Below are positions 1-45,318 of a stretch of DNA of 45,318 bases, one piece after another (the stretch's first letter is position 1; every line of letters begins with the position of its first letter). The notes below the pieces were generated by a model that searched no databases, had not been told where the DNA came from, and worked only from the letters and a program-made list of their open reading frames with translations. Position numbers and translations under genes: made by a program. Location of the stretch: assembly GCA_018711035.1 (NCBI GenBank), contig DVIU01000135.1, forward strand, positions 1 through 45,318, in the 5' to 3' direction. The DNA comes from Candidatus Scatousia excrementigallinarum. GTDB taxonomy: Bacteria > Cyanobacteriota > Vampirovibrionia > Gastranaerophilales > Gastranaerophilaceae.

Positions 1-1
1 G

Positions 2-796
2 TTTGATATTGAAGCATCCCATCACGAAAACTCAGCCGGACAGCATGAAGTCGACTTCAAATATACAGATATTCTTACTGCGGCAGATAATGTTGTAACA
101 TTCAAAATTGCAGTAAAAGCTATAGCTGCAAAACATAACCTTCATGCAACATTTATGCCTAAACCGATTTATGGAGTTAACGGTTCGGGTATGCATTGCA
201 ATATTTCATTATTCAAGGATGGTAAAAATGCTTTCTATGATGAAAATACAGACTCCCAGCTTTCAGATATTGCAAAATATTCTATCGGAGGAATGTTGAA
301 ACACGTAAAAAGTATTACTGCAATATTAAATCCGACGGTAAACAGCTACAAGCGTCTTGTTCCGGGATATGAGGCTCCCGTATACCTTGCATGGTCTTTA
401 GCTAACAGAAGTGCGCTTTTAAGGGTGCCTGCAAAACGCGGAAACGCAACAAGAGTAGAACTCCGCTCTCCGGATCCTTCGTGTAATCCTTATCTCGCTT
501 TTGCAGCTATACTCGAAGCTTGTTTGGACGGCGTTAGAAATAAAATTGATCCTCCGGCTCCTGTTGAAAGTAATATTTATAAATTAACAACAAAAGAACG
601 TAAGAAACAACGAATTGATGCACTCCCCGGCAGTCTTGCAGAAGCTCTGGAACAACTTGATAAATCTCTTGTCGGGCCTGCTGCTCTCGGAGAACATGTA
701 TTTCATGAGTTTATGTCCGCTAAGAGAAAAGAATGGGATTCTTTTAGAACTTATGTTTCACAGTGGGAAATCGACAGATATCTCGAAAGATTCTAA
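2..796 (+). CDS. glnA: Glutamine synthetase type I, C-terminal 264 aa (5' end lies upstream of the window)
   Basis: Frame 2 is open from nt 2 (FDIEASHHENSAGQHEVDFKYTD...) and continuous with tracked ORF 155..796. GS catalytic-domain signatures NGSGMHCN, NSYKRLVPGYEAP, RSPDPSCNPYL. Stop TAA at 794-796 is followed by a hairpin. Confidence 0.93.
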   Translation, partial: FDIEASHHENSAGQHEVDFKYTDILTAADNVVTFKIAVKAIAAKHNLHATFMPKPIYGVNGSGMHCNISLFKDGKNAFYDENTDSQLSDIAKYSIGGMLKHVKSITAILNPTVNSYKRLVPGYEAPVYLAWSLANRSALLRVPAKRGNATRVELRSPDPSCNPYLAFAAILEACLDGVRNKIDPPAPVESNIYKLTTKERKKQRIDALPGSLAEALEQLDKSLVGPAALGEHVFHEFMSAKRKEWDSFRTYVSQWEIDRYLERF

Positions 797-808
797 ATTA
801 GAAAGCAT

Positions 809-836
809 AAAAGCCTCTCATAATGAGAGGCTTTTT
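809..836. terminator. Hairpin (12-bp stem, 3-nt loop) with flanking A/T runs between convergent glnA and the DUF512 gene
   Basis: aaaagcctctca / taa / tgagaggctttt followed by T. The stop codon of the minus-strand gene (818-820) lies inside the stem. Confidence 0.7.
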
Positions 837-2101
837 AAATATTCAGTAAGCTCCTTCATTGAGTAAATATTTTGAATCACAAAAAACTCCTTGCCGGTCT
901 TTTCTCTGACATAAGAAAGAGTCTTCCCGTCAAGAAAATCCTCGCTATATGGTCTCATCATTACTGAAGGAATTACAACAAAATCGCCGGATTTGCCTTT
1001 CAAAGCTTCTATCAAATCATCTGTAGTAATCAAGCCTGCAACTGTAATATCTCGTCCCCAATAGTTAGACCTAACAGGAACAACTTCTGTTTCAAGATTT
1101 TTAATTTTATCAAGTTTCAGACAAATCTCATCGAGTGCTTTTTGGGCCGCGAAAGATGTGGCAAAGATGATTTTTAAAGGCGATTTAAGGGATTCAGGAA
1201 GTTTCAATTTCTTAAAATCCTCCAGAAGCATTCTTATTGACCCAACACCATCTTCAAGCTGTGAAAAATTCCCGTAGTATTTTGCAGGCGGAATTTCTCT
1301 GTCCGCCAGCAGAAAAAACTCATCAGAACAACAAACCTTTTTATATTTAGAAGCAATCTCAAGTGTTTCTATTGCACAGGCTTTATCAACCTGTTTAAGT
1401 TCCTCCACACGAAATTGCGTCACGCCGACAGGCACGATAGCAACTGAAAGTACAGTATTTTTAAGTTCTGCCAAATCAGAAAGGGTTCTTTCAAGTTCCG
1501 CCCCGTCATTGTAGCCCGGACAAAGAACTATCTGTGCGTGAAAAGGTATTTTATTTTTCCTGAACCATTTTAAATTTTCCAATGCATTGCCGGCGTTCGG
1601 ATTTCTGAGCATTTTAACCCTCAGCTCAGGATTTGTTGTGTGCACTGAAACGTAAAACGGGCCCAGATGCATTCTTTTTATTCTATCTTTATCCTTTTCT
1701 GTCAGATTTGTAAGGGTAATATAAGTGCCCTGAAGATAGGAAAGTCTGTAATCATCGTCTTTCACATAGAGGGTTTCTCTCAAACCTTTCGGCTGCTGGT
1801 CGACAAAGCAAAAAATACATTTATTCAGACAGGGCTTTACTCTGTCAAAAACTGCACTCTCAAATACAATGCCCAAGTCCTCATCATAATCTTTTTCAAG
1901 CTCAACAACTTCAATTTCGCCGTTTTTTTTCTTAATTTCAATAGTAAGCAAATCAGTTTTACAAAGATAATTATAATCAATCATATCGGACATTGCTGTC
2001 TCATCAATAGAAACAATCTCATCACCTGCTTCTATTTCAAGTTCTTCAGCTATAGAGCCTTCCAAAACTTTATTTACGATAGCGCTCATTATCTTTTTCA
2101 A
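818..2101 (-). CDS. PDZ + radical SAM + DUF512 family protein
   Basis: 427-aa ORF with an N-terminal PDZ-like segment (GSIAEELEIEAGDEIVSID) and radical-SAM cluster motif CLNKCIFCF (CxxxCxxC). Start may be Met1 (2101) or Met5 (2089). The 5' end overlaps the upstream PadR-like gene. Confidence 0.8.
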   Translation of the reverse strand: MKKIMSAIVNKVLEGSIAEELEIEAGDEIVSIDETAMSDMIDYNYLCKTDLLTIEIKKKNGEIEVVELEKDYDEDLGIVFESAVFDRVKPCLNKCIFCFVDQQPKGLRETLYVKDDDYRLSYLQGTYITLTNLTEKDKDRIKRMHLGPFYVSVHTTNPELRVKMLRNPNAGNALENLKWFRKNKIPFHAQIVLCPGYNDGAELERTLSDLAELKNTVLSVAIVPVGVTQFRVEELKQVDKACAIETLEIASKYKKVCCSDEFFLLADREIPPAKYYGNFSQLEDGVGSIRMLLEDFKKLKLPESLKSPLKIIFATSFAAQKALDEICLKLDKIKNLETEVVPVRSNYWGRDITVAGLITTDDLIEALKGKSGDFVVIPSVMMRPYSEDFLDGKTLSYVREKTGKEFFVIQNIYSMKELTEYLKSLSL

Positions 2102-2597
2102 ACCCTTCTATAATAGTAATCAAATTAGAATACTCACAAATAGTATTATCTAACAATATTTTTTGATAAAAATTCTTATCTGTATATTCATCTTCCAAAA
2201 TCTTTTGTGCACACACTTTAAAATTCATCGCAAGTGATTTCAGCTCAAAGAAAAGCTGTTTACGTTCTTCGTAATCCAAAAATTCGGCACAAGCAAGCTT
2301 AATTTTTGCATTGGTATTGAATTGCAACGGGTTATCACTGAGTTTTTCAAGAGTTCTTCTTTTTAATTCCTGCAATCCTTTTTTGGTTGTTGAATAGTAA
2401 ACAGACAATTTACCGCCATCAGACATCATTTTTCTTGTAGCAATAAAGTCATTAAATTCAAGTCTTCGCAAAGCAGGCTTCAATGCCCCGAAGCTGGGTC
2501 TGGTATAAACTCCAAATTCACTCTCAATACCTTTTTGAATAGCGTACATTGTGAATTCCCGTTTTGACACCATATATAAAATCAACAAGTCAATCAT
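2070..2597 (-). CDS. PadR-like winged-helix transcriptional regulator (long form with C-terminal helical domain)
   Basis: 175-aa ORF. N-terminus follows the PadR pattern (YMVSKREFTMYAIQKGIESEF...PSFGALKPALRRLEFNDFI...YYSTTKKGLQELKR). Call is by motif recognition only. Confidence 0.55.
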   Translation of the reverse strand: MIDLLILYMVSKREFTMYAIQKGIESEFGVYTRPSFGALKPALRRLEFNDFIATRKMMSDGGKLSVYYSTTKKGLQELKRRTLEKLSDNPLQFNTNAKIKLACAEFLDYEERKQLFFELKSLAMNFKVCAQKILEDEYTDKNFYQKILLDNTICEYSNLITIIEGFEKDNERYRK

Positions 2598-2617
2598 ATA
2601 TTTAAAATAGCATAAAT

Positions 2618-2986
2618 TTATTTAATATTCAAAAACCTTAAAAAGCTTCTAATAGCACCGGCCTTATTATGACTGTGGGGAATATTTGATTCCGGATAAT
2701 ATTTTTGGTAATTTCTTATAATATTATCCGGAAGATTTTCGCCACGCTCAAGTGATTGCGAAATCATTTCCATATATTCATCCTGTTCTTCTCTGTACAT
2801 AAAGTCTCTACGGCGCAAATCCTCATCAGCTTCATAATGTACAAGTGCATGATAAGCAGCCTCGATACTTTTATCGCCTGTATCAAACGGAAAATTCTTT
2901 ACAGCCTCGGCAACAGTCAACGCGCCTATCAATACCTTTCTGATTAAAAGTGCAACATACTCTCTGTTATTAAATTGCTGTTCCAT
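2618..2986 (-). CDS. Hypothetical acidic helical protein, 122 aa
   Basis: ORF starts 1 nt after the stop of the BlaI-like gene (2988), implying translational coupling. No family recognised. Confidence 0.6.
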   Translation of the reverse strand: MEQQFNNREYVALLIRKVLIGALTVAEAVKNFPFDTGDKSIEAAYHALVHYEADEDLRRRDFMYREEQDEYMEMISQSLERGENLPDNIIRNYQKYYPESNIPHSHNKAGAIRSFLRFLNIK

Positions 2987-2987
2987 G

Positions 2988-3326
2988 TTACTTTACTAAG
3001 TCAAATTCATTTTCAATAAATCTAATCATACTTACATAATCAGAATTAAAGAATTGCACTGCCAGCTCTTTTACAGAATCCATTGCCATTTCACGTTTAT
3101 TCATTGTAGCTTTATAGAAGAATTTTTTACCAACCTTATAACGCACAAGAATACTTTTAACGGTTAATCTGTCCATAACGGTTTTAATTGTTGTGTATGC
3201 TCTTTCAATACCGTTTTCGGATAAGTCATCAACAACATCCTGAATAGAAATATCTCTGTCTTCATATTCATCTGTCATTCGCCAAATTGAGTTTAAAATG
3301 TCAATTTCTAACTTACCGCACACCAT
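2988..3326 (-). CDS. BlaI/MecI/CopY-family winged-helix repressor-like protein
   Basis: 112-aa ORF matching the family pattern LEIDILNSIW...ISIQDVVDDL...AYTTIKTVMDRLTVKSILVRYKVGKKFFYKA, plus a short C-terminal dimerisation-like helix. Confidence 0.6.
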   Translation of the reverse strand: MVCGKLEIDILNSIWRMTDEYEDRDISIQDVVDDLSENGIERAYTTIKTVMDRLTVKSILVRYKVGKKFFYKATMNKREMAMDSVKELAVQFFNSDYVSMIRFIENEFDLVK

Positions 3327-3411
3327 ATAATTCCTCTACTTTCTTTTTCTAACTAATTACTAACATTGTAACATAAACTTTACGAATTGCAAGCTGCTAA
3401 TATTTAAATTT

Positions 3412-4587
3412 TTACAATTCCATTTCCAAAACATCAGGAACTTTTTTAAAATTACTTTTTCTGGTTCGAAGCTTATTATTTTTCTTTTTTGTTTTTACTG
3501 AAACTTTTCTATATGCATTATCAATGGATATTTTGGATAAAGGTTTTTTCGTTCTTCTGTCGTAAAATGTAAGCCAGAATTTACGGTTAATATTATCAAC
3601 AGCAAACGAAATATGCCCTGCTACTTTATCACCCGGTTTAATCTGTCTGAACATCAATTTTGTATCTCCGAAAATTGAAGGCCGGAATACTGCGTTGTAA
3701 TCGTTTACAAGTGCCAGATCAAGTCCGGAAAAAGTTTTATCTGACATATTTGTAATCATAATTGTTAAAGTTATGGTGTTAGCCTCGCCAAACGGGTCTT
3801 CTTCATGCTTGATATCACTTATCATAATATCAAGACCCGGATAAAAAAGTTCATGCTGCATAAGGGCTGTTTCTCTATATACAGGAAGACTTACTGAAGT
3901 ATTAACTTTAACTTTAATTTCATCTCCCGGTGCAATTAATACATCGTTGCCTTTGCGCATAAGTGCAGCACCAAGCCCGATTGCACCGCCAAGAGCAGCT
4001 CCGCCGGCAAGCGTATATCCCTGCGATGCGATAGCAGCCTCCAGACCTAACCAGTTTAATGCAAGAAAACCTCCTACAGCACCGCCGGCAACTGTATACC
4101 CTAAATCCTGAACAACAATTTTAGAAGTTTGAACAATCGGGTGAAGTTTTGTAGACATTCTGCCCTCTATAGGTATTTCCCTTCCGTCAGGCGTAATAAG
4201 ATAATCGAAGTCGAGAGAAATCTGAGCAGGACGCCCCAATCGCTTTGCTTCCTCAGTTTGAGCTATTCTGCCGTGAGCTATAGTACCTTTAGGGATAATA
4301 ACCCCTGAATCGCCTTCTACATCATTAACAACCTCTGCAAAAAATTCATCGCCTTCCATATTTATATTTGAATCTAAAACCTGAGATACCGTCATATGTA
4401 TAACATCAGAACGCTCAAGAGTCTCAACCTGACCTGTGAATAATTCATCCTGAAGTTTCTGGAGCCGGTCAGTTTTTTCTGCATGACCCTCAAATACCGG
4501 ATCTGCCATTACAGGGGCGTTCATTAATAAAAAAGCGGTTAATATAAATAAAGCTATTCCCTTTCTCATAACAGTATTATACATCAT
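3412..4587 (-). CDS. Secreted/membrane-associated hypothetical protein with a central glycine-zipper segment
   Basis: 391-aa ORF with a signal-peptide-like N-terminus (MRKGIALFILTAFLLMNAPVMA/DP; Met7 at 4569 is an alternative start). A beta-rich segment (GVIIPKGTIAHGRI...ITPDGREIPIEG) is reminiscent of TrbI/VirB10-type folds. Gly-zipper GGAVGG...GGAALGGAIGLGAA. The C-terminal Ig-like segment ends in a Lys-rich tail. Confidence 0.65.
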   Translation of the reverse strand: MMYNTVMRKGIALFILTAFLLMNAPVMADPVFEGHAEKTDRLQKLQDELFTGQVETLERSDVIHMTVSQVLDSNINMEGDEFFAEVVNDVEGDSGVIIPKGTIAHGRIAQTEEAKRLGRPAQISLDFDYLITPDGREIPIEGRMSTKLHPIVQTSKIVVQDLGYTVAGGAVGGFLALNWLGLEAAIASQGYTLAGGAALGGAIGLGAALMRKGNDVLIAPGDEIKVKVNTSVSLPVYRETALMQHELFYPGLDIMISDIKHEEDPFGEANTITLTIMITNMSDKTFSGLDLALVNDYNAVFRPSIFGDTKLMFRQIKPGDKVAGHISFAVDNINRKFWLTFYDRRTKKPLSKISIDNAYRKVSVKTKKKNNKLRTRKSNFKKVPDVLEMEL

Positions 4588-4621
4588 ATAAAAAACATTG
4601 CTACATTTTTACAAATTTATA

Positions 4622-4630
4622 TGATATAAT
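4622..4630 (+). promoter_or_regulatory. Extended -10 element (TGATATAAT) upstream of the 98-aa gene
   Basis: tgatataat at 4622-4630, about 43 nt upstream of ATG 4673. No good -35 at 17-nt spacing. Confidence 0.4.
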
Positions 4631-4672
4631 AATACTCGAGCAAAATTTCTGAAAGAAAAAGGAGAAATTTCA

Positions 4673-4969
4673 ATGGAACAAAAGCGCTGGTATGATATAG
4701 ATCCTGTTGTCAGCCGAGCAATTGCAATGCTTGAAAAATCAGATGAAAATCTGCAAACGATCTGTGCTGAATATGTCATTGATAAGTTAAAGGATATAGA
4801 CTTTAATATGTCTCTTGATGAACAATATAACTATATTCTCCGCAGATGGTACGATAAAAACATAAAAGTTTCACATGCAATGGAATATTTAAAACATGCA
4901 CCTGATGAATTACGCCACGAACTTGCACTGGATATTATTGAATACATAGAAAAAAATACAGAAAAATAA
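4673..4969 (+). CDS. Hypothetical 98-aa protein with an internal RWYD...VS.A...L repeat
   Basis: ATG preceded by AAGGAG with an 8-nt spacer. Two similar ~19-aa segments: KRWYDIDPVVSRAIAMLEK and RRWYDKNIKVSHAMEYLKH. Confidence 0.7.
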   Translation: MEQKRWYDIDPVVSRAIAMLEKSDENLQTICAEYVIDKLKDIDFNMSLDEQYNYILRRWYDKNIKVSHAMEYLKHAPDELRHELALDIIEYIEKNTEK

Positions 4970-4973
4970 ATGC

Positions 4974-5108
4974 TTACCAGTAACAGCCGCCTTCGACCTT
5001 CTCTGCACCTTTCGGGCGTTCGTTTTCATCAGGGCGAATCCAGTAATCATTATATAAAGACTCCTCAAGCACACTATCCCAGCGCGAACAACAAAAATAT
5101 AAAAAGTT
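4974..5108 (-). pseudogene. Ghost 3' fragment (44 codons + TAA) homologous to the C-terminus of the adjacent 315-aa gene
   Basis: Minus-strand translation directly after the TAA at 5109-5111, in the same frame: NFLYFCCSRWDSVLEESLYNDYWIRPDENERPKGAEKVEGGCYW*. It aligns with the intact C-terminus SRWDSWLGKNYYNEYWTRPSKEETPEGVELFEHGTMAYW*. There is no start codon or SD of its own. Confidence 0.6.
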
Positions 5109-6056
5109 TTACCAGTAAGCCATTGTCCCGTGTTCAAAAAGCTCGACTCCTTCCGGAGTTTCTTCTTTCGATGGCCTTGTCCAGTATTCATTGTAATAGT
5201 TTTTACCTAACCAGCTATCCCATCTGGAACCCTTTATTCCAAAAAGGAGCTGAGTTGCCCCCCCCATATGAATGGCTTTTTTACCAAGGCTTTTGACATA
5301 TTGAGCAAGAAACATTCCATACGCACCGGCACCTATTATCGCTATATCAAAATTAATTTTCTTTATATCGGCTTTCATTGCAGCAAGTGCCTCAAACCAG
5401 GTTTTGTATTCTAAATATTTCTTTGCATGTCCTATTCCCTGAACAGGTATACATGTTATTAATTCAAATTCAGGCAAAACATCCGGATTTTTAAATAGTT
5501 TATCACGTTTTTCGTACTGCTTTTTGATAGTTTCATCAAACGGATTAATCACTAGAACCTTTTTACCTTCTAAAGCCTTTGACCACGGATTTTTATAACA
5601 AAACGGGTATGAAAAAGCATTAATATCCACAATATCAGCGTGCTGCAAATACAGGCCGACAACTTTACGTTCGTATCTCTCAGGGCGGCTCGCTAACACA
5701 TCAACATCCTTTAAAATTTCAAATTGTTCACAAGCAAACCTTGTCATATTATAATCATCTATCGGAAAAAATCCTGCCGTATTTGAAAACAAATCTTTGT
5801 GCCATTTATTATATTTAGGATTACAGCCCTTCGCGTTCAACATCATACGCATTGTATCAAGCTCAAGAGTACCAAATCTGCAAATCATTTCAGGTTTATC
5901 CGATAATATATGATTGGCTACTATCTCATTAGCATCTTCTTGAGTATAAACAAATTTATTACCGGCAGTCAAGCTATTTACAACTTTATGCGGATCAATC
6001 AATTCGCGCTTGCCTCTATAAACATCTAAAAGATACTGAACACACTCAAATCTCAT
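5109..6056 (-). CDS. Putative glycosyltransferase (GT-D / DUF1792-like) containing a G8 tract
   Basis: 315-aa ORF. RFGTLELD resembles the RFGDGE motif. Gly-rich IAIIGAGAYGMFLAQYVKSLGKKAIHMGGA resembles the GT-D nucleotide-sugar pocket. Function is low-certainty; the CDS call itself is solid. Confidence 0.6.
   Translation of the reverse strand: MRFECVQYLLDVYRGKRELIDPHKVVNSLTAGNKFVYTQEDANEIVANHILSDKPEMICRFGTLELDTMRMMLNAKGCNPKYNKWHKDLFSNTAGFFPIDDYNMTRFACEQFEILKDVDVLASRPERYERKVVGLYLQHADIVDINAFSYPFCYKNPWSKALEGKKVLVINPFDETIKKQYEKRDKLFKNPDVLPEFELITCIPVQGIGHAKKYLEYKTWFEALAAMKADIKKINFDIAIIGAGAYGMFLAQYVKSLGKKAIHMGGATQLLFGIKGSRWDSWLGKNYYNEYWTRPSKEETPEGVELFEHGTMAYW
5258..5265 (-). repeat. Homopolymeric G8 (C8 on + strand) inside the 315-aa ORF
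   Basis: Reads cat atg ggg ggg gca on the coding strand (H-M-G-G-A, about residues 263-267). One of only two G/C runs of 8 or more found in the window. Confidence 0.95.
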
Positions 6057-6186
6057 AAATAATAATTCCTTTTTTAAATATCATATAATAGAAAAATATA
6101 AAAATACACTATATTGATTAAAAATATAGCCAAATGTCTATATAATGTGTTAGATTTCTTAATATTTAGCCCGCAATAAAATTTTA

Positions 6187-6546
6187 TTGTTTAATAAACA
6201 TATGACAGATGAAATTAATCGTAAAGTAACGAATATATTTTCAAGACATAATAAAGACTTGCCGCCTGCAAGCAATGAAAAGGTTAAATTCTATGCAGGA
6301 TTCAATTATGTCCGTATTGATAAAGATACAAACGGCAACAAATTTAATGCAGAACATCTTTTAAAATATGCTCAGGGCTGTCATTATATTGTAAGAGTTA
6401 TGAGGGAATATAAAGGAGATACCGTTCTCTATAACTATGATGTTCCTAATAACGATTTGTTTAAATTTATAAAATCTTTTGAAGAAAATACTCTAGACGG
6501 GAAAATTATAGAAATTGAAAAATATTTTCCGGATGAATTAGCATAG
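6187..6546 (+). CDS. Hypothetical protein, 114-119 aa
   Basis: ORF with a TTG at 6187 or ATG at 6202 as start. No clear SD and no family recognised. It ends 12 nt before the radical-SAM gene. Confidence 0.5.
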   Translation: MFNKHMTDEINRKVTNIFSRHNKDLPPASNEKVKFYAGFNYVRIDKDTNGNKFNAEHLLKYAQGCHYIVRVMREYKGDTVLYNYDVPNNDLFKFIKSFEENTLDGKIIEIEKYFPDELA

Positions 6547-6558
6547 CAGGAAGTTAAA

Positions 6559-9096
6559 ATGGATTGTTTTTTTAGAGATTACCACGAAGCCTTATTTAAA
6601 TGTAATAAGCCTTATCAGTATGTAGGCGGGGAATTCTTGTCTTTTAATAAAGATTTTGACAGTGCTAAGGTTCGGTTTGCCTTTGCATTCCCTGATAAAT
6701 ACGAAATCGGAATAAGCAACCTCGGAGTGCGCGTTCTGTATGGACTTGTAAACAACCAAAAAGATTACATGGCAGACAGGGTGTACGCCCCTGAACCTGA
6801 TTTTCAACCAAAAGAACTATACGGGCTTGAAAGTAAAAGAAAAATTAAAGATTTTGATGCAGTAGGTTTTTCACTTCAATACGAAATGGCATACCCGACA
6901 GTATTAAAAATGCTTGATATGTCTGCAATACCATACAGAAATGATGAACGCACGGATAACGATCCGATAATAATAGCAGGCGGGCCATGTGCGTTTAATC
7001 CTCTGCCGCTTGCGGATTTTATCGATGTTTTTATGATAGGGGACGGAGAAGACAGTATAATTGAAGTTTGCGAAATCCTTGACAAGACCAAAGGCCTGCC
7101 ACGTACTGAAAGGATTAAAGCTCTTTGCGAAGGCGGCAACTCCGGACGCTGGTCAAAATTTACGGACGGCACTGTAACAAAACGGATTGCGCAATTAACT
7201 TACGAAACAGCGTTAAAATCATATCCGATACCTTTTTCATCTTCGGTTCAGGATAGAGCAGTTGTGGAAATTCGCCGCGGCTGCGGAAGAATGTGCAGAT
7301 TCTGCCAGCCGGGACACGTAACCCTTCCTATCAGAGAGCGTTCTGCGGAGGATATTATTAAAATTGCAAAAGAACTTGTTAAAAATACCGGTTATGATGA
7401 ATATTCGCTTCTGTCGCTTTCTTCCAATGATTACGCGAACATAAATGAAGTTATAAAAGAACTTGCAGTTGATTTTAATAAGAAAAAAATATCGGTTTCT
7501 TTGCCAAGCCAGCGCATAGATGGCTTTAACCTTGAACTTGCAAATCTTGTACAAAGCGTAAGAAAATCAACAATGACACTTGCGCCTGAAGCAGGAAGCC
7601 AGCGTCTTAGAGATGTGATTAAGAAAAATATAACGGAAGATATGATTTTAAATGCCGTTACAACATTATACGAAAACGGCTGGTCAAGGATTAAATTCTA
7701 CTTCATCTGCGGACTTCCTACAGAAACATTGGAAGATATGGATGAAATGGCAGAACTTTTCAGAAAGATCAGACATCGCTGCCGTTTAATAAAAAAAGAA
7801 AAAGGGTTAACACACGGCATGGATTTGACCTGTACGCTTTCAATATTTGTACCGAAACCGTTTACACCGTTCCAGTGGTGCGGGCAAATGAACTTGGATA
7901 AAGTTACGGAACACATAAAATATTTAAAAGAACAAATTAAAACAATAAAAGGCGTAAAAATCAATTACCATGAAAAATACGTTTCACAAATTGAAGCAGC
8001 CCTAACACGCGGAGATGACAGCCTTTGCAAATACATAGAGGCACTATATAAAAAAGGCTGCTACCTTGATGCATGGGGAGAATATTTTGACAAAGATATC
8101 TGGTATGAAACCGCCGGCGAACTTGGAATTAACCTCGCAGAACTGGCTCAAAAAGAATACGATTTAGAAAAGCCGCTGCCGTGGGACTTTATAGACATCG
8201 GTGTCAACAAAGAATGGTTTAAAAATGAATACAAAGAAGCATTTAACGTCACGCCAGACTCTAAACATATAGTTCCTACCTGCCAGAAAAAATGTGTAAA
8301 TTGCGGTGTTTGCAAAAACCTGAAAATACATAAGGTTATGGATAAATCGTTCAAAGCCAGCCCTCAGGCTCAGGCTGCTTTAAAAATAGAAAAAGAAGAC
8401 CCTAAAACATGCAAACATTATGACAAACCTATATTCAAATACAGAATTAAACTTACAAAAACCGGAATTTTGAAATATTTTTCACATCTCGACTGGCAAA
8501 ATACTTTTTTTAAAGCAATTGCAAGAACAGATTTGAATGTTGTGTTCTCCCAGGGCTTCAACCCTACAATGAAAATTTCAATGGGAATAGCCCTCCCTCT
8601 TTTTGCAGAAAGTATAACCGAACTGGTTGATATAGAACTGTTCGATGATATTACGCCTAATGAACTTAAACTAAAGTTGGAAAAAGTTCTTCCGCCGCAG
8701 TCGCAAATACTAAGTATTGTTAAAATTGATAAATCAGCTCCGGCTATTGATATAACTGCACAATGGGCAGAATATGAAATTAATTCCTCTGATAAAAATC
8801 TTTACGATTTTGACAAATTAAAGTATAATACAGACAGAGTTTTATCTTCCGAAGAAATTTTTATCGAGAAGAAAAACAAAAAAGGTTTAATCAAAAAAAC
8901 AGACATCAAACCTGCAATTATGTCACACAGATATGAAGGTAACAGTCTGTTTATAGTACTAAAAACAGGTCAGGGAACCGGTGAAAATACCATTCCGGCA
9001 TTGAGAGCAGATGCATTAATGAATGTAATCGCGCCGGATGTAACGTTTAATATTAAACGTACACGTTTTTTTGACAGAGATTTAAGAGAATTATAA
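6559..9096 (+). CDS. B12-binding-like/radical SAM protein fused to a DUF2344-type C-terminal module
   Basis: 845-aa ORF with radical-SAM motif RRGCGRMCRFCQPG (CxxxCxxC). The C-terminal ~230 aa (KYRIKLTKTGILKYFSHLDWQNTFFKAIARTDLNVVFSQGFNP) match the radical-SAM-linked DUF2344 layout. As I recall, these are TIGR03960 fused to TIGR03936. Confidence 0.8.
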   Translation: MDCFFRDYHEALFKCNKPYQYVGGEFLSFNKDFDSAKVRFAFAFPDKYEIGISNLGVRVLYGLVNNQKDYMADRVYAPEPDFQPKELYGLESKRKIKDFDAVGFSLQYEMAYPTVLKMLDMSAIPYRNDERTDNDPIIIAGGPCAFNPLPLADFIDVFMIGDGEDSIIEVCEILDKTKGLPRTERIKALCEGGNSGRWSKFTDGTVTKRIAQLTYETALKSYPIPFSSSVQDRAVVEIRRGCGRMCRFCQPGHVTLPIRERSAEDIIKIAKELVKNTGYDEYSLLSLSSNDYANINEVIKELAVDFNKKKISVSLPSQRIDGFNLELANLVQSVRKSTMTLAPEAGSQRLRDVIKKNITEDMILNAVTTLYENGWSRIKFYFICGLPTETLEDMDEMAELFRKIRHRCRLIKKEKGLTHGMDLTCTLSIFVPKPFTPFQWCGQMNLDKVTEHIKYLKEQIKTIKGVKINYHEKYVSQIEAALTRGDDSLCKYIEALYKKGCYLDAWGEYFDKDIWYETAGELGINLAELAQKEYDLEKPLPWDFIDIGVNKEWFKNEYKEAFNVTPDSKHIVPTCQKKCVNCGVCKNLKIHKVMDKSFKASPQAQAALKIEKEDPKTCKHYDKPIFKYRIKLTKTGILKYFSHLDWQNTFFKAIARTDLNVVFSQGFNPTMKISMGIALPLFAESITELVDIELFDDITPNELKLKLEKVLPPQSQILSIVKIDKSAPAIDITAQWAEYEINSSDKNLYDFDKLKYNTDRVLSSEEIFIEKKNKKGLIKKTDIKPAIMSHRYEGNSLFIVLKTGQGTGENTIPALRADALMNVIAPDVTFNIKRTRFFDRDLREL

Positions 9097-9106
9097 GGAT
9101 TTGAAA

Positions 9107-10948
9107 ATGGCAAACAACAACAGAAATTTTAAAGAACAGCAACAGGGTAAAAAAATTGTTATTGCAGAAAGAGACAATATCGCAGCAGTTTTGGAAAACG
9201 GAAAAGTAACTGACTTTTTTATTCACAGAGGTGATGTTTTATTAGGTGACGTTTACCTTGCCACGGTAGATAATATTCTACCTAGTATAGACGCGGCATT
9301 TGTTAACGTCGGCACTGATAAAATGGGCTTTTTGCACGCTCAGGACGTTATGGGTAAAGGAACCTTAAAAGAAAAACTTAAACCAAAACAAAAATTGATT
9401 GTTCAGGTTGTAAAAGAACCTACAGGCCACAAAGGGCCTAGGGTTACAACGGAAATAAGCCTTCCGGGCAGGTTTCTTGTTCTTATGCCTTACGAACCGG
9501 GCGTAAGCGTAAGTAAAAAAATCGAAAATTCCAGAGAACGCGCAAGACTAAAAGCTATTATGAATTTAATTAAACCGGTAGGCGTCGGTGTAATCATAAG
9601 AACAGAAGCTGAAGGACAATCGGAAGCAGATATTCAGGAAGATTTGGAAATACTTCTCGAAAAATGGAACAATATTATCACTTCCGCAGAAACGCTCAAC
9701 CCTCCTAATTTGATTTACAGAGATCAGGACTTGCTATATAGAGTTATACGTGAAGCCTGCACAGAAGATGTTAAAGAAATCGTTGTTGATACGGCTTTTG
9801 CATTAAGCAGAGTTCAAAACATTCTTCAGAACTGGCATATGAATAAAAATATCGAAGTAACCCTTTATAAAGGCACAGAACCGCTATTAATCGCGTATGA
9901 TATTCATAAAGAAATTAAAGCAGCATTAAATGTTAAGGTGAATATGCCGTCGGGCGGCTATCTGTTTATACAGCAGACAGAAGCACTGACCGTCATTGAC
10001 GTTAACAGCGGTAAATTCACAAGTTCATCCACTCAAGATGAAACGATTTTGAAAACAAATATCGAAGCTGTGCATGAAATTGCACGCCAGCTCCGCCTTA
10101 GAAATATAGGCGGAATGATTATCGTTGACTTTATTGATATGATGTCCCGTGCAGATAAACTTGCAATGCTTGAAGAACTTGAAATTGCACTTGAACCGGA
10201 TAAGGCCAAACCACAGGTCGGCCAGCTTTCGGATTTAGGTCTGGTAGAACTTACCCGCCACCGTCAGGGACAGTCTTTATCTGAAATATTTACTAAAAAA
10301 TGTCCTCACTGTCAGGGCAGCGGCTGTTCGGTAATTGACTTCAATTTTGCAACTCCGACAGCAGAAGGTGAATATAGAGCGAAAGCAGCAAAATTAAAAT
10401 TACCGGTAAATAACTTCAAGAAAAACAATAATAATAAACAAAACAATAAACCTCAGGTTGAAGAAACTCCTGCCGAAATTCAGGAACAAATTCCGACTCC
10501 TGAAATTCAGGTTGAAAACCCTTCAGTCATTGCCGTTCAAGAGGTTGAAAATACAGATAAAAAACGTAAAGGCAGAAAAACACGTTTTGACAAAAAGAAA
10601 ACGGAACAGGTTGAAACACCTCTTGCTGTAACAGATGAAGTTCATACCGCAGAAACCGTTTTAAAAGTTAACGAAGAAATAAAACCGGAAATTGCAGAAG
10701 AAGTACTTGAAGCAAAATCTACAAAGACCGAAAAACCTCTGGAAGTACAGGCAGAAGCAGAACCTGTTGCAGAGCAGCCGGCTGCGACAGAGGAATCTGC
10801 GGAAACCCAATCGGCAGAACAGCCTTCTGAGGAAGAAGTAAAAGAGGAAAAACCTAAACGTACAAGAAGACCTAACAGAGGAACTTCTAAGCGTACAAGA
10901 ACAAAGAAAACTAAAAGCGAGGAAAAAGTTGAAACTGAAGAATCTTAG
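9107..10948 (+). CDS. rne: Ribonuclease E/G family endoribonuclease with a long low-complexity C-terminal tail
   Basis: S1 domain (LLGDVYLATVDNILPSIDAAFVNVGTDKMGFLH), catalytic core (ALTVIDVNSGKF, GGMIIVDFIDM) and Zn-link CPHCQGSG. About 190 aa of E/K/P/T-rich tail ends in an R/K-rich stretch. ATG 9107 (AAGGA 7 nt upstream) is preferred over TTG 9101. Confidence 0.9.
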   Translation: MANNNRNFKEQQQGKKIVIAERDNIAAVLENGKVTDFFIHRGDVLLGDVYLATVDNILPSIDAAFVNVGTDKMGFLHAQDVMGKGTLKEKLKPKQKLIVQVVKEPTGHKGPRVTTEISLPGRFLVLMPYEPGVSVSKKIENSRERARLKAIMNLIKPVGVGVIIRTEAEGQSEADIQEDLEILLEKWNNIITSAETLNPPNLIYRDQDLLYRVIREACTEDVKEIVVDTAFALSRVQNILQNWHMNKNIEVTLYKGTEPLLIAYDIHKEIKAALNVKVNMPSGGYLFIQQTEALTVIDVNSGKFTSSSTQDETILKTNIEAVHEIARQLRLRNIGGMIIVDFIDMMSRADKLAMLEELEIALEPDKAKPQVGQLSDLGLVELTRHRQGQSLSEIFTKKCPHCQGSGCSVIDFNFATPTAEGEYRAKAAKLKLPVNNFKKNNNNKQNNKPQVEETPAEIQEQIPTPEIQVENPSVIAVQEVENTDKKRKGRKTRFDKKKTEQVETPLAVTDEVHTAETVLKVNEEIKPEIAEEVLEAKSTKTEKPLEVQAEAEPVAEQPAATEESAETQSAEQPSEEEVKEEKPKRTRRPNRGTSKRTRTKKTKSEEKVETEES

Positions 10949-11276
10949 TTTAATTATTTTACTCGGTTTAATAATACTACTATCAACCCAGGCAGGTATA
11001 TGTGCAGAAGAAATAGCGCAGCATGTACCTGCTGCGGCTGAAGCGATACCGTTAAAACAAGCGGCAGGAATAACACTTACCGCAACAAAATTTATTGTTA
11101 CCATGCTGGGAGTTGTATTATCCTCCGTAATAATCTGGGCAGGTCTTTCTATTTATAACAAATTTTTTGTAAAAAGCAGTCTTAAAAACGGCGCATTACC
11201 TGAAGATACACTTAACACTCCTAAAACAATTCAAGAAGCTGTTACTTTCTTTGTAAAGAAAAACAAATTAAAATGA
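10929..11276 (+). CDS. Small secreted/membrane protein (signal peptide + one TM), 115 aa
   Basis: TTG start with GAGGA 5 nt upstream, overlapping the last 20 nt of rne. Signal peptide MKLKNLSLIILLGLIILLSTQA/GI. Second hydrophobic span FIVTMLGVVLSSVIIWAGLSIY. Confidence 0.55.
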   Translation: MKLKNLSLIILLGLIILLSTQAGICAEEIAQHVPAAAEAIPLKQAAGITLTATKFIVTMLGVVLSSVIIWAGLSIYNKFFVKSSLKNGALPEDTLNTPKTIQEAVTFFVKKNKLK

Positions 11277-11512
11277 GGATTTATATGAAAAAACTTTCTG
11301 CTAGCGGTGCAATAGGCTTATTATTAACAATGCTCATCATCGCACTGCTATTTATTTTGATGATGCCGTCTATTAAAAACACCGGCACAACAAATCTGGA
11401 AACTTCGCCTATTAAGCATGAAAGCGTTGAAGATGAAGTTAATCAAAAACTTAACGAAATCCAAAATATGCGAAATCAGTCAATTAACCAAATTCAAAAT
11501 GTTGAATACTAA
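11273..11512 (+). CDS. Small single-TM membrane protein (75-79 aa)
   Basis: ATGA overlap with the preceding stop. ATG 11285 has GAGGA 5 nt upstream and is the likelier start (MKKLSASGAIGLLLTMLIIALLFILMMP...). The C-terminal half is polar and Q/N-rich. Confidence 0.55.
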   Translation: MRIYMKKLSASGAIGLLLTMLIIALLFILMMPSIKNTGTTNLETSPIKHESVEDEVNQKLNEIQNMRNQSINQIQNVEY

Positions 11513-12453
11513 ACCTTTATTGGTGTATCAAGATTTTTAAACGCATTGTCTTCCTCAATAATTTTTATCATACTCTTTAAAATAGTATTGTAAGGAGTAG
11601 GTATACCGTGCTTTTTACCGAAATCAATTACAGTTCCTGCAAACATATCAACTTCTGTTCGTCTACCGGCCTCTACATCTTGGAGCATAGACGTTTTTCC
11701 CCATGGAATCATTGTGTGCAGATGTTCAAGAGTTTCTTCAATCATTGTATCAGTATTATGTATTCCCTCGGCTTTTGCAATGTCGCGGACTTCTTCCATT
11801 ATTTTTACGGAAAAATCCATAAAATTCTTATTTCTCAACATTTCCCCGAATGTCATCTTTAAAATTGCAGTCGGCTGGTTTGCACAAACGTTAAGCATAA
11901 ATTTAAGCCACATTGAACGTTTAATATCTTCCGGAATAGTATAATTTATGCCGATTTTGTCAAAATATTTTTTTACACGGATGACATTTTCGCTTAAATT
12001 ATTTTCAGCACCGAATACGATATTATTTACATCGTCATGTGTAATAGAATTGCCGCTTCTGACAGAGCTATGACCTATAAAATATGAGTACAACAGTTTA
12101 TCCTTTCCATACACAGCCGCAATAATATCCTCACTTGTTACACCGTTTAAAAGAGATAAAATAACCGTATCTTGTTGTACGAAGTTTTTTATATTCTTTA
12201 TAGCTTCGTCAAGCCCCGTAAACTTTGTTGCAATAATTATTAAATCAGCTTTAAAATTATTATCTTCCGGCAAAAGATAATTAAAATTTAATTGTACATC
12301 ATTAAACGTAACAGGATTTTTTAAATACTTATCTTTTCTTGCCTCATCTACAAGAACTCTGAAATTTTCAGCATCATAACGCTGAATCTTATCTGCATAA
12401 ATAGTTCCAATGGCACCAAGTCCGCATACTAATACTTTTTTAATTTCTTTCAT
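11509..12453 (-). CDS. panE: 2-dehydropantoate 2-reductase (ketopantoate reductase, ApbA/PanE family)
   Basis: Rossmann motif VLVCGLGAIGTIYA lies right after Met37 of the tracked ORF, so start ATG 12453 is preferred. The C-terminal PanE-type domain carries TSMLQDVEAGRRTEVD. Confidence 0.8.
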   Translation of the reverse strand: MKEIKKVLVCGLGAIGTIYADKIQRYDAENFRVLVDEARKDKYLKNPVTFNDVQLNFNYLLPEDNNFKADLIIIATKFTGLDEAIKNIKNFVQQDTVILSLLNGVTSEDIIAAVYGKDKLLYSYFIGHSSVRSGNSITHDDVNNIVFGAENNLSENVIRVKKYFDKIGINYTIPEDIKRSMWLKFMLNVCANQPTAILKMTFGEMLRNKNFMDFSVKIMEEVRDIAKAEGIHNTDTMIEETLEHLHTMIPWGKTSMLQDVEAGRRTEVDMFAGTVIDFGKKHGIPTPYNTILKSMIKIIEEDNAFKNLDTPIKV

Positions 12454-12618
12454 AATCTTAATTTTAACACCAAAACCTTCCCGAAAAGTAAATCTGAATA
12501 AAATTTTTATATTCAAATTTTTCTTAACATTTGTAAACAAATTGTAAATTTCAATATACAAAAAAACTTTATAAAAATATATAGGTAGTGTGTCTATAAA
12601 TTTTAGTGTGGAAAAGTA

Positions 12619-13401
12619 GTGGGAATAGAAATTTTAAAGCCGTTTAATACCGGCGGAATCAGTGCAAACAGAATAATAAATTATCCTAAACCCGCAGTAA
12701 GTTTCAACGGAACTCTTACATCGGACAGGTTTGAAAGCGATTCCGTAAACCGCTATACATCAGAATTTTATTTACGAAAAGCTATTCAATCAAACCCTAA
12801 AATTGCAAAAATCCTTGAAGAAGTAGATATTCCTGTAAAATTACACATGGAACAGCTAAATACCTTACTCCAAAACCATGCGTCAGATACAAAAAGAATT
12901 GCAATAGGAATTACGGAAAATTTGCCGTTCTCCCTACAGAATAAAGTAAATATCAAGGCGGTTTCTGATGCCGCATATCTCCACGATGTCGGAAAAGCCC
13001 TCATACCCCCTGAAATCTTAAATAAAAACGGTAAATTAGACGCCGCAGAAACCGAAATCATGCACAGACACTCGATTCTCGGCTATGAACTCTTAAAAGA
13101 CAGTAATATTGATAAAACGACTTTACATCTTATTAAAAACCATCATCAAAACGCTAAGAAAACAGGCTATCCATTCGCAGATAAAAATTTTAATGCAGAT
13201 TTGAATTTACAAATAGTCACAATGGCAGACAAATTCTCGGCTCTTACGGAAAAAAGACCCTATAAAGAAGCTATGGATACAACCCGTGCACTTACCATAA
13301 TTTACAAAGATGTAAAAGATGGGAAGCTTCATCCTTTTATTTTCAAGGCACTTGTTAATTTTGTAAATAAACAGGAGTTACAACCGCAAAAAACAATTTG
13401 A
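12619..13401 (+). CDS. HD-GYP domain protein (putative cyclic-di-GMP phosphodiesterase), no receiver domain
   Basis: AAYLHDVGKALIPPEILNK, HRHSILGYELL and HLIKNHHQNAKKTGYPF give the HD ... HH ... GYP arrangement. GTG start. Confidence 0.75.
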   Translation: MGIEILKPFNTGGISANRIINYPKPAVSFNGTLTSDRFESDSVNRYTSEFYLRKAIQSNPKIAKILEEVDIPVKLHMEQLNTLLQNHASDTKRIAIGITENLPFSLQNKVNIKAVSDAAYLHDVGKALIPPEILNKNGKLDAAETEIMHRHSILGYELLKDSNIDKTTLHLIKNHHQNAKKTGYPFADKNFNADLNLQIVTMADKFSALTEKRPYKEAMDTTRALTIIYKDVKDGKLHPFIFKALVNFVNKQELQPQKTI

Positions 13402-13488
13402 CATCCTCTAAAAAATCATTAGTTTATATGATATCAGGGTAGTAGTTTAAACTTATAATAAGGATATCAGGACAAGGGTAGAGTAATT

Positions 13489-14229
13489 ATGTTTTCAAAA
13501 ATGATACAGAATTTACTGTCTTCAAGCGGAAAGTCTGCCGCAATGCAGCGTTATGCAGCATTGAGCAATCAGGTACGCAGCATTCAGGATCAAATCTACG
13601 GACCACAGCAGCCGGTCAGCCAGAACCCAATGGATACAATATACCCCGCCGGCAAAAAAAATGTACAATCATTTGAAAACATTCTTCAATCCACTGCAAA
13701 ATCAGATTTTGGAAGCCTGCTCCTCGGGCCACAGTCTATGAATGTAAAAGCTAATCTTCTTAAAAATACGTCTGCCCAAACATTCAGTAATGCAGTTAAA
13801 GAAATTAATGCAGCACAGTCTGCTCCAAATGTTTCAAAAAGCTCAGGAACATCTAAAACCCAGATTCTCAATATGATATCAAAAGTTTGTGAAAAGCATG
13901 GAGTTGATGAAAAACTTGTTAAAGCATTAATCAAACAGGAATCGGGGTTCAACGCAAAAGCAACCTCAAAAGTCGGGGCAATGGGGCTTATGCAGCTCAT
14001 GCCGGCAACAGCAAAAGGCTTAGGTGTACAGGATGCCTATAATCCGCTTCAAAATGTTGACGGTGGCGTACGATATTTAAAATCAATGCTTAACAAATAT
14101 AACGGTAATATTATACTTGCCCTTGCAGCCTATAATGCAGGTCCCGGAGCCGTTGACAAATATGACGGAGTTCCTCCATATCCGGAAACTCAAAATTATG
14201 TAAAGAATATCCTGGCTAACTATCTGTAA
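13489..14229 (+). CDS. Lytic transglycosylase (SLT domain) protein
   Basis: SLT catalytic motif IKQESGFNAKATSKVGAMGLMQLMPATA and AAYNAGPGAV. The N-terminal ~130 aa are unassigned. Confidence 0.85.
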   Translation: MFSKMIQNLLSSSGKSAAMQRYAALSNQVRSIQDQIYGPQQPVSQNPMDTIYPAGKKNVQSFENILQSTAKSDFGSLLLGPQSMNVKANLLKNTSAQTFSNAVKEINAAQSAPNVSKSSGTSKTQILNMISKVCEKHGVDEKLVKALIKQESGFNAKATSKVGAMGLMQLMPATAKGLGVQDAYNPLQNVDGGVRYLKSMLNKYNGNIILALAAYNAGPGAVDKYDGVPPYPETQNYVKNILANYL

Positions 14230-14298
14230 CCTTTTTGCATTAATAAACAGTTTTTGATACAATAATTTTATAAATCTGTTTATTAAGGAAAGGGATAT

Positions 14299-15663
14299 AT
14301 GAAATTTTCATCATCATTTAAAGTGGGACTTTTAACTCTGATAGCTATAGTGCTGCTTTTAGGGATAGTTTTAAGAGTAAAAGGACGAGCATTGTCTTCG
14401 GCTGACAGAATTGAAATAAAATTTCAGGATGTAAACGGCATGCGTCCTGGTTCTGCTGTTCAAATGATGGGGCTTAGAGTCGGGCAGGTTGAAGAAATTA
14501 CGCCTGTAATAAATGGTGAAAATAATTATGTAAAAGTAAAGTTCGTAATAACTGAACCTGATATCGAAATCCCGCCGGCCTCTCTGTTTAGTATCCAGCA
14601 ATCCGGACTTATAGGTGAACTTTTCCTGGAAATCACTCCGCCTAAAACAAAAACTCTTTATATCCCTATGAATAATAAAGACATTTTATATAAAGACGAT
14701 ATGGTAGAAATGAAGTTAGATGATGCGTACCACGATGTAGGCGTGATTAAAAATATAGAAACCGTATCTACCGAAGCTATCCCACCGGCAGACAGAGAAA
14801 GAATAAAATCAAAATATGCCTACAAAATAGATTATATTGTTAATCTTCCCGGACTTATTCTTCCTGAATTTGTAAAAGGAAAAACAATATCACTTAAAGA
14901 TGGCTCAAAAAAACTAAGAATATCAACTCTTGATGATACTGTATTACCATTTCCTCAGCAGGATTCAAAGTATACAATAATTGAACCTATGCGTATCGCA
15001 GACTTTATGGACTGGCAGTATAAAGCCGCAGAAACTTTGACCGAAACAAATCTAAAAATAAATCAACTGCTGTCAGATCAGACTATAGCAGATTTAAAAG
15101 CAACCGTTATAAATCTAAACGATATTACTGCGCAAGCATCTACAACAGTTGAAAAAGTAAACAAACTTCTCGATGATTCACGCGGAGATATTGATGAATT
15201 AATGGCATTAATGAATCAGGCAACATCAGACTTTAATAAATTATCCGAAAATATTAATAACATCGTTGGCGACCCGCAATTTAAGCAGTCTATTTATTCT
15301 GCCTCAAATTCAGTAGAACAGCTCGCCAATAACCTGAATAAAATAATGGGTAACGAACAGGAAGCCCAGCAAATGGCATCTGATATTCGTACAATCGCTC
15401 ATAACATTAATGAAATCAGTGCATTTGTAAATTCAATGACAAAAGATACAACACTAAAACGTAAATTAACAATGACTGTAGATAATGCAAATAGTGCAAT
15501 GGCACAAATTACAACATCTCTGGCTACAGTAAATCAGGTAACACCTGAAAATAAAACACAACTACAAACATTGCTGGAAGAAACATCTGCAACAGCCTGC
15601 AATTTAAGGAAATTCTCCGAAAAATTGAACAAGCGATTCCTTCTGTTCAGATTAATGTTCTAA
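14299..15663 (+). CDS. MlaD/MCE-family protein with a long C-terminal coiled-coil
   Basis: N-terminal TM (VGLLTLIAIVLLLGIVL) followed by an MCE domain (IEIKFQDVNGMRPGSAVQMMGLRVGQVEEI). The C-terminal ~200 aa are helical and low-complexity. Confidence 0.8.
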   Translation: MKFSSSFKVGLLTLIAIVLLLGIVLRVKGRALSSADRIEIKFQDVNGMRPGSAVQMMGLRVGQVEEITPVINGENNYVKVKFVITEPDIEIPPASLFSIQQSGLIGELFLEITPPKTKTLYIPMNNKDILYKDDMVEMKLDDAYHDVGVIKNIETVSTEAIPPADRERIKSKYAYKIDYIVNLPGLILPEFVKGKTISLKDGSKKLRISTLDDTVLPFPQQDSKYTIIEPMRIADFMDWQYKAAETLTETNLKINQLLSDQTIADLKATVINLNDITAQASTTVEKVNKLLDDSRGDIDELMALMNQATSDFNKLSENINNIVGDPQFKQSIYSASNSVEQLANNLNKIMGNEQEAQQMASDIRTIAHNINEISAFVNSMTKDTTLKRKLTMTVDNANSAMAQITTSLATVNQVTPENKTQLQTLLEETSATACNLRKFSEKLNKRFLLFRLMF

Positions 15664-15703
15664 ATACTTCCGCTCAGCCGCTGCTACGGTATATATAGGA
15701 ATT

Positions 15704-16738
15704 ATGAAAAACTTAAAAACTGAAATTACCAAAATACATTACAAAAAAGAGGCAAAAGGAGCTCTTGTAAAAGTTCTGGAAATTGCCTCAATTTTTTACG
15801 GAATAGGAAGCGGATTAAAAAATCTGTTTTATGACAAAGGAATTATAAAACCTAAAAAAGTTAATGCCTGTGTTATTTCAGTAGGTAATATTACAACAGG
15901 AGGCGTAGGTAAAACTCCTGTTGTTGCAGAAATTGCAAAGTACCTTATCTCAAAAGGTGAAAAACCTGCCATAGTGTCGCGCGGATACGGCGGAAAACTT
16001 TCCAATAAACAAATAAATATTATTTCAGACGGCGAAAAAATTTATTATAATGCCATTCTTGCAGGAGACGAACCGTTCTGGCTTGCAGAAAACGCAAAGG
16101 GAACTGTAGTTGTAACATCAAAAAACCGATATGAAGCTGCAAAATACGCAATAGAAAAATTCGGCGTAACTCATATAATTCTTGATGATGGCTTCCAGCA
16201 CAGAAAACTTTACCGAGATATTGATATTGTTTTGTCTGACAGTGAAAAAGGATTCGGCAACGAAAAATTATTGCCTGCCGGCCCGCTGAGAGAAGGCCCC
16301 GAAGCTTTTAAGCGTATTGATAAAATGATTATTGTCAGCAAAAATCTTGACCACTCCCGAGCGGAAAAAATAGCAAAAATTACGGCAAAACGGATGAAAA
16401 TCCCTACTTTTGTCTGCAAAACAGAGCCTGATTATGTTTACAACATAAAAACAGGACAAAAGCTCCAGCCGGAGTCTGAAATTACAGCCATATGCGCAAT
16501 AGGACAGCCCGGACAGTTTTTTGACTTTCTAAAAGATTACAAAATTAAAGAAATGATTTCGTTTGATGACCACCATCAATATGAATTAAAAGATATTCAG
16601 AAAATTAAAGGCAATATTGTTACAACTGAAAAAGATGCTGTTAAATTAAAAATTTTTGAAAACAATAATATATTTGCTTTAAAATTAAAAACAAATATTA
16701 AAGTCGAGGAACTTTTAAATGGCAAAACTGAAAAATAA
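15704..16738 (+). CDS. lpxK: Tetraacyldisaccharide 4'-kinase (lipid A biosynthesis)
   Basis: P-loop SVGNITTGGVGKTP, SRGYGG and ILDDGFQH are LpxK hallmarks. Confidence 0.9.
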   Translation: MKNLKTEITKIHYKKEAKGALVKVLEIASIFYGIGSGLKNLFYDKGIIKPKKVNACVISVGNITTGGVGKTPVVAEIAKYLISKGEKPAIVSRGYGGKLSNKQINIISDGEKIYYNAILAGDEPFWLAENAKGTVVVTSKNRYEAAKYAIEKFGVTHIILDDGFQHRKLYRDIDIVLSDSEKGFGNEKLLPAGPLREGPEAFKRIDKMIIVSKNLDHSRAEKIAKITAKRMKIPTFVCKTEPDYVYNIKTGQKLQPESEITAICAIGQPGQFFDFLKDYKIKEMISFDDHHQYELKDIQKIKGNIVTTEKDAVKLKIFENNNIFALKLKTNIKVEELLNGKTEK

Positions 16739-17366
16739 TGAACACATTGATGAAATAGTAGACCTTTTAAAAAAAGCAGAACAACCGAGAAGCGAGTTTG
16801 TTCATCTTATGGATACATTTAATGACCCGTATCTTGTATTAATTTCTTGCATACTAAGTCTTCGCACAAACGACAAAACAACATACCCCGCAACCTTACG
16901 AATGCTTGAACTGGGCAGAACTCCCGCAGAATTTGCAGTATGTGATGTCAAAAAACTGGAAAAAGCAATATATCCGGTGGGATTCTATGCAAATAAAGCA
17001 AAACAAATAGTAGAATTATCAAAAAGACTGGTTGATGAGTATAATTCACAGGTTCCCGAATCTATAGATGAAATGATAAAATTCAACGGAGTAGGCAGAA
17101 AAACCGCCAACCTCGTGATGAGCAGAGGGTTCAATAAACCAGCGATATGCGTTGATGTACATGTACACAGAATTTTCAACCGTCTGGGCTATATAAAAAC
17201 CAGAACACCTGAAGAAACAGAGTTTGCCTTAAGAGATAAGCTCCCTCTCAAGCACTGGATTGATATTAATACACTGCTGGTAACTCACGGTCAAAATGTC
17301 TGCAAACCAATCAACCCAAAGTGTGATATTTGTCCGATAAAAGATTATTGCAAAAAGTTAATATAA
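16719..17366 (+). CDS. nth: Endonuclease III (HhH-GPD DNA glycosylase with a 4Fe-4S cluster)
   Basis: HhH motif GVGRKTANLVM, catalytic VDVHVHRI and cluster motif CKPINPKCDICPIKDYC. Overlaps lpxK by 20 nt. Confidence 0.9.
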   Translation: MAKLKNNEHIDEIVDLLKKAEQPRSEFVHLMDTFNDPYLVLISCILSLRTNDKTTYPATLRMLELGRTPAEFAVCDVKKLEKAIYPVGFYANKAKQIVELSKRLVDEYNSQVPESIDEMIKFNGVGRKTANLVMSRGFNKPAICVDVHVHRIFNRLGYIKTRTPEETEFALRDKLPLKHWIDINTLLVTHGQNVCKPINPKCDICPIKDYCKKLI

Positions 17367-17443
17367 ATAAATGTAATTAGCAAAAAAATATTATTTTCTG
17401 TTTTAATCAAAGACAGAACAAATAAATAGGATACAGGTGTACA

Positions 17444-17941
17444 ATGAAAGTAAACAACATTATATCTCAAGTTCAAAAGAAAATTGATACTAAAAAAATT
17501 ATTAACCGTCAGAATCTTATTAACCGTTTTGTAAATACCAAAGGTATGGATTCTTCTTCCGAAGCATACAGAGAAATTGAAAAGGCAAAAGGAACAATAG
17601 CAAATTATGCTCAAAAACACGCAGTAAGCGTAGATATTTTTGACCCATCCAAATCGATTTATTTAGATGAAACACAACAAACTCTCAAAAATTCATTAAA
17701 AAATAATTTAACAGTAAGGGTTTCCAATTTATTGAGCGATAAAACCAAAGAGGCAATTATACCTTCTGATGTTAACAAAACATATATTCATTCAAAAGCA
17801 AATTCAAGACTTCTGGCAAACCGAGAAACCGGAACTGATTACGTTTATACAAGCAGTACGTCGTCTGAAGACAGTTTCATCAGAATGTTATACAGGCATA
17901 TTGCACAATTAACCTCGGAAGTAACAGCAAAAAAATCTTAA
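17444..17941 (+). CDS. Hypothetical protein, 165 aa
   Basis: ORF preceded by AGGATACAGG. No family recognised. Confidence 0.55.
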   Translation: MKVNNIISQVQKKIDTKKIINRQNLINRFVNTKGMDSSSEAYREIEKAKGTIANYAQKHAVSVDIFDPSKSIYLDETQQTLKNSLKNNLTVRVSNLLSDKTKEAIIPSDVNKTYIHSKANSRLLANRETGTDYVYTSSTSSEDSFIRMLYRHIAQLTSEVTAKKS

Positions 17942-17945
17942 AAAC

Positions 17946-17974
17946 TTGATTTTACACTCATAATGTGCAATAAT
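17946..17974 (+). promoter_or_regulatory. Candidate sigma70-type promoter of the hydrogenase operon (TTGATT-N17-AATAAT)
   Basis: TTGATT at 17946-17951 and AATAAT at 17969-17974. This would give a ~155-nt leader before ATG 18137. Weak -10. Confidence 0.3.
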
Positions 17975-18136
17975 TTCACTAAGATTGTAAAAGTTTTTGG
18001 GTTAAAGAAGATACAATCATAGTGTTATACATACTTTGGTTTGCAGACCGTAAGCAGCACGCAAACGGATTAAGCCGGTATCCAGGCAAATATTCGTAAA
18101 TACGTAGCAAACCTTAGAAGCGAATAGGAGTTCGAG

Positions 18137-18631
18137 ATGAGTGTAGAAAATCCGCACAAAATCGATACATCCAAATTGGACGAAATTATCAATTCTTATG
18201 AAGGTAAAAAATCCAATTTGATTGCGATTTTACAAAAAGTTCAGGAAGTTTACCGGTATCTGCCTGAAGAAGCCATGATTTATATCGGAACAAAAATAGA
18301 GGGGCTTTCACCGGCTACAGTATACGGTGTAGCTACTTTTTACGCACAATTTTCACTTGAGCCGAAAGGCAAATTTGAAATTAAAGTATGCGATGGTACA
18401 GCCTGCCACGTTAGAGGTTCAATGCCTGTTCTTAATGCGATTAAAGCCAGACTTGAGCTCAAAGACGGTCAGATGACAACGGATGACGGCCTGTTTTCAC
18501 TTGAAACAGTAAGCTGCCTCGGAGCCTGTGGACTTGCACCTGTTGTAGTTATTAACGGTAAGGTTTATCCTCAAATGACTTCTGACGCAATCAAAATCGT
18601 TTTGGATACCCTTTTAAAAGAGGACAGATAA
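18137..18631 (+). CDS. hydC: [FeFe]-hydrogenase NuoE-like 2Fe-2S subunit (HydC/HndA type)
   Basis: Thioredoxin-like 2Fe-2S motifs CDGTACHVRG and CLGACGLAP. SD GGAG 6 nt upstream. Confidence 0.9.
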   Translation: MSVENPHKIDTSKLDEIINSYEGKKSNLIAILQKVQEVYRYLPEEAMIYIGTKIEGLSPATVYGVATFYAQFSLEPKGKFEIKVCDGTACHVRGSMPVLNAIKARLELKDGQMTTDDGLFSLETVSCLGACGLAPVVVINGKVYPQMTSDAIKIVLDTLLKEDR

Positions 18632-18632
18632 T

Positions 18633-20495
18633 ATGGAAAAAACAGCTTTGAATATTGATATAAAACAAGAGCAATTAAAAGCTCAAGAGGAAATTAAAAA
18701 ACAGGGCCTCAGAGTTCTTGTTTGTGCAGGAACAGGCTGCGTTGCAAACGGCTCTATGAAAGTTATAGAAAAATTTGCAGAACTCGGAGCAGATGTATCG
18801 GTTCTGACAGATTACGATAAAATGACAATCGTTCCTACAGGCTGCCACGGCTTCTGCGAACAGGGCGTACTGGTTATAATTCCGGATAAAGATGTTACCT
18901 ACGTAAAAGTAAAAGTAGAAGATGTTGAAGAAATCTACGAAAGCCATATAAAAAATAATAAGCCCGTAGAAAGACTTCTCTACACTGATCCTAAAACACA
19001 TGAACATGTACATAAAAATGAAGATATTAATTTTTATGCAAAACAAACCAGAACCGCACTCGCAAATTGCGGACACATTAACGCTGAATGTATTGACGAA
19101 GCAATTGCGGTAAGAGGTTATGAGGCACTGGCAAATGTCATTGAGCAAAATAATCCTGATGCAGTTATTGAAGAAATAGAAAAATCAGGATTGCGCGGCA
19201 GAGGCGGAGGAGGCTTCCCTACCGGCAGAAAATGGAGATTTACTGCAGCAAATAAAGGAGGAAAGTCTTACGTTGTATGTAACGGTGACGAAGGCGACCC
19301 GGGTGCATTCATGGATAGAAGTATTATGGAAGGCGACCCGCATAAACTATTAGAAGGTATGGCTATAGCTGCTTTTGCAATAGGCGCAGATGAAGGCTAT
19401 ATTTATGTTCGTGCAGAATATCCGCTTGCTATTAAACGTCTGAGAAAAGCAATTGCAGATGCAGAAGAAAGACACTTCTTAGGTAAAAATATTATGGGAA
19501 GCGACTTCTCATTTACTTTACATATAAAAGAAGGAGCCGGAGCATTTGTTTGCGGTGAAGAAACCGCACTTATCGCTTCAATAGAAGGCGAACGAGGGAT
19601 GCCGCGTCCAAAACCGCCGTTCCCTGCAAATAAAGGATTGTTCGGGCGTCCAACCTTGATTAACAACGTTGAAACTCTTGCTAATGTACCTGTTATCCTT
19701 CTAAAAGGTGCAGACTGGTTTGCCTCATTCGGGACAGAAACTTCAAAAGGTACAAAAACTTTTGCATTAACAGGTGAAGTTAATAACACAGGGTTAATTG
19801 AAGTTCCAATGGGTACAACTTTACGCGAAATCGTATTTGACATAGGCGGCGGAATTAGAGGCGGTAAAAAGTTCAAAGCCGTTCAAATAGGCGGTCCGTC
19901 CGGCGGATGTTTAACTGAAGAACATCTGGATCTTCCTATGGATTATGACAGCCTGATTAAAGCAGGAGCAATGGTCGGTTCAGGTGGTCTTGTTGTTATG
20001 GCCGAAGATACCTGTATCGTTGAAGTTGCAAGGTTCTTTATGAATTTTACCCAGCACGAAAGCTGCGGCAAATGCGTCCCTTGTCGTGAAGGTTCCAAAA
20101 ACATGCTTAAAATTTTAGAAAAAATCGTTGCAGGAAAAGGTGAAATGAAAGACCTTGACTTACTTGAAGAACTAGCTTTGTCTGTTAAAGAAGGTTCCTT
20201 GTGCGGTCTGGGTAAAACAGCTCCAAACCCTGTACTTTCAACTTTAAAATACTTTAGAGACGAATATATAGCTCATATCAAAGACAAAAAATGTCCGGCA
20301 GGCGTTTGTACGGCGATGAAGAAAATCGTTATTCAGCCTGAACTCTGCAAAGGCTGTACAAAATGTGCCAGGACATGTCCTGTCGGAGCTATTGAAGGTA
20401 CAGTTAAACAGCCTCACCACATTAATCAAGAAAAATGTATTAAGTGTGAAGCTTGCTTAACCAACTGCCCGTTCAGAGCTATAGTATTAGAGTAA
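18633..20495 (+). CDS. hydB: [FeFe]-hydrogenase NuoF-like NAD(P)H/FMN subunit (HydB/HndC type)
   Basis: N-terminal 2Fe-2S domain (CAGTGCVANGS...CHGFCEQG). NuoF motifs GLRGRGGGGFPTGRKW, VCNGDEGDPGAFMDR and ESCGKCVPCREG. Two C-terminal ferredoxin motifs, CKGCTKCARTCP and CIKCEACLTNCP. Confidence 0.92.
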   Translation: MEKTALNIDIKQEQLKAQEEIKKQGLRVLVCAGTGCVANGSMKVIEKFAELGADVSVLTDYDKMTIVPTGCHGFCEQGVLVIIPDKDVTYVKVKVEDVEEIYESHIKNNKPVERLLYTDPKTHEHVHKNEDINFYAKQTRTALANCGHINAECIDEAIAVRGYEALANVIEQNNPDAVIEEIEKSGLRGRGGGGFPTGRKWRFTAANKGGKSYVVCNGDEGDPGAFMDRSIMEGDPHKLLEGMAIAAFAIGADEGYIYVRAEYPLAIKRLRKAIADAEERHFLGKNIMGSDFSFTLHIKEGAGAFVCGEETALIASIEGERGMPRPKPPFPANKGLFGRPTLINNVETLANVPVILLKGADWFASFGTETSKGTKTFALTGEVNNTGLIEVPMGTTLREIVFDIGGGIRGGKKFKAVQIGGPSGGCLTEEHLDLPMDYDSLIKAGAMVGSGGLVVMAEDTCIVEVARFFMNFTQHESCGKCVPCREGSKNMLKILEKIVAGKGEMKDLDLLEELALSVKEGSLCGLGKTAPNPVLSTLKYFRDEYIAHIKDKKCPAGVCTAMKKIVIQPELCKGCTKCARTCPVGAIEGTVKQPHHINQEKCIKCEACLTNCPFRAIVLE

Positions 20496-20580
20496 TTATA
20501 CCCAACCCTTAAACCTTTCCCCCTTGTGGGAGATGGAGTCCGTAAGGATGAATGAGGGGATAAACATAAGGAATAAAATT

Positions 20581-22332
20581 ATGACAGATAAAAAAACATT
20601 ATTCATTGACGGTAAAGAAGTTGAATTTACAGACGAGCCAAACCTGCTTGAAGTTATAAGAAAAGCCGGCATGAATGTTCCAACATTCTGCTACCGTCCT
20701 GATTTAACACAGTTCGGCGCATGCAGAATGTGTGTTGTGGAAGTCGAAGGCAGAGGGATTCAATCCTCTTGCACAATGCCCCCTGAAAATGGTTTAAAAA
20801 TTCATTTGAATACAGAAAAAACAAGAAGAATCAGAAAAACTGTTCTTGAACTTCTTCTTGCAAACCACGATAAGGAATGCCTTACCTGCGAAAAATCAGG
20901 GAACTGTGAATTACAACAGTATGCCGAAGAATACGGAATCAGAAAAATCAGATATGCAGAAAAACAACCTGATGAATATCTTCCTATAGATGATAGTTCA
21001 CCGTCTCTGGTAAGAGACCCTAACAAGTGTATACTGTGCGGAGCATGTGTTAGAGCCTGTGCAGAATTTCAAGGACATGCTGTTTTAGGATTTGCAAACC
21101 GCGGGTCAAAAACGGTTGTTCAGCCAATGAATGGCAGACCTCTCGGTCAGGTTGACTGCGTAAACTGCGGACAGTGTGCAGCAGTCTGCCCGACAGGAGC
21201 ATTAACTATAAAATCCGATATTGAAAAAGTCTGGAGTGAAATTACCAATAAAGAAAAAACCGTGGTTGTTCAAATGGCCCCTGCAACACGCGTTGCACTC
21301 GGCGAAATGTTCGGATTAAAACCGGGTGCCAACAGCATAGGCTTAATGAATGCAGCATTAAGAAAAATAGGGTTTGATAAAGTATTTGATACAAACTTTT
21401 CAGCAGACTTAACAATAATGGAAGAAGCAACCGAATTTTTGGAAAGATTAAAATCAGGCCAAAATCTCCCGCTATTCACTTCATGCTGTCCTGCCTGGGT
21501 AAAATACCTTGAAGACCAGCACCCTGATATGTTACACCATTTATCAAGCTGCAAATCTCCAATGTCTATGCTTTCTCCGGTTCTGGTTGACTTAGTACCG
21601 CAGAATCTTGGCATTGCAAGAGAAAACTTTGTTGTTGTTGCGATTATGCCTTGTACGGCAAAAAAATACGAATGCAAGCGTCCTGAACTCGCACGAAACG
21701 GAAGACCTGATACAGATTATGTATTAACAACGCAGGAACTCGGCAGAATGATAAAAGAAGCCGGTATAAACTTTAATGCACTGGAACCCGAAGACCATGA
21801 TTCGCCTTTCGGTGAATATTCAGGTGCAGGAACAATCTTCGGAGCATCAGGCGGGGTTGCGGAAGCTGCTGTACGAACAGCTTACGAATTTGCAACAGGT
21901 GAACAGTTAAATGATGTTGACTTTAAACCGTTAAGAGGAACTGAGAATCGTTCAAGAGATGTCGAACTTGATTTGAAAGGAACTAAACTTGTAGTAAGAG
22001 TAGTTTCAACATTAAAAGAAGCTGAAAAATCAATTCAGGAAATCAAAGCCGGTAATGCTCCTTTCCAAATGCTTGAGGTTATGGCCTGCCCTGGCGGCTG
22101 TATCAACGGCGGAGGACAGCCAAGAAGCTGCGATGACAGCAAAATCAAAGGAGAACGCGCAGAAGGCCTGTATAAAGAAGATATTGAGCTTCCTTTACGC
22201 AAATCACACATGAATCCTTCTATTCAGAAGCTTTATCAGGAATATCTTGAACATCCTAATTCCCATAAAGCGCATGAAATCCTGCATACCGTTTATAAAG
22301 ACAAATTTGCAGGGTCTTATAAAGACATATAA
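20581..22332 (+). CDS. hydA: [FeFe]-hydrogenase catalytic subunit
   Basis: N-terminal 2Fe-2S (CYRPDLTQFGACRMCVVEV) and FeS motifs CILCGACVRAC and CVNCGQCAAVCP. H-cluster signatures TSCCPAW, MPCTAKKYE and EVMACPGGCINGGGQP. ATG 20581 (AAGGA upstream) is preferred over the TTG at 20524. Confidence 0.93.
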   Translation: MTDKKTLFIDGKEVEFTDEPNLLEVIRKAGMNVPTFCYRPDLTQFGACRMCVVEVEGRGIQSSCTMPPENGLKIHLNTEKTRRIRKTVLELLLANHDKECLTCEKSGNCELQQYAEEYGIRKIRYAEKQPDEYLPIDDSSPSLVRDPNKCILCGACVRACAEFQGHAVLGFANRGSKTVVQPMNGRPLGQVDCVNCGQCAAVCPTGALTIKSDIEKVWSEITNKEKTVVVQMAPATRVALGEMFGLKPGANSIGLMNAALRKIGFDKVFDTNFSADLTIMEEATEFLERLKSGQNLPLFTSCCPAWVKYLEDQHPDMLHHLSSCKSPMSMLSPVLVDLVPQNLGIARENFVVVAIMPCTAKKYECKRPELARNGRPDTDYVLTTQELGRMIKEAGINFNALEPEDHDSPFGEYSGAGTIFGASGGVAEAAVRTAYEFATGEQLNDVDFKPLRGTENRSRDVELDLKGTKLVVRVVSTLKEAEKSIQEIKAGNAPFQMLEVMACPGGCINGGGQPRSCDDSKIKGERAEGLYKEDIELPLRKSHMNPSIQKLYQEYLEHPNSHKAHEILHTVYKDKFAGSYKDI

Positions 22333-22336
22333 TCTA

Positions 22337-22370
22337 AAAGCTCCCGGTTAACAATCGGGAGCTTTTGTTT
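22337..22370. terminator. Bidirectional rho-independent terminator between convergent hydA and skp
   Basis: aaagctcccg / gttaacaat / cgggagcttt followed by tgtttt on the + strand, with an A-run on the other side. Confidence 0.8.
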
Positions 22371-22396
22371 TATAAGTATTAAACAATTCTTTAAAA

Positions 22397-22861
22397 CTAC
22401 TTAACGACTTTAATAACTTCAGCAGTAATATCATCTCCGCCATAGAGAACTACACCTTTAGCCAAAACTATATTGTAGTTTTTAGCTTTAGCCTGTGTTT
22501 CAATTGTTTTTGAAATATTGGCATCAATAGCAGTCAATTTTGAAGTATATTCTTTTTCCAATTTATCTCTTTTTGCCATTAATTCTTTAGAATATTTATC
22601 TTCTAAAGCCTTTTTCTTCTTTTCATCAGAGACAGCAGCAACATCTTTTCTTGCTTTTTCAACATATTTTACAATTTCCGTAGCTTTAGTTTGTTGTTCT
22701 TTTTTCAAAGCCTTAACCTGAGCTGACGATGCAACAACTTTTGAAACATCAACAACTGCAACTTTATAGCTTGGCGGAACATCTGACATTGCAAAATTAT
22801 TAACAGACATTCCAACAACAAATGCTGCAAGACCTAATGCTACCATACCGAATTTTTTCAT
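22397..22861 (-). CDS. skp: OmpH/Skp-family periplasmic chaperone
   Basis: Signal peptide MKKFGMVALGLAAFVVGMSVNNFA. K/E-rich coiled-coil of ~150 aa typical of Skp. SD AAGGAGG 5 nt upstream. Confidence 0.8.
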   Translation of the reverse strand: MKKFGMVALGLAAFVVGMSVNNFAMSDVPPSYKVAVVDVSKVVASSAQVKALKKEQQTKATEIVKYVEKARKDVAAVSDEKKKKALEDKYSKELMAKRDKLEKEYTSKLTAIDANISKTIETQAKAKNYNIVLAKGVVLYGGDDITAEVIKVVK

Positions 22862-23135
22862 TTTATCCTCCTTCGTAACTATTTAGTCCTATTGAGCTGC
22901 TGTACATTATTTTAATGATTTTTTATAAAAACCCTCATTTAAAAATGTGAACTTTTTATAAGCTTCTTTACAACACAATAGCAATCCTATATAATAATAA
23001 CAAGTCAATTACCAATGTCGCTAATTTATAAATTTTTGTAAATATATCGCAATAAAAATTTAGATTAGGTTTTTATTTTAATATCTAAGTATGACAATGG
23101 AAATAAACTAAATATACAGTATAAACAGAAGGTGT

Positions 23136-25100
23136 ATGATGGAAAAGAATCAAATGAATATTAATTTATCAAAGGCAATTCTCGGGTTGTGTGCCTGTTT
23201 TGCCCTTGCTATTCCTGCATCTGTTACCCCGGTATTTGCAGCACCTGACATTCCGATTTTAAATCAGATTCAAATGGAAAGCGGCGCAAATTATAAACAC
23301 AATACAGATTCTTTGGAATTTAAACGAGACCAGCAATATCTTAACGAAGATTACAATAGATATGAACGTAGAAAAAACGCAGTAGAAAATCCCAGCAAAG
23401 AAAATCAGGTTATAAAAAACTATGATCCGAAAGGGTCTCTTATGCAGGCTCAGGTCGAGGATATTGATACAAAAGGTGTTTATGTAAATTCTGTAGAAGT
23501 TTCGCCTTCCGAAATTTTGACTAAAGAAGAAATTGATAATATAATCAGACCGATTATTGGTAAAAATGTATTTATTGGGGATATTACAAGTGTTGTAAAT
23601 CAAATTAACCAATTATATGCTTCTAAAGGATTTGTTACAGCAAAAGCATTTTTGCCCGAACAAACTGTTACTAACGGCAATATATATATTGAACTTGTAG
23701 AAAGCCGCGTAGGTAATATTACAGTTCATCAGAATAAATATACAAGAGACAAATATATTACCGACAGATTACCTCAGAAAAAAGGGGATTTGTTTGATAT
23801 TGTAGAACTTGAAAAAGATATTCTTGACTTCAACAGATATAATGAAGGCGTAAATCTTTCTGCAAACCTTAAAGCAGGTGAAGCTGACGGAACAACGGAT
23901 ATTGAAATTACGGCACACGAAAGCTTCCCGTTCCACGTCGTCGGTATCATGGATAATGCCGGCCGCTATACCACAGGTAATTTAAGAGGCGGGGCTATGA
24001 TTTACGCTGACAGCCTTTTCCATAACAGAGATAAGTTATCCATAGGTTCTTATTTCAGCGGAGGCTCTGTCAGCCCGTTTGTTGATTACAATATTCCGGT
24101 TAACAGAAAAGATGGCCGTGTAGGGTTCTTGTTCTCATCTGGTCTTTCAAAAATCAGATACGGTGAGTTCTCAGACCTTGACTTGAGAAGTAAAGCTTAT
24201 ATGTATTCACTTTACTATAGCCAGCCGATTATCAGAAAACCGGGCTTTGAATTAAAAACTTACACTGCTTTAAATTATAAGCGTGCAAGAACAACAATGG
24301 GATTCTTGAACTACTTTGGAATAGATGATGAACTCGGTCTGGATCAGGTAACAAGCGTTGATGCAGCATTAAATTTACGTAAAGATACTAAATACGGTAT
24401 TTGGTATTTAAATCAGGGCGTAAGTTACGCGGCACCAATTTTTGATAATGATTCTAACTATGTTAAAATTTCCGGCGGAGCTGTAAGATTACATGACTTC
24501 TCCCACGGATTTATCGGCCAAATGAGAGCAAATTATCAAGTTATACCAAATAACAAACATATCCCTTACATTGATCAATTTCAGGCAGGTGGTCTGGCAA
24601 CAGTAAGAGGATACTCCGAAGGTCTTATGATTGGTAAGAACGGTTTCTACATAAGCAATGAACTTATGTTCCCTCTCTTACCTCGTGAAATCACAAGCCC
24701 TCGTTCTAAAGAAAAAATGTCATTTATAGGTAAATATATTAAAGGTGCGGTATTCGCTGACTTCGGGGGAGTTTTCCCTTCGACAGGTGAAGATTATTAC
24801 GATAACAACTACTTTATGGCATCACTTGGTATGGGCTTAAGAGTTCAATTGCCTGGCGACTTAACAGGTCGTTTATACTGGGGTTATCCTTTGATTAACC
24901 ACTCCTGGGAAAGTGACCACAAAATCGGACGTTTCCACTTTGAATTAACAATGGAACCTAACTTCGATGCCTTGTTAAGAAACAGAGCAACTGCAAAAGC
25001 GGTTAAAGCTCAACCGTTGCCTCCGGCAGAACCTGTTAATAACTACGACGACATCCGTCACTATGACTACTTCAATGATGGCGGCGGCGGCTCGCTGTAA
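23136..25100 (+). CDS. ShlB/FhaC/HecB-type outer-membrane transporter (TpsB; POTRA + beta-barrel)
   Basis: Signal peptide ending VFA/AP. POTRA pattern VNSVEVSPSEILTKEEIDNIIRPIIGKNVFIGDITSVVNQINQLYASKGFVTAKAFLPEQTVTNGNIYIELVESRVGNI. Barrel start MDNAGRYTTGNLRGG. C-terminal aromatic-rich barrel strands, then a ~50-aa non-barrel tail. Confidence 0.8.
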   Translation: MMEKNQMNINLSKAILGLCACFALAIPASVTPVFAAPDIPILNQIQMESGANYKHNTDSLEFKRDQQYLNEDYNRYERRKNAVENPSKENQVIKNYDPKGSLMQAQVEDIDTKGVYVNSVEVSPSEILTKEEIDNIIRPIIGKNVFIGDITSVVNQINQLYASKGFVTAKAFLPEQTVTNGNIYIELVESRVGNITVHQNKYTRDKYITDRLPQKKGDLFDIVELEKDILDFNRYNEGVNLSANLKAGEADGTTDIEITAHESFPFHVVGIMDNAGRYTTGNLRGGAMIYADSLFHNRDKLSIGSYFSGGSVSPFVDYNIPVNRKDGRVGFLFSSGLSKIRYGEFSDLDLRSKAYMYSLYYSQPIIRKPGFELKTYTALNYKRARTTMGFLNYFGIDDELGLDQVTSVDAALNLRKDTKYGIWYLNQGVSYAAPIFDNDSNYVKISGGAVRLHDFSHGFIGQMRANYQVIPNNKHIPYIDQFQAGGLATVRGYSEGLMIGKNGFYISNELMFPLLPREITSPRSKEKMSFIGKYIKGAVFADFGGVFPSTGEDYYDNNYFMASLGMGLRVQLPGDLTGRLYWGYPLINHSWESDHKIGRFHFELTMEPNFDALLRNRATAKAVKAQPLPPAEPVNNYDDIRHYDYFNDGGGGSL

Positions 25101-25128
25101 AGACACAAAAGTAAACAATAACTTGAAA

Positions 25129-25168
25129 AATAACACCTTTGGTTTTAGACTAAGGGTGTTATTTTTGT
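25129..25168 (+). terminator. Rho-independent terminator after the TpsB gene
   Basis: aataacacc / 17-nt loop / ggtgttatt followed by tttgtt. It ends only ~13 nt before the bioD start region. Confidence 0.65.
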
Positions 25169-25180
25169 TGGAGAGGATGA

Positions 25181-25867
25181 ATGCCAAAAGGTTTATTTAT
25201 AACAGCAACAGGTACTGATGTTGGAAAAACATTTGTCTCAGCAATTATTGTAAAAAAAATGCGAGAAATGGGATTTAACTGCGGGTATTTTAAACCTGCA
25301 TTGAGCGGAGCAGAAATGAAGGATGGCAAAATAGTAGCCGGTGACTGTGAATATGTCTTAAAAACGGCAGGAATGACTGCTAATCCCTTAAATTTTGCAT
25401 CTTATATATTCAAAACAGCGGTTTCTCCGCATCTGGCTGCTAAAATTGAAGGTGTTTCAATTAGCAAAGAAAAAATACTTGCAGATTTTGAAAAGAAAAA
25501 ACAAGAGTTTGATTATATCGTTGTAGAAGGAGCTGGTGGAATTGTTTGCCCTTTCAATTTAAAAGATGAAAAAATTATACTTCCTGATATTATAAAAATG
25601 CTGGGCCTTGACGTTATTGTTATCGCCAAGGCAGAATTAGGCTCAATTAATAGTGCTGTTCTCACCACAGAGTATATAAAAAATGCCGGAATCGGGTTGA
25701 AAGGTATAATTCTCAACAAATATAACGAAAAAGATTTTATGCAGCGTGATAATAAATTACAGATAGAAAATTTAACAGGAGTAGAAGTTATTGCGCAGGT
25801 AAAAGAAAATGAAAAAGATTTTGAAATTGACAAAGATAAACTATTATCACTGTTTAAGGAGATATAA
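25181..25867 (+). CDS. bioD: Dethiobiotin synthetase
   Basis: N-terminal P-loop FITATGTDVGKTFVS, VVEGAGGIVCP and the overall BioD length. SD GGAGAGG. Confidence 0.88.
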   Translation: MPKGLFITATGTDVGKTFVSAIIVKKMREMGFNCGYFKPALSGAEMKDGKIVAGDCEYVLKTAGMTANPLNFASYIFKTAVSPHLAAKIEGVSISKEKILADFEKKKQEFDYIVVEGAGGIVCPFNLKDEKIILPDIIKMLGLDVIVIAKAELGSINSAVLTTEYIKNAGIGLKGIILNKYNEKDFMQRDNKLQIENLTGVEVIAQVKENEKDFEIDKDKLLSLFKEI

Positions 25868-25869
25868 AA

Positions 25870-27231
25870 ATGGAAGTTTGTGAAAATAAAGACTGGGCAA
25901 AAACAGATACAAAATATATATGGCATCCTTGTTCACAGATGAAAGATTATGAAGACTTGCCTCCTATTGTAATCGACCATGGCAAAGGGGTTTATCTTTA
26001 CGATATAGACGGCAAACGCTATGTTGATGTAATAAGCTCATGGTGGTGCAATCTTCTCGGACACTGCAACCCTCATATTAATGACGAAATAAAAAAACAA
26101 CTTAACTCTCTTGAACAAGTTATTTTCGCAAATTTTACACATAAACAGGCAATACGACTCTGCGAAAGGCTTTCAAAAATACTGCCGGAAGGCCTGTGTA
26201 AATTTAACTTTACTGATAACGGCTCATCAGCAATAGAGGCAGCAATGAAAGTAAGTTTTCAATACCACCAGCAAACCGGGAACCCGCAAAAAACCAGGTT
26301 TATGGCACTTACAGAGGCATATCACGGAGAAACAATCGGAGCACTCTCCGTAGGCGATTGCGACCTTTATACAGAACTTTACAAGCCTATACTAATGGAT
26401 ATAGTAAGAATAGAAGGCCCTGACTGTTACAGATGTCCTTACGGAAAAGATAGAGACCACTGCACCTGCGAATGCGCTCAAAAAGCTGCCAATACCTTTA
26501 AAAAATATGGTAAAGAAACAGCGGCACTCCTTGTTGAACCGTTATTACAGGGGTCTGCCGGAATGAAAGTTTACCCGCCTTTATATTTGAAAAAATTAAG
26601 AGAATTTTGTGATGAATACAATGTTCATCTAATTGCAGATGAAATCGCAACCGGTTACGGAAGAACCGGAAAAATGTTTGCTTTTAATCATGCCGGAGTA
26701 TCTCCGGATATTATGTGTCTTTCGAAGGGTTTAACAGGCGGATATATGCCATGCGCACTGTTTGTTACTACACAGAAAATTTATGATGCTTTTTATGATG
26801 AATATAACACCCATAAGGCATTTATGCACTCACATACATACAGCGGCAACCCTCTTGCATGCGCGGCGGCAAATGCTGTACTTGATATTCTGGAAGACGG
26901 GAATGTGCTGAAAAAAGCTAACCAAAATGCAGAATATTTCAACAAAATTATAAAAGAAAAGTTCGCCTCACATAAAAACGTGGGCGATATCAGACATATA
27001 GGATTAATAAATGCAATAGAACTTGTTAAAGATAAGCAGACAAAAGAACCGTTCGACTCAAAGCTCAGAACAGGATATCAAATATATAAAAAAGCACTGA
27101 ACAAAGGCGTACTCCTACGACCGCTCGGAGATGTAATTTATTTCAACCCGCCGCTCATTATTGAAAAATCCGACATGGATTTCGTGACAGACGTAGCTCT
27201 TGAGTGCTTAAAAGAAGTTTTACCCGAATAA
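25870..27231 (+). CDS. bioA: Adenosylmethionine-8-amino-7-oxononanoate aminotransferase
   Basis: Class-III aminotransferase motifs SSWWCNLLGH, EAYHGETIGALSVGD and LIADEIATGYGRTGKMFA, with the PLP lysine context MCLSKGLTGGY. Directly follows bioD. Confidence 0.9.
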   Translation: MEVCENKDWAKTDTKYIWHPCSQMKDYEDLPPIVIDHGKGVYLYDIDGKRYVDVISSWWCNLLGHCNPHINDEIKKQLNSLEQVIFANFTHKQAIRLCERLSKILPEGLCKFNFTDNGSSAIEAAMKVSFQYHQQTGNPQKTRFMALTEAYHGETIGALSVGDCDLYTELYKPILMDIVRIEGPDCYRCPYGKDRDHCTCECAQKAANTFKKYGKETAALLVEPLLQGSAGMKVYPPLYLKKLREFCDEYNVHLIADEIATGYGRTGKMFAFNHAGVSPDIMCLSKGLTGGYMPCALFVTTQKIYDAFYDEYNTHKAFMHSHTYSGNPLACAAANAVLDILEDGNVLKKANQNAEYFNKIIKEKFASHKNVGDIRHIGLINAIELVKDKQTKEPFDSKLRTGYQIYKKALNKGVLLRPLGDVIYFNPPLIIEKSDMDFVTDVALECLKEVLPE

Positions 27232-27308
27232 AGGCATAAAACACCGTCCGCCTGTTGAACAAGCGTATATTAAACACTTTTTAAAGACCACACACTCTTA
27301 ATTGGCGA

Positions 27309-27340
27309 TAAAAAATTTGAAACAAATCAACACTTCAAAT
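27309..27340 (-). terminator. Weak AT-rich hairpin + T-run downstream of the 31-codon mini-gene
   Basis: On the minus strand: atttgaa / 12-nt loop / ttcaaat followed by tttttt. It starts 20 nt after the TAA at 27360-27362. Confidence 0.35.
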
Positions 27341-27359
27341 CGTCTGTATTTTTAAGGGA

Positions 27360-27455
27360 TTATCCTTCTGTTGTTAATTCTTCCCAGATGCTTGGAACTA
27401 CAATTAACGCAGTATAAACGATAAATCCGAATAGAATTAAGTTGATAGCTTCCAT
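27360..27455 (-). CDS. Unannotated small ORF, 31 aa, single-TM hydrophobic peptide with an acidic tail
   Basis: ATG 27455 is preceded by AGGAGA (27463-27468) with a 7-nt spacer. Translation MEAINLILFGFIVYTALIVVPSIWEELTTEG*. It lies alone in a 339-nt intergenic gap, below the 60-aa cutoff of the ORF track. Confidence 0.55.
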   Translation of the reverse strand: MEAINLILFGFIVYTALIVVPSIWEELTTEG

Positions 27456-27570
27456 AAGAACTTCTCCTATAAGTCTACATGTAATATTATGCCCATGTTT
27501 GCTATCAATTTAACACTTTTTAACAAAATATTTAAAAAATTTTTCATATAATAAGAAGAAAGAGGAAAAT

Positions 27571-27885
27571 ATGGAAAAGAAACTAAAAGCATTATTTGAC
27601 AATTTATGTTGTTCACAGTGTAAAACAGGCTTTGATGAAGATTCATTTATAATAAAAAGAGAAGAACCCGGTTTAACTGTTACCCATTTAGTGTGTAAAA
27701 ACTGCGGTAAAAGTTTCGGAGTAGCATTCTTAGGTTTCTCCGGAATAGAAGTAAAGGACGAATCGCAGCTTGCCCTTGAAGTTCAGGAAGGCCCGGAACC
27801 AATCAGCTACGATGACGTGATTGACGCACACAGGTTTATCCGTGAGCTCGACGAACACTGGACTAAACATTTACCGAAATCTTAA
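27571..27885 (+). CDS. Hypothetical zinc-ribbon protein, 104 aa
   Basis: Two CxxC pairs (CSQCKTG ... CKNCGKSF) and an acidic C-terminal half. SD AGAGGAAAA. The stop overlaps the stop of convergent nupC. Confidence 0.6.
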   Translation: MEKKLKALFDNLCCSQCKTGFDEDSFIIKREEPGLTVTHLVCKNCGKSFGVAFLGFSGIEVKDESQLALEVQEGPEPISYDDVIDAHRFIRELDEHWTKHLPKS

Positions 27886-29162
27886 TTAAACAGTACTCCT
27901 GCAATAGCAGCCGACATATAACATGTTAAAGTCCCGGCAATTAAAGCTCTTACACCGAGTCTAGCCAGATTTTTGCGCTGGTTTGGAGCAAGTTCTCCGA
28001 TACCGCCAAGCTGTATTGCAATAGAACCGAAATTTCCAAAACTACACAGTGCAAAACAGGTTATTAAATAACTTTTATCTGATAAAGCCTGCGGAAGATT
28101 TGTTAAATCAACATATGCAACCATTTCGTTTAATACAAGTTTTGTCCCCATAAGACTTCCTACTGTAGTAGCCTCATGCAACGGAACCCCCATAAAAAAT
28201 GCAAATACTGCAAAAATTTTACCGAGAATCATTCTTAGCGATAATTGCGTCATATCAAATGAGGCAAAATTAATATGTAAATATTTAACAAATAAAATAC
28301 CAAACCCTTTTAAAAACCAATCTATCATAGCAACAAGTGCTACCAGAGCCAAAATCATAGCAATAACATTAATAGCGACCTTCATCCCTTCTGATGCTCC
28401 TGCTGAAATAGCGTCAAAGACATTAATGTAAGGCCGTTTTCTTTTGCTGTAGGTAATTTTAAAATCCTCACTCGTTTCTGGAATATGAGTTTCTGGATAC
28501 ATAATCTTAGAAATTACCAGTGCCCCCGGTGCAGCCATGAAAGACGAAGCCAAAAGATAATGTGCAGGAATTCCAAGTCCGATATAAATCGGCATTGTAG
28601 CCATTGAAATACAAGCCATGCTTCCTGCCATAGAGGCTAACAGTTCAGAACGGGTCAGTTTTGCAAGATATGGTCTAATCATAATTTGTGCTGCAATCTG
28701 GCCTACAAAAGCACTGGCAACATTAGATAAGGCTTCAGCTCCGCTGACAGACATTAACTTATTCATGGCCTTTCCGAATAACGGAACTACCCTTTGCATG
28801 ATTCCATAATAGTACAATATATTTACAAGAATCATCATAAAAATCAGAGAACAAATTAATTGCAATGCAAAAACATTTGCACCTAACCCCCATACAAGAT
28901 TAAGTTTTTCATTATCAATTAAAGGCCCGAATACGAAAGCCCCTCCTTCCTTTGCAAAATCAAGAATTTTCTGGATAAACATGCCAACATTCATAAACAA
29001 AGCTCTGCCAAGCGGAACTTTAAATATAAAAACGGCAAGTGCAACCTGCAATAAAAAACCGGTTCCCACTGTTTTATAATTAATATGTTTTTTATTATTA
29101 GACATGAAATAACATATTAAAAAGATTAAAATAATACCCAAAATTCCAAATAATCTGTTCAT
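27882..29162 (-). CDS. nupC: NupC/CNT-family concentrative nucleoside transporter
   Basis: Polytopic protein with the NupC-type N-terminus (MNRLFGILGIILIFLICYFMSNNKKHINYKTVGTGFLLQVALAVFIFKVPLG) and conserved C-terminal half. ATG 29162 (AAAGGA upstream) is preferred over the TTG at 29213. Confidence 0.8.
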   Translation of the reverse strand: MNRLFGILGIILIFLICYFMSNNKKHINYKTVGTGFLLQVALAVFIFKVPLGRALFMNVGMFIQKILDFAKEGGAFVFGPLIDNEKLNLVWGLGANVFALQLICSLIFMMILVNILYYYGIMQRVVPLFGKAMNKLMSVSGAEALSNVASAFVGQIAAQIMIRPYLAKLTRSELLASMAGSMACISMATMPIYIGLGIPAHYLLASSFMAAPGALVISKIMYPETHIPETSEDFKITYSKRKRPYINVFDAISAGASEGMKVAINVIAMILALVALVAMIDWFLKGFGILFVKYLHINFASFDMTQLSLRMILGKIFAVFAFFMGVPLHEATTVGSLMGTKLVLNEMVAYVDLTNLPQALSDKSYLITCFALCSFGNFGSIAIQLGGIGELAPNQRKNLARLGVRALIAGTLTCYMSAAIAGVLFN

Positions 29163-29394
29163 TTTTATCCTTTTCGATAATCTGATTTTTACTGATAACG
29201 AGGCTGAAATCAACTCTCATGCCATATTAATTTTACTTTAAAGTAAAATAAAAAACTTTAATTATTGAAAAAAATTTACTTAATATTTCTTAATATTTAA
29301 CCGGTTAACTGTTGAAAAAAAATATGTCAGCATTTTACTATAAAGGCAGAAGATAATTCTTTCTGCAGCATGGTTAATAGAAAAGGGGTATTAA

Positions 29395-32300
29395 ATGCGT
29401 ATTACTTCGGTCATACCGCAGGTTTATGCGGGGAATCTAAAAAGACAACAAACAACACAATTAACACACCAAAATCCTAACTTAATTAATGAAAAGCCGA
29501 TAAATTCGTTGAATTTTGTAGCACCGGCTTATATTGAGCATCTAGCTCAAAGGGGGGGGGTAGGATTCGTAAATTTAACCTTCACCGGTGCAGATAAAAA
29601 TATTAACCAGTTTGCTTCTTATTCACCCGAAAACAAACGTTATGGACTAAACTCATATAACTACGGCGGTCTCGGAGTTGTTGCTCAGGAAGCCCCGAAT
29701 AACTGGCGTATCAAAGAAAAAGCCGACGTCAGAGACTTTTCACCTTATCATTCATACGGAACGACCAAAGGCGGAGTCATGGTCGCAGAAGTTACAAGAG
29801 ATGAAAAGGGCAAAATAACAGAACGACACCTGCCGCAAAATAAATTCCATCAGGCTGCGCAAAACGAATCTCTAGAAGAGGTTGCCAAAAGGCTGAACTT
29901 AAAACCTGAAAATTTGGAATATGTTATTCAAATTGAACCTGATACAAAAGGTAAATCAGAGTTTGTTGTATTGAAAGATGCAAAAGCTTCAGGCTCTTTC
30001 AAACGTGCTTCAGATAATGCCGTTGATGAATTAAAAGAAATTAATTATAGATTCTTTGGAACAGATGAAATCAGCGACCCTGTTTTTATTGCACAAAAAA
30101 AGCTTGAAGCTAAAACAAGAGACGAAATTATTGAACCTCGCCTCGCTAAAATTAAAGAACAGATTGAAGCAACTTATCACTATGAACAAAAACTGAAAGA
30201 ATTAAATGAAGCTGATAATCAAAGTTTCAATAAAGACCCTTATTCTTTTGAACCGAACCCTAAGATTACAGAGATTGAAGAAGAATATAACAAAAAAATA
30301 GCCGAAGGCATAAAATCTATTGAAAAAGAAGTAGATGATGAATTCTATAAAACACTTGAAACTCCGGAATATAAGGATAAACTTGCAAAAATAACCGAAA
30401 CGGCGGCAGAAGCCGTACCGGAGCGAAATTATGTATATTTTGTACATACTGAAGATCTGGCAAGATTTGAAAATGCATACGGTATTGGAGCAAAAGGTAC
30501 AGGAGCTTACGGTGCATACGGAACCTATGGAACCTACGGTACCTATGGAACTTACGGAACTGAGGGAAGCGAAGACGGCATAAAACACGTAAGTACAAAC
30601 GTATTCTATGCAGATAATAACCGTGCATTTGTAGAAGGTCTGCCTAAATTAAACACCGCAGAACATGGCAATTTTAACCCTGCCAACCTGTGGCTGCATG
30701 ACCGTCCGGCATTTATGATTATGCACCATATAGCAAATAAATCTGCCGCAGGAGATGAATATTATAACGGCGGAGTAAAAGCGCACAGCTCATTCCATAA
30801 TCCGGGCAGAGACTATCAGGGCTGGATGAACAACCCGTTTGAATTCTTCCGCCTTGTTGCAAACGAACAGGACGTTGAAGAAATAAAAAATCACCCTCAG
30901 CTTAAAGAAATAAAATATATAGAGAAAAACTGGCATAAATTCGGCCCTAAAGATGGTGAAGAATTAACACCTGAGGCAAAATTCGTAAAAGAAATTTTTG
31001 ATCCTTATTTCAAAAACTTTATGGACGATTTTAATACATATAATATTTCCATGACACCGGTTGCAGGTGTAAAAACAAACGGTAAAAATTTTACTGCCGG
31101 TACCGTATCAATGAACTACGGTAAAGAAATGAAAAATCCGGATACTCCTGATATTGCACTCGGTATGACCAAAAAACTTTCAGAAATCGAAACTCACGAT
31201 ATCACAAACGGAAGTACTCCTGCAAACCTTCAACTCGATAATCCAAAAGCTAACTTCCACAGAAAAGGGCATCCGAATCTGCTTACAAAATTAAAACGCG
31301 GATTTACAACATATAATTACGAATATGAATTAGATAAAGACGGTAAAATTGTTAAAGATAATATTGACGAAGTATTGAAAGCAAAAGAAAGCAATACCAA
31401 ATGGTTATTAAATTTGATTGACCATGCTTATCAGGCAGGCGGACAAAGCGGAGTTACAAAGGTCTTTTGCAGTGACGCGCAGATAAGCAACGGCGCAACA
31501 GTTATCGGACACTTATCCGGCTTTAAAAAGGGCGATAATTTATTTATGGGCTGGGGGCGTCCGGATCCGCAGAAAAATTATCCGGCCTCAATAGGAGCAA
31601 TTAAAGAATTTATTGAATTTTTAAAAGATAAAAATATTCCCGATGAATTAAAAACCCGTACAAAAGGTATTTTTGGCGCAGGAGTTTGGGACGCAAGTGC
31701 AGAAGAATATAAATGGATAAAAGACTTAATTGAAGTACAGCTTCCTAAAATTGATAACGGTAAATATGCCGGAAATATTATGTACGTTAATAACTTCTTC
31801 CCTAATAGGCTTGTAGGGTGCGCAACATGGACGTTGTTCTCATCCAGATTTGAACCGTGCGGTATAACGCCGCTTGAGTCTTTTGCGTCAGCCACACCTT
31901 GTATTTCAATAAATACTGGCGGGGCACCTGATTTTATTAATAAAATGAGAGGCCTGCTTACTAAACATCCGTATCTGTTGAAACGTGAAAGACTTGAAGA
32001 AATATTAGGTAAAAAACTTGATTTCAACGGAGATGCAGCACATGATGCAAAAGTTCTTGATGGTGCACGCTGGGAAAATGCTACATTTGAACTTAAAGAT
32101 TGTATCATAATGGCAATGCAGTCTAATGATGAAGAATTCAAAAAAGCAATTCATGACCAGCTCAGTGAAGAATTAAAGAATCAGGAAGTAATCCCATACA
32201 AACAAATGGCTCAAAACGCAGGATTACAGCGTGATAAAATGGATTGGCACCAGAACGCCGATTATAATAACGGAAAAACAGCAAATGAACGTTACATGAA

Positions 32301-32577
32301 TGAAGTTTTTGAAAGAAATAAAGGCATAGAAGCCAGAAACAAAAATCCGATGAAGCGTTTTGTAGGAAAATTCGGAACTGCAACTGAAAAAATTGTAATT
32401 CAGGCAGAAGAAGCTGCCCAATCCGCTTCAACATCAAAAGTCGGAAAAATTGTAGCATTCAGTATTCTAGGTGCAGCAGCCATAGCTTCAGGCGGATACT
32501 ACTTCTTCCAGAAACGCCAGAAAAAGCTCGGTTTTAACAAACCTGTTGAAGAAAAATCATTTACAAAAATCGGATAA
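29395..32577 (+). CDS. Giant GT5 (glycogen/starch-synthase-like) glycosyltransferase homologue with large insertions and a C-terminal membrane anchor
   Basis: 1060-aa ORF. GT5/GT-B motifs in order: YGGLGVV, LWLHDRPAF, SFHNPGRDYQGW, ITNGSTPANL, GWGRPDPQKNYP, SSRFEPCGITPLESFASATPCISINTGGAPDF. A K/E-rich insertion of ~250 aa lies between the first two motifs. C-terminal TM IVAFSILGAAAIASGGYYFF is followed by a basic tail. Confidence 0.7.
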   Translation: MRITSVIPQVYAGNLKRQQTTQLTHQNPNLINEKPINSLNFVAPAYIEHLAQRGGVGFVNLTFTGADKNINQFASYSPENKRYGLNSYNYGGLGVVAQEAPNNWRIKEKADVRDFSPYHSYGTTKGGVMVAEVTRDEKGKITERHLPQNKFHQAAQNESLEEVAKRLNLKPENLEYVIQIEPDTKGKSEFVVLKDAKASGSFKRASDNAVDELKEINYRFFGTDEISDPVFIAQKKLEAKTRDEIIEPRLAKIKEQIEATYHYEQKLKELNEADNQSFNKDPYSFEPNPKITEIEEEYNKKIAEGIKSIEKEVDDEFYKTLETPEYKDKLAKITETAAEAVPERNYVYFVHTEDLARFENAYGIGAKGTGAYGAYGTYGTYGTYGTYGTEGSEDGIKHVSTNVFYADNNRAFVEGLPKLNTAEHGNFNPANLWLHDRPAFMIMHHIANKSAAGDEYYNGGVKAHSSFHNPGRDYQGWMNNPFEFFRLVANEQDVEEIKNHPQLKEIKYIEKNWHKFGPKDGEELTPEAKFVKEIFDPYFKNFMDDFNTYNISMTPVAGVKTNGKNFTAGTVSMNYGKEMKNPDTPDIALGMTKKLSEIETHDITNGSTPANLQLDNPKANFHRKGHPNLLTKLKRGFTTYNYEYELDKDGKIVKDNIDEVLKAKESNTKWLLNLIDHAYQAGGQSGVTKVFCSDAQISNGATVIGHLSGFKKGDNLFMGWGRPDPQKNYPASIGAIKEFIEFLKDKNIPDELKTRTKGIFGAGVWDASAEEYKWIKDLIEVQLPKIDNGKYAGNIMYVNNFFPNRLVGCATWTLFSSRFEPCGITPLESFASATPCISINTGGAPDFINKMRGLLTKHPYLLKRERLEEILGKKLDFNGDAAHDAKVLDGARWENATFELKDCIIMAMQSNDEEFKKAIHDQLSEELKNQEVIPYKQMAQNAGLQRDKMDWHQNADYNNGKTANERYMNEVFERNKGIEARNKNPMKRFVGKFGTATEKIVIQAEEAAQSASTSKVGKIVAFSILGAAAIASGGYYFFQKRQKKLGFNKPVEEKSFTKIG
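29552..29560 (+). repeat. Homopolymeric G9 inside the 1060-aa ORF (codons 53-56)
   Basis: Reads caa agg ggg ggg gta (Q-R-G-G-V). It is the longest G/C homopolymer in the window. Confidence 0.95.
30502..30561 (+). repeat. 9-nt tandem repeat, ~6.7 copies, encoding (G-A/T-Y)n
   Basis: ggagcttac ggtgcatac ggaacctat ggaacctac ggtacctat ggaacttac ggaact encodes GAYGAYGTYGTYGTYGTYGT. Confidence 0.9.
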
Positions 32578-32597
32578 GAAAAATTTAATAAAACCTA

Positions 32598-32626
32598 TTG
32601 ACAATTAATTTTGTTCTTGTTAAATT
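32598..32626 (+). promoter_or_regulatory. Strong sigma70-type promoter upstream of tRNA-Lys (TTGACA-N17-TAAATT)
   Basis: Consensus -35 TTGACA at 32598-32603. The surrounding ~30 nt are nearly identical to the promoter upstream of tRNA-Glu (40437-40465). Confidence 0.6.
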
Positions 32627-32742
32627 ATTCTTACTGGGACTAGCCAAAAGGATAGCACCGGGGTGGGGCACAAAGCTCTGATTTTTAAATCTTAACAACC
32701 CCCAATATTAAAAAATTAAATAGCATTGCAAATAAAAAATTT

Positions 32743-32815
32743 GCGCTTGTAGCTCAGCAGGTAGAGCACTCCCCTTTTAAGGGATAGGTCGCGCGTTCGA
32801 ATCGCGCCAAGCGCA
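32743..32815 (+). tRNA. tRNA-Lys (anticodon UUU), CCA not encoded
   Basis: Manual cloverleaf. Acceptor gcgcttg/caagcgc, D arm gctc-agcaggta-gagc, anticodon loop cuUUUaa, T arm gcgcg-ttcgaat-cgcgc, discriminator A. Confidence 0.9.
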
Positions 32816-32849
32816 AATTTTTATGTTATTATTTATTTAGTGAGGAAAA

Positions 32850-33791
32850 ATGTTTATTGAATTTGTAAAAGCTATAAATACATTTAATTCATTTCTTTTA
32901 GGATGGTCAAATCAGTTTATTGAAAAGTTGCCTGTTGCAGACTTTATTAAAGATGCGCTGATTGATAGTATTAATCTTATACCTTTTTTATTCGTAATAT
33001 TTTTCTTTATAGAAATATTTGAGATTTATTTTTCTAAAAAAATAAAACATCTCTCCAATCATTCAAAAATAAGCGGGCCTTTTCTGGGTGCATTAACAGC
33101 AATTGTACCTCAATGCGGTTTTTCTGTTATTGCGAGCACTCTTTATATCAATAAATTAATAACACGGGGAACACTTATTGCTGTGTATATTTCAACTTCA
33201 GATGAAGCCATTCCGGTTTTACTTGCACATCCGGAAATGATTAAATCTATTTTACCTATACTTGGAATAAAATTTTTACTCGCTGTTTTAACAGGCTATA
33301 CAGTTGATTTCTTGTTCAAACCATCAACAGATGAAAAAGAAGAAGAACTTGAATTTGAAGAACAAGGCTGCTGTAAACATGAAATTACAAATGACAGATT
33401 TAAAAAACGAGTACTGATTCTGCACCCGTTAAAACATACTGCTAATATTTTTATATTTATTTTTTTAGTCACACTTATATTAAACTTCATCCTGTTAAAA
33501 ACGCATGGGCATATTGAACAGGTATTTATGTATAATTCTCCGTTGCAGCCGGTTATATCCGCAATTATAGGGTTGATACCTAATTGTGCAATTTCTGTAC
33601 TGATTACAATGCTTTATATACAGCATGCAATCAGTTTTGGAGCCGTTATTGCAGGTCTTTCATCAAGTGCAGGTCTTGGACTGATTATACTGATGAGGAG
33701 AAATGACTCCGTAAAAGATACGCTTAAAATTTTAGCAATTCTTTTATCTGTTAGCATGCTATCAGGTTTAATCCTACAGATATTATTTTAA
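32850..33791 (+). CDS. Polytopic membrane protein, possibly the ArsP_2 / putative 10-TM heavy-metal exporter family
   Basis: 313-aa hydrophobic ORF with duplicated motif IVPQCGFSVIASTLY / LIPNCAISVLITMLY. A central acidic loop carries EEQGCCKHE. Family assignment is from memory and low-certainty. Confidence 0.5.
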   Translation: MFIEFVKAINTFNSFLLGWSNQFIEKLPVADFIKDALIDSINLIPFLFVIFFFIEIFEIYFSKKIKHLSNHSKISGPFLGALTAIVPQCGFSVIASTLYINKLITRGTLIAVYISTSDEAIPVLLAHPEMIKSILPILGIKFLLAVLTGYTVDFLFKPSTDEKEEELEFEEQGCCKHEITNDRFKKRVLILHPLKHTANIFIFIFLVTLILNFILLKTHGHIEQVFMYNSPLQPVISAIIGLIPNCAISVLITMLYIQHAISFGAVIAGLSSSAGLGLIILMRRNDSVKDTLKILAILLSVSMLSGLILQILF

Positions 33792-34352
33792 ACTGATATA
33801 CTTTTTGGCGCAGTCGAACATTGCATTAACAAGAGCAGCATTGGCATAAATATTCATACCGTTTGTCTCAAGAACATTTTTCATGCGTTTTTCCCACATG
33901 TTATAAACATCGTCCCTATTTAATTCCAGAACCTGAGCAATCATTGTAAGTTCTTTGTAATCAATAGGTATAGGAAGATTTCCTCTGAGAATATCCACAA
34001 TTTCAAGTCTTTTCTTACGCGGGAAAGCTTTTAAAAAGTTAACAACCGACATTTTTTTATGTTTCATCTCTGCTTGCAGATACTCCACAAAATCATCAAT
34101 AACCCTCGGTTCTTGCGGAATTTTATATTCTTCAAATTCTTCCGGTTCGATTTCCATTACTGTTGCAATTCTTTCAAGAGTAGTTCCCCTTGTTGAAAAC
34201 GGAATTGTATCATCAATAAGGTTATAAACGTAAGAAAGCGTTACTCCAATCATTTCAGCAAAATCTTTTTTATGCAGGCCGTTTTTTTCAAGGAATTTTG
34301 CAACCTTTTCTGAACTCTTTTCCTGTATAATTGGTTTGTCTTTAGATTTCAT
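33783..34352 (-). CDS. XRE-type helix-turn-helix protein with a second HTH-like half
   Basis: HTH LHKKDFAEMIGVTLSYVYNLIDD. ATG 34352 (MKSKDKP...) has GAGGA 7 nt upstream and is preferred over 34379. The 3' end overlaps the convergent upstream gene by 9 nt. Confidence 0.6.
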   Translation of the reverse strand: MKSKDKPIIQEKSSEKVAKFLEKNGLHKKDFAEMIGVTLSYVYNLIDDTIPFSTRGTTLERIATVMEIEPEEFEEYKIPQEPRVIDDFVEYLQAEMKHKKMSVVNFLKAFPRKKRLEIVDILRGNLPIPIDYKELTMIAQVLELNRDDVYNMWEKRMKNVLETNGMNIYANAALVNAMFDCAKKYISLK

Positions 34353-34481
34353 GTTATCATCCTCACAAATTAAATTCATTATTAAGGTAAAACTTTCTTA
34401 TCATTTTGTTAAGCGAAGACATGGTAAACAAGGGCGGTAATCTTTATTTAGGTTAAAATAATAAATATAAAAGGTAGATGT

Positions 34482-35039
34482 ATGAAACTTATAACAGGAT
34501 TAGGAAATATCGGGGATAAATACTGTATGACACGCCATAATGCGGGTTTTATGGTACTTGACAGATGGGCTTTTACAGAAGGCTTTACATTTAAACAGGA
34601 TAATAAATTAAAAGCCTGTATCTCAAAAATCAAATATAACGGTGAGGATATTCTTTTTGCCAAACCAACAACATTTATGAATTTATCAGGAGAGGCAGTC
34701 AGAACAATTATGGATTATTATAAAATTGATACAACTGATTTACTGATAATTTATGATGATATCGCACTGGATTTAGGCAGAATAAGATATCGCGCAAACG
34801 GTTCTGACGGAGGACACAACGGAATTAAATCCATAATAAAACATACAGGAACAAAAAATTTTGTAAGATTAAAAATCGGAATCGGGCCGCAGCCAAATAT
34901 TCCTTCTGAAAATTATGTTTTGCAGAATTTTTCAAAAGAACAGCTTGGTGAGCTAAAAGAGGTTCTGGACAGAGCAATAGAGTCAGTAAAATTTTATATT
35001 GAAAACGGGATTGAAAAAACTCAAAACAAATATAATTAG
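34482..35039 (+). CDS. pth: Peptidyl-tRNA hydrolase
   Basis: MKLITGLGNIGDKYCMTRHNAGFMVLD, FMNLSGEAV and GGHNGIKSI are Pth signatures. Confidence 0.92.
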   Translation: MKLITGLGNIGDKYCMTRHNAGFMVLDRWAFTEGFTFKQDNKLKACISKIKYNGEDILFAKPTTFMNLSGEAVRTIMDYYKIDTTDLLIIYDDIALDLGRIRYRANGSDGGHNGIKSIIKHTGTKNFVRLKIGIGPQPNIPSENYVLQNFSKEQLGELKEVLDRAIESVKFYIENGIEKTQNKYN

Positions 35040-35102
35040 CCGAATCGGATAAGACACCGGGCATTTTTTATATATAATAAATAAAAAAGGAGTATAAATA
35101 TA

Positions 35103-36503
35103 ATGAGCTTACAATTAGCAGAACAATATGAAGAAAACGAACAGTACGATAAAGCGTATGAAGAATATAAAAAGTCTTACGAATCAAATCCGAAAGATTT
35201 AGGTGTTCTGGAAAGACTCGGGCACATCGCAATGATGCTTAATAAAAAAGATGAGGCGTCCGAATATTACTCTGCAATTCTTGAAATGGATGCGACGAAT
35301 GTAATGGCATACGAACAGCTTATGGATATTTACGTAGCTTCTGATAAATACAAATATTATATTTATCGAGGAAATATGCATTCTGTAATGCACCAGCCTG
35401 AACATGCCATTAATGATTTTAAAAAAGCACTTAATCATGCAATGGATAATGAAGAAGCTCAATGTTCAACAAGATTTGTTCTGGGAGCACTGTATGAACA
35501 AACCGGAAACACAACTAAAGCAATAGATGAATATCTTAAAGTTCTGGATTACGACCATACTCATGAGGAAGTTTATTTGAAACTTGCAAATCTTTATATG
35601 ATTGAAAATGCTCCGGCAAGTGCTATAGAAACTTTAGAACGCGCCAGAAAAGAGGGATTTGACACCGACAATATAAAAGAACAGCTTGCTCAGATGTATC
35701 TGAAAAATAATCAGCCGGAGCTTGCAAAAGATATTACCAACAATGACTTAATGAGAATAAAATGCCTTCTCGCTTCCGGCGACAAAGATACAGCTTATGA
35801 AGAAATAAAGAAAGCCGGTGAAAAATACAAAGGTAATGCAGATTTCTACGTAATTAAGGCTCAATATTATTACGAAAATAAAGAATATGATAAGGCACTG
35901 GAAAATGTTGAAGAATACGATAAATTTCAACCGAATACCGCTCTCGGATTCCAGATGAAAGCATTAATTTATGAAGGAAAACATGACGAATATAAGGCAT
36001 ACCTTAACTGGGGTAAATATAACCTCGCCCGCGGAAATAAAGATATTGCCGTAAATGATTTTCTTAATGCTTATCAGCTTAATGAAAACGACGCAGATTT
36101 AGTTCATTCTCTTGCAATTCTTCTCGAAAGCACAGGTGAAAAAAATCACGCTGTTGAATTTTACGAAAAATTGTATAAACTAGAACCATCAAATAAAACT
36201 GCATTACAAAAACTGGCGGATTTCAGAGAAAGTATAGGAGACTATGCTACACAGGCAGAATATCTTGAAAAACTCTTAGAAACAGATAAACGCAATACCG
36301 GTTTGATGAAACAGCTTGGTGAGATTCATGAAAAATTAAGAAATAAGCCGGAAGCCGTAAAGTATTATCAAAAATATATATCAATAGCACCTGACACACC
36401 GGAAACAGAAAAAATAAGACATAAACTAGCTAAGTTGGAAAATACTGAAATTGAACAGGAAGAAGGGCTCATTGATAAAATAATGAAATTTTTTAATAAC
36501 TAA
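35103..36503 (+). CDS. Tetratricopeptide (TPR) repeat protein
   Basis: 466-aa ORF made of repeated ~34-aa A/Y/L-patterned helical units (e.g. YDKAYEEYKKSYESNPKD, AIDEYLKVLDYDHTH, AVEFYEKLYKLEPSN). Confidence 0.8.
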   Translation: MSLQLAEQYEENEQYDKAYEEYKKSYESNPKDLGVLERLGHIAMMLNKKDEASEYYSAILEMDATNVMAYEQLMDIYVASDKYKYYIYRGNMHSVMHQPEHAINDFKKALNHAMDNEEAQCSTRFVLGALYEQTGNTTKAIDEYLKVLDYDHTHEEVYLKLANLYMIENAPASAIETLERARKEGFDTDNIKEQLAQMYLKNNQPELAKDITNNDLMRIKCLLASGDKDTAYEEIKKAGEKYKGNADFYVIKAQYYYENKEYDKALENVEEYDKFQPNTALGFQMKALIYEGKHDEYKAYLNWGKYNLARGNKDIAVNDFLNAYQLNENDADLVHSLAILLESTGEKNHAVEFYEKLYKLEPSNKTALQKLADFRESIGDYATQAEYLEKLLETDKRNTGLMKQLGEIHEKLRNKPEAVKYYQKYISIAPDTPETEKIRHKLAKLENTEIEQEEGLIDKIMKFFNN

Positions 36504-36508
36504 AAAAC

Positions 36509-37723
36509 TTAAAATAAACCACTAATCATACTACCATACAACTGAAAAAAGGCAACGACAATATAACCAACAACAATACCAATTATCACAGTCAATGCAG
36601 GTTCAAAAGCCTTAGCAAGAGCATTTGTAACCATATCAAGCTTCTTGTCAATACCAATAGCTATATCCCGAAACATTTGGCCTAATCGTCCGCTCTTTTC
36701 TCCTGTAACGATTAATGTATTAAACACAGGAGGCAAAAGTTCTGTTCTTACAAAAGATTGAGAAAGCATTTCACCTTTTGTAACTAAGTTTCTTGACATT
36801 TCAGCCCCTTTTTTTATTTGAGAATTTGAAATTGTACTAATAGCAAGTTCAAGAGAAGAAACTATAGTCAATCCAGATTCATAAGACACATTTAAAACCG
36901 TAAAAAAAGATGAAAGATTTATATATCTCACAAAATCACAAACGAGCGGAATTTTTAAAAGTGTTTCATCCGCAAATTTTTTAACTGCACTTTGCTCCCA
37001 AATTTGCACCAGAGCAAATATACCGGCCGCAAGTGCAACTAGGAGAATCATCCAGTAATTAAATATAAACTTGCATGTGCCCACAACAAACTTAACAGTC
37101 AATGGAATTGCATTCTCAGATATGTTGGCACCGTTTATAAATGCAGGAAAAATAAAAACTCCGCACAGTACAAAAACAACTGCCAGAATTGCTACCGTAA
37201 TTGCCGGATAAACAGACATGCTTAAAACCCGGGATTTCAAATCATCTTCTTTCCTTAGAATAGATAACATATATTCCAGCGTTTTTTCCAAAGTTCCAGA
37301 TTCCTCACCAGCAGAACAAAGTCCGTTATATACCGGCCCGAATACTTTTGTATAATTTTGTAATGCTTGAGAAAGAGTATGCCCTTGCATTATTTTTTCT
37401 TTTAAATCCCGAGCAAGAAGCTTAATTTTTGGTTTATGCGCATGTTCTTCAACTGTCTCAAGAGCTTCTACAACAGGTATCCCTGATGCAACCATAACCT
37501 GTAATTCTGATGTAAAAAAAATCTTTTCGCTTAAACTCAGATGACTAATCTTAGCTGGAGTCGTTTCCACAGCAGGCTTTTCAAAAGTTTCTTCGTAAAT
37601 ATTTGTAGGTAAAAACCCCAAACCGCGCACCTTTTCACGTGCTTCACGGGACGACTCAGCTTCAACGTAGCCTTTAACTTCCGTTTTATTATCCTTTAAA
37701 GCCTTATAAAAAAACTTTGCCAT
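36509..37723 (-). CDS. pilC: Type II secretion / type IV pilus platform protein (GspF/PilC family)
   Basis: 404 aa with two GspF-type repeats (LSEKIFFTSELQVMVASGIPVVEAL ... ; FTVLNVSYESGLTIVSSLEL...) and three TM segments. No pilB/pilT/pilin genes are adjacent. Confidence 0.8.
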   Translation of the reverse strand: MAKFFYKALKDNKTEVKGYVEAESSREAREKVRGLGFLPTNIYEETFEKPAVETTPAKISHLSLSEKIFFTSELQVMVASGIPVVEALETVEEHAHKPKIKLLARDLKEKIMQGHTLSQALQNYTKVFGPVYNGLCSAGEESGTLEKTLEYMLSILRKEDDLKSRVLSMSVYPAITVAILAVVFVLCGVFIFPAFINGANISENAIPLTVKFVVGTCKFIFNYWMILLVALAAGIFALVQIWEQSAVKKFADETLLKIPLVCDFVRYINLSSFFTVLNVSYESGLTIVSSLELAISTISNSQIKKGAEMSRNLVTKGEMLSQSFVRTELLPPVFNTLIVTGEKSGRLGQMFRDIAIGIDKKLDMVTNALAKAFEPALTVIIGIVVGYIVVAFFQLYGSMISGLF

Positions 37724-37737
37724 TCCAACCCTTTATT

Positions 37738-37771
37738 TAAAAAAGAGCCGAAATTTTTAAAATCGGCTCTT
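37738..37771 (-). terminator. Rho-independent terminator after clpC
   Basis: Minus strand: agagccga / 11-nt loop / tcggctct followed by tttttt. It lies only ~15 nt upstream of the pilC start. Confidence 0.75.
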
Positions 37772-37781
37772 AGAAAATATT

Positions 37782-40277
37782 TTACTCTGCTGTAACTTCT
37801 TCTTTTGCTTTTGATTTTTTCTTAGCAGCCTTTTCAAAAGCTATTTTGTCATCAACTAGAGTTATTCTAATCGTATCCCCCGGAGCATATTTTCCTGAAA
37901 GAATTTCCTCAGCAAGATTATCCTCAATCTTACGCTGAATTAGTCTTCTCAGCGGTCTGGCACCGTAAGCTTCAGAGTATCCGTTCTTAGCCAGATGGTC
38001 TTTTACTTCATCTGTAACCTCAACAGACAATTCTCTTTCTGCAAGACGTTTGAACAAGTCTTTTAACATTAAATCAACAATTTGTCTGATTTCTTCCTGA
38101 GTCAGATGAGCAAATACGATTGTTTCATCAATACGGTTCAAGAACTCAGGTCTGAAGGCTTTTTTCATTTCTTCAGTAACTGTTTCTTTGAGTTTTTCGT
38201 ACTTATCTTTAGATTCATCATCAGAAGTTGAGAAGCCGAGTTTTGAAGTTGTTGTAATCATGCTTGCTCCAACGTTAGAAGTCATGATAATGATTGTATT
38301 TTTGAAGTTTATGTGGCGTCCTTTAGAATCGGTTAAACGACCGTCGTCAAGGATTTGCAGCATAATATTAAACACATCAGGGTGAGCTTTTTCTATTTCA
38401 TCAAAAAGCACAACCGAATATGGTTTCTTTCTAATAAGTTCAGTCAAATGACCTCCGTCATCATAACCAACATATCCGGGAGGAGAACCGATAAGTTTTG
38501 CAGTTGAATGTTTTTCCATAAATTCAGACATATCAACTCTTATCATATTATCTTCAGAGCCAAACACGGCTTCAGCAAGGGCCTTAGCCAGCTCGGTTTT
38601 ACCAACACCGGTAGGGCCGCAGAAGATAAAGCTTCCGATAGGTCTGTTAGGACTTTTCAAACCGACTCTTGCGCGTCTGATTGCTTTAGAAATAGCAACA
38701 ACAGCATCATTTTGACCGATAACTCTTGCGTGAAGGGTTTCTTCCAGCTTGAGAAGTCTTTCACTTTCACCTTCAGTGAGCTTTGTAACAGGAACACCTG
38801 TCATTGTTGCAATAACTTCTGCAACGTTTTCGGCTGTAACGGTAGGTTTATTAGCTTCATGCTCTTCCCTGTATTTTTGAGCCATCTCACGAATTCTGTC
38901 TTTCAAATCAGCTTCATCATCACGAAGTTGAGAAGCTTTCTCAAATTCCTGATTTCTGATAGCTTCTTCTTTTTCTTTAATCAGGTCACGTAATTCTTTT
39001 TCAAGTTCTTTACCTTCCGGAGAAAGAGTGGAAACTTTCAAACGAACTTTTGAAGAAGCTTCATCGATGACGTCAATAGCTTTGTCCGGTAAAAATCTGT
39101 CTGTTATGTATTTACTTGACAATTTAACAGATGCAACGATTGCATCATCAGAAATAAGAAGTTTGTGGTGGTCTTCGTATTTAGGTTTCAAACCTTTAAT
39201 AATTTCAATTGATTCATCAATTGTAGGTTCTTCAATAATAACAGATTGGAAACGTCTTTCAAGAGCTGAGTCTTTTTCAACGTATTTTCTGTATTCATCA
39301 AGAGTAGTTGCACCGATTACCTGAATTTCACCTCTTGATAAAGCCGGTTTTAAAATGTTTGCAGCATCAATAGCACCTTCTGCTGCACCGGCACCTATAA
39401 GAGTATGCATTTCATCGATAACAAGAATAATATTTCCTGCCTGACGAATTTCATCCATAATTTTCTTTAAGCGTTCTTCAAATTCACCACGGTATTTAGT
39501 ACCGGCAACAAGCAAGCCCATGTCAAGCTGGATTACTTTTTTACCGTCGAGAATATCCGGAACTTCAGCATTGACAATTCTAATAGCAAGCCCTTCAGCG
39601 ACAGCGGTTTTACCAACCCCAGGTTCGCCTATTAATACAGGATTATTTTTAGTACGTCTTGCAAGAATTTGAATAACACGTTCAATTTCTTTTTCTCTTC
39701 CAACAACAGGGTCTAATCTCAATTCTTGAGCAGCAAGAGTTAAGTCTCTGCCAAATTCATCAAGGCTAGGAGTTTTAGTTTTTCCCCCGCCGGAAGAAGA
39801 CGAAGATGAGCCTGAGGAACCGGCAGTTGCGGTTTGAGGTTTAGACTCTCCGAGCATTTTTACGACATTGCTTCTAATTTTATTCAAATCAACACCGAGA
39901 TTTTCAAGAACTCTTGCGGCAACGCCTTCACCTTCACGGATTAAGCCCAAAAGCAGATGTTCGGTTCCTATATAGTTATGCCCCAACTGTCTTGCTTCAT
40001 CCCAGGACAATTCAAGCACTCTTTTTGCACGCGGAGTAAATGGGATTTCTACAGCAACAAACCCCGAGCCGCGGCCAATTATTTTTTCAACTTCTGCTCT
40101 GGCATCTTTGAGTGTAACTCCCATTGATTTAAGAGTTTTCGCAGCAACACCGGTACCTTCACCGATTAACCCGAGCAATACCTGTTCGGTTCCGACGAAA
40201 TTGTGTCCGAGCCTGCGTGCTTCCTCTTGAGCCAGCATTATAACCTTAATGGCTTTTTCCGTAAAACGTTCAAACAT
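37782..40277 (-). CDS. clpC: ATP-dependent Clp protease ATP-binding subunit ClpC (class I AAA+)
   Basis: Double Clp_N repeat ([41 protein letters not shown]...), two Walker A sites ([18 protein letters not shown]) and a UVR-like middle motif ([19 protein letters not shown]). The N-terminus is very close to cyanobacterial/plastid ClpC as I remember it. SD AGGAG. Confidence 0.93.
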
Positions 40278-40310
40278 TAATTAGCTCCTATCTCTACTTA
40301 TATGATATAT

Positions 40311-40339
40311 ATTTTACATAAAAAACAAAAAACTTTCAA
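40311..40339 (-). promoter_or_regulatory. Candidate clpC promoter (TTGAAA-N17-TAAAAT on the minus strand)
   Basis: Reverse complement of 40334-40339 is TTGAAA and of 40311-40316 is TAAAAT, with 17-nt spacing, about 30 nt upstream of the clpC SD. Confidence 0.5.
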
Positions 40340-40436
40340 GGGGGCAAATGTATATTAGAAACTATAGAAAAATACGATTAAACATTGGAAAACCGAGGGA
40401 ATATTATTTGAAATTTTACTAAATATAAAAAAACTA

Positions 40437-40465
40437 TTGACAATAAATTTTGTTTTGGTACTATA
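40437..40465 (+). promoter_or_regulatory. Strong sigma70-type promoter upstream of tRNA-Glu (TTGACA, -10 region ACTATAGAAT)
   Basis: ctattgacaataaattttgttttggta is nearly identical to the tRNA-Lys promoter module at 32594-32622. Confidence 0.6.
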
Positions 40466-40523
40466 GAATACGTGAGAGGGGCAACCCCAAGAGAGGAAGT
40501 AAAAAAAACTTCTCAATATACAG

Positions 40524-40599
40524 GCTCCCATCGTCTAGAGGCCTAGGACAACACCCTTTCACGGTGTAGACGGGGATTCGAATTCCCCTGGGAGTACCA
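40524..40599 (+). tRNA. tRNA-Glu (anticodon UUC), CCA encoded
   Basis: Manual cloverleaf. Acceptor gctccca/tgggagt (G1-U72 wobble), D region tcgtctagaggcctaggac as in bacterial tRNA-Glu, anticodon stem-loop acacc-ctTTCac-ggtgt, T arm gggga-ttcgaat-tcccc, then A-CCA. Confidence 0.9.
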
Positions 40600-40605
40600 T
40601 TTATT

Positions 40606-40630
40606 AAGCGGCTTATATGCCGCTTTTTTA
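40606..40630 (+). terminator. Rho-independent terminator after tRNA-Glu
   Basis: aagcggc / ttatat / gccgctt followed by tttt. Confidence 0.8.
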
Positions 40631-40656
40631 GTGTTTTTATAATTTGTTACATAGGC

Positions 40657-40685
40657 TTGAAAAAATATTACAAAAGTAGTATAAT
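40657..40685 (+). promoter_or_regulatory. Near-consensus sigma70 promoter (TTGAAA-N17-TATAAT) for the SprA-related gene
   Basis: TTGAAA at 40657-40662 and TATAAT at 40680-40685, with exact 17-nt spacing. Confidence 0.65.
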
Positions 40686-40712
40686 AAATTCGGATTTGTA
40701 GTGAGGTTAGAT

Positions 40713-41111
40713 ATGATTAGAAGTGTAAGTTTTGGAAGTCTTTATTCAAATTTTCTGCAACAGAATAATAATCAACAGAAACAAGACCTGATTAATAAAA
40801 ATTACAGTGAAATCTATGCTCACGAACAGGCCCATAAGTCTGCCGGAGGGGCTTTGGCAGGCTCTATAGTAATAGAGAAGAATGCTGACGGGATTCCCGT
40901 AGGAGGACATGTGGATATTAAAATGCCGACATTAAATCCTGACAATCCGCAAAAAACTATTGATGAAGCAAATATAGTTATCCGGTCTGCAATGGCACCG
41001 GGGGATCCTTCTCCGCAAGATTATAAAGTTGCAGCCAAAGCAAGAGAGATTAAAGCTCAGGCTCAAAGTATGCTTACAACCCGCGGACGCAAGCTTAATG
41101 TAATGGGTTAA
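40713..41111 (+). CDS. SprA-related family protein (putative small metalloprotease, HEQAH motif)
   Basis: YAHEQAHKSAGGALAGSIVIEKNADGIPVGGHVDIKMP...DPQKTIDEANIVIRSAMAPGDPSPQDYKVAAKAREIKAQA matches the SprA-related (PF12118-type) pattern I recall. ATG 40713 with GAGG upstream is preferred, because the tracked GTG at 40701 would lie at or before the predicted transcription start. Confidence 0.65.
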   Translation: MIRSVSFGSLYSNFLQQNNNQQKQDLINKNYSEIYAHEQAHKSAGGALAGSIVIEKNADGIPVGGHVDIKMPTLNPDNPQKTIDEANIVIRSAMAPGDPSPQDYKVAAKAREIKAQAQSMLTTRGRKLNVMG

Positions 41112-43281
41112 TTACCGGCTTATTCTTATTTTCATAAAATCGGAATTTCATTACAGTTGTATTCCCTTTTTCCGTGTAGTCAACGGAAAACTCATTATAA
41201 AATTTAAAACCATGCTTTTCAAAGAAGTAATTAGTAAATCGGCATGCTGATTTGTAAGGATAAAATTTTGAAGAATTAGTTATAGGCATATCGTTTATAT
41301 CAATATACGAACAGACAATACCATCCGTTATATAATCATTTCCGGAATTACGGCTTTCGTATTTTTGAACATTTGTTGATAACTGCATATCATTAACGAG
41401 CATTAGCAGATTATATTTATCAAGATTTATATTATCAATATTTTCCGCTGTATCAAAATCAATATTGTATCCGTCAAATTCCATCATCTTGATAATAAGG
41501 AGAGTGTCTGAGGCATTAGAAAAATATAAAATTTTATTCCTTTTATCAATCATTCTGATTTTATCCCTTATACCGCAAGCAATATTAAATACGGGATAAT
41601 TTTTCATAAGATAAGGTTTAGCTTTTATATCCTTAAAAAATCCTGAACATGTTGCAATTTCTCTGACTTGAGAAACTGTGGCACCTTCTCTAAAATATGC
41701 AAAAATCCTGGTTGCAGCTCTTGCCCACAAATTTGTAGATACAAAAATAAGATAGAAAACTGCAAAGAAAACTATAATAAATTTTAAAGGATTATTCTTT
41801 CTGCAATAGGAATGAGCCAGCACCGGTGCCGAAACAACACAAAAAGAAGTAAGAAACCTTATACTGTATGTCATAAATTGAAGCTGGAATGACATTATAA
41901 AAATAGTCACAAGTAATATCACAGCAAAAGATAATATAAACCAGTCTTTCTTTTTTCTACTGAAAAACGGCTTTATAAGCGAAAGAAAAAGACATGGCAG
42001 ATAAACCAGAAATCCTAGAATTCCCAGCCCCATAAGAGGTTCCAGCAATGTATTATTTGAGATTGAAGAATCGGAAGAATTTAACCCGTCGTGAGAAACA
42101 AACAAACCTAAAGATGAAATAATAGTGTCGCGTAAATTGAGAATATGCACGCCTAATGTTTGATTCCAAGTAAATCCTGTAAAATCAAAAAACATAAAAA
42201 TATACTTTATAAAATCCGCAGGAACAGATTTTAACCCGTTATGGTTACTGTGTGCTGCAAGCAAAGAAGGTGACCCCGCTATATTTCCGTAATCGAGAAA
42301 GTTCAGAATATAATTATATGAAGCAAAGAAAATAAAACATATAACACCCCATAATAAAAATGACAGAAAAGGTTTATAAAAATACTTTTTCTTATAATAA
42401 ATACTCATTGCGGCCATCCATATTCCTACTCCGGGCACAAGGATAAGAGCAGGAGTTTTTGTCCCTATTGCAAGAGCATACGATAATGCAGATAATATTA
42501 CAGAGGAGCGTTTTTCTGATTTAAGATAGTTCCAGTAAAGATAGATACTCGAAAGAACAAGTCCTGCAATAATTATGTCTGTTTCTGTGCCTGAAATTTG
42601 GACAATTACAGAAGCAAAGGATGATGTAATAAATATTACCCATAATTTTCTGCGCAAAGAAAATCCCATATTTGATAAAATACCGTAAAGTGAAGTTAGT
42701 GAAAGAATAAATCCTGAAAATGAAAAAATACCGAACCATACACATTTTCTGACAAAAAGCAGTATCCATGCATACAAGATTTCGGAATTTACCGGTAAAT
42801 CCAGACATCTGGCTTCTGCGATACTAAAGTGATTTAAAATTTTGTTTGATATCCAGAATAAACTTCTAAGAACATGATAACCCTCGGCATCAGGATTGAC
42901 TACAGGCATAAAGCTTATTAACCACAAAGAAACCCCGCACATAAAAATTGTACAGATTGCGAGAACAAGAAGATACTTATCTTTCAAAAGAACCGTACAA
43001 AATGATTTAAACGAATTTTTTAATTTCAAATGAAACGCCGGTCTTCCTGCCCTGTACCAGAAAACTAAGGATAACGCGAAAATAAGAATATTCAGGATAA
43101 GGACTCCTGAACGTGATATTGCAGAAAATAAGGAAAGCACTTCAAAGGATAGCACTATATTGGCAAAAGCTGTAATAAGGAAATAAATAATTACCTCAAT
43201 CAATTTTTTATTTTCTAAAACAGAAACAAAGAAATATGATGATAAAAAAACTAAAATCAACGAAATGAAAAATAAAAGCAT
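41095..43281 (-). CDS. Polytopic membrane protein, GT-C-fold (ArnT/PMT-like) glycosyltransferase candidate with a 4-Cys C-terminal domain; paralog 1
   Basis: 728 aa with about 12 predicted TM spans. First-loop acidic/aromatic motif PVVNPDAEGYHVLRSLFW. The C-terminal ~230-aa soluble domain has conserved Cys residues. Clearly homologous along its full length to the next gene. Confidence 0.55.
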   Translation of the reverse strand: MLLFFISLILVFLSSYFFVSVLENKKLIEVIIYFLITAFANIVLSFEVLSLFSAISRSGVLILNILIFALSLVFWYRAGRPAFHLKLKNSFKSFCTVLLKDKYLLVLAICTIFMCGVSLWLISFMPVVNPDAEGYHVLRSLFWISNKILNHFSIAEARCLDLPVNSEILYAWILLFVRKCVWFGIFSFSGFILSLTSLYGILSNMGFSLRRKLWVIFITSSFASVIVQISGTETDIIIAGLVLSSIYLYWNYLKSEKRSSVILSALSYALAIGTKTPALILVPGVGIWMAAMSIYYKKKYFYKPFLSFLLWGVICFIFFASYNYILNFLDYGNIAGSPSLLAAHSNHNGLKSVPADFIKYIFMFFDFTGFTWNQTLGVHILNLRDTIISSLGLFVSHDGLNSSDSSISNNTLLEPLMGLGILGFLVYLPCLFLSLIKPFFSRKKKDWFILSFAVILLVTIFIMSFQLQFMTYSIRFLTSFCVVSAPVLAHSYCRKNNPLKFIIVFFAVFYLIFVSTNLWARAATRIFAYFREGATVSQVREIATCSGFFKDIKAKPYLMKNYPVFNIACGIRDKIRMIDKRNKILYFSNASDTLLIIKMMEFDGYNIDFDTAENIDNINLDKYNLLMLVNDMQLSTNVQKYESRNSGNDYITDGIVCSYIDINDMPITNSSKFYPYKSACRFTNYFFEKHGFKFYNEFSVDYTEKGNTTVMKFRFYENKNKPVINPLH

Positions 43282-43294
43282 ATTAATCTCCTTA

Positions 43295-45318
43295 TTATAT
43301 TTCCTGCTTATTCATATTCTTGTATACGTAATATTTATAAACATTATTTATTCCATTAAAGGTTTCTGAAAATTCTAAAGTGTCAAACAACACAAACTTC
43401 CTTTTTGCAAAAAAGCCGTCTTCAAACCTGCAAATAGAAACACAAGGTTTCTGTCTCGAAGGATTTAAAACAAAATTACCAAAAGCCTCATTGTATACGC
43501 AGAATACACCATCTGCGCGGTATACACCGTCTTTTGCCTGATTAATATTGTGGAAAAGATTTGAAACTTGCCTGTTTTCCATAGTTATAACATAACTATA
43601 CCTGCTTAAATCTATATATGAGCCATTTTCAATTAAATCAACGTCAATTTTATAACCGTCAAATACTAATTCTTTTATAAAAAATAGTGCGTCACCCTCA
43701 TGAGAAAAGTATAAAAACTTATCTTTGTTCGGAAACTTCTTAATATAATCCCTAATCGTGCAATAGACATTTGGAAAGGAATATTCGTTTTTAAAGGGAC
43801 CGCCTAAACATGATACATTATCACGGATTTTCTCAATTGAATTACCCTGCCCCAAAGCCTGCAAAACAGGCATAACATTTTTGCCGGTTATATTAAATGG
43901 AATATATAAAAACGAAAACATCACAATTAATGCCGTAATTAATTTATATAAAGACAAATTCTTATTATAAGAATGGTAAATTACCGGCGCGGCAACTAAA
44001 GCAAACGTCACTATAAATCGAATATTAAAAGACATATACACAAGAGAACATGACATCAGCAAAAAAGCTGCCAGAAAAATTATACTGAAAGAATTTAATA
44101 TAAATTCTTTTTTATTTTGTACAAAGAATATTCTAAATAAAGAGAATATTAAACACGGTAAAAATACTAAAATACCGGACAGCCCAAATCCGCTTCTGTG
44201 AGGACTAATTATCCCAAAACCCTTGTCGCTTGCGTACCGTCCGGTAAGCACCGGGCTTGAAAATAATTTAAATAAATATTTCTTGATTTCAAAAATAAAA
44301 TCCGAACAAACAAAAATTTTATCGTATTCCGGAAAATTAAACATACTTAATGCATAATTAATTAAATTAAATAGAAATCCCCTAATACCTGCCTGATTTT
44401 GATGTGAATAATTGAGCGAAGATACCGAGAAAAAATTTCCGTAATTTATAAAGTTTAAAATATAGTTATAAGAAGAAAATATCAGAAAGTTTAAAATCAA
44501 AAATAAACTAAATAGAGCAAAATCTTTAAATACTTTTTTCCCCTCATATCGAAAACCTGCTGTAATAAACCATAACATTACAGCAGGCAGCAAGAACAAA
44601 GCAGAAGATTTAACCCCGATTGCCACAGCCATAGACAGTGCAGACATATAAACAGCGGCAAAAGAGTGTTTCTGCATATTATCGATAAGCAAATATATTG
44701 AAGCTAATACCAGAGCCGCAATCATAATATTTGTTTCATTCGAAGAAAGATAAGCAATCACAGCAGTAAATGATGAAACCGTAAAAATTACCCACAATCC
44801 GGCTCTTAAAGAAACCGCTATTCGTGATAAAATACCTAAAAGAGATACTATATACACTATGAAAGCAGCAATGGAAAAGAAGCTTAGAAAAACATCTCTC
44901 TTTAAAAATAGAAGAACCCATGTATATAAAATTTCAGAATTTATCGGAAAACACAGCATCCTTGCATCAGAAACATTAAAATGATTGAAATTTCCGTTAT
45001 CTATCCAGAATAAGCACCTCACAACATGATAAAAATACGAAGCAGCATCATTTGCAGGCATAACGTAAGATAGAAAAACAGCACTAATAAGCATTATTAC
45101 AAACCCCAGAGAGAGAATCAAAAGTATTCTATCCTGTAATAAAGCATTTTTTAAACGTGAAAAAATTTTACGAAATTCAGGTTTTAAAATAGGACGCCCT
45201 TTTATAATCCACAGAATCAAGATAGCTGAAAATAACAGGATATTCCCCGCAAGAACTCCTTTAACCGAGATTTTGGAAAATAATGAAAGGATTTCAAAGG
45301 TTAATATTATATTGGCAA
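43295..45318 (-). CDS. Paralog 2 of the GT-C-like membrane protein; N-terminus runs off the window edge
   Basis: The frame stays open upstream of the tracked TTG at 45220 up to nt 45318. The extra residues (ANIILTFEILSLFSKISVKGVLAGNILLFSAILILW) align with residues ~40-75 of paralog 1 (ANIVLSFEVLSLFSAISRSGVLILNILIFALSLVFW). A 13-nt gap separates it from paralog 1. Confidence 0.55.
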   Translation of the reverse strand, partial: ANIILTFEILSLFSKISVKGVLAGNILLFSAILILWIIKGRPILKPEFRKIFSRLKNALLQDRILLILSLGFVIMLISAVFLSYVMPANDAASYFYHVVRCLFWIDNGNFNHFNVSDARMLCFPINSEILYTWVLLFLKRDVFLSFFSIAAFIVYIVSLLGILSRIAVSLRAGLWVIFTVSSFTAVIAYLSSNETNIMIAALVLASIYLLIDNMQKHSFAAVYMSALSMAVAIGVKSSALFLLPAVMLWFITAGFRYEGKKVFKDFALFSLFLILNFLIFSSYNYILNFINYGNFFSVSSLNYSHQNQAGIRGFLFNLINYALSMFNFPEYDKIFVCSDFIFEIKKYLFKLFSSPVLTGRYASDKGFGIISPHRSGFGLSGILVFLPCLIFSLFRIFFVQNKKEFILNSFSIIFLAAFLLMSCSLVYMSFNIRFIVTFALVAAPVIYHSYNKNLSLYKLITALIVMFSFLYIPFNITGKNVMPVLQALGQGNSIEKIRDNVSCLGGPFKNEYSFPNVYCTIRDYIKKFPNKDKFLYFSHEGDALFFIKELVFDGYKIDVDLIENGSYIDLSRYSYVITMENRQVSNLFHNINQAKDGVYRADGVFCVYNEAFGNFVLNPSRQKPCVSICRFEDGFFAKRKFVLFDTLEFSETFNGINNVYKYYVYKNMNKQEI

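Follow-up and report, generated by a model that had tools for sequence, protein, structure and literature searches.

The question raised by this locus is whether a run of eight G residues, located late in a gene for a putative glycosyltransferase of a gut bacterium, could act as a slippage switch that turns the gene on and off, or whether the run is an incidental result of how a conserved protein motif happens to be spelled. The stretch of DNA that was analyzed, hereafter the window, is 45,318 nucleotides long, and the tract and the gene that carries it are located as follows, with the basis of each assignment in parentheses.

Positions 5109-6056, minus strand: gene 1, encoding a GT-D-like putative glycosyltransferase of 315 amino acids, in frame (on) (open reading frame listing, Pfam, NCBIfam, AlphaFold2).

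Positions 5258-5265, minus strand: run of eight C on the plus strand, equivalent to G8 on the coding strand (codons M264-G265-G266-A267, atG GGG GGG Gca).

Positions 5112-5257, minus strand: segment of conserved C-terminal residues (267-315) that a slip of plus or minus one would remove (truncation products, conservation).

As read from the window, the plus strand around the tract is ...gagttg CCCCCCCC atatgaatgg..., and on the minus strand the codons CAT ATG GGG GGG GCA specify H263-M264-G265-G266-A267 of the 315-amino-acid open reading frame, the stop codon of which lies 49-50 codons past the G8 tract. An initial annotation of the window had described a tract in H-M-G-G-A codons about 50 codons ahead of the stop and had listed the proteins that would result from G7 and G9; the position and codons were all reproduced from the sequence, and changing the tract length in silico yielded the same truncation products. 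G7 gives a protein of 273 amino acids ending in ...HMGGQLSSFLE and G9 a protein of 280 amino acids ending in ...HMGGGNSAPFWNKGFQMG, such that a change of a single repeat unit toggles in silico between 315 amino acids (G8) and 273 (G7) or 280 (G9). Eight is the longest run of G that H-M-G-G-A can encode. Contingency loci of this type have an uninterrupted G/C homopolymer of at least 7 bases in a reading frame or promoter, and the G8 of gene 1 is such a run.

The window is bacterial chromosome from a member of the gut Gastranaerophilales (Melainabacteria), with genes for glutamine synthetase, radical-SAM proteins, RNase E/G, LpxK, MlaD, Omp85/ShlB, an Fe-only hydrogenase, ClpB, and a T2SS-F protein, and a megablast search of window positions 1-12000 against a phage collection returned no match. 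Gastranaerophilales/Melainabacteria are uncultured, diderm, gut-resident bacteria that form a sister lineage of Cyanobacteria, and we take Scatousia to be placed among the gut Melainabacteria (GTDB); in the NCBI taxonomy it is incertae sedis. The nearest genome records are MAGs designated "Candidatus Gastranaerophilales bacterium" (64-72% protein identity), and an ortholog of gene 1 in Candidatus Scatousia sp. is 84% identical; a scan of genome contigs recovered 6 loci, none of them from the window's own species. The usual arrangement is a tandem pair consisting of gene 1 (motif HMGGA) and gene 2 (motif HGGGA), positioned between a radical-SAM gene and a cluster of BlaI/PadR regulators and apart from any polysaccharide locus. 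Two small syntenic genes frame this locus in the window.

Positions 6202-6546, plus strand: gene of 114 amino acids, divergent from gene 1, used as a tract-independent sampling anchor (locus comparison).

Positions 4673-4969, plus strand: gene of 98 amino acids, convergent with the GT-D-like gene or genes (locus comparison).

Whether loss of the C-terminus would matter depends on what gene 1 encodes. Its product scores 26.9 bits against Pfam PF22882 (cutoff 27.0) and 25.3 against NCBIfam NF040628 (cutoff 75), and many of its 4901 homologs, most of which are 305-325 amino acids long, carry a precomputed PF22882 annotation. A search of the PDB by sequence profile gave no match to DUF1792 and returned only spurious GxGxxG matches to thioredoxin reductases. 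An AlphaFold2 model generated with 45 homologs as input has a mean pLDDT of 92.5 and a pTM of 0.90, and the PDB folds closest to it are those of DUF1792/GT-D proteins (4phr, 4pfx, and 5v4a; probability 0.99-1.00), followed by TagA/TarA. The matches to 4phr and 4pfx have TM-scores of 0.40-0.46 at 14% identity (Foldseek probability 1.00, E = 2e-4). The designation of the gene as GT-D-like is backed by the predicted fold, with the PF22882 match at the edge of its cutoff and the NF040628 match below its own, and the model suggests that the relationship of the product to characterized GT-D folds is a distant one. DUF1792 GT-D enzymes have a metal-binding DXE motif, and E65, an invariant residue of the gene 1 family that lies in R-F-G-[ST]-x-E, may correspond to it. 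The acceptor of the enzyme, at a guess, would be a surface glycan or glycoprotein.

The tract falls where the family is most conserved (IGAGAYG...GK.A.H.GG..Q.LFGI.G.RW), with H263 invariant and with conservation of 90% or more at both G265 and G266. In the AlphaFold2 model, the tract codons form the end of a strand (260-263) and the start of a helix (265-271), and a further helix (277-287) is modelled within the C-terminal segment. Beyond residue 271 lies a conserved C-terminal extension that is outside of the Pfam model. The initial annotation had held that the tract is placed to cut off a conserved C-terminal module, and this was borne out, in that the approximately 50 terminal residues are strongly conserved and 9 of the 36 invariant positions of the family (Q269, F272, G276, R278, N289, W292, P301, Y314, and W315) lie past the tract. 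Because a quarter of the family's invariant positions would be lost, truncation at residue 266 would very probably inactivate the enzyme.

A run of this kind could also arise by chance, and the expectation was calculated for the window as a whole, in which a second long run is present.

Positions 29552-29560, plus strand: G9 in codons 53-56 (Q-R-G-G-V) of a 1060-amino-acid GT1-like gene (29395-32577) (run scan).

Apart from the C8 at 5258-5265 and this G9, the window has no G/C run of at least 6. A first-order Markov model predicts 0.13 runs of at least 8 in the window, and a codon-aware null, in which synonymous codons of the 37 open reading frames were resampled 2000 times according to the window's own codon usage with proteins unchanged, predicts 0.16; both values agree with the earlier expectation of well under one. 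Under the codon-aware null, the probability of two or more such runs is 0.0105, and that of a run in the gene 1 open reading frame alone is 0.0155. Most of the G residues of the gene 1 tract are forced by the amino acids, which leaves two synonymous choices and a chance of about 1.6% for this open reading frame. The share of GGG among the Gly codons of the window is 13%. Two runs of at least 8 are unusual for a single 45-kb window. The earlier claim that two such tracts are unlikely by chance is therefore upheld for the window but not at the scale of the genome, where, at about 2 Mb, several such runs are expected by chance and run length alone is no proof of function.

These figures bear on an alternative, namely that two GGG codons came by accident to spell an obligatory M-G-G-A motif and that the resulting tract is effectively stable and always on, with no adaptive role as a switch in this species. 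A per-gene chance of 1.6%, and a density of 0.16 runs per 45 kb that amounts to several per genome, are in keeping with such an origin. So is the behavior of the window's other tract, which lies in the non-conserved N-terminal leader of the GT1-like protein: the G9 was unchanged in all 14 loci that were read, and among 20 contigs sampled by way of the neighboring transporter gene, all 20 had the full-length 1060-amino-acid gene. Against an accident speak the fact that the tract is as long as the protein sequence allows and the distribution of runs in the window, where there are none of 6 or 7 but two of at least 8, both in glycosyltransferase-like genes.

The length of the window's own G8 in other strains provides a more direct measure. 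All 11 distinct contigs for which the DNA was read (L001-L004, L015-L020, and L042) have G8, and they span two groups of alleles with differences at 10.7% of nucleotides and at 20% of third codon positions. These 11 independent contigs derive from varied studies and assemblers, which led us to reject a sequencing or assembly artefact as the source of the G8. Homopolymers are error-prone in sequencing, but the recurrence of the tract in these contigs, together with an open reading frame length of 315 amino acids that matches thousands of homologs, makes it very improbable that the G8 is not real. It should be noted that the conservation of G8 within the species is not in itself significant, because 20% of third codon positions differ between the alleles.

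Approximately 70 contigs encode the full-length gene 1 protein. When contigs were instead sampled through the neighboring 114-amino-acid gene, an anchor chosen to avoid selection on the gene 1 protein itself, 19 of 20 carried the GT-D-like gene and all 19 of these had the 315-amino-acid (on) form; here, as in the other counts, tract lengths are those of consensus assemblies, in which variation within populations is invisible. For gene 1, ten tract variants (G5-G11) predicted from three strain backgrounds were absent from a collection of 15 billion proteins, as were the predicted G7 and G9 forms in a fourth background (P0125), and a scan of JGI metagenomes for the tract flanks separated by a variable gap gave 3 matches, all of them unrelated chance matches. 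The sole exception is P0122, a protein of 273 amino acids that ends in ...HMGGQLSSFLE, the product of a G7 tract on a 1351-nt Logan contig (L005, run ERR4562898). The initial annotation had taken a lack of length heterogeneity among strains as evidence against a switch, and for gene 1 the tract is indeed nearly uniform, with this contig as the one departure.

The weight of that contig is itself limited. Single-base homopolymer indels occur elsewhere in these assemblies, for example T6 to T5 in L004 (3.5x coverage), and comparable indels in T or A runs can be inferred from the protein tails of P0142 and P0041; with such a background present in the data, one G7 contig is indistinguishable from homopolymer noise and not decisive. 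Under an accidental origin of the tract, the lone G7 would reflect either faulty assembly or an occasional dead allele, and the ratio of some 70 full-length contigs to one G7, the missing predicted variants, and the background of homopolymer indels in the same data all count in favor of this account. A further point on the same side comes from other species, where the gene 1 orthologs spell the two Gly codons of the motif as GGT GGT, GGC GGA, GGC GGG, or GGA GGG and have no tract, which indicates that the tract in gene 1 of the window's species is young and lineage-specific. Gene conversion from gene 2 was considered as its source and finds no support, as the flanks differ on both sides.

In the window, gene 2 is represented only by a remnant, the nature of which was established by comparison with a contig from the same species in which the gene is complete.

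Positions 4974-5087, minus strand: ghost copy SRWDSVLEESLYNDYWIRPDENERPKGAEKVEGGCYW, followed by a stop codon, which is what a deletion has left of the 3' end of gene 2, the tandem paralog of gene 1 (comparison with L003).

Positions 5087-5092, minus strand: junction at which 842 bp were deleted, located in the spacer directly past the gene 1 stop and showing GTT microhomology (L001 versus L003).

Contig L003 carries an intact gene 2 of 309 amino acids (P0042), 49% identical to gene 1 and directly downstream of it. In the window and in L001, L002, and L004, 842 bp of gene 2 are missing, leaving the last 37 codons and the stop. The ghost (SRWD...GGCYW and a stop) shares the frame of gene 1 and sits 7 codons beyond its stop, and the initial annotation had pointed to it as a duplicate of the terminal SRWD...YW module. 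The duplicate is present in frame as described, but a role as a spare module is ruled out. That the ghost might be an alternative C-terminal cassette, joined to gene 1 by frameshift or recombination, is an idea to which its frame, its proximity, and its duplication of SRWD...YW lend some appeal; it is scarcely credible given that the ghost is the exact 3' end of the L003 gene 2 left by the deletion with GTT microhomology, that all tract lengths from G4 to G13 terminate in silico before the ghost with no read-through into it, and that strains without gene 2 (L012-L014) also lack the ghost. As a deletion stump into which no tract length reads, the ghost would have no part in a switch. The cassette and the sequencing artefact together claim only a very small share of the probability.

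Gene 2 itself is found in a range of states within the window's species: intact in L003, disrupted by a nonsense mutation and a frameshift in L015 and L019, and frameshifted by a G9 in L018, in addition to the deletion described above; in an 84%-identical relative (L012-L014), both gene 2 and the ghost are absent. At the site homologous to the gene 1 tract, the gene 2 motif is H-G-G-G-A, and its codons vary in the length of the G run. In a sibling species, contig L006 has CAC GGG GGG GGG GCG, a G10 that is in frame and encodes a protein of 309 amino acids (P0246, 5 contigs), and two further contigs, the 39-kb L045 (36.7x coverage) and, from a separate study, L046, carry a G8 that is out of phase (off) and yields a product of 278 amino acids (P0247). 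Over 2052 aligned columns, L006 and L045/L046 are identical apart from a gap of 2 nt. A third species has an out-of-frame G9 on L044 (P0120, 267 amino acids) as well as a full-length form (P0252, 307 amino acids), the respective contigs being 1420 and 1421 nt long. The G9 of L018 is likewise out of frame, and in other strains of the window's species a GGA interrupts the run. L047 has an in-frame G9 in the motif HGGGS, and L048 and L049 both have a G10 in gene 2; gene 1 of L048 also has a G10, which in L049 is interrupted. Most of the predicted gene 2 tract variants were absent from the 15-billion-protein collection.

The spelling of the gene 2 motif was compared among five species-level lineages, represented by six gene 2 sequences. 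GGG was used at 16 of 18 instances of the three tract Gly codons, versus 5 of 84 instances elsewhere in these genes, at 14 conserved Gly columns outside the tract (Fisher p ~1e-12, or ~1e-11 with the four other species alone, in a test that ignores phylogeny). The identity of four-fold degenerate sites between those species is only 0.38-0.59, which limits the concern over shared ancestry. Retention of GGG where synonymous sites are otherwise near saturation indicates that the homopolymer itself is being kept. In addition, off forms accounted for 2 of 7 and 1 of 2 contigs in the groups with G10 as the in-frame length, versus about 1 of 70 for the G8 of gene 1, and this greater frequency of off forms at longer tracts fits the length dependence of slippage in Campylobacter jejuni. 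From these sequence comparisons, gene 2 looks like a real poly-G contingency locus, with a tract that is maintained, lengths that put the gene on or off in near-identical backgrounds, and interruptions that occasionally lock it. The initial annotation had suggested examining whether homologs in related genomes carry G tracts at the same site, and this is the case for gene 2 (G9-G10) and for gene 1 of L048 but not for the other gene 1 orthologs.

The states of gene 2 also admit a less favorable interpretation, in which indels in poly-G are one-way steps in the loss of a dispensable and redundant gene pair that never cycles between on and off. The presence of gene 2 at every stage of decay within the window's species (complete in L003, damaged in L015/L019 and L018, deleted, or absent) is what such a process would leave behind. 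We nonetheless consider it improbable, as the GGG GGG GGG spelling is conserved in five lineages in which synonymous sites are nearly saturated, on forms predominate, and the off G8 and on G10 alleles occur in an otherwise identical 2 kb, so that no other lesions have accumulated. The gene 2 data likewise weigh on the account in which the window's tract is a stable accident. The same codon site is selected and polymorphic in length in gene 2, a tract is present in gene 1 of L048, and tracts of G8 do switch in C. jejuni (PMC3401435). With the evidence on its other side, namely the near fixation of G8, the orthologs without a tract, and the chance expectation, an accidental origin is on balance unlikely but deserves to be taken seriously.

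The interpretation that we favor, with a confidence only modestly above even, is that the window's G8 is a weak, ON-biased slippage switch at a hot spot that is shared by its family. The hot spot would consist of the codons of a conserved strand-loop-helix motif, H-x-G-G-A, in GT-D-like putative glycosyltransferases of gut Gastranaerophilales. In gene 2, CAC GGG GGG GGG GCN is kept across species, with G10 on and G9 or G8 off, a pattern that is characteristic of switching by slipped-strand mispairing. In the window's strain, gene 2 was lost to the 842-bp deletion, and gene 1, with its G8, is in frame. A slip of plus or minus one in gene 1 during replication is predicted to bring in a stop 7-14 codons later, with the last 49-50 residues gone. 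Switching of gene 1 would be rare, with the gene on almost everywhere in public assemblies; a tract as short as G8 is expected to switch rarely, and the public assemblies agree with this. The proposal of phase variation made in the initial annotation thus finds support of an indirect kind in the length-variable tracts of gene 2, which are kept at the level of codons, and in the single G7 contig of gene 1, and is weakened for gene 1 by a G8 that is nearly fixed.

A broader statement can be made at the level of the family, to which we assign a chance somewhat short of even: that gut Melainabacteria maintain by selection a poly-G switch in H-G-G-G-A codons, that the paralogs are toggled independently, and that the window's G8 is a young and short member of this set. 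Gene 2 would then vary among G10, G9, and G8, and gene 1 of some species would have a G8 or a G10. If this family-level pattern is true, these commensals would vary a glycan stochastically, presumably under pressure from phage or the immune system, and an uncultured commensal of the human and animal gut would be one that varies its surface glycan in this manner. It would also be a clear example of selection retaining a mutable tract within the most conserved motif of an enzyme. Tract length at a single codon site is, moreover, an easily scored marker with which strain-level dynamics could be followed in metagenomes. The window's own G8 is, on this scale, a candidate switch that is nearly always on.

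Phase variation of glycosyltransferases by homopolymeric tracts is textbook knowledge in Campylobacter, Helicobacter, Neisseria, and Haemophilus. Full-text literature searches turned up no publication on phase variation or homopolymeric tracts in Gastranaerophilales or Melainabacteria. DUF1792/GT-D-like enzymes are not known to be phase-variable. The mechanism is already known; what would be new is the phylum, and a notable feature is the location of a mutable tract inside the most conserved motif of an enzyme, where it is conserved at the codon level in a paralog. Among structurally characterized proteins, Streptococcus parasanguinis dGT1 (DUF1792; 4PHR, 4PFX) is the best match to the gene 1 model and is a distant one.

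In Neisseria (lgtA/lgtC/lgtD) and Helicobacter pylori (futA/futB), glycosyltransferases of surface glycans are phase-variable through poly-G or poly-C tracts, as proven experimentally at known LOS/LPS loci of these pathogens. As in those systems, in which paralogs each have their own tract and vary in combination, the gene 1 and gene 2 pair of L048 has a G10 in both members. Unlike them, with their proven switching and LOS/LPS loci, the pair described here sits off any polysaccharide locus and belongs to an uncultured commensal.

Another close parallel to gene 1 is wlaN (cj1139c) of C. jejuni, a species that lacks mismatch repair. The gene encodes an LOS galactosyltransferase and has an intragenic G8, and when this slips by plus or minus one, the protein is truncated and the gene is off. 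Switching of the cj1139 G8 occurs at a measurable rate, and its extension to G11 raises mutability 10-fold (PMC3401435). The two genes differ in phylum and in fold, and switching has been measured in wlaN, whereas here tract lengths were read from assemblies and the G8 is nearly fixed. They differ also in the placement of the tract, which in wlaN occupies an arbitrary site and in gene 1 lies late in the gene, on its most conserved motif.

The initial annotation had placed a G8 tract in gene 1, the GT-D-like putative glycosyltransferase, and in two strains of another species (L048 and L049) the homologous site carries the motif HGGGA.

L048 1292-1312 and L049 1292-1312: tract site of gene 1, HGGGA motif, in the two strains

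In L048 the motif is encoded by an uninterrupted G10 (GGG GGG GGG G), whereas in L049 the same codons are broken up (GGG GGA GGA). Both strains share a G10 in the tandem GT-D-like paralog (gene 2), and L048 therefore carries G10 in gene 1 and gene 2 together, indicating that the two paralogs can have tracts simultaneously. Strains of the window's species differ in the state of gene 2, which may be present, pseudogenised, partly deleted or absent.

4974-5092 of the window, minus strand: gene 2 remnant; counterpart at 3996-4925 of L003, a strain of the same species

In the window, an 842-bp deletion with GTT microhomology has left a 37-codon stump as all that remains of gene 2.

Homopolymer indels also occur in these assemblies, as in a gene whose product, a 391-aa signal-peptide protein, had no match in Pfam.

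3412-4587 of the window, minus strand: 391-aa signal-peptide protein; 4470-5644 in L004, another strain of the species

In L004, a single low-coverage assembly (3.5x), a T6-to-T5 change splits this protein into 89 and 275 aa, an example of how often homopolymer indels arise as background in these assemblies. Separately, the 1248-nt ENA contig that bears gene 1 (protein P0124) stops five codons short of the G8 tract; assembly may have broken off at the homopolymer here, though this is only an anecdote from one contig.

Other G/C runs were observed in relatives.

L006 1399-1427 and L045 792-820 (sibling species): C8...G6..G6 cluster, ccccccccttgtaaaggggggcagggggg, within a radical-SAM/DUF2344 gene, the ortholog of window 6559-9096

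The two copies of this cluster are identical, and it may be a hairpin or a further slippage site. One strain carries a C7 run in an Omp85/ShlB-like gene (L037 7996-8002); in the window ortholog (23136-25100) no run there reaches 6.

29552-29560 of the window, plus strand: G9 tract, inside ORF 29395-32577

This tract occupies codons 53-56 of the gene for the 1060-aa GT1-like protein. The leader region to which these codons belong is not conserved (QRGGV versus RKSRV or KAEKI in homologs). The tract length was G9 in 14 of 14 loci read, and the gene was full-length in all 20 contigs sampled via the neighbouring transporter gene. Downstream (window about 32600-33800), gene content varies by strain among L032-L035, the alternatives being an ArsP_2 permease, a TPR protein or a dTDP-sugar isomerase, so that what looks like a strain-variable junction adjoins the G9 gene.

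Follow-up and report, generated by a model that had tools for sequence, protein, structure and literature searches.

The locus and its reading frame

The window, by which we mean the whole stretch of DNA that was analyzed (45,318 bases, 36.0% G+C), carries a very large glycosyltransferase-like gene with a run of nine G's near its 5' end. The features on which the argument depends are as follows.

29383..29388, +: Shine-Dalgarno-like AAGGGG, 6 nt upstream of the ATG at 29395, as read from the sequence
29395..32577, +: GT-B glycosyltransferase-like ORF of 1060 aa, with a starch/glycogen-synthase-like fold, large insertions and a putative tail anchor
29470..29589, +: region encoding the linker that holds the G9 (about residues 26-65), poorly conserved in alignment and predicted to be disordered
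29552..29560, +: G9 homopolymer, candidate slipped-strand switch, AGG GGG GGG GTA = R53 G54 G55 V56
29561..29563, +: TAG, the in-frame stop upon loss of one G (55-aa product; in-silico variant)
29595..29597, +: TAA, the in-frame stop upon gain of one G (67-aa product; in-silico variant)
29662..29682, +: YGGLGVV, residues 90-96, counterpart of the GT5 K-x-G-G-L nucleotide-sugar loop; G91, G92 and V96 are invariant in the family
29779..29781, +: first in-frame start codon 3' of the G9 (Met129), beyond the GGLGVV motif
31852..31878, +: EPCGITPLE, the E-x7-E motif of retaining GT-B enzymes, residues 820-828; E820, G823 and E828 are invariant
32449..32508, +: C-terminal hydrophobic segment IVAFSILGAAAIASGGYYFF, residues 1019-1038, with basic residues after it; putative tail anchor
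5258..5265, -: second tract, a G8 on the sense strand of ORF 5109-6056(-), at codons M264-G-G-A of a 315-aa GT-D-like protein

Around the tract the sequence reads 'caa AGG GGG GGG GTA gga', that is, codons 53-56 of 1060. The only G or C runs of at least 6 in the whole window are this G9 and the C8 at 5258-5265; runs of 6 or 7 are absent from all 45,318 bases. A first-pass annotation of this DNA had described the G9 and its R53-G-G-V56 translation, the YGGLGVV motif downstream of it at residues 90-96, and a second G8 as the sole other G/C run of at least 8, and direct reading of the sequence together with a whole-window count agrees in every detail. Judging from the sequence, the annotated start at ATG 29395 is correct, because the N-terminus MR[IV]xS[VI]MPQ is kept across the family and AAGGGG is suitably placed upstream.

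In silico, one G lost leads immediately to TAG (G8, 55 aa) and one G gained gives 12 out-of-frame codons and then TAA (G10, 67 aa), while G7 and G11 give 66 and 56 aa; any change of ±1 or ±2 leaves a stub of 55-67 aa. Between the G9 and ATG 29779 the downstream frame holds no ATG, GTG or TTG, and because it lacks a start before Met129, any tract whose length differs from 9 modulo 3 is predicted to be OFF. Met129 lies beyond the GGLGVV motif, and therefore a functional restart is not expected. The annotation had anticipated both stops, and also that Met129 would be the next in-frame Met, past the first catalytic motif, so that a length change means OFF; all of this holds in silico. An upstream out-of-frame start that would give a second ON state at another tract length was considered and rejected, as in the variants the downstream frame is open only from 29538 or 29546. 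In common with homopolymer contingency loci, then, the G9 is an uninterrupted, 5'-proximal, intragenic run of about 8 or more, and changing its repeat number abolishes the product in silico with no rescue from an alternative start.

The linker varies in both length and sequence in an alignment of the family, and pLDDT in the AF2 model is <50 at residues 26-57 and 59-65. The G9 falls in the only non-conserved, low-pLDDT stretch of the N-terminus.

The encoded glycosyltransferase

Pfam assigns residues 768-856 of the 1060-aa protein to Glycos_transf_1 (PF00534, 28.2 bits), and a match to PF13692 is below the cut-off. The N-terminal domain Glyco_transf_5 (PF08323) has no match in the window protein and is recorded for one distant homolog only (P0098); the window protein thus lacks the pairing of PF08323 with Glycos_transf_1 that denotes CAZy GT5 at the sequence level. 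The AF2 model (pLDDT 82, pTM 0.80) finds its best Foldseek matches among GBSS and glycogen synthases (GlgA), with E about 6e-12 and TMt 0.65-0.70, and as modeled the protein is a GT-B two-Rossmann fold closest to the starch/glycogen synthases (GT5).

With GlgA and GBSS it shares this GT-B fold (Foldseek matches 6gnf, 3vue, 6gng and 2qzs, TMt 0.48-0.70), the N-terminal G-G-L loop and the C-terminal E-x7-E; in YGGLGVV, the G-G-L is present, but Tyr/Asn stands where the GT5 loop has Lys-x. Unlike those enzymes, to which it is only 11-15% identical, the window protein is longer by about 500 residues, with a coiled coil inserted at ~229-336, a loop of YG repeats at 364-397 and a helical extension at the C-terminus; it further has an N-terminal extension of 65 residues and the C-terminal hydrophobic segment. 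The last is present in the family consensus too and is a putative tail anchor by its sequence. We know of no classical GlgA that is phase variable. That it is a "surface-glycan gene" is conjectural; the fold is nearest to the GT5 synthases, and a C-terminal membrane anchor is predicted. The gene family is confined to Gastranaerophilales, and with all relatives in that order the description of the genome as Melainabacteria-like proved right.

Alleles in the window species

Alleles of the window species were read from consensus assemblies. All 12 loci read are G9 (ON), the tract is unchanged in strains down to 99.8% identity, and gene calls on about 20 contigs, drawn from independent assemblies in ENA, Logan and NCBI, give exactly this 1060-aa protein. 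Two contigs carry something else. L013, a clean 1.5-kb Logan contig, is shifted by +2 (G10 and one added T), which yields a 56-aa '...RGGG' stub. L014, from a 96.8%-identical strain, has G8 and a 55-aa stub variant; we discount this G8 as a likely read error because the same contig shows five single-base deletions in 3.5 kb.

A look-up of the predicted N-terminal stubs returned only these two, and a protein look-up of the downstream OFF-state products (932 aa from Met129; 887 aa from a TTG start) found neither on record. Gene calls beside the neighboring nucleoside transporter gene are all intact at 1060 aa, with no split glycosyltransferase. Searching for the G9 flanks with a variable gap gave no match in metagenome_contigs, a collection apparently without the window species. 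Switching in the window species itself is barely documented.

For the second tract, a public assembly (L103) that is 99.7% identical carries a G7 allele, the tract being the only indel. It truncates the product (P0102), which ends in IHMGGQLSSFLE followed by a stop.

Can the G9 be a chance run?

In the genes of the window GGG supplies 13% of Gly codons and AGG 10% of Arg codons, and AGG-GGG-GGG is three minority codons in a row. In 3000 within-gene synonymous-codon shuffles of the window genes, the probability of at least one G/C run of at least 9 was 0.010, and that of at least two runs of at least 8 was 0.006. In the window and in its relatives alike, such runs are over-represented against composition and codon usage, as is typical of contingency loci. 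We also considered an assembly or two-color-chemistry poly-G artefact and ruled it out: the tract is internal and in frame, and was recovered by SOAPdenovo-era CAG assemblies, SPAdes, MEGAHIT and Logan.

The same linker in related species

Orthologs in 16 GTDB species have a G:C run (G9, G10, C10 or G12) in the same N-terminal linker, coding for Gly in some species and Pro in others. L020, whose protein is 81% identical to that of the window, has its G9 at codon 53 as the window does. L027 and L032 have G10 at codon 35, where L033 has a G9 ('NNGGGA') that is the only out-of-frame ortholog tract; C10 ('VPPPR') is found in L023, L031, L041, L042, L045, L048, L050, L060 and L089; and in a distant clade G12 (L081) or G9 (L083/L084) lies at codon 12-13. 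Because translation alternates between Gly and Pro at one site, selection appears to act on the DNA run.

Tract-bearing species interleave with tract-less sisters in an NJ tree. Interrupted runs occur as 'ccc cAc ccc c' in L028 and 'ccc ccA ccc c' in L044, and by their sequence these are locked versions. The first-pass annotation had proposed a comparison with orthologs, which cuts both ways: the run does recur in the same linker of 16 species, but in partial agreement with an outcome that the annotation had named as refuting, a tract is missing from L015 and L021, the orthologs nearest to the window (79-81% identity), and in L044 an interrupted run codes for the same PPPR. L015 and L021 show that the tract is dispensable. 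Seen in context, the states of L015, L021 and L044 look like secondary losses or "locked" alleles.

Two sister species show that orthologous tracts vary in length, with frameshifts. In the C-tract species the ON allele is C10 (e.g., P0123, on 58 contigs) and OFF alleles are C9 (L090, L092) and C8 (L091, L093); between L090 and L031 the tract is the sole difference over 5.96 kb. In the G-tract species ON is G10, with G11 in L095 and L097-L102 and G9 in L094; the tract is the only gap between L032 and each of L095 and L097-L100, and in a further scan, of the metagenome collection, G10 turned up three times and G11 once. Gene calls shortened at the N-terminus occur only in the two tract-bearing protein clusters and are absent from the tract-less clusters examined. 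Length polymorphism at the orthologous tract, a further hallmark of contingency loci, is thus seen in related species, in independent assemblies and with a shift of frame.

G/C runs across the order

A census of 1.34 Mb of related (Gastranaerophilales) genomes found 66 G/C runs of at least 9, where the decay of shorter runs predicts about 0.08. Run lengths are bimodal with a mode of exactly 10, the length of 47 of the 67 runs of at least 8. Prepilin-type genes hold 32 of these 67 and orthologs of the 1060-aa glycosyltransferase 16; other tract-bearing genes encode a GT2, a polysaccharide pyruvyl transferase, an acyltransferase_3 and a YadA-head protein. The count and the enrichment in glycan or surface genes, both suggested at the outset, therefore came out clearly in these relatives: a vast excess, concentrated in glycan-modifying and pilin-like genes. 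These are classes in which phase variation is typical, and the tract-bearing genes other than the glycosyltransferase are typical surface genes.

The prepilin-type genes are a large paralogous family (N_methyl + DUF6613), nearly all at G10. In about 30 of them, without exception, the canonical SD-ATG frame would need exactly one more G to join the long frame downstream, and one such gene is seen in both states, G10 OFF and G11 ON (L107). Systematic under-calling of G11 as G10 can be set aside, as G8, G9, G11, G12, G13 and G15 were all assembled and G11 alleles of both glycosyltransferase and prepilin-type genes were recovered.

How should the tract be interpreted?

Taken together, the sequence comparisons make it probable that the G9 is a maintained, hypermutable simple-sequence repeat, that is, a contingency locus, gating translation of a large, putatively membrane-anchored, starch/glycogen-synthase-like glycosyltransferase. 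With nine G's the frame would be open and the full enzyme made. Replication slippage that added or removed one or two G's would end translation after 55-67 residues; with no restart before the catalytic N-terminal Rossmann domain, the enzyme and its glucan or glycoconjugate would be lost, and a second slippage event would restore it. As the tract sits in a disordered linker where the Gly-Gly translation would be irrelevant, selection would fall on the DNA run itself. We infer that the rate of switching in the window species is appreciable, that the switch can reverse and is adaptive, and that the product of the enzyme matters at the cell surface or in host/phage interactions. Of the original proposal of a contingency locus, the orthologous tracts, the sister-species polymorphism and the excess of runs lend support; variation of the G9 in its own species is nearly absent.

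That near absence is what a relic, or an effectively locked-ON tract, would lead one to expect. The G9 might descend from a phase-variable ancestor or have arisen in the window/L020 clade and be too short and stable to switch, or its ON state too strongly selected, leaving just an unusual spelling of Arg-Gly-Gly. The uniform G9 at 12 of 12 loci, the full-length protein from about 20 contigs, and the constancy of the tract in strains with differences elsewhere all fit, as do a length one unit below the order's G10/C10 mode and the questionable nature of the only OFF-like contigs (L013, L014). We nevertheless regard this reading as unlikely: sister-species tracts just one unit longer do vary between assemblies, the still shorter G8 of the window has a clean G7 allele, the tract has stayed uninterrupted across the window/L020 divergence (81% protein identity) despite its rare codons, and consensus assemblies hide minority states. 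The OFF alleles of the sister species, for their part, could be lineage-fixed pseudogenes instead of reversible states.

A single G9 in 45 kb could be coincidence (P about 0.01), and sequencing does err at homopolymers, as in L014; even so, a meaningless chance codon run or sequencing/assembly artefact is contradicted by the same G9 from different assemblers and projects, by homologous tracts in 16 species and the 66 runs of at least 9 where about 0.08 are expected, and by the Gly/Pro alternation at one site, which argues for selection on DNA, and we give it next to no credence. Programmed recoding at the RNA level (transcriptional slippage or ribosomal frameshifting), by which the glycosyltransferase tract would tune the yield of full-length protein with no heritable switch, is very improbable. 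Run lengths do cluster at exactly 10, about the length of the RNA-DNA hybrid, and the ~30 prepilin-type genes that are always one G short show a regularity unexpected for random phase states. Against this, recoding is unneeded for the glycosyltransferase because its tracts are in frame, length alleles exist at the DNA level (C8, C9 and C10; G9, G10 and G11 in the glycosyltransferase; G11 in the prepilin-type L107), and most documented cases of efficient transcriptional slippage involve A/T runs.

Returning to the contingency locus, a wider proposal can be put forward, tentatively and with more doubt than belief: gut Gastranaerophilales in general may run an unrecognized and unusually regular "phasome" of about one G:C run per 20 kb at exactly 10 nt, with housekeeping-like surface enzymes, the glycosyltransferase included, default-ON at this resting length, and dozens of prepilin-type (N_methyl + DUF6613) paralogs default-OFF by one G, the G9 of the window being its local version. 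If so, one kind of +1 event (replication slippage, possibly RNA-polymerase slippage) would sample pilin variants, and glycan enzymes would be silenced by -1/+1 events. A set-point in length as sharp as this would then point to a particular bias of mutation or repair, or to a mechanism at the level of RNA, unlike the broad length distributions of Campylobacter and Neisseria.

Comparison with known systems

Homopolymer phase variation is textbook knowledge in a few pathogens (Campylobacter, Helicobacter, Neisseria, Haemophilus). In C. jejuni, a low-GC gut bacterium, poly-G loci include capsule, LOS and flagellar-glycosylation transferases; intragenic G:C runs are 8-13 nt long (mode 9-10) and are usually close to the 5' end of genes for glycosyltransferases, acyltransferases and surface structures. 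Changes of ±1 turn them ON or OFF, populations differ in their alleles, and some alleles are interrupted ("locked"). The tracts described here resemble these poly-G contingency loci (excerpts of PMC6321876 and PMC8437040) in occurring in a low-GC gut bacterium, in their 5'-proximal intragenic position in glycosyltransferase, acyltransferase and surface genes, in their predicted ±1 ON/OFF behavior and in their differing and locked alleles. They differ in that Gastranaerophilales are uncultured commensals of another phylum (non-photosynthetic, Cyanobacteria-related Vampirovibrionia/Melainabacteria), that the gated enzyme is a 1060-aa GT5-like synthase with a predicted tail anchor and without a characterized homolog, and that the length distribution is much sharper.

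Translation of Neisseria pilC, a pilus protein gene, is gated by a poly-G in its leader-coding region. In pgtA, a poly-G run within the glycosyltransferase ORF does the same (excerpts of PMC2193922). The likeness extends to interrupted, non-variable alleles in some strains and to tracts in prepilin leader regions, which Gastranaerophilales have as well; unlike in Neisseria, the pilin-like genes here form one large paralogous family, nearly all of it a single G away from being in frame.

The device probably belongs to a familiar class, the simple-sequence-repeat contingency loci, of which no example seems to have been described from this phylum. No earlier report of phase variation or homopolymer switching was found in the literature searched on Melainabacteria/Gastranaerophilales, in line with what the first-pass annotation had supposed.

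Implications

It is important to remember that all evidence on tract lengths comes from public metagenome assemblies. The same device as in those pathogens appears in an uncultured, non-photosynthetic sister lineage of Cyanobacteria that is a gut commensal of humans and animals. For annotators, this is a warning: in such MAGs, genes that look "frameshifted," "partial" or shortened at the N-terminus are in many cases probably phase states, not errors. The sharp tract set-point at 10 nt raises a mechanistic question of its own. ON/OFF ratios should be readable from existing metagenomic reads, which offers a testable handle on the ecology of Gastranaerophilales. What is implied for these bacteria is stochastic diversification of the envelope, presumably driven by phages or host immunity, which would involve the novel GT5-like synthase, a GT2, the acyl and pyruvyl transferases and numerous pilin-like proteins.

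Anatomy of the tract

The G9 tract reads 'gct caa AGG GGG GGG GTA gga' in its context, and together with one C8 it accounts for all the G/C runs of at least six in the 45,318-base window (36.0% G+C), where runs of 6 or 7 are absent throughout.

G/C tracts of the window
29552-29560, + strand: G9 homopolymer, codons R53-G54-G55-V56 of the 1060-aa glycosyltransferase-like ORF (29395-32577)
5258-5265, C8 on the forward strand: G8 on the sense strand of ORF 5109-6056 (-), codons M264-G-G-A of a GT-D-like 315-aa protein

Tract-length variants were translated in silico. With G8, the TAG at 29561-29563 is read at once and the product is 55 aa; with G10, 12 wrong codons precede the TAA at 29595-29597 (67 aa); G7 and G11 give 66 and 56 aa. 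None of these variants offers an ATG, GTG, or TTG in the downstream frame before the ATG at 29779 (Met129), which is past the YGGLGVV motif (residues 90-96). The frame behavior described in the first-pass annotation (stop on loss of a G, later stop on gain, restart at Met129) was therefore reproduced in full. The annotated start is sound, judging from the AAGGGG 6 nt upstream and an N-terminus (MR[IV]xS[VI]MPQ) that is kept family-wide in the alignment.

The best-supported reading, and in our judgment a probable one, is a slipped-strand contingency switch of the same functional type as homopolymer phase variation in Campylobacter and Neisseria. G9 would be the ON state in which the full enzyme is made, slippage by one or two bases either way would cut translation down to a stub of 55-67 aa, with the enzyme lost, and renewed slippage would restore the frame.

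The enzyme under the proposed switch

Pfam gives the 1060-aa protein a weak Glycos_transf_1 match only (residues 768-856), and a 33-member family profile matched PDB entries only in the C-terminal Rossmann half (E about 1e-5), namely starch/glycogen synthases, sucrose-phosphate-synthase-like enzymes, and GT4 enzymes. The AlphaFold2 model (mean pLDDT 82, pTM 0.80) was closest in Foldseek to granule-bound starch synthases and glycogen synthases (E about 6e-12, TMt 0.65-0.70, 11-12% identity), followed by glycogen phosphorylases. Residues G91, G92, and V96 of the GGLGVV loop and E820-x7-E828 are among those invariant in the family.

Extra elements of the 1060-aa protein
Residues about 229-336: long helical insertion
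Residues 364-397: disordered YG-repeat loop
Residues 1019-1038: C-terminal hydrophobic segment

From the predicted fold, the invariant motifs, and these elements, we therefore take the protein to be a divergent GT5-like retaining synthase that is probably tail-anchored; a "surface glycan" role is plausible. The tract codons fall in a low-confidence part of the model (pLDDT <50 at residues 26-57 and 59-65); in the family alignment, no other part of the N-terminus is variable in length as well as in sequence. Within the YG-repeat loop that the model leaves disordered (364-397), a 9-nt unit, TACGGAACC, repeated 4.9 times in tandem (30517-30560), encodes the Tyr-Gly-Thr repeat AYGAYGTYGTYGTYGTYGT (residues 371-389), and a change in its copy number would keep the frame.

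The orthologous position in relatives

We regard comparison of the orthologous position as the decisive evidence. Among the related Gastranaerophilales loci, 16 G/C runs fall in the N-terminal linker of this glycosyltransferase.

Tracts in the linker of orthologs
L020 (81% protein identity): G9, same position as the window tract
L027, L032 (G10) and L033 (G9): all encode 'NNGGGA'
L023, L031, L041, L042, L045, L048, L050, L060, L089: C10, encoding 'VPPPR'
L081 (G12) and L083/L084 (G9): codon 12-13, distant clade

A pure G:C run thus occupies one unstructured spot, which some species translate as Gly and others as Pro, and CCC makes up only 6% of Pro codons in window genes; this argues that the DNA run, rather than the peptide, is under selection. 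In a neighbor-joining tree, species with a tract interleave with tract-less sisters. In the window's clade, G9 is retained in L020 and the window, and L015 and L021 read 'aaa aat aga gtg' instead. In two of the tract-less sisters the C10 run is present but broken by one substitution: 'ccc cAc ccc c' (VPHPR) in L028 (about 10106-10115), and the synonymous 'ccc ccA ccc c' (VPPPR; codons 'ccc cca ccc cga') in L044. These look like the interrupted, "locked" alleles that typify contingency loci. The two could also act as natural sequencing-error controls at these sites. The proposed ortholog comparison thus bore out recurrence of the run, in 16 loci, with the qualification that L015 and L021 lack it and L044 has it interrupted.

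Length alleles in sister species

Two tract-bearing species were compared through their 90%-identity protein clusters, with tract lengths read from consensus assemblies. Most members of these clusters are full length, and some begin just after the tract on long contigs; in the tract-less clusters examined, no member was shortened by 30-80 N-terminal residues. In the C-tract species (ON reference L031, C10), L090 and L092 carry C9 and L091 and L093 carry C8; L090 aligns with L031 over 5,965 columns with 0 mismatches and one gap, the tract. In the G-tract species (ON reference L032, G10), G9 occurs in L094 and G11 in L095 and L097-L102, and the tract is the sole gap between L032 and each of L095 and L097-L100. 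A separate pattern scan of a metagenome collection returned G10 three times and G11 once, the latter on a 121-kb contig. The strains with OFF alleles differ in background (93.8-99.98% identity to the ON reference), so these alleles represent more than one event. The comparison of tract lengths asked for in the first-pass annotation thus shows polymorphism at the orthologous tract in two sister species, with frameshift and often as a tract-only indel. The ortholog tract is also the exact breakpoint of some public contigs (L033 starts with 'aac' and then G9 at 1-12; protein P0108 starts 'GGASFPGV'), which suggests that length heterogeneity breaks assemblies.

The window's own species

About 20 contigs, drawn from independent ENA, Logan, and NCBI assemblies, encode the identical 1060-aa protein. 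All 12 window-species loci that were read carry G9, including strains 99.8-99.99% identical with differing gene content downstream of the glycosyltransferase, and ON is the consensus in every assembly examined. A search through the predicted products of frameshifted variants found two OFF-like contigs. L013, a 1512-bp Logan contig, is identical to the window save for two bases added at the tract (G10 then TT), a frameshift. L014, a 96.8%-identical strain, has G8, which we treat as a read error since single-base deletions occur five times in 3.5 kb of that contig. A product starting at Met129 was searched for and is not on record.

Upstream, an A8 run (29315-29322) overlaps the -35 hexamer and the spacer of a promoter-like site at 29312-29341 (TTGAAA, 18 nt, TACTAT), the only sigma-70-like match upstream of the gene. 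It is A7 in L014 and in the otherwise clean L012, where the spacer would be 17 nt. The run could be a second, transcriptional length-variable site, with a promoter match no better than chance (1 found vs 2.0 expected in shuffles).

Downstream, strains L008, L009, and L010, at least 99.8% identical to the window through the glycosyltransferase, diverge abruptly about 240 bp past the stop (window about 32817-32834). The window encodes an ArsP_2 permease next, L008 and L010 encode a TPR protein, and L009 carries a dTDP-sugar isomerase gene; the glycosyltransferase therefore adjoins a strain-variable junction.

The second tract of the window

Logan contig L103, 99.7% identical to the window, carries a natural G7 allele of the G8 tract as its only indel, and its product is truncated to 273 aa, ending in IHMGGQLSSFLE. 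This tract is 3'-proximal, so a shift there would cost the GT-D-like protein its last 50 residues without abolishing it.

G/C runs across the order

The first-pass annotation had proposed counting such runs beyond the window. We did so in 1.34 Mb of related loci (L015-L089, 34.7% G+C); these were picked around one gene, and the functional enrichment, in glycan and pilin-type genes, holds for these loci.

G/C runs in 1.34 Mb, by length
5: 255
6: 22
7: 1
8: 1
9: 7
10: 47
11: 2
12: 7
13: 2
15: 1

From a geometric decay fitted to lengths 3-6, about 0.08 runs of at least 9 would be expected, and 66 were observed. The distribution is bimodal: lengths 7-8 are nearly empty, and the counts peak sharply at exactly 10 (47/67 runs of at least 8); A/T runs in the same sequence decay smoothly. 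The mode of 10 holds regardless of reading-frame requirement.

Other tract-bearing genes
L028/L031/L045/L060: GT2 glycosyltransferase (227 aa), G10 at codon 114, in frame
L016 19031-19043: polysaccharide pyruvyl transferase, G13, seven codons from the end
L069 19216-19227: acyltransferase_3, G12
L089 2357-2369: YadA-head/Peptidase_S74 protein with prepilin motif, C13
L022 8404-8413; L024 11695-11704; L027 20003-20012; L035 18681-18690; L089 14032-14041: prepilin-type tracts

The run lies in the leader-coding region of 32 prepilin-type genes (N_methyl and DUF6613). In about 30 (leader, then G followed by FTLAEVLITLGIIG), G10/C10 sits 19-84 nt after a canonical SD-ATG. The SD-ATG frame is one G short of the long frame in essentially all, so that ON needs n = 11; tract lengths are mostly 10, otherwise 9, 12, or 13. 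One in-frame G11 allele with a canonical SD-ATG (L107, 1285-1295) stands beside these one-short alleles, and DNA-level ON and OFF therefore both occur. Many prepilin-type paralogs with a short classical leader (MKKG followed by FTLAEV) have no tract. In L083, a run of N lies inside a prepilin tract. The repertoire of tract-bearing genes resembles the phasomes of Campylobacter and Neisseria.

Every one of the 99 homologs, and of the 75 loci recovered from GTDB species representatives, falls within Gastranaerophilales (gut Melainabacteria/Vampirovibrionia), so the first-pass placement as Melainabacteria-like was right. Records L027, L035, L083, L047, and L054 carry this Gastranaerophilales-specific gene under the names Clostridium sp. 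CAG:967 and CAG:768, Brachyspira sp. CAG:484, and uncultured Muribaculaceae, which are likely legacy or binning mislabels.

Weighing the readings

That the G9 is chance or artefact we find scarcely credible. In 3000 synonymous-codon shuffles of window genes (GGG 13% of Gly codons, AGG 10% of Arg codons), a G/C run of at least 9 arose in 1.0% and two runs of at least 8 in 0.6%. A role for the tracts in RNA-level recoding seems very unlikely. That the window-species G9 is in practice a stable, ON-locked relic is rather unlikely. The 12/12 loci with G9 and the two OFF-like contigs (L013, with its two added bases, and the dubious L014) do not demonstrate window-species switching at assembly level, and this part of the original proposal is not fully borne out. 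On the contingency-switch reading, the window species would switch at a useful rate, reversibly and adaptively, with a corresponding change in phenotype.

Full-text literature searches for phase variation, homopolymers, or pilin frameshifts in Melainabacteria or Gastranaerophilales returned no relevant paper, in keeping with the earlier remark that no such description was known for the lineage. What is new here is the lineage itself, the enzyme under the proposed switch (an uncharacterized 1060-aa GT5-like synthase), and how regular the system is, which could reflect a particular mutational bias or an RNA-level component: run lengths cluster sharply at 10 nt, enzymes are ON by default, and pilin-like genes are OFF by default.

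Follow-up and report, generated by a model that had tools for sequence, protein, structure and literature searches.

An open reading frame in the 45,318-nucleotide stretch of DNA analysed here (the window), from a gut bacterium of the Gastranaerophilales, which are related to cyanobacteria, encodes a 1060-aa protein that had been predicted to be a tail-anchored, insertion-laden homologue of GT5 glycogen synthases, making a surface or envelope glycan under phase-variable control. The gene begins with ATG, its N-terminal MRITSVIP is kept in homologues, and a ribosome-binding site (GAAAAGGGGT, 29380-29389) lies 6 nt 5' of the start codon. A promoter-like TTGAAA-18-TACTAT (29312-29341) was detected by consensus scan, as a pattern match only, and a terminator-like hairpin follows the gene, with a tRNA-Lys gene (32742-32816) directly past it (Table 1). 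The gene appears to be monocistronic and is divergent from nupC, an arrangement found in 56 of 79 loci. At least 20 contigs, drawn from several samples, encode the identical protein. As predicted, glgC, glgB, and glgP are not nearby; glg genes are absent throughout the window, and across 79 loci the gene shows no linkage to glg, export, or polysaccharide genes.

Table 1. Features of the GT5-like gene and its flanks (aa, residues of the 1060-aa protein)
Feature	Position	Strand	Basis
Upstream region with promoter-like site and ribosome-binding site	29312..29389	+	consensus scan, sequence
Complete gene, 1060-aa tail-anchored GT5-like glycosyltransferase	29395..32577	+	ORF, 99 end-to-end homologues
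N-terminal leader, aa 1-65, predicted disordered	29395..29589	+	pLDDT, alignment, hydropathy scan
G9 homopolymer encoding R-G-G-V (AGG GGG GGG GTA), candidate slipped-strand switch	29552..29560	+	sequence
NYGGLG glycine loop, aa 89-94 (KTGGL of GlgA)	29659..29676	+	bridge alignment
Beta-rich elaboration of N-terminal Rossmann domain, aa 120-225	29752..30069	+	DSSP of models
K/E-rich helical arm, aa 226-345	30070..30429	+	model helices, composition
Expanded acceptor loop, Tyr362 to Tyr405 of Y-A-D-N motif	30478..30609	+	alignment, conservation
(G-x-Y)n repeat GAYGAYGTYGTYGTYGTYGT, aa 370-389	30502..30561	+	TRF, sequence
H435-D436-R437 (H136-D137-W138 of GlgA)	30697..30705	+	alignment
HNPGRDYQG, aa 468-476 (HNLAYQG of GlgA), GT5 signature	30796..30822	+	alignment
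Helical N-domain insertion, aa 477-548, ~40 aa longer than GlgA	30823..31038	+	model, alignment
TNGST, aa 604-608 (LNGVD, Asn246, of GlgA)	31204..31218	+	alignment; N605 invariant
Inter-domain insertion, aa 610-715, ~60 aa longer than GlgA	31222..31539	+	model, alignment
WGRPDPQK, aa 720-727 (SRLTSQK of GlgA)	31552..31575	+	alignment
FEPCGITPLESFASATPCISINTGG, FEPCG...TGG nucleotide-sugar motif, aa 819-843	31849..31923	+	profile matches
DW...ANERYMNEVF, aa 950-972, last GT-B helix	32242..32310	+	alignment
Core-to-anchor linker, aa 976-1018	32320..32448	+	alignment, model
Single hydrophobic helix IVAFSILGAAAIASGGYYFF, aa 1019-1038, putative transmembrane tail anchor	32449..32508	+	hydropathy scan
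Basic C-terminal tail QKRQKKLGFNKPVEEKSFTKIG, aa 1039-1060	32509..32574	+	sequence, composition
Terminator-like hairpin, then T-run	32664..32680	+	pattern match only

The AlphaFold (AF2) model of the protein (pLDDT 80.4, pTM 0.79) recovered the GT5-type GT-B fold, and its best PDB matches were all GT5 enzymes, including E. coli GS, rice GBSS, AtSS4, and, at the top, CLg1 GBSS (6gnf; E value of 4.5e-13, TM score of 0.69 on the target). Sequence profiles found only the nucleotide-sugar motif, a region matched by Pfam PF00534 (E value of 1.6e-6), by phmmer against PDB, and by hhalign (94%). TIGR02095 matched there as well, with an E value of 1.3e-7 and a score of 30.7 bits, whereas its cut-off is 328. 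Pfam PF08323, the starch synthase catalytic domain, did not match the protein itself, whereas it matched relatives of ~25% identity outright. One of these, P0251, is named glycogen synthase [Cyanobacteria bacterium SIG30] at NCBI and shares 27% identity with the protein over 650 aa (E value of 3e-33). The landmarks follow the same order as the motifs of E. coli GlgA, as had been predicted, and their match is far above chance, since the residues are invariant in 134 full-length relatives and the model matches GT5 structures at the E value given above. Judged by sequence and model, the protein is a very divergent member of the GT5 glycogen/starch synthase superfamily. A survey of its distribution found the gene in 74 Gastranaerophilales/Melainabacteria assemblies, one copy in each (74 loci; by record titles, nearly all are Gastranaerophilales/Melainabacteria, unclassified, or probably mislabelled MAGs), with a family size range of 850 to 1140 aa. 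By these comparisons, the protein defines an unnamed family of orthologues that is restricted to Gastranaerophilales (non-photosynthetic Melainabacteria).

Residue conservation was counted over the 134 relatives, whose overall identity goes down to ~30%. E79, G91-G92, D436, H468-N469, and Y474-Q475-G476 align with E9, G17-G18, D137, H161-N162, and Y165-Q166-G167 of GlgA, and N605, R722, K727, E820, and T841-G842-G843 align with N246, the phosphate-binding R300 and K305, E377, and TGG. The catalytic residues expected from the original prediction are present, and the whole set from E79 to TGG is invariant or nearly so; the H, N, Y, Q, and G of HNPGRDYQG are identical in all 134 members. One landmark stood only in part, as the GGLG of K/GGLG is there and its Lys is not. 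Lys15 of KXGGL in E. coli glycogen synthase contributes to ADP-glucose binding, and the equivalent position is Asn89 here (Asn in 87, Ser in 13, Lys in 13, and Ala in 7 of the 134). The lysine is gone in most members, the helical arm, repeat loop, and anchor are big noncatalytic additions, and some relatives of ~25% identity have lost the catalytic Glu (FAPCE versus FEPCG), all of which would suit a pseudo-enzyme, a glucan-binding scaffold through which glycogen or partner proteins would be attached to the membrane. However, Glu820, Arg722, Lys727, His468, Asn605, and TGG are invariant in 132 to 134 of the 134 sequences, which is what purifying selection on an active enzyme would produce and makes a noncatalytic scaffold very improbable.

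The insertion-laden architecture was borne out by the model. Beyond its first 8 residues, the leader is variable, and pLDDT is <50 at residues 1-45, 47-51, and 55-65. A ~285-aa expansion (aa 120-405) comprises the beta-rich part (pLDDT ~90), which includes a long beta-hairpin and gave no structural match when searched alone, and the K/E-rich helical arm. The arm, with helices at 229-261, 263-280, 289-308, 310-321, and 324-335 and a K+E content of 33%, interrupts the N-domain beta-meander between two of its strands; it is ~110 to 120 aa long, not the 250 aa first estimated, and is confined to one subclade, being missing from P0090 to P0099. The predicted (G-x-Y)n repeat was located at the position of the acceptor-stacking loop of GT5 enzymes. 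Its DNA is an imperfect 9-bp tandem repeat of TACGGAACC in ~5 copies (30517-30560; TRF), and its copy number varies among relatives. The loop has 42 residues, versus 7 in GlgA, and residues 365-397 are disordered in the model. The invariant Tyr362 is, by alignment, the counterpart of Tyr95 in E. coli GS and, through a shared Y-G ... D-Y-x-D-N motif, probably corresponds to Tyr101 of CLg1 GBSS, which stacks on the acceptor glucose and whose loop is ordered only upon acceptor binding (PMC6086201).

The acceptor site is also changed at the Trp138/His139 pair of GlgA, which is Arg/Pro in the protein, and Arg437 is present in 134 of 134 members where canonical GT5 enzymes and the long GT5 relatives of ~25% identity, which retain HDWH, have an acceptor-contacting Trp. 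Because this pair is replaced, the acceptor may be other than plain alpha-1,4-glucan. The loss of both Trp and His, the conserved membrane tether, and the conserved basic residues flanking the anchor would even fit a membrane-associated glucosyltransferase that is not a polymerising glucan synthase and acts on a non-glucan, probably anionic acceptor, such as a lipid, a lipid-linked intermediate, or a sugar phosphate. Such an acceptor is nevertheless unlikely. The sugar-stacking Tyr362 and Tyr474 (Tyr95 and Tyr165 of GlgA) and Asp436 are invariant, which favours a carbohydrate acceptor, the Tyr/Gly loop resembles an enlarged glucan-stacking element, and neutral sugars are also commonly bound by Arg. 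To our knowledge, all characterised GT5 activities (CAZy) are those of alpha-glucan synthases.

The predicted C-terminal extension exists, and it measures ~85 aa (aa 976-1060) rather than 200 aa, because residues 848-975 form the usual C-terminal portion of a GT5 fold, enlarged by insertions; the last helix, which returns to the N-domain, belongs to this portion. MDW (aa 949-951) corresponds to DFSW of GlgA, with W951 in 133 of 134 members, and DW...ANERYMNEVF, the equivalent of DFSW...YRELY, ends the catalytic core. The linker holds a conserved R-N-x-x-P-[ML]-K-R-[FL]-V-G motif and a predicted helix. A single hydrophobic helix, the putative membrane anchor, and the basic tail were both confirmed: I1019 to F1038 is uncharged and followed by QKRQKK..., and an equivalent C-terminal hydrophobic segment occurs in 119 of the 134 relatives (a comparable segment elsewhere, in only 2) and likewise in the wider ~25%-identity relatives. 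The tail after it varies in length within the family, between 9 and 96 aa. No signal-peptide-like hydrophobic stretch was detected at the N-terminus by hydropathy scan. Since there is no signal peptide, the GT-B enzyme uses a nucleotide sugar, and the anchor is C-terminal, the catalytic domain should face the cytoplasm. The topology of the anchor is uncertain, because a tail anchor oriented N-in/C-out should follow the positive-inside rule, with which the net charge of +5 after the helix is at odds.

The predicted cytoplasmic placement bears on the original proposal that the product is a surface or envelope glycan and that slippage in the G9 tract, which does lie in the leader, turns expression on and off. 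A slip of -1 or +1 leads to a stop at codon 56 or 68, with no in-frame restart ahead of Met129. G9 and a G8 in a second glycosyltransferase-like gene are the only G/C runs of ≥6 in the 45 kb, and both are on the coding strand and encode Gly-Gly by GGG, the rarest Gly codon. G9 occurs at the same codons in locus L006, from a species with 81% amino acid identity. These outlying tracts, the membrane anchor, and the lack of linkage to glg genes are consistent with the prediction. However, G9 is missing in five of seven close relatives (L001, L002, L003, L005, and L007) and falls in a part of the disordered leader that is specific to a subclade, all six independent contigs from different samples carry G9 in frame, the full-length protein recurs on the contigs counted above, and the Met129-start ORF expected of an OFF variant is not on record. 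The case for phase variation of the gene is no more than suggestive, with the tract itself and its L006 and G8 counterparts on one side and the relatives and contigs on the other. Campylobacter, Haemophilus, and Neisseria have poly-G phase-variable glycosyltransferase genes, which are a parallel in that the G9 here is in frame, close to the 5' end of its glycosyltransferase gene, and the genome is AT-rich. Those genes are variable accessory genes of LOS or capsule loci, and length polymorphism has been documented in them, whereas the GT5-like gene is a conserved core gene with no polymorphism observed. A surface product fares poorly on other grounds as well: GT-B enzymes use cytoplasmic nucleotide sugars, so without a signal peptide action outside needs a separate exporter, and the conserved neighbours in the 79 loci include no flippase, exporter, or polysaccharide gene. 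In addition, the gene is conserved order-wide, once per assembly, whereas phase-variable surface-glycan genes are usually variable and accessory. Synthesis of a surface or envelope glycan under G9 control is therefore improbable.

The reading favoured here, given about an even chance as a whole, is that the protein is an active, divergent GT5 enzyme that is held at the membrane and starts or positions alpha-glucan (glycogen) synthesis, and is not the bulk glycogen synthase. The ~950-aa GT-B body, predicted to be catalytically competent, would lie in the cytoplasm, with the single C-terminal helix tethering it to the cytoplasmic membrane on the inner side. The likeliest donor would be ADP-glucose because GlgC, the ADP-glucose pyrophosphorylase, is active in Melainabacteria, where glgA/glgB genes also occur (bioRxiv 10.1101/2021.06.18.448987); glycogen storage has been predicted for Gastranaerophilus genomes (PMC5877343). 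The acceptor chain would be gripped by a remodelled site in which a flexible loop with up to eight Tyr-Gly units comes after the conserved stacking Tyr362 and the invariant Arg takes the place of the usual Trp. The helical arm, in this subclade only, may serve oligomerisation or partner binding. Since some relatives also have a more canonical soluble GT5 (815 to 884 aa, TIGR02095 166 bits, 1.6 to 9 kb away in L043, L054, and L088), the protein is taken to be a specialised paralogue that would initiate or position glycogen synthesis at the membrane.

Compared with GlgA (E. coli GS, 2qzs; A. tumefaciens GS, 1rzu), the protein has the same GT-B fold, collinear motifs, and residues for catalysis, phosphate binding, and sugar stacking from E9 to TGG, with Y95 among them. 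It differs in length (1060 versus 477 aa, with ~10 to 15% identity in structural alignments), in the Lys15-to-Asn and Trp138/His139-to-Arg/Pro changes, in its five insertions, leader, and C-terminal membrane anchor, and in lying outside a glg operon and below the NCBIfam glgA cut-offs. Like the GBSS of Cyanobacterium sp. CLg1, it has a mobile loop with an acceptor-stacking Tyr. The additional loops around the acceptor in CLg1 GBSS are thought to confer processivity (PMC6086201). The loop of the present protein is longer, with six further Tyr in the G-x-Y repeat, and CLg1 GBSS is soluble or granule-bound, without a membrane anchor or helical arm. The combination of a GT5 domain with long helical (coiled-coil-type) regions is shared with plant SS4, whose catalytic domain (6gne) matched the model at an E value of 7.5e-11. 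SS4 functions in initiating granules and is located at membranes, which it contacts via partner proteins rather than its own transmembrane helix. Its helical region is N-terminal, whereas the helical arm lies within the N-domain, and orthology is not implied. Glycogenin, the self-glucosylating GT8 primer of eukaryotic glycogen, offers an analogy only: it also has a flexible Tyr-bearing segment near a glucosyltransferase active site, but it has a GT-A fold and belongs to another family. The long soluble GT5 paralogues of Melainabacteria (for instance P0251 and an 834-aa protein at L043) retain HDWH and, in many cases, the Lys and match PF08323 and TIGR02095 far better, and the L043-type paralogue lacks the hydrophobic tail; they share with the protein the same lineage, several insertions, and a C-terminal D-W-x-x-N...S-A-x-E-R-Y motif.

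Searches of the 1060-aa protein by sequence only, namely, Pfam, NCBIfam, phmmer and hmmsearch against the PDB, and hhalign against the single E. coli GlgA, detected just a stretch of ~60 aa from the E-P-C-G to the T-G-G motif. Glycos_transf_1 was the sole Pfam match (aa 768-856, E 1.6e-6), with no match to Glyco_transf_5 (PF08323) at E ≤ 1. The NCBIfam glgA model TIGR02095 scored 30.7 bits against a cutoff of 328.45 over aa 785-851 only, and hhalign gave a probability of 94% over the segment from E377 (F-E-P-C-G) to T-G-G. An NCBIfam match to HxsA4, a His-Xaa-Ser repeat model (aa 365-392, E 0.1), was discarded as a low-complexity artefact. Taken alone, these matches are thin evidence for GT5 homology, and homology of the N-terminal domain was taken from a structure model and a bridging alignment because the searches saw only the short stretch.

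An AlphaFold2 model built with 21 family sequences (pLDDT 80.4, pTM 0.79) predicts a GT-B fold of two Rossmann domains, closest to that of the solved GT5 enzymes. When the model was compared with the PDB in Foldseek, the top 11 matches were all GT5 enzymes (E 4.5e-13 to 2.4e-10, TM up to 0.69 on the target), which bears out the GT-B/GT5 fold of the original prediction. CLg1 GBSS ranked first (E 4.5e-13, TM 0.69 on the target), and E. coli GS, rice GBSS, and Arabidopsis SS4 were also among the best matches, followed by GT35 phosphorylases. Searching 1.84 billion representatives with a profile retrieved 87 proteins at E ≤ 1e-30 and a fringe of relatives of 850 to 1250 aa with ~25% identity, one of which, named glycogen synthase by NCBI, aligned to the window protein over 650 residues (E 3e-33). 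PF08323 is matched by 3 of 21 family members (best E 5.2e-8) and by 8 of 9 of the ~25%-identity relatives (E up to 0.01; 7 above the cutoff), and a MAFFT alignment was bridged through these relatives from the window protein to E. coli GlgA. GT5 homology is settled by the model, the distant relatives with PF08323, and the bridging alignment together. The protein very probably has a GT5-type fold, which is a statement at the level of the fold, and it is predicted to have descended from, and to work like, the GT5 glycogen/starch synthases. It was rejected as a GlgA orthologue because it falls short of the curated models, lacks the K-X-G-G-L lysine, and is not encoded in a glg locus.

Every GT5 landmark is in register between the window protein and E. 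coli GlgA in the bridging alignment, so the ordered series of motifs read originally from the sequence essentially stands. The landmark residues are mostly invariant in the 134 full-length members, some of which are only ~30% identical, and H435, D436, and T841 are nearly so. R722, K727, E820, G823, and G842, among them the phosphate-binding pair and residues of the E377...T-G-G motif, are invariant (134/134), as is the His-Asn...Tyr-Gln-Gly motif, and the His-Asp pair is kept in 128 to 131 members. The donor and catalytic site is intact. The family departs from the GT5 landmarks at two positions, Lys15 and Trp138 of GlgA. The Lys15 position is Asn89 in the window protein, with G-G-L-G kept and G91 and G92 invariant, and it is occupied across the 134 members mainly by Asn (87), Ser (13), Lys (13), and Ala (7). 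The Trp138 position is Arg in all 134 members, and the ~25%-identity relatives retain HDWH. An invariant Arg at the acceptor site might mean that the family uses a different, possibly anionic, acceptor. In five of the distant relatives (P0164, P0167, P0174, P0190, and P0194), the catalytic F-E-P-C-G is replaced by F-A-P-C-E, the glutamate equivalent to E377 being Ala and a new Glu appearing three residues on; these proteins may be inactive or rewired paralogues.

The K/E-rich arm is absent from the basal subfamilies (P0090 to P0099), and the segment of residues 118 to 346 was modelled confidently by itself (pLDDT 88). This segment had no PDB match at E ≤ 0.001, and the idea that it is a known domain, such as a carbohydrate-binding module, was rejected. 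Two lengths had been overestimated from the sequence, a helical insertion of ~250 aa, which is confined to the K/E-rich arm, and a C-terminal extension of ~200 aa, in which residues 848 to 975 belong to the GT-B core. The proposed membrane anchor corresponds to a single, uncharged hydrophobic helix (KD 1.62), of which an equivalent occurs at the C terminus in 119 of the 134 members; only 2 members have a segment like it in another part of the protein. The ~25%-identity relatives likewise have a hydrophobic segment at the C terminus. One C-terminal hydrophobic helix, with no signal peptide and no other membrane segment, is the pattern predicted for a tail-anchored protein. The charges flanking the helix in the window protein (+2 before and net +5 after) are ambiguous and give no clean prediction of topology.

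Positions of features in the window protein, in the window, and at related loci (aa, residue of the window protein; nt, nucleotide of the window or of the named locus; E. coli GlgA counterparts from the MAFFT bridge)
Feature	Position	E. coli GlgA	Remarks
Window gene	nt 29395-32577 (+)		1060 aa; ribosome-binding site GAAAAGGGGT
G9 tract	nt 29552-29560
G8 tract	nt 5258-5265
ORF with G8 tract	nt 5109-6056 (minus)		315 aa
Leader	aa 1-65		Disordered; start MRITSVIP conserved
Glu	E79	E9
NYGGLG	aa 89-94	KTGGL
Beta-rich elaboration	aa 120-225		Addition to the 477-aa GlgA
K/E-rich helical arm	aa 226-345		K+E 33%; long consecutive helices; between N-domain meander strands
Stacking Tyr	Y362	Y95
Y-A-D-N	aa 405-408	Y-T-D-N
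H-D-R	aa 435-437	H-D-W
HNPGRDYQG	aa 468-476	HNLAYQG
Further insertions	aa 477-548, 610-715, ~857-948		Relative to GlgA
Asn	N605	N246
Arg/Lys	R722/K727	R300/K305
Glu	E820	E377
TGG	aa 841-843	TGG
DW	aa 950-951	DFSW
Tail	aa 976-1060		~85 aa; R-N-x-x-P-[ML]-K-R-[FL]-V-G motif, linker, hydrophobic helix, basic end
Hydrophobic helix	I1019-F1038
FeFe-hydrogenase cluster	nt 18137-22332
Zinc-ribbon-like ORF	nt ~27300-27880; L001 8163-8471; L075 8197-8508
tRNA-Lys(UUU), ArsP_2-type permease	nt 32742-33791		3' of the gene
Large ORFs	nt 41095-43281 (minus); 43295-45220 (minus); 3412-4587 (minus)		728, 641, and 391 aa; no Pfam match at E ≤ 1e-5
Second GT5	L043 11660-14164 (minus); L054 21922-22452; L088 10001-12475

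In CLg1 GBSS, loop 92-108 is disordered without acceptor and becomes ordered once acceptor is bound, with Tyr101 stacking on the acceptor glucose (PMC6086201). Tyr362 of the window protein is invariant in the family and aligned with E. coli Tyr95 in a "Y-G ... D-Y-x-D-N" segment, and from this shared motif it is inferred to be the equivalent of CLg1 Tyr101 as well. The stretch from Tyr362 to Tyr405 has 42 residues in the window protein versus 7 in GlgA; its length ranges from 10 to 52 residues across the family, with up to 8 Tyr and at least 3 Tyr in 88 of the 134 members. Members with short loops have only one A-Y-G-G-G unit, which suggests that the (G-x-Y)n run arose when the stacking Tyr-Gly unit was duplicated several times over. 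The run is encoded by an imperfect 9-bp tandem repeat whose copy number varies among close relatives. The repeat might serve as a built-in primer, one or more loop tyrosines being self-glucosylated and the chain then elongated, by analogy with glycogenin. This is compatible with the data because the repeat begins eight residues past the invariant stacking Tyr, the counterpart of which touches the acceptor in GT5 structures, is flexible, and changes quickly in copy number, but we consider it improbable. Self-glucosylation has been reported for bacterial GlgA. If self-priming were true, one protein would perform both initiation and elongation, and the glucan would be bound covalently to a membrane-anchored protein, giving a membrane-bound, self-primed glycogen particle; to our knowledge, no such particle has been described in bacteria.

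The leader is encoded in part by the G9 tract, which is in the reading frame and is an outlier homopolymer. The 45-kb window has just two G/C runs of ≥6, G9 and a G8 tract on the coding strand (ATG GGG GGG GCA, ...IHMGGATQ...) of another ORF. Because the product of that ORF has a weak match to a GT-D-fold glycosyltransferase (PF22882, E 3.5e-6), both homopolymers lie in glycosyltransferase-type genes. Both spell Gly-Gly as GGGGGG, a spelling used by only 2 of 57 Gly-Gly pairs, GGG being the rarest glycine codon, and G9 is found at the same codons in L006, the locus of a related species (81% amino acid identity). These features make slipped-strand phase variation of the window gene through G9 a lead. 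However, G9 is absent from five other close relatives and lies where the leader is subclade-specific, and six independent contigs from different samples all carry G9 with no length polymorphism, which at the level of contigs is a weak test. A look-up of the exact protein gave ON forms only, with the identical full-length sequence encoded by at least 20 contigs that come from several samples. No ORF starting at Met129, as expected of an OFF variant, is on record, and no G9 length variants turned up when JGI metagenome contigs were scanned by pattern. An assembly artefact was rejected since the six independent assemblies agree. The phase-variable design proposed originally stays a lead, with an in-frame outlier tract but no length variation among the contigs, and it is no basis for the surface glycan that had been deduced in part from it.

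The window is a chromosomal segment of 36% G+C with housekeeping genes, including those for glutamine synthetase, RNase E/G, LpxK, an FeFe-hydrogenase cluster, BioD/BioA, NupC, Pth, and ClpC. The three hydrogenase genes encode a 2Fe-2S thioredoxin-like subunit, a NuoF-like subunit, and the Fe-hydrogenase large subunit and are consistent with the fermentative lifestyle described for Gastranaerophilales. The N terminus of the window protein is conserved among homologues. A genome scan found relatives of the gene at 74 loci, one per assembly, with record titles that are nearly all Gastranaerophilales/Melainabacteria or else belong to unclassified or probably mislabelled MAGs. Eight records with the gene (L013, L021, L033, L040, L047, L068, L069, and L070) are titled Clostridium sp. 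CAG:967/768, Brachyspira sp. CAG:484, or "uncultured Muribaculaceae"; on a Melainabacteria-specific gene, these titles are probably taxonomic mislabels. No family member has a name in the protein collection searched, and no description of the family was found in the literature on membrane-bound or tail-anchored bacterial glycogen synthases or on Gastranaerophilales glycogen enzymes.

The window gene lies between a divergent nupC and tRNA-Lys and appears to be monocistronic. At 56 of 79 loci nupC is a neighbour, and the others that recur are bioA, bioD, a small zinc-ribbon ORF, and genes for a DUF3137-like membrane protein and a protein of the ShlB type. The zinc-ribbon-like ORF (CxxC...CxxC, ~104 to 110 aa, no Pfam family) lies between bioA and nupC at 44 of the 79 loci. 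Downstream of the window gene, its subclade has tRNA-Lys(UUU) and the permease gene, and at 41 other loci the DUF3137-like gene lies downstream on the opposite strand (convergent), which is a local rearrangement beside a tRNA gene. Gene context was rejected as functional linkage, the widely conserved neighbours representing ordinary synteny. No glg genes were found in the window, in line with the original remark that glgC, glgB, and glgP do not lie nearby, and the recurrent neighbours at the 79 loci include none of the glg type and none for export or polysaccharides. When 1.44 Mb of Gastranaerophilales loci were searched by tblastn for glgA/C/B/P/X, only the family and one extra GT5 turned up. 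A second long GT5 lies within 1.6 to 9 kb of the tail-anchored gene in three Gastranaerophilales genomes. It is soluble and more canonical (815 to 884 aa), matches PF08323, PF00534, and TIGR02095 (166 bits), and has the motifs K/Q-x-GGLG, N-D-W-H, HNLGYQG, and FEPCG; with only 16 relatives recovered, it seems restricted to one subclade. For Melainabacteria, both an active GlgC and the genes glgA/glgB have been described (bioRxiv 10.1101/2021.06.18.448987), and glycogen storage is predicted for Gastranaerophilus (PMC5877343; PMC4040986). Given these reports and the second GT5 in three relatives, the tail-anchored protein is best seen as a specialised paralogue.

In the mechanism proposed here, for which the chances appear evenly balanced, the catalytic body would be cytoplasmic and tethered to the inner membrane, and it would transfer glucose from an NDP-glucose, most likely ADP-glucose. 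The acceptor α-glucan would be held by Tyr362, Tyr474, and the flexible Tyr/Gly loop, and the helical arm could serve in assembly or partner binding. In the cell, the enzyme would initiate glucan synthesis at the membrane or localize it there. The data in favour are the GT5-type fold, the intact donor and catalytic site, the conserved C-terminal hydrophobic helix, and the lack of a signal peptide, and the main uncertainties are the loss of Lys15, the invariant Arg at the acceptor site, and the charges flanking the anchor.

Carbon storage in the Gastranaerophilales, an uncultured and widespread order of cyanobacterial relatives in the gut, has been inferred from gene lists only. The family is nearly invisible to curated profiles yet keeps a complete GT5 active site, and labels such as "glycosyltransferase family 1" and "glycogen synthase" on its members are best taken as fold-level statements only. 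The literature searched describes no bacterial GT5 enzyme that carries a membrane anchor itself or that has a Tyr-Gly repeat in its acceptor loop. If active, the protein would be the first described bacterial glycogen/starch-synthase-type enzyme with its own membrane anchor and would show how a GT5 acceptor loop can be rebuilt by a Tyr-Gly repeat and a Trp-to-Arg change, which bears on the initiation and positioning of glucan synthesis in both bacterial glycogen and plant starch granules. GlgA has 477 aa, versus 1060 aa in the window protein. The nearest analogies are GBSS, in which additional loops surround the acceptor, and plant SS4, which combines a GT5 enzyme with helical regions and acts in granule initiation.
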